A stretch of DNA of 24,000 nt from Planctomycetota bacterium (lineage in GTDB: Bacteria; Planctomycetota; MHYJ01; JACQXL01). Made by a program: the position numbers and the translations under genes. This document shows, in pieces, positions 1 to 24,000 of this stretch (positions within the stretch are counted from its first letter, which is position 1; each line of letters opens with the position of its first letter). The notes below the pieces were generated by a model that had not been told where the DNA came from, searched no databases, and saw only the letters and a list, made by a program, of their open reading frames with translations. The stretch is taken from the NCBI GenBank assembly GCA_043808305.1, contig JAZDFB010000016.1, positions 24,829 through 48,828 of the forward strand, given 5' to 3'.

Positions 1-725
1 TCCTCGTCAACATAATCCCGGCCATGTTTCCCGTGTAGGTAAGTATCGGCATTTACCGATTTGCACATATTTATTATCAGGTCTGTTGCTTTGCCTTCGA
101 CTTTACTCTGGCAGTTTGAGTGTAACGAATTATACTCTGGCAGTTTAAGCGGTAGCGAATTACTGCCAGGTATCCTCGGCTGTAATCCCGCTTCGGCGGG
201 ACTAACAGCCGATGGACTGCCAGGTATAGTCGGCTGCAACTTCAGAGCCCCAGAGGACCTCCCCTTGAGGGGGACAGGCAGCCGAACTATGAGCTCTGAC
301 GATTTGACTATGTCCGCCTTTATATGCATCTGCTCACAAACATAGCGGATGATGGCCTCATTAAGCGCGGACAGATATTGCCATTCCTTTTGATATAATT
401 GGCTGAAGAATTCGGAATATAGGGCAAAGTATGGGGCGGATTGGTAGTTGCGCAGAATACTCATCCAATGCTTCCGGCGCCAGTCCGTGGAATTATCTAT
501 AACCGTATCCTTGATAGACTGGAAATACTTACCCTTGGTAATTACCGGCACCGTAAGCCATATCCAGCCGGTGGCGGTGCGAATTCGGTTGCGGTTTATC
601 CAGCCGAAAGGGCCGCGCTTGACAAACTGGACGGTATCCACTATGATGAATTTATCGCAGCGCGCCGCCTTATGGAAAAATCCTATGTAAGGCAAATAAT
701 TTGGCTGGTGCCCTGCGGCTATCAT
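1..725 (-). CDS. WbqC-family protein; the 3' end lies beyond the left window edge. Carries an in-frame repeat-element insertion
   Basis: Manual minus-strand translation from the ATG at 725-723 stays open to position 1. It reads MIAAGHQPNYLPYIGFFHKAARCDKFIIVDTVQFVKRGPFGWINRNRIRTATGWIWLTVPVITKGKYFQSIKD...SSEL[about 64 aa P/S/G-rich insert]GKATDLIINMCKSVNADTYLHGKHGRDYVDE. The QPxYxPYxGFF / VDxVQF / WxNRNRI pattern is the one I recognise from WbqC (PF08889). The ORF is absent from the supplied track, probably because it has no stop inside the window. Confidence 0.7.
   Translation of the reverse strand, partial: MIAAGHQPNYLPYIGFFHKAARCDKFIIVDTVQFVKRGPFGWINRNRIRTATGWIWLTVPVITKGKYFQSIKDTVIDNSTDWRRKHWMSILRNYQSAPYFALYSEFFSQLYQKEWQYLSALNEAIIRYVCEQMHIKADIVKSSELIVRLPVPLKGRSSGALKLQPTIPGSPSAVSPAEAGLQPRIPGSNSLPLKLPEYNSLHSNCQSKVEGKATDLIINMCKSVNADTYLHGKHGRDYVDE
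100..290 (+). repeat. Composite nested-hairpin repeat (about 2.5 units of modules M1 and M2), copy A, inside the WbqC-family CDS
   Basis: M1 is tactctggcagttt(g/a)agYg(g)taRcgaattactgccaRgtat, with stem ctggcagt/actgccag: a partial copy at 104-131 and a full copy at 133-173. M2 has stem tcggctgt/acagccga at 176-213, and its loop holds a further hairpin tcccgc-ttcg-gcggga. A second, longer M2-like hairpin agtcggctgc...gcagccgaact lies at 228-288, with an inner cccc-ttga-gggg. Copies at 1044-1163 and 18038-18114 match it. Confidence 0.85.
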
Positions 726-737
726 TTATTAATCTGC

Positions 738-1550
738 TTATTGGAATATTGTTCTGGTTTTCCTGATGGACAAAGAACCGGCCGCGAAAGCCTCCTGCAA
801 ACCCAGGGCTTCAATAATCTCGTCCGGCCGGGCCGTGCCCTGATTGGTAACCTTTGTTGTCAGTATTATCTTGTTATCCTCTATTTTGGCATCTTTGATG
901 TATGGCCTGATATCCACGCTTTTCTGTCCTTCAGAACTTTTTCTTATTGCCATAATCTCTTTTTGCCCGAGTAAGCTGTTGATTTTTCCGTGATATTCGG
1001 CCGGGAAATCACCGCCGCCATTGCTTACCCCGACGGAATAGTCGGGATAACGTGGCAGTCCATCGGCTGTTCGAACGTAGTGAGTTACAGCCGAGGATAC
1101 CTGGCAGTAATTCGTTACACTCAAACTGCCAGAGTATAAACTCGCTTTACTCGAACTGCCACTAATGTGGTATTCCACGGAAAACTCTTTGGGGTTATCG
1201 GAAGAATGCTGCGGAGATACTTCGGTAATCCTGATTAACTGCCTGTTTTCATCTATCGAATCCGAAACAAAGAGGGAAGCCAATTGGGGATTAAGCCGGT
1301 TTTGGACTTCGGCAGGAGAAAGCCATTCGGCCAGATGCAGATAAATTACTTCATCGTCTGAAGGAATGCCTAGGCTAAGCGCTCCCAGAAAAGATATTCT
1401 TGGCCGCGGATTGAAGCCTTCGGAAAGCGCAATCGGAATGTCTGCCCGGCGGACAGCCCGTTCGATAAGCGTCATCAGTTCCCGATGAGGAAGAAACCTG
1501 GCCCTGCCGTCCTTGCTAAACCGCACCTGAAAGGTAAATTTCCTCATCAA
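738..1550 (-). CDS. DUF2344 / TIGR03936-like radical-SAM-linked protein, with an in-frame repeat-element insertion
   Basis: The N-terminus FQVRFSKDGRARFLPHRELMTLIERAVRRADIPIALSEGFNPRPRISFLGALSLGIPS matches the DUF2344 pattern (KFxKxGxxRFxSHLDxxRxxxRAxRRAxxPxxxSxGFNPxPKxSF). The internal stretch SGSSSKASLYSGSLSVTNYCQVSSAVTHYVRTADGLPRYPDYS is encoded by repeat copy B. Confidence 0.75.
   Translation of the reverse strand: MMRKFTFQVRFSKDGRARFLPHRELMTLIERAVRRADIPIALSEGFNPRPRISFLGALSLGIPSDDEVIYLHLAEWLSPAEVQNRLNPQLASLFVSDSIDENRQLIRITEVSPQHSSDNPKEFSVEYHISGSSSKASLYSGSLSVTNYCQVSSAVTHYVRTADGLPRYPDYSVGVSNGGGDFPAEYHGKINSLLGQKEIMAIRKSSEGQKSVDIRPYIKDAKIEDNKIILTTKVTNQGTARPDEIIEALGLQEAFAAGSLSIRKTRTIFQ
1044..1163 (-). 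repeat. Nested-hairpin repeat copy B (M1 + M2), about 120 bp, inside the DUF2344 CDS
   Basis: The reverse complement reads agtggcagttcgagtaaagcgagtttatactctggcagtttgagtgtaacgaattactgccaggtatcctcggctgtaactcactacgttcgaacagccgatggactgccacgttat. This is near-identical to copy A (133-220) and copy C across M1 and the M2 stems. Confidence 0.85.
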
Positions 1551-1559
1551 GATGATAAC

Positions 1560-3356
1560 TCATTTAGCGTCTTCTAATAATTTTTCTTGAGATTCAATCT
1601 TCTTAGCCATTTTAACTGAAGTCTCGCTGCCTGTCTTAATAATATGGGGGGTCAGGAAAATCAGAAGATGCTCAGTAGTGTGGGTATCGCTGCGATACTT
1701 GAAAAATATATTGAATATCGGAATATCTCCCAAATAAGGTATCTGTTCAACTGCTTTTGATACCCGGTCTCTTGAAAGACCGCCGATAATGGCCCCCTGG
1801 CCGCTTTCCAACAACAGGTACGCTACTATGGTTGATTGTTGCGTTCTGGGCAAGTCAATGTATTGCTCTCCTGTTCCGCTGTTTAGTTTATACCTGTCAA
1901 ACCCCGGGACCTCGGATGTGTTACCCGTAAGAATTTCCTGCTGCGGTATTATCGTTAACATCACCTGATTAGTATCCTTGATAACGTATGGTAACACCCA
2001 AAGTTGGAAACCCTGCTTGGCGGGTGATTTTGCCGCCTCGCCGATTGAATAAGCAATAGTGCCTGATTGTGAAGATGAAGCGGTGGTTTGGGCAAAACTG
2101 ACTGATTCCCCTACGAATACCGTTGCTTCCCGTCCGTGCAATGTCAGTAAAGTCGGTTCCTGTATAAGCCGGCTTTTTGTATCTTGTTTAAATAGCCTTA
2201 ACGTTGCGGTTATGTCATATTGAGTCAGATAAAGAGGATTATAAGAAGCGTAGGATCTGCCTCGGCCGAACGGAAGACTGCTGATAATTTGATTTGACCT
2301 TGGCGCAGTTAAGCCGCCCATTGTATCCGCAGCGCCTGTCGGGCGCGAGAAAGCGCCGATACCTTTGCCAAGCTGCCAGGCATAGTTTATGCCAAAATTT
2401 AAAAGGTCATCATTAGAAGTAACTATAAACTTCAGCTCAATTAAAACCTGAGGAGGAGCCATATCTAATTTATCAATAATCTTCTGGATTTCATCCAGGA
2501 CAGGCTTGGTATCTTTTACAATAATTGTATCGTTCTCGCGGTCATATTCCATGGTTCCGACCACTGCCCCACCCCTCTTTGTAAGCATATTCTTCAATAC
2601 TGTCAGCAAAGTAAAATCTCTGACCGGATCGGACGGACGCGGAGTTCCAACCGCGTATACCGTGCTGATTGTAGCCTTGAAATCTCCGGGCGGCTTAAGA
2701 TATTTAAGCTGAAAAATCCTGGTTTCCAGCTGTTCCTGTAATGCCTCGGTTTTGATAATCCTGACAACATTGTGTTTCTCCTGGACCATTGCATAACCCG
2801 TGGTTTTAATTATGTTATTAAGCGCTTCCATCCAGGGAATATCCTTAAACATCATCGTGACACTTCCACGGACATCGTCAGCAATAATAACGTTAATATT
2901 GGCCACTGCCGCAATGGCCCTGATCACCTCTTCCAACGGTTGATTCTTAAACGACATCGTGACAAGAGGCGGCTTGCTGACCCGATAAAGGGTGGGCGTG
3001 ATTTCTTCCAATACGCATTGGTTCTGGCGGACAATTTCTTCCAGGGCCAGCTTCCATTCCAAGTTCCGGAAAGTGACCGTTACAATATCATCCGAAGTTA
3101 TGGTAAAATCGGCGACGATGTTGACATTGGCAATTTCTGCGATAGCTTCTAAAGCGGCCCTTAGCGGTTTTTCACGCCACTCCACCGTTACCAATGCCAC
3201 CGGAGTTTGCTCTTTCTCCGGCTGTGAAGCTGCCGGCGCCTTGGCCGGCTCTTTTGACGTTGGTTCCGCAGCTACCGGCGGCGACTCGGCAAAAATCCCA
3301 CCAACCAGCAATAAAGATATCATTCCTACAAAAACAACTCTTAGAAAACATTTCAT
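1560..3356 (-). CDS. pilQ: Type IV pilus secretin PilQ
   Basis: Signal peptide MKCFLRVVFVGMISLLLVGGIFA. Three secretin-N/STN-like modules: LRAALEAIAEIANVNIV, LEEVIRAIAAVANINVII and WMEALNNIIKTTGY. The C-terminal secretin core ends ...VEQIPYLGDIPIFNIFFKYRSDTHTTEHLLIFLTPHII. The gene lies downstream of pilMNO. Confidence 0.85.
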   Translation of the reverse strand: MKCFLRVVFVGMISLLLVGGIFAESPPVAAEPTSKEPAKAPAASQPEKEQTPVALVTVEWREKPLRAALEAIAEIANVNIVADFTITSDDIVTVTFRNLEWKLALEEIVRQNQCVLEEITPTLYRVSKPPLVTMSFKNQPLEEVIRAIAAVANINVIIADDVRGSVTMMFKDIPWMEALNNIIKTTGYAMVQEKHNVVRIIKTEALQEQLETRIFQLKYLKPPGDFKATISTVYAVGTPRPSDPVRDFTLLTVLKNMLTKRGGAVVGTMEYDRENDTIIVKDTKPVLDEIQKIIDKLDMAPPQVLIELKFIVTSNDDLLNFGINYAWQLGKGIGAFSRPTGAADTMGGLTAPRSNQIISSLPFGRGRSYASYNPLYLTQYDITATLRLFKQDTKSRLIQEPTLLTLHGREATVFVGESVSFAQTTASSSQSGTIAYSIGEAAKSPAKQGFQLWVLPYVIKDTNQVMLTIIPQQEILTGNTSEVPGFDRYKLNSGTGEQYIDLPRTQQSTIVAYLLLESGQGAIIGGLSRDRVSKAVEQIPYLGDIPIFNIFFKYRSDTHTTEHLLIFLTPHIIKTGSETSVKMAKKIESQEKLLEDAK

Positions 3357-3367
3357 ATTTTTCTCCT

Positions 3368-5017
3368 TTATTTTTTATCGGCTATTTTGATTGTTAGAAT
3401 TTCACCCCTGTATAAAAATACAACTTCATTTGAAGATATTGATTTAATTGTTGTATCGGGATTTAATTTGGAACCCTCACCGTAAGCCACGTTATTAATT
3501 ATTGCGCTCGAAAAAGGCACATATTCAACATATACAACAGGCAGAGATATTTGATTGCCCATAAATGAGATTTTGACAGAGGGCAGCGTATTTTCCTGAG
3601 CTTTAAGATAATACACAATGCCTGTTATCTTGGGTGGGTTACGTAAGAACTCGATAAGAGTCTCAGCTCTGGCTAAAATTACCTCAACCTCTTTAATTAA
3701 ATCATCTATCTTAGCAACATAGTCTGTGTCTTCAACCTCTCTTTTTTGTCTGAGCAGTTTTATCTGAGAAAGTTTAGGATTTATCCCATCGTACTTCTTG
3801 AGGTCAAAAAACTTCTTGGCTTCATCTCTTAATGATACGGCTTGTTGATAAACAACCGCAGCGATTCCGGAAAATAACCTCTCAGCATCATCCCTGATAA
3901 TCATCATCTGATTTTTAGCCGCTTGAGGACCCATCTGCATCACTTTTGTGTATATATCAAGTATCCTGCCGTATGGTTCGGACATCGCATCGCCCCGTTC
4001 TTCTTCCGGAACCTGTTCGCATATTTTCTTCATCTGTTCCAGTTTTTCCTCGGCTTCTGCGAGCAACTTTTCAATGTCTTCTGGGGGGTTTGTAGAAGTG
4101 ATTTGCGTTGTTTTTCCCGGCTTTGTCAACTTCTGCCTGAAAGGATCATCTCTTCCACGTTTTTCAAATACAGATTTCTCTTCAGCAAGAGCATCTTCTT
4201 TTGTTGTTCTTGATATTATAATCTCACCAAGTTGGTTATTCAGTACAATATGCTCCGTAAGAACTATGCCATTTGCATCAATCACATATTCAATTTCTTT
4301 ATATAATGCTGTGGGGCTGGAAACAATAAGATTGCATCGATATTTTGTCTGGTCTTTCTCGCTCTCGGGCATTATTTTCTCTTTTACTATCAATAAAGCC
4401 GGGACAAAATAATTACTTGTATCTAGTAATTTAATAGAATAACTTTGGTTTATTTCAAGCCCTTGGCTAACTAGATATACGCCTATTTCCTGTCCGGTTA
4501 TATAAGGCTCTTCCGGGTTATTTTCAAATTCCTTGCCTTGCAGATCATTAAATACAGAAATACGGGTTTTTCCGCCTTCAGGAACTGCTTTATATTTCAA
4601 AACAACTTCTTTTGCCGAGGGCACGGTCGCTCTGACTTCCGATTTTATTAGCTTCATCCGGTTTTTTTGGCCTGGCGTTGGGGCTTGGATTTCAAATAAT
4701 ATTTCACCTATGATTCTGGTTCCGGCCGCTTCAATCATTTGCTTTTTCAGTTCCATTTCAGACTTTACTTTATATTGCTTATTTTGATCCGTGGATTGAG
4801 CCACTATTAATTCTATTGTCACAGCCTCATAACCCATTTTCCTTTCCTTGCTTCCGGCCAGCTTCCCTATAATAGCATACCATACTTCAGTTGTATTAGT
4901 CGGCGTGGCTGACTGTTCTCCTTCAGCAAAGATTAACGAAGAAATCGTTAAAATACAAAAAATCACTGCGGTTGTTATTTTGGTCACTTTAACTATATGT
5001 TCAAACCGATTTATCAT
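3368..5017 (-). CDS. Secreted 549-aa protein in the PilP position, with a possible PilP-like C-terminal beta domain
   Basis: ATG at 5017 and an N-terminal signal/TM segment ITTAVIFCILTISSLIFAEGE. The centre is a long charged, coiled-coil-like region (EKLLAEAEEKLEQMKKICEQVPEEE). The C-terminal ~90 aa (ITGIVYYL...SSAIINNVAYGEGSKLNPDTTIKSISSNEVVFLYRGEILTIKI) resembles the PilP/GspC-HR style beta domain. It sits exactly between pilO and pilQ. Confidence 0.6.
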   Translation of the reverse strand: MINRFEHIVKVTKITTAVIFCILTISSLIFAEGEQSATPTNTTEVWYAIIGKLAGSKERKMGYEAVTIELIVAQSTDQNKQYKVKSEMELKKQMIEAAGTRIIGEILFEIQAPTPGQKNRMKLIKSEVRATVPSAKEVVLKYKAVPEGGKTRISVFNDLQGKEFENNPEEPYITGQEIGVYLVSQGLEINQSYSIKLLDTSNYFVPALLIVKEKIMPESEKDQTKYRCNLIVSSPTALYKEIEYVIDANGIVLTEHIVLNNQLGEIIISRTTKEDALAEEKSVFEKRGRDDPFRQKLTKPGKTTQITSTNPPEDIEKLLAEAEEKLEQMKKICEQVPEEERGDAMSEPYGRILDIYTKVMQMGPQAAKNQMMIIRDDAERLFSGIAAVVYQQAVSLRDEAKKFFDLKKYDGINPKLSQIKLLRQKREVEDTDYVAKIDDLIKEVEVILARAETLIEFLRNPPKITGIVYYLKAQENTLPSVKISFMGNQISLPVVYVEYVPFSSAIINNVAYGEGSKLNPDTTIKSISSNEVVFLYRGEILTIKIADKK

Positions 5018-5024
5018 AAAAGAG

Positions 5025-5633
5025 TTATTTTTTTTCGGTATTCGGGGAAATATAAGTATAACTGGTTATTTTTACTTCTAATAAATGCCTTATCGCTGTT
5101 CCGGTTTTTTCCACTCCCATAAGATTTGTAGGCCTTAAAGAAATCTTGTCCACCTTAATAAACCTTTTATTTGTCTCCAGTAAATATATAAAATTAATGC
5201 AGTCGTAGAATTCGCCTTCGGCCCTCAGGCTATAAGATATCTTTTCAAATGTCGGTCCGCCACTGCCGGTCGGAGGACCTGATTTCTTAACTTCATCCGA
5301 CACATTTGCTCCGTGCACGACAAGCTTAGCTTCCTGCGCTATTTTAACCATTGAATTCAAGAAATCCTCATAAAGCTCATCTGTTTTGACAGGGAGCAAG
5401 TCCTTTATACCCTCTTTTTCTTTACGTAATACGTCAAGTCTCTTGTCCAACTCAATCATCTGGACTACTTTGGCTTCGGCTTCTTTTACCTGGACTTTAA
5501 CACTTTCTATTTCACCCTGTATCCTTATTAATTTATTATATTGGATAAAATACCCGTAAATAGCCAACCCAATAGCCATAATACCAGGTATAATAATGGT
5601 TAGAATAAGAAGTTTTCGTTCAGTAAGTCTCAT
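5025..5633 (-). CDS. pilO: Type IV pilus assembly protein PilO
   Basis: 202 aa with a short cytoplasmic N-terminus, one TM (LLILTIIIPGIMAIGLAIYGYFI), a coiled coil and a C-terminal globular domain. Its position between pilN and the PilP-position gene fits; the pilN stop is 1 nt upstream. Confidence 0.7.
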   Translation of the reverse strand: MRLTERKLLILTIIIPGIMAIGLAIYGYFIQYNKLIRIQGEIESVKVQVKEAEAKVVQMIELDKRLDVLRKEKEGIKDLLPVKTDELYEDFLNSMVKIAQEAKLVVHGANVSDEVKKSGPPTGSGGPTFEKISYSLRAEGEFYDCINFIYLLETNKRFIKVDKISLRPTNLMGVEKTGTAIRHLLEVKITSYTYISPNTEKK

Positions 5634-5634
5634 A

Positions 5635-6270
5635 TTAATTAGTCTTAGGGGCTGGTTTGCCCTTTCTTAACTCAATATCGAATTTCAGCGCAAATTCTTC
5701 AGTATAGTCCGGCATTGCCACTTTAACCAGGTTAAGAGCATCATCATAACCCAGATCAAATATTTTTCCCAATTCGGGATGATGCCTTAGTTTGATCCTG
5801 AATTCGGTCATTTTTTCAACGTTATCCGTAGCTGAAAGACAGCCAATGCTAAGGGTATAAGCAACCTGTCCTTTAGCTGAAGCTTTACTTCCACTTCCTT
5901 CTTCGCCCCTGAGAGAAGTAATCCAAATAGTAGGAGAGCCCGATATAAGATCGCATAAATAATCTACTGCTTCATACCATGAAAACGGCCTGGTCGATAT
6001 GACGGAATCAACTGCTTTCTTCCATTCTGAAAGATTTTTTTCTTCAGCCGCTTTCTTCTCAAAATCAATAGTTTGCTGTTGAAGTTTACCTAAATTATCC
6101 TGTTCACTATCCAGAACTTTGTCTTTGCCGCTTAATTTCGCCATCAAGACGGCGTTCCAGAAAACTAATAATAACAAAATTATTATTGCAGCGTTAAGCA
6201 GCAAAAACCGAGGAAGCGGTGTTCGTTCCTTATATCGTTTATCTTCCGGTAATAAATTAATTGTTATCAT
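5635..6270 (-). CDS. pilN: Type IV pilus assembly protein PilN
   Basis: The hallmark N-terminus MITINLLPEDKR is followed by a single TM (FLLLNAAIIILLLLVFWNAVLM). The gene follows pilM directly. Confidence 0.8.
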   Translation of the reverse strand: MITINLLPEDKRYKERTPLPRFLLLNAAIIILLLLVFWNAVLMAKLSGKDKVLDSEQDNLGKLQQQTIDFEKKAAEEKNLSEWKKAVDSVISTRPFSWYEAVDYLCDLISGSPTIWITSLRGEEGSGSKASAKGQVAYTLSIGCLSATDNVEKMTEFRIKLRHHPELGKIFDLGYDDALNLVKVAMPDYTEEFALKFDIELRKGKPAPKTN

Positions 6271-6276
6271 ATTGCG

Positions 6277-7335
6277 CTATTTCATTATTCGCGCGGCCAA
6301 ACCGGTTGCCACAGCAAAATTTGACGCTATTTTCTTAAAATCAACAGGGTCGACTCCATCTACCAATATCTCCAAAGATTCACAAGGATCCCACCTTATG
6401 GGCCTTTTTTCAAAGGTAACATCAATAGCTTCTTCCAAACCGATTATCTGAGAACCGCCGCCCGAAAGGTATATGTGCTCCACTTTCTTATCAGACTGGT
6501 GTTCAAAATAATCGAATGACAATCCTATTTCATGACAAAGCTCTTCTATGATTGAGGCAACAACTTCTTTAACTTCTTCTTGTTTCATGCCGGGGTCGCG
6601 TTTCAACGCCTCAGCTTGGGCGGGTTGCAGACCAATTCTTTTAACGAGAGCCTCGGTAAAATCATTACCGGCAATATGGATTTCTCTGGTAAAATATGAG
6701 TCCGTCCCATAAACAACATTAACATTTGTTTTGGTCGCACCGACATCAATCATGGCCGAAACTTTTTTGTCCGGACTGCTGGCTCCTGCCGTACTGAATT
6801 TCTGGTGTAGTTCAAAAGCATTCCCTATCGCAAAGCAATCCACATCAATAATCAAAGGCAACAAATGCACTTGTTCAATAAGAGCAATGTGCTCCTCTAT
6901 TGTCTGTTTCTTAACTGCCACCAGAAGCACTCTCATTTCCTTTTCTTCTTGATCCGGTTTCGGCTCTTCCAACGATGGCAATGGAGCACAATCAATCACG
7001 ACCTCTTCAACTTCAAACGGAATATATTTGCTGGCTTCGTATTTAATGGCACTTCTTAACTCCTCATCAGGCATCTTGGGCATGGTGATATATCTGACTA
7101 CTACTGACTTACCGGATACCGCTGTTACTACTTTCCTGGTATGCAGCCCGGATGTATCAAAAAATTCCTTAACCGCATCTTTAAGATCCTGCTGAGGCGC
7201 TAAATCTTTAATTCCATAACCGCTTATCACATAACTTCCGGACGCGGTCGGCGAAGGCGTCAGTTCTATGGCCTTTATAGCGCTCGTGCCGATATCCAAT
7301 CCGACTATTGACTTGGTTGTTTTAAGCTTAGCCAT
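6277..7335 (-). CDS. pilM: Type IV pilus assembly ATPase-fold protein PilM
   Basis: Actin-like ATPase motifs IVGLDIGTSAIKAIEL, IDVGATKTNV and IYLSGGGSQIIGL. 352 aa, typical for PilM. Confidence 0.85.
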   Translation of the reverse strand: MAKLKTTKSIVGLDIGTSAIKAIELTPSPTASGSYVISGYGIKDLAPQQDLKDAVKEFFDTSGLHTRKVVTAVSGKSVVVRYITMPKMPDEELRSAIKYEASKYIPFEVEEVVIDCAPLPSLEEPKPDQEEKEMRVLLVAVKKQTIEEHIALIEQVHLLPLIIDVDCFAIGNAFELHQKFSTAGASSPDKKVSAMIDVGATKTNVNVVYGTDSYFTREIHIAGNDFTEALVKRIGLQPAQAEALKRDPGMKQEEVKEVVASIIEELCHEIGLSFDYFEHQSDKKVEHIYLSGGGSQIIGLEEAIDVTFEKRPIRWDPCESLEILVDGVDPVDFKKIASNFAVATGLAARIMK

Positions 7336-7351
7336 AATAAACTAAAAGAAT

Positions 7352-8128
7352 TTAAATCCTTTTCTTGCCTTTACCTTTTTCCTGGCTTTTCATGTAGAAA
7401 TCATTGGCCTCTTTATAGGAGTCTATATCTCCGATATCAAACCAATGATTCTTCATTACATACCCAAAAACATCCCGTTTCTTATGCAACCACTGAATAT
7501 AATATCCGGGCGCATCGGGATTAAGATGCCCGTCCAGATATTCCTTAAATAATCCTAAATCCCTTGCCGGGAATACATATAAACAAATCGCTATTAATAT
7601 GCTTTTAGGATCCGGCGGTTTTTCCTCAAAATCGATTACTTTATCGCTCTTATCTAAAGTCACGACACTATACTGGCTTATTAATTTCCTGTCAACATCT
7701 TTCATATTTTTCAGGGCGATAGTCGGACCGTGTTTTTTATAGTAGCTGATTATCTCGTCAATATTATCGCCGAAAAGATTATCGCCGGCAATAACCAGCA
7801 AATCGCCCTTTATTCCGCATTTATCCACTACAAATTGTATATCTCCTATCGCACCCAGCTTGTTATCATTCGTGGTCGTCTCGTCGTCAACCAAGGTTAT
7901 TTTCTTCTTGAACCGTTGCTGCACCTCAGGCAACCAGTTCTGATAACTCTCATAAAACCGCCGGTTTACCACTATAAAAACCTCGCTGACATCCTTGGCC
8001 GATGACAACAAATCCAATGTCCATTCTATTACTGATTTCCCGGCAATGTTTAATAACGGCTTGGGAGTGTTTTTAGTCAGCGGATAAAGCCTGACACCAT
8101 AGCCAGCGCCCAGAATTAATGCTTTCAC
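7352..8128 (-). CDS. Sugar-phosphate nucleotidyltransferase (NTP_transferase family), GTG start
   Basis: Signature ALILGAGYGVRLYPLTKNTPKPLL (GxGxRLxPLTxxxPKPL). A GTG start at 8128 is preceded by gaggggaaaataag. Confidence 0.8.
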   Translation of the reverse strand: MKALILGAGYGVRLYPLTKNTPKPLLNIAGKSVIEWTLDLLSSAKDVSEVFIVVNRRFYESYQNWLPEVQQRFKKKITLVDDETTTNDNKLGAIGDIQFVVDKCGIKGDLLVIAGDNLFGDNIDEIISYYKKHGPTIALKNMKDVDRKLISQYSVVTLDKSDKVIDFEEKPPDPKSILIAICLYVFPARDLGLFKEYLDGHLNPDAPGYYIQWLHKKRDVFGYVMKNHWFDIGDIDSYKEANDFYMKSQEKGKGKKRI

Positions 8129-8166
8129 CTTATTTTCCCCTCTTTTATTTAATATTTAATCCATTT

Positions 8167-8194
8167 ATGCTAACTCTATAAAAACTAATGTCAA
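8167..8194 (-). promoter_or_regulatory. Candidate sigma70-type promoter for the nucleotidyltransferase-pil gene string
   Basis: The minus strand reads TTGACA (8194-8189), N16, TAGCAT (8172-8167), about 40 nt upstream of the GTG start. The -10 element matches consensus at only 4/6 positions. Confidence 0.25.
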
Positions 8195-8241
8195 TAAAAA
8201 TATATCTTGACCTTCGTAAATTTGATATTATCTTATATTTA

Positions 8242-9414
8242 ATGAAATATCTAGTTTATATCCAGACTTTCGGATGCCAAATGAATAAACTCGATTCCGA
8301 ACTTATCGCCAATGTCCTGGTTGAAAAAGGGTATAAACTGGCGGATAGTGAGGAATCAGCTGATATAATACTTTTAAATGCCTGCTCTGTCCGGGCCCAT
8401 GCTGAAGAACGCGTCTATAACCGCCTGAGTCTGCTCAGCCGTCTGAAGAAATCAAAACCTAACCTGATTCTCGGTCTGGTCGGCTGCATGGCCCAGAAGG
8501 ATAAAGAACTTGCCTTTAAGCGTCTTCCTCAACTTAACCTGGTCTGTGGCCCGCACCGTTATAAAACCCTTGTCAACTTGATTAATGAGGCACAAACTAA
8601 GAAGAAGCATATAAATTGCACCGATCAAGCCGGCCTGCTCTCCGATGAAAACCCGGAGCGGACAAACCAGGCCGTTCCGCCGGATAAGCACTCTTACATC
8701 CAGGCGATGCGCGGCTGCGATAACTACTGTAGCTACTGCATCGTGCCCTATGTCCGGGGCAAAGAAGTCAGCCGCCCTATCCGTGATATCGTAACTGAAA
8801 CCAACTCATTGGTATCCCGCGGCATCAACGCCATAACACTTCTCGGTCAGAACATAACCGCATACGGAGTAAAGAGGAATCCCGCCGGATGGCGGGATGG
8901 ACACAATATGACTTCGGGTAAATCACAAATCAGTTTATCTATCCTGCTCCGCGAATTACATTCTATAGATAACCTAAACCATATAGGCTTTATCACCGGC
9001 CATCCGGCGTTTGTCACCGTCCAGCTTCTGGAAACTATGGCAACCCTGCCCAAAATCCGGCGCGAACTCCATATGCCGGCGCAGTCCGGCTCGGACCGAA
9101 TACTGAAACTTATGAATCGCGGTTACACCGCCCAAGAATATCTTAATATCACAAAAGAGGCTCACCGCTTGATGCCGGATATCAAAATAATCAGCGACTT
9201 TATTGTCGGATTCCCTGCCGAGACCGATGACGACTTCAGTGCTACTGTTGACCTTGTTAAAACGGCGGAATTCTCTAAGATATTCGTTTTTAAATATTCC
9301 TCCCGCCCCGGCACTGCCGCGGCTAAGATGCCCGACGACGTTCCGCTGTCCGTGAAAAAGGAACGGAATAATATACTTCTTGATGTTCAAAAGAAAATAC
9401 ATAACTTACGATGA
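8242..9414 (+). CDS. miaB: MiaB/RimO-family radical SAM methylthiotransferase with no C-terminal TRAM domain
   Basis: Starting at the ATG at 8242, MKYLVYIQTFGCQMNKLDSE is the canonical family N-terminus. The UPF0004 cysteines are present (FGCQMN, NACSVR, VGCMAQ), as is the radical SAM motif CDNYCSYCIVP. The protein ends ...KKERNNILLDVQKKIHNLR, where the TRAM domain normally begins. The track start at 8188 adds 18 non-homologous residues. Confidence 0.85.
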   Translation: MKYLVYIQTFGCQMNKLDSELIANVLVEKGYKLADSEESADIILLNACSVRAHAEERVYNRLSLLSRLKKSKPNLILGLVGCMAQKDKELAFKRLPQLNLVCGPHRYKTLVNLINEAQTKKKHINCTDQAGLLSDENPERTNQAVPPDKHSYIQAMRGCDNYCSYCIVPYVRGKEVSRPIRDIVTETNSLVSRGINAITLLGQNITAYGVKRNPAGWRDGHNMTSGKSQISLSILLRELHSIDNLNHIGFITGHPAFVTVQLLETMATLPKIRRELHMPAQSGSDRILKLMNRGYTAQEYLNITKEAHRLMPDIKIISDFIVGFPAETDDDFSATVDLVKTAEFSKIFVFKYSSRPGTAAAKMPDDVPLSVKKERNNILLDVQKKIHNLR

Positions 9415-10601
9415 ATATAATGAATGATATTAAGTATATGTCCCTGGCGATGAAACTTGCCCGGCTGGGCAAAGGCAAGGTAGAACCTAATCCCATGGTC
9501 GGAGCGGTGATAGTCAAGAACGATAAAATCATCGGCAAAGGCTATCACGAGTATTTCGGCGGACCGCATGCCGAAATAAACGCTATCAACTCCGTCCGAA
9601 ATCCGCGCCTCCTCAAAGGCACAACCCTGTATATTACTTTAGAACCCTGTGTTCACTTCGGCAAAACACCGCCTTGCGCGCCGGCTGTGATTCAAAGCGG
9701 CATTAAACGGGTAGTAATTGCCACCCAAGACCCTAACCCGCTGGTAAGCGGCAAAGGCATCCAGATGCTCAAGACCGCAGGTGTTAAAACTGAATTAATT
9801 AAAAACAGTATTACCAAGGAGATAATAAATATGAACTCACCATTCTTTTGGCGCTACGGCGGACACAACTCAAAACTTCATAAGACCGGGTTGCCTTATG
9901 TCATAGCCAAATGGGCAATGACCGCGGACGGAAAAATCGCTACTATTACCGGAGATTCCAAATGGATATCATCACCGCAGTCGCGCCAGTTCGTCCAGAA
10001 ACTGCGCGCTAAGGTCAATGGCACCCTGGTCGGCATCAACACCGTGCTCAAGGATAATCCTTTGCTTATTCCGCACGGGTTAAAAATAAATTCTAAATTA
10101 AGTGCGCCGTCTCGTATAATCGTGGATAGTAATGCCCGTATCCCGCTGAGTTCGCAAATAGTCAATACCGCCAACACCATACCAACCTATATCGCCGTTA
10201 CATCATCGGCTCCGGCCAAGAAATTGCAAGCCCTTACCAGCAAAGGCTGCATGATAATTAAAACCGCCGCTCCGATGCTCACGAGCGGAGCGCCCCGTAT
10301 CCGAAGGCATCGGGACGGGCGAAAGGCCGTTAATATCAAATCCCTGTTAAAACAACTTGCAGGCCTCGGCATAAACAGCATCCTGATAGAAGGCGGCGGC
10401 GCGATTCACGGCAGCGTCTTTGCGGCCGGCTTAGTGGACGAGGTTTATATCTTTATCGCACCTAAAATAATAGGCGGCAAAGACGCAAAAAACCCCGTCG
10501 AAGGCGCCGGCATAAAACTAATGCACAACGCCTTAGCGCTCAAAAATATGACCGTCAAACGCATCGGCCCGGATGTGCTGATAAATGGATTAATCAAATA
10601 A
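9411..10601 (+). CDS. ribD: Bifunctional riboflavin biosynthesis deaminase/reductase RibD
   Basis: Deaminase zinc motifs GGPHAEINAI and TLEPCVHFGKTPPCAPAV, plus a reductase domain (KWAMTADGKIA, ILIEGGGAIHGS). An ATGA start/stop overlap joins it to the miaB-like gene. Confidence 0.9.
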   Translation: MNIMNDIKYMSLAMKLARLGKGKVEPNPMVGAVIVKNDKIIGKGYHEYFGGPHAEINAINSVRNPRLLKGTTLYITLEPCVHFGKTPPCAPAVIQSGIKRVVIATQDPNPLVSGKGIQMLKTAGVKTELIKNSITKEIINMNSPFFWRYGGHNSKLHKTGLPYVIAKWAMTADGKIATITGDSKWISSPQSRQFVQKLRAKVNGTLVGINTVLKDNPLLIPHGLKINSKLSAPSRIIVDSNARIPLSSQIVNTANTIPTYIAVTSSAPAKKLQALTSKGCMIIKTAAPMLTSGAPRIRRHRDGRKAVNIKSLLKQLAGLGINSILIEGGGAIHGSVFAAGLVDEVYIFIAPKIIGGKDAKNPVEGAGIKLMHNALALKNMTVKRIGPDVLINGLIK

Positions 10602-10605
10602 CCGC

Positions 10606-11832
10606 ATGCCAAAATCTAATATCCAACGCCTGATATCCTTTTTCGGCATTAACGCCAGCATCACCGCCATGGTAGTCATGGTCATATTCGTCGGCCTGGG
10701 CGAAAAGATGGCCGAACGATTCCTGCCCATCTATATCCTGGCTCTGGGCGGCTCAACCTTCGCCGTCGGTTTCCTCAACGCCATGGATAACCTCTTAAGC
10801 GCCCTCTATTCCTTCCCGGGCGGCTGGATAAGCGACAAAGTCGGGCACAAAAAAGCTCTTATCCTTTTCACACTGATTGCATTGGCCGGCTACGCCATAG
10901 TCATTGCCTTCCCTATCTGGCAAGCGGTCCTAATCGGCTCCATATTCTTTATCTCCTGGACCGCCGTTTCATTGCCGGCTGTAATGAGCCTGGTGTCCCG
11001 GGCCGTACCCAAGGATAAAAGGACCATGGGCGTCACGGTCCATTCATTTGTCCGCCGGATTCCCATGGCGCTCGGCCCGATTATGGGCGGACTCCTAATC
11101 GGCGCTTATGGAAACGTCAATGGCGTCAGAATAGCCTTCGTCGCTGCATTCATCCTCGGATTAATATCCATCATCATCCAGTGGCTATTCATGGAAGACA
11201 ACTCGCCGCAGAAGTCAGAAGCCAAGCCCAACAGACCCGGCGGCCTGTTCAAGAACTTCAACCCGGCACTGCGTAACCTACTGGTATCAGACATACTCAT
11301 CCGATTTGCCGAGCAGATACCCTACGCCTTTGTCGTGGTCTGGGTCGTTAACAATATCGGACTGAGCGCCTTCGATTTCGGCATCCTGACAACGGTGGAA
11401 ATGGCTACGGCCATGCTGGTTTACATACCCGTAGCATACCTAGCCGACCGGACCACCAAGAAACCGTTCGTAATAATCACCTTCGCATTTTTCACGGCAT
11501 TTCCGCTGGTGCTGGCATTTTCCCGAACCTTTCCAATTTTAATATTCGCTTTTATCATCCGCGGACTGAAAGAGTTCGGCGAACCGACCCGCAAAGCCCT
11601 GATAATGGACCTGGCTCCCGAAGACGCCAAGGCCACCACCTTCGGAGCCTATTATCTGGTCCGTGACGTGATAGTCGCCATGGCCGCCCTGACCAGCGCA
11701 TTTCTCTGGAACATCTCGCCCGAGACCAACTTCATCGTCGCCTCTGCCTGCGGGCTGGTCGGCACCATTTGGTTCGCACTGTTCGGCAAAGACCTCAAGA
11801 ATATTAGTGCCACTTCGACCAAAGGGAGTTAG
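10606..11832 (+). CDS. MFS transporter
   Basis: 408 aa, strongly hydrophobic with multiple TM segments. An MFS motif-A-like loop, GGWISDKVGHKK (GxxxD[RK]xG[RH][RK]), is present. Confidence 0.8.
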   Translation: MPKSNIQRLISFFGINASITAMVVMVIFVGLGEKMAERFLPIYILALGGSTFAVGFLNAMDNLLSALYSFPGGWISDKVGHKKALILFTLIALAGYAIVIAFPIWQAVLIGSIFFISWTAVSLPAVMSLVSRAVPKDKRTMGVTVHSFVRRIPMALGPIMGGLLIGAYGNVNGVRIAFVAAFILGLISIIIQWLFMEDNSPQKSEAKPNRPGGLFKNFNPALRNLLVSDILIRFAEQIPYAFVVVWVVNNIGLSAFDFGILTTVEMATAMLVYIPVAYLADRTTKKPFVIITFAFFTAFPLVLAFSRTFPILIFAFIIRGLKEFGEPTRKALIMDLAPEDAKATTFGAYYLVRDVIVAMAALTSAFLWNISPETNFIVASACGLVGTIWFALFGKDLKNISATSTKGS

Positions 11833-11901
11833 AGGCACTTATCCCTTCGCGTCAGCGAACGGTATTAGCACTTCTTTAAACGCGCTGATGCTGCAACTCA
11901 G

Positions 11902-12258
11902 TTAGTATTGGTCCATATCCCTGAGCCGCTGGTCGGTGATACCAAAATGGTGGGCGATTTCGTGCCGGACGGTCCGACGGACGGTTTTCTTTATGGCCGC
12001 CTCGCTCCGGCAGAAACGCTCAATGTTCTTCTGAAAGATGGTTATCTTATCGGGCATGACCATTCCATACATATGGGTCCGGTCGGATAGCGGCACGCCT
12101 TCGTACAAACCCAGCACTGATTCCTGTCCGGTCGGCACCTGCCGGGCCGTGGGCCGGTCGGCGATGACCACCTCGATGTCTTTGAGATGACGGCGAAAGA
12201 CCTTGGGCAGGTCTTTGAGCGATTCCATTACCAGATTTTTGAATTCATCCGGTTTCAT
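11902..12258 (-). CDS. Small HExxH metallopeptidase-like protein (zincin/DUF1025-like)
   Basis: The HEIAHHFG motif lies near the C-terminus of a protein of about 120 aa. I prefer the ATG at 12258 (MKPDEF...); the track uses a TTG at 12273 that would overlap the upstream stop. Confidence 0.65.
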   Translation of the reverse strand: MKPDEFKNLVMESLKDLPKVFRRHLKDIEVVIADRPTARQVPTGQESVLGLYEGVPLSDRTHMYGMVMPDKITIFQKNIERFCRSEAAIKKTVRRTVRHEIAHHFGITDQRLRDMDQY

Positions 12259-12269
12259 TTTGGTTGTAA

Positions 12270-13796
12270 TCAATCTATCCGGAATATCTTGCCGAAAGGC
12301 AAAGCGTCGGTGGTAACATTAAGCTTGAGCTTCCTGAGCCCCTCCTGGTCGCCTACGGTCGGCAGGTGGGTAATGTGCATCTCGCAATTGGCCAGCTTTT
12401 TCAGTGCTTTCATGGCCTGTTTGGCCGAAGGATTGAACTGGGCGCTGATAGCCAGCGCCGTCAGGGTCTGGTCCAGATTCAGGCTTTCGGAACGTTCGCC
12501 GTAAACCTCTTTCTTCATCCGACCGATGCTGGCCACGGTCTCCTCGGTCAGCAGGTGAAAATCGTCTGGCAGTTTAACCATGACCTTGAGCGCGTTGAGC
12601 AGCGCCGATGATTCGGCGTGGAGCAGCGGCGAGTTCTTGCCGGTGATTATGTCCCCGCCGGCCAGCTCGATGGCCGCGCCGCAGTAGACACCGTTATGCC
12701 CTTTACCGGACGCCTTGGCGTCCTGAGCCGCCTGCCGGGCATGGCTGACCACCAGGCGCTCTTCTATCTTGATGTCACTTTTCTTAAGGAGCTTCTGCAT
12801 CCGCTCTACGGTATCTTCCTTTTCCAAACCAAGCGCCTCATTTTCGGCGTATCTGAAATACCGCCGGATGATTTCCTGCCGGGCGGCGGCCCTTACGGCA
12901 GCGTCGTCTACGATGCCTTCCTTGGCCATATTCACGCCCATGTCGGTGGGCGATTTGTAATCGCACACCGGGTTGCCCTGGATGACCACGCTGGTTATCA
13001 GGCGCTGGAGTATTGGGAATGCCTCAATATCGCGGTTGTAGTTGACAGCCGTGACCTGATGGGCGCTCAGATGAAAATGGTCGATGGCGTTGAAGTCGCC
13101 GATGTCGGCGGTGGCGGCTTCATAGGCGATGTTGACCGGATGGTCTATGGCCAGGTTCCAGATGGGAAACGTTTCGAACTTGGCGTAACCGGTACGGATA
13201 CCACGATTCTGGTTGTCGTGGTATATCTGCGCCAGGCAGGTGGCTAACTTGCCGCTGTTCGGGCCGGTGGCCGTGACCACCACGATGGGCTTGGTAGTTT
13301 CTATATACGGCTGGACGCCATAGCCTTTGGGTCCGCAGATAAATTCCAGGTCGCTCGGATAATTCTTGATGGGCGTGTGGCAGTAAACCTTCTTACCCCG
13401 TTTCTGGAGCTTGCGGCTGAGCCGGTCGGCCGAGTCCTCGCCGTTGTAAAAGGTTATGACCACGGCCGTGACCGGCAGGTCCTGGCGTTCCAGGTCTTCT
13501 ATATCCTTGATGGTCTGGTCTTCGTAGGTCAGCCCGTAATCGTAACGGATGCGGCCGCGCTGGATATCACGTGCGCTGACGCAGTAGATGATGTCCAGGT
13601 CGGGCTTGAGCCGCTTGAGCAACTGTATTTTGGCATCGGGCTCATAGCCGGGCAGGACCCGCTCGGCATGGTGGTCGGCGCAGAGCTTGCCGCCGAACTC
13701 GATGTAAAGCTTGCGGTCGAACTTGCTAACCCGGGCCAGGATAGCCGCCGTTTGGGCGGCCAGATATTTCTTGGTATCAAAACCTTTAGTATGCAT
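12270..13796 (-). CDS. DUF1846 / UPF0371 family protein
   Basis: 508 aa. The N-terminus GFDTKKYLAAQTAAILARVSKFDRKLYIEFGGKLCADHHAERVLPGYEPDAKIQLL matches the UPF0371 pattern I recall (GFDxxKYLxxQxxxIxxRxxxFxxKLYLEFGGKLFDDxHAxRVLPGF). Confidence 0.7.
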   Translation of the reverse strand: MHTKGFDTKKYLAAQTAAILARVSKFDRKLYIEFGGKLCADHHAERVLPGYEPDAKIQLLKRLKPDLDIIYCVSARDIQRGRIRYDYGLTYEDQTIKDIEDLERQDLPVTAVVITFYNGEDSADRLSRKLQKRGKKVYCHTPIKNYPSDLEFICGPKGYGVQPYIETTKPIVVVTATGPNSGKLATCLAQIYHDNQNRGIRTGYAKFETFPIWNLAIDHPVNIAYEAATADIGDFNAIDHFHLSAHQVTAVNYNRDIEAFPILQRLITSVVIQGNPVCDYKSPTDMGVNMAKEGIVDDAAVRAAARQEIIRRYFRYAENEALGLEKEDTVERMQKLLKKSDIKIEERLVVSHARQAAQDAKASGKGHNGVYCGAAIELAGGDIITGKNSPLLHAESSALLNALKVMVKLPDDFHLLTEETVASIGRMKKEVYGERSESLNLDQTLTALAISAQFNPSAKQAMKALKKLANCEMHITHLPTVGDQEGLRKLKLNVTTDALPFGKIFRID

Positions 13797-13877
13797 AATA
13801 TGATCCCGGATTATTCAATTTGTTGGGTTATAACCTATCAATAAAAATAAGTCAAGGAAATATCCGGGCATAATAGT

Positions 13878-13905
13878 TTGACTTCTCGGATTGGACTGAT
13901 ATAAT
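13878..13905 (+). promoter_or_regulatory. Near-consensus sigma70 promoter with an extended -10, driving the isochorismatase operon
   Basis: TTGACT (13878-13883), a 16-nt spacer, then TATAAT (13900-13905), preceded by TG at 13897-13898. The ATG is at 13922, so the leader would be only about 10 nt, with no obvious SD. Confidence 0.5.
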
Positions 13906-13921
13906 CCGGCTAAAACTATTT

Positions 13922-14539
13922 ATGAGCACGTTACCCGCATCAATCAAACGTTATGTCCGGCGGCCATTCGCCTTCCGTCCGGAATACGCCGCCCTGCTGG
14001 TCATCGATATGCAGAGGTTTTTCCTGGATAAATCGTCGCACGCTTACCTGCCGCTGGCCCGTCCGATTGTGCCGCGCATCAAACAGCTGGTCACGGCCTT
14101 CCGGGAGCATAAACTGCCCGTCATCTTCACGCGCCACGCCCTGAAACAGTCCGAAGACCCGGGTATTATGCAGGAATGGTGGCATGACGTGATAAAGAAC
14201 AAGAGCCGGTTCTCGCACATCATCAAAGAGCTCAAGGCATTCCGCAACTGCGAGGTCATCAGAAAAACGCGTTACAGCGCCTTTCACGGCACCCGGCTGG
14301 AACAAATACTCAAGAAATACAAGATTAATCAATTAGTAATTACCGGCGTGATGACGCACCTGTGCTGCGAGACCACGGCGCGCGAGGCGTTCCTAAAAGA
14401 TTATCGGGTGTTCTTCACCGCGGACGCCACGGCCAGCGAAACAACGGACCTGCACCTGTCCAGCCTTAAAACGCTCAGCCACGGGTTTGCCGTGCCGGTT
14501 ACCTCAAAGGAAATAATAAAGATACTCTCATTGCAATGA
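13922..14539 (+). CDS. Isochorismatase-family cysteine hydrolase
   Basis: ALLVIDMQRFF (catalytic Asp region), PVIFTRH, and the catalytic Cys context LVITGVMTHLCCETTAREA. Confidence 0.85.
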   Translation: MSTLPASIKRYVRRPFAFRPEYAALLVIDMQRFFLDKSSHAYLPLARPIVPRIKQLVTAFREHKLPVIFTRHALKQSEDPGIMQEWWHDVIKNKSRFSHIIKELKAFRNCEVIRKTRYSAFHGTRLEQILKKYKINQLVITGVMTHLCCETTAREAFLKDYRVFFTADATASETTDLHLSSLKTLSHGFAVPVTSKEIIKILSLQ

Positions 14540-15417
14540 TTTACGATACCATCATCATCGGGGCCGGGCCGGCCGGAATAGCCGCGGCCATCCAGCTGAA
14601 ACGAAACGGGCTCAACGCCCTGCTTATGGAAAAAAATCAGTTGGGCGGACTGATGCTCAACGCCAACCTGATAGAAAATTATCCGGGATTCGATAAAGGA
14701 ATAACTGGAGCCGGCCTGGCACACAGATTCCAGCAACATCTGAAACAGCTGGGCATCAAACCGATGTTCCGAACTGTCCGGTCAATAAAGCAGACAACCC
14801 AAGGATTTGCGGTCGCCACCGACAAAGGTATTTACAACTGCCGCTCGCTGGTCATCGCCAGCGGCACCAAACCAAAACCACTGGGCATTGCCGGCGAAAC
14901 AGAAGCCGTACTCAGTAAAAAACTGCTCTACGAAATCAAGGATATACCGGACAATAACCGGAGTAAATTATTCACTGTCATCGGCGGCGGCGAGGCGGCA
15001 TTCGACTACGCCCTGAACCTGTCCCACCGGGACAAATCCGTTAATATCGTCTTCCGCAACGGCCAACCGCGGGCGATGGCCCTGCTGGTAACCCGTGTAA
15101 AGGACAATAAGAATATAAAAATATGGCCAAACATCAAGCCAACCCGGATATTCATTACCAATAATAAAGTCGTACTATGCGGCAATCGGGACAAACAAAA
15201 TGTGGCGCTGTACAGCGATTGCATCCTGGCCGCCATCGGGCGAATGCCCTGCCTGGATTTCCTGCCGGCCCGATCCGAAAAAATCCTCAAAGCTAAAGGA
15301 CTCTTCATGGCCGGAGACGTCCGGCGCGGCAATCACCGCCAGACAGTCATCGCCGCCGGCGAGGGACTGCTGGCCGCCATGCAAGTTATTGACTACATAA
15401 AGGAATTGAAATGCTGA
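14536..15417 (+). CDS. NAD(P)/FAD-dependent oxidoreductase, thioredoxin-reductase-like fold but without the CxxC redox motif
   Basis: Dinucleotide motifs YDTIIIGAGPAGIAAA and FTVIGGGEAAFDYA, and a C-terminal FMAGDV. I see no CxxC between the two Rossmann motifs. ATGA overlap with the upstream gene. Confidence 0.8.
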   Translation: MIYDTIIIGAGPAGIAAAIQLKRNGLNALLMEKNQLGGLMLNANLIENYPGFDKGITGAGLAHRFQQHLKQLGIKPMFRTVRSIKQTTQGFAVATDKGIYNCRSLVIASGTKPKPLGIAGETEAVLSKKLLYEIKDIPDNNRSKLFTVIGGGEAAFDYALNLSHRDKSVNIVFRNGQPRAMALLVTRVKDNKNIKIWPNIKPTRIFITNNKVVLCGNRDKQNVALYSDCILAAIGRMPCLDFLPARSEKILKAKGLFMAGDVRRGNHRQTVIAAGEGLLAAMQVIDYIKELKC

Positions 15418-16352
15418 AAGTAATCTCAGAACAGGGACGGCCGGAACTGGCCACGGTTTATGTCGGGCGGATGCGCGACGGCTCGGACAAGCACCTGGTT
15501 GAGTTCGTGGAATCGGTCCAGCCGCCCATCCCGCGCCAGAGCAAGTGGGTCATCATCGTCTCCTCGCAGTTCGGATGCCCCATAGGCTGCCTGATGTGCG
15601 ATGCCGGCCGCAAGTTCTCCGGAAACCTGACCGCGGACGAAATCCTGGCCCAGATAGATTACCTGATTACCAAATATTATCCGACCGGCGCGGTGCCGGT
15701 GCCCAAGTTCAAGATACAGTTCGCCCGGATGGGCGAGCCGGCCCTCAACCCGGCCGTGCTCGAGGTGCTGGAGCAACTGCCCAAACGCTATAAAGCCGAA
15801 GGGCTGATGCCCTGCATCGCCACCATCGCGCCGCAGGGATGCGATGGATTCTTCGAGCGGCTTATCGACATCAAGAACCGATTGTACAGCGGTGACAGGT
15901 TCCAACTGCAGTTTTCCATAAACACCACCGACCCGGCAAAGCGTCAGGAGCTTATGCCCTACCCCAAATGGACTCTGGCCCAAATCGCCGGATACGGCAG
16001 CCGTTTCCACCGGCCGGGCGACCGTAAAATGACGCTCAACTTCGCCGTAGCCGAAGGCTACCCGGTTGACGCCGATATTATCCGCCGCCATTTCAGCCCG
16101 GAGCAATTTCTGATCAAGATAACTCCGCTCAACCCCACCCGGCAGGTAGCCAGCAATAAGCTGAAAACATATATCGATCCGAACGGCGCCGGACAGGACA
16201 ACGAGCTGGTCGCCCGGTTCACACAACTGGGCTATGACGCCATCCTGAGCATCGGCGAGCAGGAAGAAAACCAGATTGGCAGCAATTGCGGCGAGTTCGT
16301 GAGCGTGTTGCAGGACAAGTCAGCGCTGGTTGATACCATCGGATTATTATGA
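15411..16352 (+). CDS. RlmN/Cfr-like radical SAM enzyme lacking the RlmN N-terminal domain
   Basis: VIIVSSQFGCPIGCLMCDAG (compare RlmN LCVSSQVGCALECKFC), ARMGEPALN (compare MGMGEPLLN), KITPLNP (compare NLIPWNP), and the C-terminal IGSNCGEF (compare DAACGQL). It overlaps the upstream gene by 7 nt (ATGCTGA). Confidence 0.8.
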   Translation: MLKVISEQGRPELATVYVGRMRDGSDKHLVEFVESVQPPIPRQSKWVIIVSSQFGCPIGCLMCDAGRKFSGNLTADEILAQIDYLITKYYPTGAVPVPKFKIQFARMGEPALNPAVLEVLEQLPKRYKAEGLMPCIATIAPQGCDGFFERLIDIKNRLYSGDRFQLQFSINTTDPAKRQELMPYPKWTLAQIAGYGSRFHRPGDRKMTLNFAVAEGYPVDADIIRRHFSPEQFLIKITPLNPTRQVASNKLKTYIDPNGAGQDNELVARFTQLGYDAILSIGEQEENQIGSNCGEFVSVLQDKSALVDTIGLL

Positions 16353-16873
16353 TTGACCAAGGAGCTCGTAAAAAAGCAGCCGTGCTCATTAAGGATTTCC
16401 GAGATGGCTTGATTGATAACGATGAATTTGTTCGGGATTACCCTTCAACCAAATCTAAAGACACAGCATTACATGCTATTTACACACATCTTTGGTTTTA
16501 TTATGCTGATATCAGTAAACATCGCCTTACAGAAAAACATTCATTAACAGAAGAGGGGAAAGCAGTATTTAATCGATGTATTGCTTTTTTGGAATCGGAC
16601 AAAGAATATGATTATCCTATTAAGGATTTTATATCATTAACCGCCGCTGTTACGCGTCCTTTCATTTCTTTCATTATTAGCTTCTCTTTGGTCATGTGTC
16701 TTATTAAAATTTTTAATGTCAGTCGTATGTGGGCACTTATCATCGGATTTTTGTGTTGGATAATGGTATTAATATTTCGTTTCTTATTAAAAAGACGCAA
16801 CAAGAAATTTTTCATTAATTGGGAAAAATGGCCTTTCCATCCAGATAAAGAAACATCCGGAAATAATAATTAA
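16349..16873 (+). CDS. AT-rich hypothetical membrane protein with a soluble N-terminal ~95 aa and 2 predicted TM helices
   Basis: ATGA overlap with the radical SAM gene. Hydrophobic segments RPFISFIISFSLVMCLIKIF and WALIIGFLCWIMVLIFRFLL. I recognise no family. Confidence 0.55.
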   Translation: MIDQGARKKAAVLIKDFRDGLIDNDEFVRDYPSTKSKDTALHAIYTHLWFYYADISKHRLTEKHSLTEEGKAVFNRCIAFLESDKEYDYPIKDFISLTAAVTRPFISFIISFSLVMCLIKIFNVSRMWALIIGFLCWIMVLIFRFLLKRRNKKFFINWEKWPFHPDKETSGNNN

Positions 16874-16945
16874 ACAAATACTCTTTTTCGTGTTAATTCG
16901 TGGTTAATAGCAGTTAGTGTTTATCTGTGTAATCTGTGGCTAAGG

Positions 16946-17935
16946 CTATTCTTTAGATTTGAGCGTCTGCAGTTTGCGTGACAATGCCCTTATCAATTCC
17001 GGCAATCCCGTCTTCTTTACGGCCGAGATGGCCAAAAACTTCTTGGGCAGTTTAGCCCGGTATTTCCTGATATTGGCCTCGGCGCCGGGCAGGTCTATCT
17101 TGTTCAACACCAGTATCTCCGGCTTCCTGGCCAGCGTCGGGCTGTATTCCTTTAGCTCGCCGCGTATGGTCTTGTAAGCCGCGTCCAGCGGAGTGGTCGC
17201 GTCGATGATGTGTAGGACTATCCGGGTGCGCTCGATATGCTTTAGGAACTTGTCGCCCAGTCCCTTGCCCAGATGAGCGCCTTCTATCAGGCCGGGCAGG
17301 TCGGCCACCACGAAGGTGCGGTCTTCGGTCACTGCCACCACGCCCAGCGACGGTTCAAGCGTGGTAAAAGGATAATCGGCAATCTTGGGCCGGGCATCGG
17401 AAACACGGGAAAGCACCGTCGATTTCCCGGCATTGGGCAGGCCGACCAGCCCGACATCGGCGATGAGTTTCAGCTCCAGGTAAAGCCAGCGCTCTTCGCC
17501 CGGTATGCCGGTCTCGGCGTTGCGCGGCGTCTGGTTTATCGAGGTGGCAAAGACCTTGTTGCCCCGTCCGCCCCGTCCGCCTTTGACCACGATGAACTCG
17601 TCTTTGGCGTCTTTGATGTCCTTGATGATATTCCTGTTGGACCGGTCTCGGACAACCGTGCCCAGGGGCACTTCGACAACCCGGTCCGAGCCGTTCTTGC
17701 CGATGCAGTTATTGGTCCCGCCCGGCTGTCCGTTCTGGGCCAGGATGCGCTCGTGGTGCGCCAGGTGGTAGAGCGTGTTCATATGCGGGTTGGCCCGGAT
17801 GATGACATCGCCGCCCCAACCGCCGTTGCCGCCGTCCGGCCCGCCTTTGGGTATGTATTTCTCGCGCCAGAAACTGACTATGCCCGTGCCGCCGTCGCCG
17901 GCCTTGACAAATATTTCTACTTCGTCTTTAAACAT
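16946..17935 (-). CDS. obg: GTPase Obg/CgtA
   Basis: Obg-fold N-terminus MFKDEVEIFVKAGDGGTGIVSFWREKYIPKGGPDGGNGGWGGDV. G motifs GLPNAGKST, DLPGLIEGA and NKID. Confidence 0.95.
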   Translation of the reverse strand: MFKDEVEIFVKAGDGGTGIVSFWREKYIPKGGPDGGNGGWGGDVIIRANPHMNTLYHLAHHERILAQNGQPGGTNNCIGKNGSDRVVEVPLGTVVRDRSNRNIIKDIKDAKDEFIVVKGGRGGRGNKVFATSINQTPRNAETGIPGEERWLYLELKLIADVGLVGLPNAGKSTVLSRVSDARPKIADYPFTTLEPSLGVVAVTEDRTFVVADLPGLIEGAHLGKGLGDKFLKHIERTRIVLHIIDATTPLDAAYKTIRGELKEYSPTLARKPEILVLNKIDLPGAEANIRKYRAKLPKKFLAISAVKKTGLPELIRALSRKLQTLKSKE

Positions 17936-18037
17936 ATAATTTAATAGTACGCAGATCTTCGCTGATTTGCGCAGATAGGCACTAATAATTTATTTAATAG
18001 GTTATCTTAATAATTACAAGTTAATCCTGCAAATCTG

Positions 18038-18114
18038 TACTCTGGCAGTTTGAGCGTAGCGAATTACTGCCAAGTATAGTCGGCTATAACTCACTTCATT
18101 CTAACAGCCGAGCT
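18038..18114 (+). repeat. Nested-hairpin repeat copy C: a minimal M1 + M2 unit, intergenic
   Basis: tactctggcagtttgagcgtagcgaattactgccaagtat followed by agtcggctataactcacttcattctaacagccgagct. It lies between the obg start and the stop of the Wza-like gene. Confidence 0.85.
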
Positions 18115-18134
18115 ACGTTCATCTGCGTCCCTTA

Positions 18135-18848
18135 TTAGCGCGTGCGGCGGAGCAGTTCGACGCTTATGACTGTGCCCAGAATCGGCGTGATATAGTCGCG
18201 GATATAGCGGGAGACATCGGCAATCGGCGTGGACGAGACATAAACTATATCGTTCGGATACATAACAATGTCATTGCGCATGTTCCCGGCCAGGATTTCT
18301 CTCATATCAACCACCACCACTTCCGGCTTGTCCAGGACATCGCCCCGGATGACCAGCAGGTTACCCTTGCTGGCGTCGCGGGTCGGGCCGCCGGCCTCGC
18401 CCAGGACACTCATCAGCGAAATCGTGCCGGTCAGCTTATAGATGCCGGGTTTGGTAACCTCACCCAGAACAATCACCGGCTGGCCGGAGAACTTCTTGAC
18501 CGCCACGGTCACCTGCGGTGCGATGATGTATTCGCTCAGCCGCTGTGTGATTTCGTCGTCTATCTGGGTCAGGGTCTTGCCAGCCGCCTTGATGTCGCCG
18601 GCCAGGAACATGGATATCTTGCCGTCCGGACGAACTATCAGGTCGCCGGAAATATCCGGGTTCTGCCAGACGAATACCTGCAGAATATCGTCCACAGCTA
18701 CGGGGTAGTCTATTTTGTCCAGAGACCGGGCTTCGATAGCCGAAGGCCTGATGCTCGGCGGATAGGAGTCGGGCGGCGGCGGTTGGGTGCAATTAAAACC
18801 CGACAAAACCGCCGCAACGGCGGTAAATATGATTATTCCGGACTTCAT
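18135..18848 (-). CDS. Polysaccharide export protein (Wza-like; Poly_export + SLBB)
   Basis: DDILQVFVWQNPDISGDLIVRPDGKISMFLAGDIKAAGKTLTQIDDEI (Poly_export) and VIVLGEVTKPGIYKL (SLBB). I prefer the start MKSGIIIFTAVAAVLSGFNC (signal peptide) at the ATG at 18848, preceded by aaggaaaacataag. The track's 43-aa N-terminal extension to 18977 runs through a hairpin-rich GC island. Confidence 0.8.
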   Translation of the reverse strand: MKSGIIIFTAVAAVLSGFNCTQPPPPDSYPPSIRPSAIEARSLDKIDYPVAVDDILQVFVWQNPDISGDLIVRPDGKISMFLAGDIKAAGKTLTQIDDEITQRLSEYIIAPQVTVAVKKFSGQPVIVLGEVTKPGIYKLTGTISLMSVLGEAGGPTRDASKGNLLVIRGDVLDKPEVVVVDMREILAGNMRNDIVMYPNDIVYVSSTPIADVSRYIRDYITPILGTVISVELLRRTR

Positions 18849-18870
18849 CTTATGTTTTCCTTGCAGTATA

Positions 18871-18891
18871 GGAAAGTATAAAATACTTTCC
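18871..18891. promoter_or_regulatory. Perfect 9-bp-arm palindrome upstream of the Wza-like gene
   Basis: ggaaagtat-aaa-atactttcc, about 25 nt upstream of the ATG at 18848. It could be an operator-like site or a 5'-UTR hairpin. Confidence 0.3.
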
Positions 18892-19015
18892 GATACTGCC
18901 TGTGGGGGTCTGGGGGATTGCAGCCAATCCCACAGGGGGTGACGCCATAAGGACGTCCTGTGGACGCCCGATGGCAACCAGAGGGGCGATAGCCCCTATG
19001 GAAGCCCCCCAAATT

Positions 19016-19039
19016 ATCCCGCTTTAGCGGGATTTTCTT
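19016..19039 (+). terminator. Terminator-like hairpin (atcccgc-ttta-gcgggat followed by ttttc) in the divergent intergenic region
   Basis: A 7-bp GC-rich stem, a tetraloop and a short T run, 70 nt upstream of tilS. No annotated plus-strand gene precedes it. Confidence 0.3.
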
Positions 19040-19108
19040 GATTACAGGGATTATATATTATATCGTCTTTAAAGAAACCAAGCAAGAATAATTCAGACTG
19101 CGCGACAA

Positions 19109-20116
19109 ATGGAACAAACCATTAAAACGGTCCGTGAAACCATCGGACAACACCGGCTCTTGTCCGAAGGCGATACTATTATCCTGGGCGTCTCGGGCGG
19201 TCCGGATTCGGTCGGACTAACGGTACTGCTGGACCGACTGAACAAGTATTACAAAACCAACTGGCAGTTGGTCATCGCCCATCTCAACCACCAAATCCGG
19301 GGCAAGGCCGCCGACGCCGACGAACGCTTCGTCCGCCAACTGGCCGATAAGCTGGAACTGCCCTTTTACTGCGACCGGCGTAATATCCCGGCGCTCAGCC
19401 GCAAACAAAAACTCTCGCTGGAAGAGACCGCCCGCAACGAGCGCTATGAGTTCCTGGCCCGGGTGGCCGGCAAGTTCCGGCGCAACAGGCGCGTCCCCAA
19501 AATCGCCACCGGCCATACCCTCGACGACCAGGCCGAGACGGTCCTGTTCCGGATTATCCGCGGCACCGGCATCAGGGGACTGCGCGGCATACTGCCGGCG
19601 CGCAACCTGCTGTCCGGCCAACCGTTCCGTTTAATCCGCCCGCTCATCGAGCTGACCCATACGGAGATAATTGATTTCCTCAAGTCGCAGGGCTTTGGAT
19701 ACCGTTCCGATAAATCCAACCTCGACAGGAAAATACTCCGCAACCGCATCCGGCACCAGCTGATGCCGCTGTTGAACGATTACAACCCCGGCGTGGCGCG
19801 CCATCTGGTCCGGCTGGGGCAGGCGGCCGGCGAATACGAAGCCGTCGTCTCCAAGCTGGCCGGGACGCTCTGCCCCAAAGGCCGTAAATGGCTGGACTTA
19901 ACAGAACTCCAAAACCAGCCCCAACCGGTCCAGCAGGTGATGATAAACCGCCTGCTCAAGAACTCCGGCTGTAACCTAAAGAGCATCGTCCGTGCCAATT
20001 ATGAAGCGCTCATCGGCTTGGCTTCGTCGTGCCGGAAAACTAATGAAGTGCATCTGTCCGGCGGCGTCATTGCCCGGACCGCCAACGGCCGGCTGATTAT
20101 AACCAAGAGGAATTAA
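19109..20116 (+). CDS. tilS: tRNA(Ile)-lysidine synthetase TilS
   Basis: PP-loop ILGVSGGPDSVGL, then HLNHQIRG and ATGHTLDDQAETVLFRIIRG. Confidence 0.9.
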   Translation: MEQTIKTVRETIGQHRLLSEGDTIILGVSGGPDSVGLTVLLDRLNKYYKTNWQLVIAHLNHQIRGKAADADERFVRQLADKLELPFYCDRRNIPALSRKQKLSLEETARNERYEFLARVAGKFRRNRRVPKIATGHTLDDQAETVLFRIIRGTGIRGLRGILPARNLLSGQPFRLIRPLIELTHTEIIDFLKSQGFGYRSDKSNLDRKILRNRIRHQLMPLLNDYNPGVARHLVRLGQAAGEYEAVVSKLAGTLCPKGRKWLDLTELQNQPQPVQQVMINRLLKNSGCNLKSIVRANYEALIGLASSCRKTNEVHLSGGVIARTANGRLIITKRN

Positions 20117-20126
20117 ACCGCTGAGG

Positions 20127-20241
20127 ACACTGAGAACACTGAATTTATGGGTTGTTAATATAGTGCACCATCCCGCCATAGCGGGATATAGTTAAAAACT
20201 GCTTCCTACGGATATTTTCAGTGGCTTCAGTGCTTTCAGTG
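20127..20241. repeat. 9-bp-phased heptamer arrays in inverted orientation flanking a hairpin
   Basis: acactga at 20127 and 20136. ttcagtg, which contains its reverse complement tcagtgt/tcagtg, at 20217, 20226 and 20235. The hairpin atcccgc-cata-gcgggat at 20170-20187 lies between them. Confidence 0.6.
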
Positions 20242-20270
20242 GTTGTATCTAGGACAAAGGAACGAATCAG

Positions 20271-21092
20271 ATGAATGAAGTATCCCCGGAAGAACTGAAG
20301 GCCCACTACCAGCTGGAGAAGCGGCTGGCCGAATCCATCCGCCAGGCCGACCGGTCATCCCGGCCCGTGCTGTACAAACAGGCCTATGACCAGCTCTTCC
20401 GCGATATCCCCCGCCTGCGGGCCGTGTCACAGAAGAACGATATCGAGCAATGGAGCAAGCCCTCGCCCCAGCTCAAGTGGCTGAAACCATTCCTGACCCC
20501 GGAAACGGTCTTCCTCGAGGTCGGCGCCGGGAACTGCAAGCTGTGCTTTGAGGTCAGCCCACGGGTCAAACAGGTCTATGCCGTCGAGGCCTCGGCCGAA
20601 ATCGCACTGCACCCCAAATACCCGGACAACCTCAAGCTGATAATTTCAGACGCCACCAAGCTGGATGTGGCGGACGGCTCGGTGGACGTCATCTTCAGCC
20701 GGCACCTCATCGAGCATATGCATCCCGAAGACGGGTTGGAGCACCTGCGGGCGGCCTGCCGGGCGCTAAAGCCCGGCGGCGTATATATCTGCGCCACGCC
20801 CAACCGCATCTTCGGCCCGCACGACGCCTCGAGGGGGTTTAACGCCGAGGCAACCGGACTGCACCTCAAAGAATATTCCTACGGCGAGCTGGCCGGGATA
20901 ATGAAACAGGCCGGGTTTGGCAGGGTCAAGGCGCATACCAAGGTAGCCGGAATGGTGATGCTCTGGCCATTGTGGCTATACAGGTGGAGCGAGTCCTGGG
21001 CCGGTCTATGGCCCAAAGGGCTTAGGAGAGCGCTGTCCGTGCCCATCAACTACCAGCGGCTGAACACCATCCGCCTAGTCGCTTGGAAATAA
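20271..21092 (+). CDS. Class I SAM-dependent methyltransferase
   Basis: Motif I VFLEVGAGNC, an acidic residue after beta-2 (VYAVEAS), and LKPGGVYICATPN. Confidence 0.8.
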   Translation: MNEVSPEELKAHYQLEKRLAESIRQADRSSRPVLYKQAYDQLFRDIPRLRAVSQKNDIEQWSKPSPQLKWLKPFLTPETVFLEVGAGNCKLCFEVSPRVKQVYAVEASAEIALHPKYPDNLKLIISDATKLDVADGSVDVIFSRHLIEHMHPEDGLEHLRAACRALKPGGVYICATPNRIFGPHDASRGFNAEATGLHLKEYSYGELAGIMKQAGFGRVKAHTKVAGMVMLWPLWLYRWSESWAGLWPKGLRRALSVPINYQRLNTIRLVAWK

Positions 21093-21104
21093 TATTAGTG
21101 GCTA

Positions 21105-21158
21105 TTCTATGTACCCTTTCAACCACATATTGGCAGATGTAAACTGACCATTCTTTAA
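21105..21158 (-). pseudogene. Orphan 3'-terminal fragment (17 codons + stop) of a diverged paralogue of the fibre-like gene
   Basis: The minus strand reads KNGQFTSANMWLKGYIE*. The C-terminus of the 21244-22344 gene reads KNGQFCSTNIWLRGYIE*. Thirteen of 17 residues are identical, and 9 of those 13 codons differ only at synonymous third positions. Homology stops abruptly at about 21158. Confidence 0.65.
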
Positions 21159-21243
21159 GAGCCAGTTGGAGCGTAGCGACTTATCCGCAGGACGCCAGCC
21201 GACAAGGCTGAGCGCTGGCGCTTATCCCGAGTCCTCGAGGGAA
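21159..21243 (+). repeat. Divergent relative of the M1 repeat plus a GC-rich hairpin, filling the gap between the fibre gene stop and the orphan fragment
   Basis: gccagttggagcgtagcgacttatcc shares the gagcgtagcga core with M1 (ggcagtttgagcgtagcgaattactgcc). A hairpin gccagc-cgacaaggctgagc-gctggc follows. The motif cttatcc occurs twice. Confidence 0.4.
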
Positions 21244-22344
21244 CTATTCAATATAGCCACGTAACCATATGTTCGTAGAACAAAATTGTCCGTTTTTAGT
21301 GGCTATGACCCTAATCTGCCGTGCGCTATCCGTGGCAATCGTCGCTTCCTTATAAAGATTGTTACAGAAGTTAGCAATGTTCTGCCAGATGAAATGGATG
21401 GCAGACGAACCCCAATCCGTTCCGGCCCTCCGGCCATAGACCCAGAGCTGTTGCTCCAACCCCATCGGCACGGACATAGCGTTGAATTGGATTTCCAGTA
21501 TCACCGCCTTAACCACCGGCGGAATGAACCCCGGCAGGTCAACTATCTGGTCCACGTTATTGGCCGACTGATCCGTAAAGACCATCGTCTGGGACTGAAG
21601 CAGAGTCAGCATATTGCCCGGCGCGAAGCCCTGCCACTGGAAATTAGAGCCGGACTCGTTGTAAGTAAGAACCGCCCCGTTACTGGGCGCATTAGCCGCG
21701 GCCAGTTTGGACGGCTTGACGCAGGCATCCGCAATCTTACCGCTGGTAACAGCAAGGTCCGCAATCTTTTGCTCCGAAACCGCCTGGTCCGTAATCTCGT
21801 CCCCGGTTATTCCCGGCGTAATCGGTCTGGTAATCCCACCGCCGCCCGCCATTGGTTTCCACTCGAACTTAGACTGAGCCTGATTGAAGGTCGGGATTTC
21901 ACCGTCTGCGGGAGAATCAACAGCCGCTAACTTAATTGGTGTTACCTCGCCCGCGCTTATCTTGGACGCCGTAACGGCACCGTCGTTTAGTTTGGTAGAT
22001 GTCACCGCGTGGGTGGCAATCTTGTCGGCGATAACCGCGTTATCCTGCAGTTTGTCGGAACTGACTGCGCCGTCCGCAATCTTGGGCGTAGTCACGGCGT
22101 TATCTTGGAGCGGCACGGTGCTAACATCACTGCCCAGCTTGGCTAATGTAACCACGCCATCGGCGATATCCTCGGTCCCGATTTGGCCTGAGCCGATGTC
22201 AACTGACTTAATAGTCCCGTCCTTAATCTTTTCAGAAGTCACCGCATCATCAGCGATATTTTCTTCGGCCACCACTCCGGGCATCACGCCCGGCACGACA
22301 TTAATAATCTCCCTGGGCTTGGTTATTCTCTCTTCGTATGCCAT
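21244..22344 (-). CDS. Fibre-like repeat protein: two blocks of ~10-aa DxAVTxxKIx repeats plus a C-terminal globular domain
   Basis: Block 1 is DNAVTTPKIA DGAVSSDKLQ DNAVIADKIA THAVTSTKLN DGAVTASKIS AGEVTPIKLA; block 2 is DQAVSEQKIA DLAVTSGKIA DACVKPSKLA. Each block is followed by a related module: AVDSPADGEIPTFNQAQSKFEWKP and AANAPSNGAVLTYNESGSNFQWQG. The start is preceded by aggtgctat. The strand call is supported by the synonymous-site pattern against the orphan fragment. Confidence 0.75.
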   Translation of the reverse strand: MAYEERITKPREIINVVPGVMPGVVAEENIADDAVTSEKIKDGTIKSVDIGSGQIGTEDIADGVVTLAKLGSDVSTVPLQDNAVTTPKIADGAVSSDKLQDNAVIADKIATHAVTSTKLNDGAVTASKISAGEVTPIKLAAVDSPADGEIPTFNQAQSKFEWKPMAGGGGITRPITPGITGDEITDQAVSEQKIADLAVTSGKIADACVKPSKLAAANAPSNGAVLTYNESGSNFQWQGFAPGNMLTLLQSQTMVFTDQSANNVDQIVDLPGFIPPVVKAVILEIQFNAMSVPMGLEQQLWVYGRRAGTDWGSSAIHFIWQNIANFCNNLYKEATIATDSARQIRVIATKNGQFCSTNIWLRGYIE

Positions 22345-22406
22345 ATAGCACCTATTCCCTTTCGGTCATAATTTCAAATTCCATATTCCAAATTTACAAT
22401 TAATAA

Positions 22407-22443
22407 GTGTGGTCGGGCCCCGCTGCAGCGGGACCACTCACAC
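22407..22443 (-). terminator. GC-rich stem-loop between the 268-aa gene and the fibre-like gene; possible attenuator or partial terminator
   Basis: The plus strand reads gtgtggtcgggccccgc-tgca-gcgggaccactcacac. It begins 8 nt after the stop of the upstream gene. There is no clean U-run, only cttatt. Confidence 0.35.
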
Positions 22444-22450
22444 TAACCGT

Positions 22451-23257
22451 TTACGGTACGGTTATACCGATCTGCACCTCCAGTTGGAACAACGCTCCGT
22501 TAAGCACAAACACGCAGTAGGTATCGTCGACACCGGTGGTCAGCGCGAATGTATCGCACTTGGCCGGGTCTCGCATACCGTTAAGGAAGTTCATCAAGTT
22601 GGTATTCTGGCGCGCAATAGTAGCCGCGTCAAAGCCCGACTGAAAAATGGTCAACCCAGCCCTGATGGCCTGCTGGTTGATACCCATCTTTAATGAACCC
22701 TCCAAACCTGCCTGAGCAATGTTATACGGTGCGCCGCCTTGCCAGACATCGCCGGCTCTAAACCAATCCATTGCCACATTGTAACCGACCAAAAGAGCGG
22801 CATTAATGGCAGATACTCCGCGCCCGCGGATTTTATCGCCTGTCAGACGCAAGGTCTTTTTGCCTGCCTTCTCCGACCAGTTGCCCTTCTTATTAAGCAC
22901 GTTCTCGGTAAACTTCTTGGCCTTGATTCCTCCGACTTCGGCGAATGCCGAATCCAGATTGTCATTCCACCTTTTAAAGGAATCCTGAATGTTTTTACCG
23001 TGCGCCGTGGTCAACTCCGTGGCATTCCTGCCGTTCCGGGCTACGAAGGTGTCCTTTATCATAGGCGAATAGCCCATGTTAGAAGGACCGGCCAGTTTGG
23101 CAATGTAAGTCCCGTCATTACCAATCTTAGCCTTGCGGCGGTCATTAATCCGGGTGGCGTTAATAACCAAACCGTCCGCATACTTTGCCTCCATATCCGC
23201 TGCTACTTCCTGGAAGTCCGGGATCAAAAGCGTGTACTTCATCTTCAGATTAAACAT
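22451..23257 (-). CDS. Hypothetical 268-aa protein of unknown family, with no signal peptide or TM
   Basis: The ATG at 23257 (MFNLKMKYTLLIPDFQ...) is preceded by ggggtgataaat. The track's TTG at 23272 would include the SD itself. The ORF is long and uninterrupted, and is co-oriented and closely spaced with the fibre-like gene. Confidence 0.7.
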   Translation of the reverse strand: MFNLKMKYTLLIPDFQEVAADMEAKYADGLVINATRINDRRKAKIGNDGTYIAKLAGPSNMGYSPMIKDTFVARNGRNATELTTAHGKNIQDSFKRWNDNLDSAFAEVGGIKAKKFTENVLNKKGNWSEKAGKKTLRLTGDKIRGRGVSAINAALLVGYNVAMDWFRAGDVWQGGAPYNIAQAGLEGSLKMGINQQAIRAGLTIFQSGFDAATIARQNTNLMNFLNGMRDPAKCDTFALTTGVDDTYCVFVLNGALFQLEVQIGITVP

Positions 23258-23285
23258 ATTTATCACCCCCAATCTGTCTTTCAGT

Positions 23286-23316
23286 AAGCGGATTAAGCGG
23301 ATTTAACCGATTAACC
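23286..23316. repeat. Three and a half tandem 9-bp repeats (aagcggatt aagcggatt taaccgatt aacc), 29-59 nt upstream of the 268-aa gene start
   Basis: Read directly from the sequence. On the coding (minus) strand it is ggtt aatcggtta aatccgctt aatccgctt. Confidence 0.7.
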
Positions 23317-23446
23317 TTTTTACTCATAGAACTTATGTTCAACGGCTATTCTGCTGAGCTCTCGGCAGAACTACCGATCTGACTTTCTTAGTCGCTGTTA
23401 GACCACAGGGAGTTACAGCGACTTAGTCCCGACTATTTCGTCGGGA

Positions 23447-23542
23447 TTATTTCTTCTTCCCCTTCTTCTCCAAATAATCTAAAATGACTTCGACAATTAC
23501 CTCGATAATCCGCCTCCAAAAACCTGACATCATTCTGAACAT
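23447..23542 (-). CDS. Candidate 31-aa small protein: an amphipathic/hydrophobic helix with a Lys-rich tail
   Basis: ATG at 23542 preceded by gagaggatggtttat, a good SD at suitable spacing. Translation MFRMMSGFWRRIIEVIVEVILDYLEKKGKKK*. The hairpin tcccgac-gaaata-gtcggga follows the stop directly. The ORF is too short for the supplied track. Confidence 0.4.
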   Translation of the reverse strand: MFRMMSGFWRRIIEVIVEVILDYLEKKGKKK

Positions 23543-23592
23543 ATAAACCATCCTCTCTCACCGCAAAGAATGCAAAGGTCGCAAAGAAGAAA

Positions 23593-24000
23593 CTATTTCT
23601 TTGAGGTCTCTGTGCCTCTGTGGCTATTTAGAAATTCATATATTGTTTGTATTGGAACTATTCCTGCCATCGTAGTAATAAGTTGTCCGTTATGCACATT
23701 GACCCAAACCGCTATCCCGATTACTTCGAATGTCTTACTGTCATAGACGGGTCCCCCGGAATTTCCGGGTAATATGGGTGCAGATATCCCCCAATAAGAA
23801 TCCTCAATAACCGAAATGATGCCGTATGAAGGGCGCACCTTCAAGCCCAGAGAACATCCAACGGCATAAACAGGACTAAAGAGATACGGCGTGTAATCTT
23901 TAGGAGCCAGTATCGCCGAATAAGACAGTTTCTTTGATGGTTTGATTAAAGCCAAGTCCTTTATTGTATCTGTGACTAGGACAGTTGCTTCTATCGCTAT
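23593..24000 (-). CDS. Trypsin-like (S1/DegP-type) serine protease; the N-terminal part lies beyond the right window edge
   Basis: Catalytic Ser motif PGNSGGPV. The frame stays open upstream of the track's TTG start to position 24000 (IAIEATVLVTDTIKDLALIKP), giving the catalytic Asp motif DLALIK. No PDZ domain follows. Confidence 0.8.
   Translation of the reverse strand: MAIEATVLVTDTIKDLALIKPSKKLSYSAILAPKDYTPYLFSPVYAVGCSLGLKVRPSYGIISVIEDSYWGISAPILPGNSGGPVYDSKTFEVIGIAVWVNVHNGQLITTMAGIVPIQTIYEFLNSHRGTETSKK

Follow-up and report, generated by a model that had tools for sequence, protein, structure and literature searches.

The question raised by this locus is whether a palindromic repeat located inside a WbqC-family gene is a genuine insertion through which the gene is still read, and if so, by which process it was acquired and tolerated. 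The window, i.e. the whole 24-kb stretch of DNA that was analysed, comes from an uncultured lineage of Planctomycetota that has 'Candidatus Brocadiia' MAGs among its relatives. A sequence-only reading had quoted a 241-aa minus-strand translation, which does match the ORF at positions 3-725, and had described in this ORF an insert composed of two types of hairpin module, M1 and M2. The features of the gene and of the insert, here called element A, are the following.

1..725, minus strand: WbqC-family gene, assigned from PF08889 and an exact match to P0001; its 5' part is in the window and its 3' end beyond the edge.
104..289, plus strand: composite element A, 186 nt = 62 codons, of which WbqC reads the reverse complement.
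104..132, plus strand: 5' stem and loop of the outer M1 hairpin, TAC-t-CTGGCAGT-TTGAGTGTAACGAATT-A, read directly from the sequence.
133..216, plus strand: inner canonical M1-M2 unit in the TCC/GGA variant (nhmmer E 1e-19, and fold).
186-201, plus strand: TCCCGC-TTCG-GCGGGA mini-hairpin nested in the M2 loop of the inner unit (hairpin scan).
216-223, plus strand: 3' stem ACTGCCAG of the outer M1; the DNA fold pairs both M1 segments around the inner unit.
224..289, plus strand: second M2 module, GTA-TAG-TCGGCTGC ... GCAGCCGA-a-CTA.

The full product of the gene is a protein of 291 aa (P0001, NCBI MFH1226659.1, exact match, from the MAG Planctomycetota bacterium). The ORF scored 183.8 bits against PF08889 (gathering cut-off 21.3), and the 241-aa partial product matched with an E-value of 5e-54, the match being split by the insert into two stretches, the first of which stops at residue 146 (profile position 137). 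Homologues were aligned residue by residue in a set of 11 (A1), and in a wider set of 71 (A6). All of the 71, which are about 230 aa long, lack residues about 147-208, i.e. the segment between the conserved blocks, including a homologue with 91% identity. At the DNA level, the empty-site sequences L001 and L012, the latter from a syntenic relative, are separated from the window by a single clean gap of 186 nt in the gene. The insertion relative to PF08889 homologues that had been anticipated is therefore real and in frame, but it amounts to 62 codons and not to about 64 residues. It should be noted that insert boundaries slide by 1-2 nt; MAFFT sets the gap of element A at 106-291.

All of the stems named in the sequence-only reading (ctggcagt/actgccag, tcggctgt/acagccga, tcccgc-ttcg-gcggga and cccc-ttga-gggg) were found in the sequence or its fold, and the nesting that it had suggested is evident, the inner M1-M2 unit sitting inside the outer M1, after its ...GAATTA. 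The second M2 loop is enlarged by more small hairpins, including cccc-ttga-gggg. Element A folds with z -6.8 as DNA and -7.9 as RNA, and none of 200 shuffles folded equally well. Because the same module order was found again in residues 7-69 of protein P0184 (65% aa identity) and in the DNA of L014, it is probable that element A was acquired whole. AlphaFold2 models the core of the protein with pLDDT above 90, as compared with 33-61 for the insert (residues 147-208), which falls between a strand (138-141) and a helix (213-223); it is thus modelled as a disordered loop between secondary-structure elements. A sequence search of PDB chains with WbqC gave no match.

The neighbouring gene carries a second composite, element B.

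738..1547, minus strand: DUF2344/TIGR03936 radical-SAM-associated gene, 269 aa, exact match to P0121/MFH1226660.1.
1027..1165, minus strand: composite element B, 138 nt = 46 codons, in frame, in the M1-to-M2 direction, with boundaries uncertain by 1 nt.

A copy at 1044-1163 had been listed in the sequence-only reading and is indeed present, although that reading overlooked that it is an in-frame insertion of 46 codons in the DUF2344 gene. The product matches PF10105 (E 9e-37), with residues 8-237 spanning just profile positions 3-171. Element B consists of an outer GTGGCAGT/ACTGCCAC hairpin around a canonical M1-M2 unit, after which comes a mini-hairpin, CCCGAC-GGAATA-GTCGGG (fold z -5.4; nhmmer E 3e-25). 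It is missing in all nine DUF2344 homologues compared, i.e. P0122 (223 aa) and eight others; the site is empty in the syntenic L012, and the alignment of the homologues places the insert in a length-variable region of the family. MAFFT misplaces this junction, and the boundary was therefore set by hand and from a 10-kb pairwise alignment. Over 10.6 kb of synteny with L012, elements A and B are the sole indels longer than 50 nt, and they have stretches of 29-34 nt in common at 97-100% identity. Both the WbqC and the DUF2344 copies are lineage-specific insertions whose lengths are multiples of three and which are free of stops in the frame used.

Further copies and related hairpins were found in the rest of the window.

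18038..18114, plus strand: element C, a canonical 77-nt M1-M2 unit, intergenic between an Obg GTPase gene and a polysaccharide-export gene (nhmmer E 6e-25).
21160..21240, plus strand: degenerate related cluster (repeat family D2), intergenic, with an M1-like loop CAGTTGGAGCGTAGCGACTTA and small hairpins.
23394..23446, plus strand: related hairpin with a different compensated stem, GTCGCTGT/ACAGCGAC, intergenic (fold z -6.9).
8880..8897, plus strand: TCCCGCC-GGAT-GGCGGGA mini-hairpin, in a MiaB-like radical SAM gene (8188-9414).
19017..19032, plus strand: TCCCGC-TTTA-GCGGGA mini-hairpin, intergenic, the same module as that nested in element A.
20171-20186: another copy of this mini-hairpin module (hairpin scan).

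Altogether, the window contains three strong loci, two related clusters and five mini-hairpins. The nhmmer E-values of its copies range from 1e-19 to 1e-25, the junction motif ACTGCCARGTATNNTCGGCTNNAA occurs four times against 0.00 expected, and perfect TCCC-hairpins were counted five times against 0.21 expected. The copy that had been reported at 18038-18114 turned out to be the canonical unit, while the cluster at 21160..21240 folds with z of just -1.9. The stem of the 23394 hairpin, which is part of the covariation alignment described below, is followed by a TCCCGAC-TATTTC-GTCGGGA mini-hairpin and then by a T-run. The MiaB-like gene has a 16-codon in-frame insertion around the hairpin at 8880..8897 (a 16-aa gap relative to the L012 orthologue), and within the 10.6 kb four genes have hairpin-containing in-frame inserts relative to the syntenic relative. 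The host was correctly described as a non-rickettsial bacterium with a type IV pilus: it is a member of the Planctomycetota, and genes for PilM, a PilQ-type secretin and T2SSM-like proteins were recognized in the window with Pfam.

Comparison of the copies defines a basic unit of about 78 nt, TAC-t-CTGGCAGT-[16-17 nt loop]-ACTGCCAG-GTA followed by TAG-TCGGCTGT-[16 nt loop]-ACAGCCGA-a-CTA. The unit is made of two hairpins of 8-11 bp, each an inverted and diverged copy of the other, and it can therefore fold either as two hairpins or as a single long one. M2 is a reverse complement of M1 that has diverged, agreeing with it at 12 of 16 loop positions, and the two are separated by a 6-nt spacer, GTATAG or GTATCC, so that the unit is an inverted doublet with a short spacer as in REPINs; accordingly, the model of the unit matches its own reverse complement (E 1e-6). 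The hairpin loop is conserved, and the stems vary by compensatory changes. In an alignment of 13 single modules, 93.9% of the cells are paired, against 76% in shuffles; both-sided changes affect eight of the 11 stem pairs, which none of 500 shuffles matched, and slid controls gave 20-60% pairing. The flank triplets TAC/GTA and TAG/CTA (or TCC/GGA) are paired as well, and no unpaired GTAG or CGTC tag was found: GTAG is present at just two of six M2 ends, and CGTC at none. Units and unrelated TCCC...GGGA mini-hairpins are inserted into one another, yielding composites such as the 186-nt element A, and the self-nesting of units occurs at one fixed point. M1 and M2 alternate with GTATAG/GTATCC linkers, and A, B, L009 and L014 each combine at least three module types, i.e. 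they are mosaics of different types in alternating orientation with defined linkers, as are BIME clusters.

The occurrence of further module copies, which the sequence-only reading had expected, extends beyond the window. A DNA pattern retrieved true copies from six other public contigs (L002, L004, L005, L007, L008 and L009). Among GTDB species-representative genomes, the junction-motif scan found one copy, in a different groundwater Planctomycetota MAG, and of eight matches in a scan of JGI metagenomes five were true. The other three (L003, L006 and L010) were discarded as chance matches. Relatives derive from groundwater samples. Two more copies, in L013 and L014, were found via translated peptides. 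In L007, an in-frame copy adds 28 aa to the ispG product relative to PDB entries 3noy and 4mwa, the ORF being unbroken over the whole GcpE profile, while the 79-nt copy in L013 breaks a flavodoxin-like gene into two frames. The translated element is very rare among public proteins: a three-frame chimeric translation matched only the two window proteins and P0183 among 5.8 billion proteins, and the insert, searched as 64 aa against 1.84 billion representatives, gave six matches, four of which were real (P0184, P0186, P0187 and P0189). The remaining two, P0185 and P0188, are unrelated repeat proteins.

The sites of insertion have features in common. Written in the M1-to-M2 orientation, the two verified empty sites are GACGT^TAAGTTC (WbqC) and CCGTA^TAAGTAA (DUF2344), and the corresponding flanks are ^TAAGTTT in L007 and ^TAAAGTT in L013. 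For nested copies and several intergenic ones, TTA^ is found at the opposite end. The element ends adjoin TTA in nine of 13 copies; four intergenic copies have no TTA or TAAGT flank. At the two verified sites there is no target duplication. With Pfam, no transposase (RAYT, Y1 or other) was detected in 20 ORFs of the window or in 10 ORFs beside the L002, L004 and L009 copies, nor was any insertion sequence seen in the window or the examined loci. The elements would be non-autonomous mobile DNA that inserts regardless of frame. Because the loop is conserved while the stems covary, TTA adjoins most copies, duplication is missing at the two sites and self-nesting occurs at a fixed point, it is conceivable, though only as a tentative proposal, that they move as single-stranded hairpin intermediates on which an enzyme of the HUH/Y1 type (RAYT or IS200/IS605-like) acts.

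As for the coding sequences, each copy is open in just 0-3 of the six frames, and yet the host ORF is intact for three of the four intragenic copies (a small sample), namely those in WbqC (+62 aa), DUF2344 (+46 aa) and ispG of L007 (+28 aa). Relative to L012, the WbqC gene has a dN/dS of 0.036 on the upstream side of its insert and of 0.088 on the downstream side, and the range is 0.04-0.19 on both sides of both inserts; these low values mostly record the history predating the insertions. Since A and B match at 97-100% over stretches of 29-34 nt, the insertions may be young, with little time for selection to act. The NCBI annotation lists both WbqC and DUF2344 as intact proteins, and from ORF continuity and conservation only we infer that the inserts are translated. 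Purifying selection would weed out disruptive insertions in needed genes, and the survivors would be insertions that keep the frame, contain no stop and lie in tolerant loops, where they are translated as disordered decorations comparable to RPEs and intragenic REPs. Because the 79-nt copy in L013 breaks the frame, selection, rather than insertion that is aware of the frame, would be responsible for the in-frame pattern.

We therefore regard it as probable that the elements are a dispersed, mobile family of modular palindromes of the REP/BIME/REPIN kind, of which selection retains the in-frame insertions in loops. Several other explanations have to be weighed against this. If WbqC and DUF2344 were recent pseudogenes, inactivated by the insertions, their frames would be open by chance and youth; the near identity of A and B suggests recent arrival, a disordered insert of 62 residues could do harm, and the L013 copy shows that such elements do break genes. 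However, because 1-3 of the six frames are open, the rough chance of an insert that is both a multiple of three and free of stops is about 0.1 per event, and three of the four intragenic copies comply; moreover, the ispG copy lies in an ORF intact over its whole profile, the invariant WbqC residues 3' of the insert are all kept in the alignment of 11 homologues, the WbqC insert is modelled in a loop, and that of DUF2344 is in a length-variable region. Inactivation is thus quite improbable. That the assembler spliced a repeat into the genes is scarcely credible, in spite of the source being a short-read MAG and the repeats short and multi-copy: the sequences on either side of each insert are parts of one gene and agree in frame and order, whereas a misjoin at a repeat would connect different loci, and independent assemblies hold the intragenic copies in ispG and in the flavodoxin-like gene. 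The artefact considered in the sequence-only reading is accordingly not borne out, as misassembly cannot rejoin both halves of a gene in frame.

The conserved loop and covarying stems would also be expected of host regulatory hairpins (terminators, mRNA stabilizers or protein-binding sites) spread by recombination or gene conversion, with the intragenic copies as by-products; intergenic copies do lie between genes of the same direction, the hairpin at 23424-23449 scores as terminator-like, and such roles have been credited to REPs (PMC3733652). We consider this origin highly improbable, since clean presence or absence at orthologous coding sites, nesting at a fixed point and the recurrence of whole composites at unrelated loci indicate insertion events, and since terminator-like matches in the window at 17500-24000 are no commoner than in shuffles and Rfam at its gathering thresholds has no match anywhere in the window. 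A regulatory role is nevertheless compatible with mobility, as one REP can be both. Intrinsic termination as a general role was rejected, just one related hairpin fitting and the counts equalling the shuffle expectation. Finally, the elements could be classical MITEs, i.e. deletion derivatives of a DDE insertion sequence (e.g. IS630/Tc1-mariner-like) mobilized in trans, with terminal inverted repeats and TA duplication. In this respect, the unit ends TACTCTGGCAG and TAGTTCGGCTG match imperfectly in inverted orientation (7 of 11), canonical units start and finish with TA, the L013 and L007 copies can be written as TA-element-TA, the WbqC copy fits TA-element-TG where its empty site has a single TA, and MITEs typically have such a length, 77-80 nt (PMC10969869). 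The duplication model thus accommodates three copies, with one substitution permitted, but it fails at the DUF2344 site, in nested copies and in four intergenic copies, whose second side has TT, TT, CG and CT instead of TA. In addition, the TAC...GTA and TAG...CTA triplets at the ends change together with their internal partners (TAG/CTA to TCC/GGA) and are therefore parts of the hairpins, not duplicated target, and neither the window nor the examined loci yielded a parent insertion sequence, so that a MITE origin appears unlikely. No clean target-site duplication in a TA, 3-nt or 5-nt version fits all copies, the boundaries sliding by 1-2 nt. Intein, CRISPR array and tandem repeat were also discarded, as the anatomy fits none of them.

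The preferred reading, a mobile family of the REP/BIME/REPIN kind, finds parallels in several known systems. The sequence-only reading had named the Rickettsia palindromic elements as the only precedent, which is wrong: many species are known to have intragenic in-frame REPs, which encode 20-82 aa (20-30 aa for a dimer, 43-82 aa for a cluster; Di Nocera et al., 2013, PMC3733652). According to the same study, intragenic GTAG repeats are most numerous in Opitutus terrae (Verrucomicrobia, of the PVC superphylum like Planctomycetes) and intragenic CGTC repeats in R. conorii, and tagged REPs are known from Planctomycetes. A 2024 review (PMC10969869) describes in-frame fusions of intragenic MITEs as not unusual and names ORF-carrying examples, including intragenic ERIC elements, Coxiella QMITE1 and Anabaena MITEs. 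The likeness to RPE-1 to RPE-10 (Ogata et al., 2000, 2002, as summarized in PMC10969869 and PMC3733652) is one of in-frame placement; the unit architecture differs, and we do not assign the elements to any of these families. As with RPEs, dispersed palindromes are found in frame inside unrelated housekeeping genes (here WbqC, DUF2344 and ispG) as well as between genes, and they add tens of residues at fold-compatible positions. RPEs, however, reside in an obligate intracellular alphaproteobacterium and not in an environmental Planctomycetota MAG; RPE-1 measures about 150 bp, whereas the present unit has about 78 nt, two short hairpins and heavy nesting. Each copy is open in 0-3 of six frames, and no conserved peptide is apparently selected.

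The resemblance to REPs, BIMEs and REPINs is one of anatomy: stem-loops of 30-40 nt, close inverted dimers folding separately or as one, heterodimers differing in the stem, mosaic clusters, and a chiefly intergenic distribution with some copies wholly inside ORFs (PMC3733652; Bertels and Rainey, 2011, PMC3116915). Unlike the two described REP superfamilies, which are defined by an unpaired GTAG or CGTC tag, the present family has neither tag, and its loop is the conserved part while the stems vary; as to copy number, it is known from one 24-kb window plus a few outside copies. Bacterial MITEs are similarly small, non-coding, structured and multi-copy, and may fuse in frame with ORFs or disrupt them (PMC10969869), but here there are no clear terminal inverted repeats beyond the stems, no consistent target duplication and no parent insertion sequence among the loci examined. 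With IS200/IS605 elements (HUH/Y1; PMC6006769) the family may share recognition of a hairpin, a short specific flank (TTA) and the lack of duplication at the two verified sites, although no TnpA gene was seen in the ORFs examined, and this inferential resemblance is drawn from 13 copies.

The family is a fresh example of a known phenomenon, that of Rickettsia RPEs and intragenic REPs, and not a new kind of element. It would be a more far-reaching, and in our opinion doubtful, interpretation that it belongs to an undescribed class of hairpin-guided mobile elements, neither RAYT/GTAG-REP nor insertion-sequence-derived, in which a conserved 16-nt loop on interchangeable stems inserts at TTA(/TAAGT) without target duplication and routinely builds translated disordered loops into housekeeping enzymes of environmental Planctomycetota; in a more remote variant, frame-breaking copies (such as the 79-nt one of L013) would be bypassed or eliminated at the level of RNA or of translation. 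Selfish DNA within protein-coding genes, best known from Rickettsia, is extended here to an uncultured environmental Planctomycetota lineage, and the case is unusually clean, as each of two adjacent genes has both a filled and an empty orthologous site, and as there is a frame-breaking counter-example. The covariation of the stems around a conserved loop and the recurring TTA flank are handles for finding the mobilizing enzyme. In MAG annotations, such inserts make the proteins longer and break up their Pfam matches, and they should be flagged as repeat-derived. The tryptic peptides predicted from the insert sequences include SSGALK, LQPTIPGSPSAVSPAEAGLQPR and IPGSNSLPLK.

The minus-strand ORF at 3-725, whose translation in the sequence-only reading was exact, matches WbqC (PF08889, E 5e-54) in two separate stretches, the first of which stops at residue 146 (profile position 137). 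The full-length protein, P0001 (NCBI MFH1226659.1, 'MAG: WbqC family protein [Planctomycetota bacterium]'), has 291 aa and is encoded on a contig of 48,828 bp; nearly all of the best 120 of 1,270 homologues have a length of ~230 aa. The suspicion that the extra residues are an insertion was borne out: residues ~147-208 are missing from all other sequences, with gaps alone opposite them in both protein alignments (A1, 12 sequences; A6, 72 sequences), and P0002, which is 91% identical to P0001, is also without them. In the DNA of two independent empty sites (orthologous positions without the repeat), the difference is one clean gap of 186 nt, i.e. 62 codons. Every stem that had been named was found in this element A (104-289), and the 206-nt region that was folded is far more stable than its shuffles (z -6.8 for DNA, -7.9 for RNA), none of 200 shuffles reaching its stability.

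Neighbouring genes, empty sites and host-gene dN/dS
738-1547, minus strand: DUF2344/TIGR03936 radical-SAM-associated gene next to WbqC, encoding P0121 (269 aa, MFH1226660.1) and holding the repeat at 1044-1163
1560-7335, minus strand: pilus/T2SS-like operon with PilM, two small PilN/O-like proteins, a T2SSM_b-like protein, a 549-aa protein with a weak T2SSB match, and a PilQ/GspD secretin
WbqC empty site L001: ENA ERZ27247960
WbqC empty site L012: JGI Ga0265292_1000240
WbqC dN/dS against L012: 0.036 upstream of the insert, 0.088 downstream
DUF2344 dN/dS against L012: 0.086 upstream of the insert, 0.19 downstream

The recurrence reported at 1044-1163 is a real copy (element B), although its location within a second gene, in frame, had been overlooked. 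The DUF2344 Pfam match stretches 230 residues across only 169 profile positions, and 46 residues of P0121, GSSSKASLYSGSLSVTNYCQVSSAVTHYVRTADGLPRYPDYSVGVS, are missing from nine homologues, among them P0122 (223 aa, 'Candidatus Brocadiia bacterium'). P0122 is encoded in L012. Window 1-10600 and L012 share synteny, with nucleotide identity of 78-88%; the synteny stops at 10600. Across these 10.6 kb, no indel exceeds 50 nt apart from the repeat insertions of 186 nt and 138 nt, both multiples of three. Elements A and B are read in opposite orientations by WbqC and DUF2344 respectively.

P0001 keeps every invariant WbqC residue that lies downstream of its insert. The AlphaFold2 model of P0001 built from the 72-sequence alignment (pTM 0.80) has a core with pLDDT >90 and an insert with pLDDT 33-61 and without secondary structure, which follows strand 138-141 and precedes helix 213-223. 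In DUF2344, the insert occupies a region of variable length among homologues. Since elements A and B have common stretches of 29-34 nt at 97-100% identity, both may have been inserted recently, and dN/dS of the host genes largely reflects the time before the insertions.

Two further intragenic copies bear on the reading frame. In L007 (Ga0315284_10378169), a complete ispG/GcpE gene (PF04551, E 1e-130) contains the unit in frame; relative to PDB 3noy, it gains 28 residues between positions 146 and 159, and the unit is read in the frame used in WbqC (LIVRLPVKLQPTIPGSNSLTLKLP). In L013 (Ga0394676_81281), a 79-nt unit at 904-982 shifts the frame of a flavodoxin-like gene. This flavodoxin/FMN-reductase-like gene (606-1407) is called as two overlapping ORFs split by the unit, and is either a pseudogene or a case for frame correction. 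Because of this frameshift, and because only 0-3 of the six frames of any one copy are free of stops, insertion is not intrinsically frame-preserving. Three of the four intragenic copies nevertheless keep the frame without a stop, although the chance of this is roughly 0.1 for each copy; in this small sample, selection thus seems to have acted as a filter.

Ten copies were compared (the three window loci, including the intergenic element C at 18038-18114, and contigs L002, L004, L005, L007, L008 and L009; L013 and L014 were added later). The unit measures ~78 nt and consists of two hairpin modules. The M1 half reads TAC-t-CTGGCAGT-(16-17 nt loop TTGAGYG(N)TARCGAATT)-ACTGCCAG-GTA, and is followed by the M2 half, TAG-TCGGCTGT-(16 nt loop AACTCACTACGTTCKA)-ACAGCCGA-a-CTA. 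M2 corresponds to M1 in reverse complement, though with divergence (12 of 16 loop positions agree), and the unit profile matches its own opposite strand (E 1e-6); the unit is therefore an inverted doublet like a REPIN or BIME dimer. The linker TAG is paired with the 3' CTA, and one subfamily has a joint change to TCC and GGA; the same loop also occurs on other stems, whose two sides are exactly complementary in each case (GTGACACT, GTGGCAGT, GTCGCTGT). When 13 single modules were aligned, pairing was seen in 93.9% of cells, versus 76% in shuffles and 20-60% in slid controls, and 8 of the 11 pairs had changes on both sides, a count reached by 0 of 500 shuffles. A second module type comprises TCCC(N2-5)-loop-(N2-5)GGGA mini-hairpins (five perfect copies in the window versus 0.21 expected).

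Modules are also nested. In element A, a complete unit (133-216) interrupts an outer M1 (104-132 and 216-223) right behind the sequence ...GAATTA, and this inner unit contains a TCCCGC mini-hairpin (186-201) in its M2 loop. Element B follows the same plan, its fold giving the outer hairpin GTGGCAGT/ACTGCCAC; L004 has unrelated hairpins at that same M1 point, and L008 a hairpin within the M1 loop. The module order of element A is repeated in three proteins, namely P0186, P0187 and P0184, the last of which has it at its N-terminus and matches all 64 residues with 65% aa identity. It is also repeated in the DNA of L014, so element A probably entered WbqC as a ready-made composite. In P0184 (497 aa, no assigned function), the composite takes up residues 7-69, at the annotated N-terminus. 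Probably the gene was called too long at its 5' end, but the segment could also be a genuine addition to the N-terminus, of the kind reported for RPE-1. L009 (Ga0265292_1000029, a 401-kb contig) has a ~350-nt mosaic at 1000-1340, in which six or more kinds of hairpin module are combined (TTATCCC...GGG, TAGTGACAC..., M1-M2). A zinc-ribbon ORF lies upstream of the mosaic, and short direct repeats come after it (ccaataccttaa...). In the same locus, glyS spreads 581 residues across 535 profile positions and may contain an insert too.

In the M1-to-M2 orientation, the WbqC empty site is GACGT^TAAGTTC in L001 and L012, and the DUF2344 empty site is CCGTA^TAAGTAA in L012. The filled sites are ^TAAGTTT in ispG and ^TAAAGTT in the flavodoxin gene; on the opposite strand, the element end lies against ...TTA^. 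All four intragenic copies (window 290 and 1027; L007 ~1266; L013 ~903) directly adjoin TAAGT or TAAAGT, which may, on these four sites, represent a target-recognition rule. For two of these copies, those in WbqC and L013, the element end GAACT finds its complement in the flank AGTTC, which makes the terminal hairpin longer. TTA^ is also found at the M1 end of nested copies and of the copies in L005, L008 and L009; overall, the TTA flank is present in 9 of 13 copies and absent from four intergenic ones. Neither of the verified sites (WbqC, DUF2344) shows an evident target duplication, and a TA duplication can be forced on three copies if one substitution is permitted. No transposase was found in the window or beside the other copies examined. 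The TTA flank, the lack of evident target duplication at the verified sites and hairpin recognition would bring the movement of the repeats closer to HUH/Y1 (IS200/IS605, RAYT) chemistry than to DDE transposition. We put forward an HUH-type mechanism only tentatively.

Rickettsia palindromic elements (RPEs) had been regarded as the only precedent for such in-frame palindromes, a view contradicted by published descriptions. REPs are 20-40 bp stem-loops, often inverted dimers that may form one long hairpin; some are heterodimers with a different stem or loop, and some are clustered (Di Nocera et al. 2013, PMC3733652). In several species they are 'entirely located within ORFs', intragenic GTAG repeats being most numerous in Opitutus terrae and intragenic CGTC repeats in R. 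conorii; intragenic dimers code for 20-30 aa and clusters for 43-82 aa, and tagged REPs are reported in Planctomycetes (PMC3733652). In-frame fusions by intragenic MITEs are 'not unusual' (2024 review, PMC10969869). The window family therefore works like intragenic REPs and MITEs; it lacks the tag of the GTAG/CGTC-tagged REPs, and with RPEs we claim likeness, not membership. The original observation is thus confirmed and extended, and its interpretation partly supported. We consider it likely that these repeats are a family of mobile palindromes of the REP/BIME/REPIN type, and that insertions which suit the reading frame survive in coding loops.

An exact-motif scan of 185,579 species-representative genomes returned one copy, in a groundwater Planctomycetota MAG (JACQXL01), and a scan of JGI/ENA metagenome contigs five true copies, including Hainich groundwater samples and Ga0265292. 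Translated copies are nearly absent among 5.8 billion proteins, and the family seems limited to a narrow, poorly sampled lineage.

As for the rest of the window, four ORFs of 174-366 aa at 21244-22344 (minus), 22451-23272 (minus) and 15411-16873 (plus) had no Pfam match. The type IV pilus / T2SS-like assembly operon (1560-7335, minus) is directly upstream of DUF2344 and WbqC, and its gene order is conserved in L012. Four genes of the 10.6-kb syntenic stretch have in-frame inserts relative to L012, including a MiaB-like radical SAM gene (8188-9414, plus) and ribD (9411-10601, plus). The former has 16 additional codons relative to L012 (8869-8929, VKRNPAGWRDGHNMTSGK), from either an insertion here or a deletion in L012; they hold a perfect TCCCGCC-GGAT-GGCGGGA mini-hairpin (8880-8897) of the type nested in element A. 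In ribD the insertions are of 24 nt (9849-9872) and 48 nt (10268-10315), the latter with two small hairpins (CGCTCCG...CGGAGCG, CCCCG...CGGGA) and a fold z of only -1.8.

Follow-up and report, generated by a model that had tools for sequence, protein, structure and literature searches.

How a palindromic repeat can come to lie within the reading frame of a conserved gene, and what allows the gene to keep it, are the questions raised by one locus in a 24,000-nucleotide stretch of DNA (the window) from a Planctomycetota MAG assembly. On the minus strand of positions 1-3356, the genes follow in the order secretin, TIGR03936/DUF2344, and WbqC-family. The DUF2344 gene has 270 codons counted from TTG at 1550; the NCBI start is ATG at 1547, which gives 269 amino acids. 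Its family membership is indicated by scores of 127 bits for PF10105 (curated cut-off 23.8) and 148.7 bits for TIGR03936 (cut-off 71.9). The product is identical to MFH1226660.1 (P0001; locus tags V1701_), which is encoded on a 48.8-kb contig, and this insert-bearing protein is annotated as intact by NCBI. A preliminary description of the locus held that a 40-codon repeat interrupts DUF2344 and that the adjacent WbqC gene contains the same repeat in the opposite orientation. The analyses reported here suggest that a dispersed palindromic repeat was inserted into DUF2344 after the split from the sister species and survived selection, a reading that we consider probable. The earlier reading was thus right in kind, but it missed the nested composite structure of the element.

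The sister genome (loci L001 and L002, labelled Candidatus Brocadiia bacterium) has the same RibD-to-WbqC gene order and is collinear with window positions 1-10600 at 78-80% nucleotide identity. The DNA alignment of window and sister is unbroken save for two large gaps, one in DUF2344 and one in WbqC, and the syntenic sister has a clean empty site in each of these genes. The empty DUF2344 site reads GAATACCGTA|TAAGTAATGGC, where the window adds 138 bases, or 46 codons (GSSSKASLYSGSLSVTNYCQVSSAVTHYVRTADGLPRYPDYSVGVS). The limits of this insert are 1028-1165 in the DNA alignment, which are equivalent to 1023-1160 in the protein alignment, and the BLAST alignment breaks at 1027/1161. An insertion had been placed at 1044-1163 with a size of 120 nt and 40 codons; the insertion itself stands, and its size and boundaries do not. 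The narrower boundaries leave out the terminal CCCGAC..GTCGGG hairpin, and the peptide quoted as having 40 residues actually has 43. In WbqC the window has 186 nt more than the sister, or 62 codons, according to the DNA alignment and BLAST breaks.

Protein comparisons agree with the DNA alignment. In the nearest homologue (78% identity), ...EYRIS is joined directly to NGGGDF where the window protein has 46 additional residues. In a 46-sequence alignment, the 46 columns of the insertion contain no more than 8 residues from any of the 45 homologues, and none from the closest one. The PF10105 and TIGR03936 matches to the DUF2344 protein are both broken at the insert; 230 residues are stretched over 169 profile positions in the former, and the latter is split into two pieces. 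Neither observation that would have refuted the earlier reading was made: the 46 residues do not correspond to conserved DUF2344 sequence, and no frameshift or stop is present in the gene. Homologues already differ in length at the insertion point. Coordinates of the genes, of the repeat copies in the window, and of the parts of the DUF2344 insert are given in Table 1.

Table 1. Genes and repeat elements in the window, with the component parts of the DUF2344 insert.
Feature	Coordinates	Strand	Basis and remarks
WbqC-family gene	1..722	-	PF08889 E=5.1e-54, match in two stretches; cut by window start, first 240 codons present
TIGR03936/DUF2344 radical-SAM-associated protein gene	738..1550	-	Pfam PF10105 E=9.4e-37, TIGR03936 E=1.8e-43
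Secretin gene	1560-3356	-	
Composite repeat inside WbqC	104..290 (limits 104/106-289/291)	+	alignment, BLAST; read by the gene as reverse complement
Inserted composite repeat in DUF2344	1028..1165	-	DNA and protein alignments; read in element-forward direction, without counterpart in sister
Outer element in DUF2344, 3' arm ACTGCCAC and terminal hairpin CCCGAC-TATTCC-GTCGGG	1028..1059	-	minimum-energy fold
Inner two-hairpin unit in DUF2344, 77 nt: CTGGCAGT-N16-ACTGCCAG then ATCCTCGGCTGT-N16-ACAGCCGATGG	1060..1136	-	nhmmer E=1.5e-25, exact hairpin pattern matches
Outer element in DUF2344, 5' arm and loop: TTAGTGGCAGT-TCGAGTAAAGCGAGTT-TA	1137..1165	-	aligns to 5' part of 23388-23448 and L002:828-870
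Canonical unit, intergenic, 79-80 nt	18038..18117	+	between two minus-strand genes
Degenerate related element with conserved loop CAGTTGGAGCGTAGCGACTTA and other hairpins	21163..21260	+	between convergent genes; profile match weak
Outer-subfamily intergenic copy: TTAGTCGCTGT-loop-ACAGCGAC then CCCGAC-TATTTC-GTCGGG	23388..23448	+	

The inserted DNA belongs to a dispersed family with a canonical unit of 79-82 nt, which reads TACT-CTGGCAGT-(16-17 nt loop TTGAGCGTAGCGAATT)-ACTGCCAG-GT-ATAGTCGGCTGT-(about 16 nt)-ACAGCCGAACTAT. Hairpin 1 has an 8-bp stem (CTGGCAGT/ACTGCCAG) and a conserved 16-nt loop; hairpin 2 has a stem of 12 bp, which covaries among the copies, with the versions ATAGTCGG../..CCGAACTAT, ATACTGGG../..CCCAAGTAT, and ATCCTCGG../..CCGATGGA. 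In the unit alignment, the first hairpin has TACT and GT on either side of its stem, and the second has GT and T/G. A unit profile built from seven units with nhmmer matches 1056-1137 on the minus strand (E=1.5e-25) and 132-215 on the plus strand (E=2.4e-19), the latter being a copy that was kept out of profile building. Window copies have E values from 1e-19 to 1e-26, and the nine sites in the window and six loci together have values from 1e-19 to 1e-27. This match to a dispersed family, together with the gap relative to the sister genome, bears out the proposal that a repeat lies in frame inside DUF2344.

The stems are maintained across copies. Stem cells are paired in 95.6% of cases, compensatory changes occur in three pairs of the second stem, and none of 500 shuffles equals the observed pairing; sliding the stem partners abolishes the signal. 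First-stem compensatory variants are CCGGCAGT/ACTGCCGG (L018) and GTGCCAGT/ACTGGCAC (sister genome L002). The loop GAGCGTAGCGA is conserved while stems vary, and conservation of the loop GAGCGTAGCGAATT extends over the subfamilies. RNA fold predictions give -62.9 kcal/mol for the DUF2344 insert (z = -5.1) and -98.4 kcal/mol for the WbqC insert (z = -7.9), in each case relative to shuffled controls. Rfam searches with the repeat sequences returned no match at gathering score. The only sub-threshold hit, to Y_RNA, scored 19.6 bits (cut-off 38; E = 0.52) and was judged to be a chance match on a hairpin.

Both genic copies are composites in which a 77-83 nt unit is nested in the first hairpin of another unit. 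In DUF2344, the inner unit is placed exactly between the loop and the 3' arm of the outer hairpin, and the outer unit is diverged. In the fold of lowest energy, the outer 3' arm is paired with GTGGCAGT (1154-1161); the layout of 1028-1059 is ACTGCCAC-GTTA-TCCCGAC-TATTCC-GTCGGGG, and its terminal hairpin recurs at 23428-23445. When the inner unit is removed, the outer parts align over their full length with the intergenic copy at 23388-23448 and with sister L002:828-870. The WbqC inner unit is 83 nt long (133-215) and occupies the same place in its outer unit, between GAATTA and ACTGCC; it has an extra small hairpin, TCCCGC-TTCG-GCGGGA, in its second loop. On the opposite strand the nesting junction encodes QPTIPGSPSAV, a peptide that also occurs in P0070 and P0071, encoded on two further contigs of this MAG, and in P0073 and P0075 from other metagenomes. 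This recurrence marks the composite as an established long form of the family and not a one-off.

Within the window, the two genic copies share inverted matches of 29/29 and 33/34 nt in a repeat search, along with 83 nt at 84% to 18029-18111. Their relative orientation is as had been described, with TACTCTGGCAG sense in DUF2344 and antisense in WbqC. The intergenic copies are located at the 3' ends of genes. Beyond the window, family copies occur on two further contigs of this MAG (V1701_), in a JACQXL01 groundwater Planctomycetota MAG (L005, L008, and L018), in Ga0265292, and in Hainich groundwater contigs (L013 and L015). Copies L012 and L014 come from the metagenome that holds the sister genome, and the sister genome itself has diverged family copies at other positions. 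Pattern scans, which covered public genome and metagenome collections, returned 15 loci, 9 of which (L003, L004, L006, L007, L009, L010, L011, L016, and L017) contain the searched pattern with the rest of the unit absent and were set aside as chance matches. A protein search with the 66-residue WbqC insert peptide returned four true repeat-derived ORFs, plus three small ORFs; P0072, P0074, and P0076 from the same search are spurious repetitive proteins. The 46-residue DUF2344 insert peptide yielded no candidates, a result set by the word index of the search.

How such elements spread can be addressed from the two sites for which an empty allele is known. Neither the DUF2344 nor the WbqC site has duplicated host bases; the target-site duplications that had been suggested as a check are thus absent at both. 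The sister empty sites are CCGTA^TAAGT and ACGT^TAAGT. TAAGT lies 3' of both sites in the element orientation and is absent 3' of nine other copies; the flank common to the two empty sites may be coincidental. A five-base duplication TTAGT...TAAGC was considered at DUF2344 and rejected, as TTAGT also opens the independent copies at 23388 and L002:828. In the mechanism that we propose, a non-autonomous palindromic repeat of the REP/RPE/hairpin MITE class would insert at random and selection would then filter the products. A trans-acting enzyme that recognises single-strand hairpins (HUH/RAYT or IS200/IS605-like) may move the element. We lean towards handling of single-stranded DNA by a HUH-type enzyme because there is no duplication and because the hairpins and the loop are conserved; REPs and RAYTs are another case for which such handling has been put forward (PMC3733652). 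Movement by a HUH-type enzyme is conjectural, since no transposase or RAYT was found in the window or in about 100 kb of related loci. The 24 window ORFs include no Y1_Tnp Pfam match, and six-frame translations of the window and of the family-bearing and sister loci contain no HUH...Y motif.

With respect to movement only, the repeat could instead be a classical MITE with terminal inverted repeats that is cut and pasted by a DDE transposase (e.g., IS630/Tc1-like at TA). This is unlikely, although several features of the units are compatible with it: they start with TA and finish with TA(T), many 5' flanks are TTA or TTTA, and the ends are weakly inverted. When the unit 5' end TACTCTGGCAGT is set against the 3' end in reverse complement, TAGTTCGGCTGT, the two match at 8/12 positions, a similarity that can be attributed to the relationship between the two hairpins. 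However, no duplication accompanies the extra DNA, whose length (138 and 186 nt) is ambiguous by only 0-1 nt, and the lengths at both empty sites do not fit a TA target-site duplication. The leading TTAGT and TACTC are also element sequence, common to independent copies, and not part of the target. Insertion without duplication, possibly through single-stranded DNA, is therefore the movement that we favour.

Selection on the reading frame is the second part of the proposed history. A stop census shows that 2/6 frames are open in each genic insert, one per orientation, and that the host gene uses an open one. The earlier observations that both inserts are free of stops in the frame used, that insert length is a multiple of three (138 nt in DUF2344 and 186 nt in WbqC), and that two adjacent genes carry the repeat all hold. 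Six single units measure 79, 79, 79, 80, 80, and 82 nt, none of them a multiple of three, compared with 138 and 186 nt for the copies in housekeeping genes, a contrast in length and frame that is based on small numbers (about 14 family members examined). Twelve of 36 frames are open in the single units, where chance gives about 0.29 for 26 codons. This is about the chance rate, so there is no sign of an element adapted for coding, and an evolved tendency of the units to keep many frames open was rejected. In L008, a copy interrupts an ORF6N-family gene between FPEEF and MFQLT, where it brings in a frameshift as well as a TAG stop; the adjoining paralogue is intact. Insertion therefore appears to be blind to frame. 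In-frame copies would then be the remnant left after selection on frame-blind insertions. The DUF2344 copy would have persisted because its length is a multiple of three, because the phase in which it was inserted is free of stops, and because it lies in a variable linker between two domains. The element would be translated passively, with neutral or slightly deleterious effect. The open frame and the dN/dS of 0.14 described below give indirect support for translation of the insert and for function of the protein.

Evolutionary rates also bear on whether DUF2344 still functions. Its dN/dS relative to the sister is 0.14 (0.09 upstream and 0.19 downstream of the insert), measured over the whole sister divergence with dS of about 1; the value for WbqC is 0.04, and neighbouring genes have values of 0.05-0.09. 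The genic copies share 29/29 and 33/34 nt at a dS to the sister of about 1. The insertions may thus be recent and much younger than the divergence behind the dN/dS values, so that these values may largely reflect constraint from before the insertion. It is in this interval that a young pseudogene could be hidden, in which the insertion inactivated DUF2344 and stops or frameshifts have yet to build up. The near-identical segments would suit such recent events, and dN/dS averages over a far longer history, but we regard this explanation as improbable. Two adjacent inserts that are both multiples of three and open in the single usable frame would be expected in about 1/81 of unselected cases, the insert lies in a variable interdomain loop outside the core elements, and the part of the gene downstream of the insert still has a dN/dS of 0.19. 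A tolerated insertion is preferred.

Structure prediction is consistent with tolerance. An AlphaFold2 model based on the 46-sequence alignment has a pTM of 0.79, with pLDDT >90 for both DUF2344 domains. Residues from about 131 to 178 have pLDDT values of 35-53 and form a loop between strand 122-130 and helix 184-194. In this model the 46-residue insert is probably a disordered, polar interdomain loop. The host fold is predicted to tolerate it as a low-confidence loop between two well-folded domains, at a position where homologues vary in length.

Retention could also reflect co-option, in which the RNA hairpin regulates the mRNA (by stability, RNase processing, or ribosome pausing or bypass) or the 46-residue loop adds a protein function. 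The predicted RNA structure is very stable, compensatory change preserves the stems, subfamilies share the conserved loop GAGCGTAGCGAATT, and intergenic copies at gene 3' ends resemble regulatory REPs. Stem conservation is, however, a family-wide property that includes intergenic and gene-disrupting copies, and for this reason it is taken to reflect the needs of the element itself. Neither the sister genome nor any homologue has the insert, and bypass or excision would require neither a length divisible by three nor an open frame, both of which are present. Co-option is accordingly given a very low probability, and passive carriage of an inserted repeat remains the favoured account.

Two further explanations concern the reality and age of the insertion. 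Dispersed repeats classically misassemble in metagenomes, and a repeat-induced chimera in the MAG contig could imitate an insert; this is highly improbable here, as both flanks are collinear with the sister in the same gene and the same frame, a chimera would not resume in the downstream half of that gene, and the composite architecture recurs on other contigs. An ancestral segment deleted in the sister, or one born by local duplication or slippage, is scarcely credible even though just two close genomes are compared and polarity depends on outgroups, because 45/45 more distant homologues do not have the insert and several genomes have this sequence at unrelated loci.

An inserted palindromic repeat that is read through by its host gene has precedents. 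In-frame intragenic REPs and RPEs encode 20-82 residues (PMC3733652, PMC10969869), and intragenic REP dimers or clusters have been described in Opitutus terrae (PVC superphylum), Thauera, Xanthomonas, and others (PMC3733652). Rickettsia palindromic elements, in the summary given by a later source, lie in frame in genes (Ogata et al. 2000 Science 290:347, via PMC10969869). As far as that summary goes, the family described here resembles RPEs in consisting of dispersed palindromic repeats of about 100-150 nt that occur in frame in unrelated housekeeping genes and also in intergenic DNA. Both are translated as an extra peptide compatible with the host fold (here predicted), and neither has a known autonomous partner. 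The differences, with the families compared by such descriptions, are that the host is a free-living groundwater Planctomycetota MAG instead of obligate intracellular alphaproteobacteria and that the element is modular, with two-hairpin units of about 80 nt nested in one another. The repeats are thus a new family of the already known in-frame palindromic class, set apart from RPEs by host and by description.

Other families share some of these features. GTAG/CGTC REPs (PMC3733652) are likewise stem-loops of 6-13 bp that occur singly, as dimers, or in groups, mostly at gene 3' ends and sometimes within genes, without target duplication and with stems kept by compensatory change. Here, unlike in those REPs, no GTAG/CGTC tag abuts the stems; GTAG occurs only inside the first-hairpin loop, in 5/8 aligned units. 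REPIN/RAYT systems differ in that no RAYT gene was found in the DNA searched here, and the units described here are direct pairs of two different hairpins and not inverted REP doublets. The mosaic of a few hairpin modules in variable number, with occasional in-frame copies, is reminiscent of E. coli BIMEs, pneumococcal BOX, Correia/NEMIS, and ERIC elements. In Correia-type elements the terminal inverted repeats are clear and a TA duplication is present. Both features are unseen here, and the module sequences are unrelated. IS200/IS605 PATEs typically have asymmetric left and right ends. They are similar in their subterminal hairpins and lack of target duplication, and possibly in having a fixed pentanucleotide flank (^TAAGT at both empty sites); they are unlike the present family in that TAAGT is missing at other copies and no TnpA/TnpB gene was found in the searched DNA.

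In-frame selfish DNA in conserved genes is best known from Rickettsia and a few REP-rich bacteria. The present locus adds an unrelated repeat family from uncultured groundwater Planctomycetota (Brocadiia-related), with clean pairs of filled and empty sites in two adjacent genes. It offers a tractable case for understanding how palindromic repeats spread without target duplication, why units nest at a fixed point of each other's hairpins, and how interdomain loops tolerate insertion. If a strong genome-wide excess of in-frame over out-of-frame genic copies beyond essential-gene selection, or RNA-level bypass or removal of the hairpins, were true, the family would be a free-living bacterial counterpart of Rickettsia RPEs, and its insertion might follow a new mechanism directed at the junctions of hairpin loops and stems. 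There are also practical consequences. The repeats lengthen predicted proteins and give rise to spurious small ORFs (P0071, P0073, P0075, and P0077) and to false N-termini (P0070); MAG assemblies can also be broken by them.

A broader proposition, to which we assign a low probability, is that this lineage carries unusually dense coding-compatible hairpin DNA, with elements inserting into one another at a fixed position. In the 10.6-kb syntenic stretch, in-frame hairpin-bearing extras are present in 4/10 genes, namely DUF2344, WbqC, a MiaB-like radical SAM gene, and RibD.

The palindromic two-hairpin repeat also occurs inside a coding sequence in a related groundwater Planctomycetota genome (JACQXL01), where an ORF6N-family gene (L008:797-1244, contig JACQXL010000105.1) is interrupted by a repeat unit between FPEEF and MFQLT. 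This unit introduces a TAG stop and a frameshift, and the split gene adjoins an intact 173-residue paralogue (L008:182-703). Repeat copies also affect gene calling: among the predicted proteins that contain repeat-derived peptide (P0070, P0071, P0073, P0075 and P0077), copies are annotated as small hypothetical ORFs, and in the source genome a copy probably forms a false N-terminus of a 497-residue protein.

The predicted fold of the DUF2344 protein (window 738-1550; model ma469ad4e0ca8), with two tandem alpha/beta domains, resembles TruA/Pus1-type pseudouridine synthases (Foldseek E = 1e-6, TM ~0.48, 11% identity). No relative was found in the PDB at sequence level.

Comparison with the sister Candidatus Brocadiia genome also reveals in-frame extra segments in two other window genes (see table). 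The MiaB-like radical SAM protein has 16 additional residues (VKRNPAGWRDGHNMTS) with the frame kept, and a mini-hairpin, ATCCCGCC-GGAT-GGCGGGAT, lies within the extra DNA. RibD has two extras that are absent in the sister, the first of 8 residues (WRYGGHNS) and the second of ~16 residues (AAPMLTSGAPRIRRHR), with a hairpin CGCTCCG-N10-CGGAGCG inside the latter. In the sister, a diverged intergenic cluster of the repeat family lies beside RibD (L002:828-1010), consists of TTAGTGCCAGT-AGGAGCGTAGCGACGT-ACTGGCAC and repeated GAGTTAGTGGCAGAGC, and coincides exactly with the end of synteny at window position 10600.

In-frame extra segments and small hairpins in the window
Feature	Position	Strand	Basis
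MiaB-like radical SAM gene (8188-9414), extra	8869-8945	+	comparison with sister
RibD (9411-10601), first extra	9848-9877	+	comparison with sister
RibD, second extra	10261-10316	+	comparison with sister
(A)TCCCGC-N4-6-GCGGGA(T)	187-200
(A)TCCCGC-N4-6-GCGGGA(T)	8881-8896
(A)TCCCGC-N4-6-GCGGGA(T)	19018-19031
(A)TCCCGC-N4-6-GCGGGA(T)	20172-20185
(A)TCCCGC-N4-6-GCGGGA(T)	22419-22432

Small hairpins of the form (A)TCCCGC-N4-6-GCGGGA(T) constitute a second family, with 5 copies observed in the window against 0.4 expected. Three are intergenic, one is intragenic and one lies within the WbqC repeat insert. In L005, another JACQXL01 locus, a comparable hairpin near position 1048 directly precedes the repeat unit on its upstream side. 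Long tandem repeat arrays are present at three related loci, one from JACQXL01 (L018:10230-10640) and two from Hainich groundwater contigs (L013:3258-3690 and L015:590-1387), with palindromic repeat copies no more than a few hundred bases away.

Follow-up and report, generated by a model that had tools for sequence, protein, structure and literature searches.

Among the closest known systems are the mosaic adhesive trimer (MAT) fibres of Bdellovibrio bacteriovorus, a set of 21 genes encoding proteins of about 1000 amino acids (aa) (Caulton et al. 2024, PMC10769870). MAT fibres have a signal peptide, a conserved beta-rich N-terminal domain of ~130 aa, and variable C-terminal tips, which are often S74; the authors argue that the constant end of a fibre family serves cell retention and the diversified end serves targets (PMC10769870). 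A second relative is viral: chain H of PDB entry 9EG4 is orf16 of Legionella phage LME-1 (PMC12407071). With 9EG4 chain H and the PHROG 892 fibre and decoration proteins, the fibre described below shares homologous 10-aa 'AVTxxKIxD' shaft repeats. Single features are also held in common with the sigmaE-RseA-DegS system of E. coli and with Rhs/CDI polymorphic toxin loci, in which orphan C-terminal modules were reportedly described by Zhang and colleagues in 2012.

We analysed a window (the whole stretch of 24,000 nucleotides) from a 3-Mb assembly of an uncultured groundwater planctomycete that is 92%-complete. The window holds one copy of a cassette that is repeated about 15-20 times in this genome and combines a fibre gene with a gene for a 268-aa partner protein, P273. 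The planctomycete fibres are analogous to the MAT fibres of Bdellovibrio and are not members of that group. Both are chromosomal, non-phage families with many phage-like mosaic fibre genes (21 versus about 15-27) in a small genome, and in both, one end of the protein is constant and the remainder is shuffled. In contrast to MAT fibres, the planctomycete fibres are 320-520 aa long, lack a signal peptide and S74, have their constant domain at the C-terminus, and are accompanied by the separate P273 gene and, in some copies, by a separate S1 or S24 peptidase.

An earlier, sequence-only reading had described four co-oriented genes at the right-hand end of the window, and all four open reading frames were found on the minus strand where it placed them. 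They encode the fibre protein (FIB, 366 aa; 21244-22344), P273 as read from its ATG (22451-23257), a 31-aa amphipathic peptide (MFRMMSGFWRRIIEVIVEVILDYLEKKGKKK; 23447-23542), and the C-terminal 135 aa of a Trypsin_2 protease (23593-24000). The stable hairpins proposed between the genes also held up in RNA folding. One lies between the P273 and fibre genes (22345-22450, minus strand; MFE -32.5 kcal/mol, z -3.05; inverted repeat I4), and three consecutive hairpins separate the peptide and P273 genes (23300-23446, minus strand; z -4.55; inverted repeats I2 and I5). The latter region is conserved in the copies on contigs C98 and C56 (83-91% nucleotide identity). A simple terminator scan gave results not above shuffled expectation. 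On the left, the expected housekeeping genes are present as a Methyltransf_11 protein and a PP-loop (TilS-type) protein. Just behind the fibre gene, across a hairpin-bearing spacer (21162-21243), is an orphan 3'-end remnant of another fibre paralogue (21102-21161, minus strand; ending in LLKNGQFTSANMWLKGYIE and a stop) that matches the C-terminus of the C132 fibre. Similar orphan remnants lie behind fibre genes on C14, C126, and C77, and an Rfam search beside orphan fibre fragments found no group II intron or known ncRNA at E <= 0.01. Neighbourhood maps additionally gave an estimated mild enrichment of HEAT-repeat lipoprotein genes convergent on fibre genes, with one such neighbour confirmed to have HEAT repeats.

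Window base 24000 is also the last base of its contig (C16). The module had been expected to continue beyond the window; the contig stops there, and the continuation would run through an overlap, since the last 72 nt of C16 and the end of contig C19, reverse-complemented, are identical. We infer that the two contigs join, with the caveat that the same 60-mer is found within contig C56 as well. Past the join, C19 contains the N-terminus of the protease, a Zn-ribbon gene, a divergent ECF-like sigma/anti-sigma pair, and then restriction-modification and SIR2 genes.

What had looked like one accessory cluster with an orphan protein is one member of a large dispersed family. The genome contains twenty-seven fibre open reading frames (fifteen full-length, with about ten C-terminal orphan fragments among the twenty-seven), eighteen copies of P273, seven of the 31-aa peptide, and five of the protease, in conserved order. 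Co-occurrence bears out the grouping of these genes into a module: the order protease, peptide, P273, fibre is found at five loci of this genome, and the order protease, P273, fibre is repeated in two further genomes that represent the same genus and a different one (G051 and G260). The cassette gene order was also seen in GCA_016208805.1. The core of the cassette is P273 and the fibre, two genes that are probably co-transcribed. A fibre gene comes immediately after P273, in the same orientation, in ten of eighteen cases; some other copies of P273 stand alone, and about a third of the fibre genes are preceded by unrelated partner proteins. Pfam searches of these alternative partners gave a weak FN3 match in one of four and nothing else, and a relationship between P273 and the one partner compared was rejected (hhalign probability 0.1%). 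Natural fusions also link the components. Two paralogues in G015 and the proteins P0081 and P0101 join a signal anchor, the protease, and P273 in that order, and P0127 carries P273 as the N-terminal domain of a fibre. The G015 fusions have no fibre gene alongside.

In the fibre protein, a short N-terminus leads into two blocks of 10-aa 'xAVTxxKIxD' repeats. A 'KLAAxDxPxDGxxxxYN...F.W' module closes each block, and a C-terminal tip of ~125 aa, probably all-beta, follows. The decapeptide repeat noticed in the sequence-only reading is borne out (offset-10 identity of 0.28 versus 0.079 +/- 0.02 in shuffles), and the likeness to phage tail fibres that it had reported is confirmed by a match to PHROG 892 at about 1e-30 (phrog_892 'tail fiber', 9.7e-31) and by matches to seventeen further PHROGs, mostly tail fibre or tail proteins. 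The repeats also match PDB 9eg4_H (E 5.3e-5). Given this homology of the repeats, the fibre is predicted to trimerise as phage fibres do. Across the genome, the N-terminal parts of the fibres vary (37-85% identity) and the conserved domain is the C-terminal one. FIB had no Pfam match, S74 included; a tip profile found nothing among PDB sequences, and an AlphaFold2 (AF2) model of the tip (152 aa, sixteen sequences) reached a pLDDT of only 44. Inspection for a hydrophobic segment found no signal peptide in any of the fifteen full-length fibre N-termini.

With tail-fibre matches, mosaic paralogues, and phage-like regulators (a sigma factor and an S24 repressor-like peptidase), the loci might be taken for decayed prophage or tailocin remnants, or for spare fibres of a resident phage-like particle. 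We consider this very unlikely. Sheath (PF04984), HK97 capsid (PF05065), and gp25 (PF04965) genes were not found in the 92%-complete genome, and there are no phage structural genes at any of the about thirty loci. No prophage was seen in the flanks of the window copy either, including the adjoining C19, in agreement with the first description. Unlike phage fibres, these sit in a locus and a genome where no virion genes were found, and the tip and P273 have no counterpart among the PHROGs, nor P273 in the BFVD fold search. Moreover, the open reading frames are intact and P273 types are 70-87% identical across genera, which indicates selection and not decay.

P273 homologues are 266-270 aa long, so that a 273-aa version from a TTG start is less likely. 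The statement that the protein belongs to no recognised family survived all searches: there was no match in Pfam, NCBIfam, PHROGs, or PADLOC, and Foldseek found no match to its model in the PDB or BFVD at E <= 0.001 (best E-values 0.28 and 0.79; query-normalised TM-scores of the matches listed all 0.20 or less). No signal peptide was found. The AF2 model is confident (pLDDT 92.7, pTM 0.75) and mainly alpha-helical, with one small three-stranded sheet. An invariant loop, R-x-T-G-D-K-I-R-G, with its Gly, Arg, and Asp residues, is suggestive of a binding or active site. The sequence-only reading had also speculated that the protein might form a small shell or capsid, and the module a protease-matured particle. 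Its size and the neighbouring protease support that idea, and the protease-P273 fusions loosely recall phage protease-scaffold fusions, but the helical model matches no HK97 fold, jelly-roll, capsid, encapsulin, shell, or other structure in the PDB or BFVD. On the strength of the confident model and the Foldseek searches we reject the capsid or shell idea for P273 and regard the particle reading as extremely improbable.

P273 relatives are rare, with only 230 clusters among 1.84 billion representative proteins. A P273 profile detected 7 of 401 Planctomycetota genomes, each with multiple copies; these comprise the complete set of six from the window's family, its own genome among them, and one from a sister family. 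The homologue-bearing MAGs are named Planctomycetota or Candidatus Brocadiia in their sources.

The part of the protease within the window contains DLALIK and GNSGGP and matches Trypsin_2 (Pfam E 2e-9), as expected for the S1-type protease first proposed. Its missing N-terminal 107 aa are encoded on C19 (55738-56058). The joined, full-length protein of 242 aa has TAAHVV, DLALIK, and GNSGGP (the His-Asp-Ser triad of a chymotrypsin-fold domain) and matches Trypsin_2 (4e-17) and TIGR02037 (1.4e-16), with all NCBIfam scores far below the equivalog cut-offs. A lipoprotein-like signal (..YIIAC) is found at the N-terminus. The joined protein has no match to a PDZ domain, and the chain ends ~30 residues past the protease domain. 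We classify it as an HtrA-type S1 serine protease without PDZ, and predict that it is an exported lipoprotein. The suggestion that it is a dedicated maturation protease does not extend to the family, in which only five of the eighteen P273 copies have an S1 protease. The cassettes on C14 and C54 lack one, and C14 has a LexA-type S24 peptidase in that position.

The 31-aa open reading frame, described as strongly led by a Shine-Dalgarno sequence, does have a GAGAGGA motif of that kind upstream. Each of the seven copies immediately precedes a P273 gene, its frame and length are preserved, and synonymous changes outnumber non-synonymous ones among close copies (9:2, 11:4, and 9:4 codons).

On the C19 side, a divergent gene for a putative ECF-like sigma factor and a zinc-finger/winged-helix partner gene face the operon of Zn-ribbon, protease, peptide, P273, and fibre genes. 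The sigma-like protein matches TIGR02937 (E 5e-10, residues 29-179) at 39.2 bits, with a cut-off of 42.9, and PF04542 at 19.5 bits, under the cut-off of 24; its best PDB matches are ECF sigma factors. PF04542 is above the cut-off in the C14 copy (26.7 bits) and is listed for the L013 copy. The gene beside the sigma gene encodes an HxxxCxxC motif in three copies: HLRQCKKC on C19 (53892-54452), HLRTCADC in the C56 copy, and HLQECAAC in L013. This putative anti-sigma factor matches zf-HC2 below the cut-off (E 4.4e-4), has a DUF2582 winged-helix domain, and is soluble, without a membrane segment. The arrangement resembles the sigmaE-RseA-DegS system, where a membrane-anchored HtrA-type S1 protease also goes with an ECF-like sigma and an HxxxCxxC partner. 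It differs in that the cassette protease lacks PDZ and would be co-transcribed with the cargo and not with the regulators. Furthermore, since the putative anti-sigma factor has no membrane segment, its cleavage by the exported protease in the manner of DegS would be impossible.

The C19 flank, with a type II restriction-modification pair and a SIR2_2 protein, is reminiscent of a defence island. This raises the question of whether the cassette could be a conflict or anti-phage system, with the fibre as a sensor or decoy for phage parts and P273 and the protease as effector. The absence of signal peptides is consistent with a cytoplasmic role. In PADLOC 2.0, the protease resembles domains of the RT-protease and LmuA models, and the fibre touches PD-Lambda-5_A (E 1e-5). 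However, the protease match is confined to the generic trypsin domain and the fibre match to 58 residues of repeats, and P273 matches nothing. Membership in a known defence system was rejected, as no PADLOC signature was matched; the 31-aa peptide and Zn-ribbon protein gave no PADLOC match either. Most cassettes lie among ordinary genes, as the window copy does beside tilS, and 15-20 near-parallel copies with one common tip are unlike known defence systems. We therefore find a defence function improbable.

The P273 types are older than the genera: copies belonging to four genomes are interleaved in the P273 tree, with high support (100/98-100). Between copies, nucleotide identity is 80-97% for the protease and peptide, about 50% for P273, and 60-94% for the 3' end of the fibre gene. 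Fibre tips share 64-90% identity in this genome and 73-87% in G051, against 55-70% when the two are compared, and the searches found this tip in no genus other than the window's own. Orthologous cassettes with P273 proteins 70-82% identical have an unrelated tip in another genus. The C-terminal tip is uniform within a genome and replaced between genera.

The fibre paralogues are themselves chimeric, with segments shared between copies among the twenty-seven open reading frames. The fibres on C132 and C44 are 85% alike outside the tip, and their P273 proteins are only 29% alike, which weakens a model of specific docking between P273 and fibre. L013 suggested that P273 and the fibre N-terminus are strictly inherited together, but C132, C44, and C56 contradict this. 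As in Rhs/CDI loci, displaced 3' fragments gather behind or apart from full genes and paralogues are recombination mosaics. In contrast to those loci, the orphan pieces here are the conserved gene end and not alternative variable toxin tips, and there are no immunity genes.

With moderate confidence, we read the region as one copy of a cassette that is restricted in lineage, present in many copies, and recombining in an uncultured Planctomycetota family, with surface fibres or adhesins as its most likely role. From their positions, the sigma factor would switch the operon on. Gene order, together with the fusion that places P273 at the N-terminus, suggests that P273 binds at or near the fibre N-terminus, and the anchor-protease-P273 fusions suggest that the protease acts on P273 or on the complex, outside the cytoplasmic membrane. 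The tip, the same on all fibres of a genome and replaced between genera, would bind one lineage-specific structure, and roughly eighteen old, conserved P273 types would provide functional diversity. Neither P273 nor the fifteen full-length fibres have a signal peptide, which counts against a surface location. The G015 fusions without a neighbouring fibre gene, the solitary P273 copies, and the fibre genes that follow unrelated partners also speak against this model. The presence of signal anchors on the protease and the protease-P273 fusions, yet on neither P273 nor the fibre of split cassettes, is a contradiction for the surface model.

In phage and adenovirus fibres, the attached end is generally the N-terminus. 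This argues against a reversed polarity, in which the uniform tip fastens the fibre to the fast-evolving surface of the cell itself and P273 is a diversified head that binds or modifies targets; so do the protease-P273 fusions, where P273 is tethered to a membrane anchor and fits better as a base than as a distal head. On the other side, the end that is constant within a genome is the C-terminal tip, and Caulton et al. assign the constant end to retention (PMC10769870). The diversified part that is conserved across genera is P273, with its candidate site in the invariant loop. Overall, the reversed arrangement seems rather unlikely.

A more specific form of the surface-fibre reading can be put forward tentatively. 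The cassette may encode an undescribed surface appendage, a short, phage-derived trimeric fibre standing on or capped by P273 in 15-20 ancient variants. Gene conversion would keep one tip per genome and swap it between genera, with the orphan 3' fragments as the scars it leaves or the landing pads it uses. In these planctomycetes with their small genomes, the appendage could be the main device for attachment to partner cells or particles.

We found no paper describing this cassette family. If the surface-fibre reading is correct, a second lineage, unrelated to Bdellovibrio, has made phage fibre parts into a large chromosomal repertoire. Its logic would be unlike that of MAT fibres: the partner protein is separate and has no known fold relative, the repertoire brings sigma switches and proteases of its own, and the tip is uniform within a genome and exchanged between genera. 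The P273 family offers a confidently modelled protein without a PDB or BFVD match, and old, stable P273 types set against homogenised flanks provide a clean natural case of selective gene conversion. Judging by the number and length of the genes, we roughly estimate that the cassettes take up ~1% of the 3-Mb genome, a share at which they are probably important for how these uncultured groundwater planctomycetes live.

The four minus-strand ORFs proposed by a sequence-only reading of the window were all found by ORF calling. They encode the fibre-like protein FIB (366 aa, 21244–22344), its partner P273 (268 aa, 22451–23257; named for a 273-aa reading from a TTG), a 31-aa peptide (23447–23542), and the last 135 residues of a trypsin-like protease (Pfam Trypsin_2, 23593–24000). 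Pfam verified both neighbours on the left, a methyltransferase and a PP-loop (TilS-type) protein, and gave no matches for FIB or P273 in the same search of window proteins. The phage-fibre-like decapeptide repeat claimed for FIB was borne out: its repeats fall in PHROGs tail-fibre families (phrog_892 at 1e-30), and identity at an offset of ten residues is 0.28, far above the 0.079 ± 0.02 of shuffled sequences. The stable hairpins described between the genes also fold much better than shuffles (z = −4.55 for 23300–23446 and −3.05 for 22345–22450). Judging from its conservation, the 31-aa ORF is a real gene. The frame, length (30–31 aa), and Shine-Dalgarno-like sequence are kept in 7/7 copies, codon changes among close copies are mainly synonymous (9:2, 11:4, and 9:4), and the ORF always lies just 5′ of P273, with or without the protease.

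The module was expected to continue to the right of the window, but contig C16 stops there; what extends is the protease gene, through a join to contig C19 that we infer. The last 72 nt of the window match the C19 end exactly in reverse complement, C19 carries the missing protease N-terminus, and the joined protein has 242 aa, the length of the paralogue on C98. Because the same 60-mer recurs inside contig C56, the assembly breaks at this point and the join is putative. Its N-terminus opens with positive charges and has a hydrophobic stretch and a lipobox-like IIAC, so the protease is predicted to be an exported lipoprotein. Going upstream of it, C19 carries a Zn-ribbon gene (92 aa, four cysteines), a divergent sigma-70/ECF-like gene (TIGR02937 at 5e-10, just under the cut-off; top PDB matches are ECF sigma factors), and a gene with an HxxxCxxC motif and a DUF2582 winged helix but no membrane segment. 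These are followed, within 49421–53564, by an EcoO109I-type restriction endonuclease, an N6/N4 DNA methylase, an HTH_23 protein, and a SIR2_2 protein (520 aa), a stretch across the putative join that resembles a defence island. The C19 flank holds no prophage genes, in line with the earlier remark that no integrase, terminase, portal, or tail-tube genes are visible.

What had been described as one accessory cluster is one among many copies. Searching the assembly that contains the window (2.99 Mb, 92 per cent complete) at both DNA and protein level identified twenty-seven FIB-family ORFs (fifteen full-length, two truncated at contig ends, and roughly ten intact C-terminal fragments of 46–116 aa), eighteen P273 genes, seven copies of the peptide, five close copies of the protease, and four of the Zn-ribbon gene. 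The FIB gene directly follows P273 in 10/18 cases; some P273 copies have no adjoining fibre gene, and other FIB genes come after unrelated proteins of 200–300 aa. Five loci (C16/C19, C98, C56, C155, and, partly, C44) share the full order of divergent sigma-like gene, Zn-ribbon, protease, peptide, P273, and FIB. Cassettes on C14 and C54 keep the sigma-like gene, peptide, P273, and FIB without the S1 protease, which on C14 is replaced by an S24 (LexA-type) peptidase. The fibre family is chromosomal and under selection. Searches of this 92 per cent complete assembly for a sheath, HK97 capsid, or gp25 came back empty, which makes a prophage remnant very unlikely.

As had been suggested, P273 falls outside recognised families: beyond Pfam, a profile search of PDB sequences gave no matches, and neither did NCBIfam, PHROGs, or PADLOC. 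An AlphaFold2 model built from thirty-eight aligned homologues is confident (pLDDT 92.7, pTM 0.75); its long helices are flanked by a strand at the N-terminus and a hairpin at the C-terminus. Foldseek found no match to it in PDB or BFVD at E ≤ 0.001 (best E-values 0.28 and 0.79; TM ≤ 0.20). With these structural and profile searches empty, the guess that P273 is a capsid or shell protein is unsupported. Its strongest conserved feature is an invariant loop, R-x-T-G-D-K-I-R-G. The family is small, as a search of 1.84 billion representative proteins yielded 230 matching clusters, and MAGs holding homologues are labelled Planctomycetota or Candidatus Brocadiia by their sources. Of 401 Planctomycetota genomes sampled, seven carry P273, each in many copies: the window's own genome, the five others of its family, and one from a sister family; counts in the relatives are lower bounds, with 6–9 candidates scored per genome.

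The expected co-occurrence in related genomes was confirmed, with the protease, P273, and FIB triad present in G051 (same genus), G260 (another genus), and GCA_016208805.1. Two paralogues in G015, another planctomycete, and two metagenome proteins fuse a signal anchor, protease, linker, and P273, and the catalytic motifs are intact in the G015 sequences inspected. In the protein P0127, P273 is an N-terminal domain running into tail-fibre-like sequence. Unlike the protease and the protease–P273 fusions, which are predicted to be exported, neither stand-alone P273 nor FIB carries a signal peptide. One G015 fusion (locus L010 on G015:C20, ORF 3470–5401, minus strand) holds an amphipathic stretch, MFKKIFKGILKVAVEVLLTIIKRKVEKK, in its first ~50 residues, before the membrane anchor; it resembles the 31-aa peptide, though the stretch is low-complexity and the likeness could be chance.

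In a maximum-likelihood tree of thirty-seven P273 proteins, copies from four genomes are interleaved with strong support, including clades of C155 with G051 and G260 (100/98), C132 with G260 and G102, a further planctomycete (100/100), and the window copy with GCA_016208805.1 (100/100). P273 types are thus older than genera. Between orthologous cassettes, P273 is 70–82 per cent identical and the protease 61–67 per cent; the tip, the C-terminal ~125 aa of FIB, keeps 62 per cent identity within the genus but could not be recognised in G260, where both fibres examined have their own common ~80-aa tip. Tip identity is 64–90 per cent within the window's genome, 73–87 per cent within G051, and 55–70 per cent between the two, a range almost wholly under the within-genome ranges. 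Among 401 genomes, the window's tip type was found in its own genus only. The window's P273 is 87 per cent identical to the GCA_016208805.1 copy, which sits in another genomic place with a 54 per cent identical protease and a different tip, and strict co-variation between P273 type and FIB N-terminus was not seen. Across aligned cassettes of the window's genome, nucleotide identity is 80–97 per cent for protease and peptide, about 50 per cent for P273, and 60–94 per cent for the FIB 3′ end. Our reading of these patterns is that within-genome gene conversion would homogenise the cassette flanks and the tip, and that selection would hold P273 types apart.

Orphan FIB 3′ fragments, including a remnant of 18–20 codons just behind the window's FIB gene (21102–21161), all retain open reading frames and are consistent with gene-conversion-type recombination. 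A GC-rich, ORF-poor repeat of ~560 nt (C73:12364–12926) has copies 82–90 per cent identical at C123:14324–14918, C50:616–1147, C14:23146–23667, C14:134250–134682, C27:14606–14923, and C153:1811–2006. It terminates in '...AAAACAAATAAACCGGTTATTTGTTGATTTTAAGCA', and in three copies an orphan fragment adjoins at the identical base, at codons for GLEQQLWVYGRR. The repeat had no Rfam matches; it could be a mobile element, or an unknown RNA, targeting or carrying the end of the fibre gene. Other fragments are preceded by short tandem repeats with units of about 20–40 nt (C3 ~30963–31120, where 'GGGGCTAAGTAGTAATATACCCCGGTATATAGGGTATAATACT' occurs three times; C149 ~36300–36450; C8 ~11100–11250). Lipoprotein genes with C-terminal HEAT/PBS-lyase repeats (e.g. 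C105:1553–2773 and C130:693–1766) converge on fibre gene or fragment 3′ ends at ~6–7 of 22 loci, by our estimate only a mild enrichment over chance; the repeat-linked cluster to which they belong is very large, with 266 ORFs.

We found no paper on this P273/FIB family. Its shaft repeats are common to phage fibres and orf16 of Legionella phage LME-1 (PDB 9EG4), and its many-copy mosaic repertoire resembles the mosaic adhesive trimer (MAT) fibres of Bdellovibrio bacteriovorus (PMC10769870). In contrast to MAT, it lacks a signal peptide, a conserved N-terminal domain, and variable tips or S74, and tests of MAT membership were negative. The constant end of MAT fibres is argued to serve retention (PMC10769870), a logic that agrees with a reversed polarity in which the tip is a self-anchor and P273 the working head; we consider this arrangement unlikely. 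A role in conflict or defence is a weaker rival, and quite improbable. By analogy with phage fibres and the MAT family, a surface fibre or adhesin is the most likely role. Counting against this reading are the lack of signal peptides on stand-alone P273 and FIB, the loose pairing of P273 types with FIB N-termini, and the P273 copies that have no neighbouring fibre gene. Our working model starts from the observed gene order, fusions, and evolutionary pattern, and we infer its functional steps: a putative sigma factor would switch the operon on, FIB would form a trimer with P273 at its N-terminal end, the exported protease would process P273 or the complex, and the uniform tip would bind one lineage-specific structure. 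The data support viewing these cassettes as a fibre family of phage origin that is regulated and recombining and has its own dedicated partner protein.
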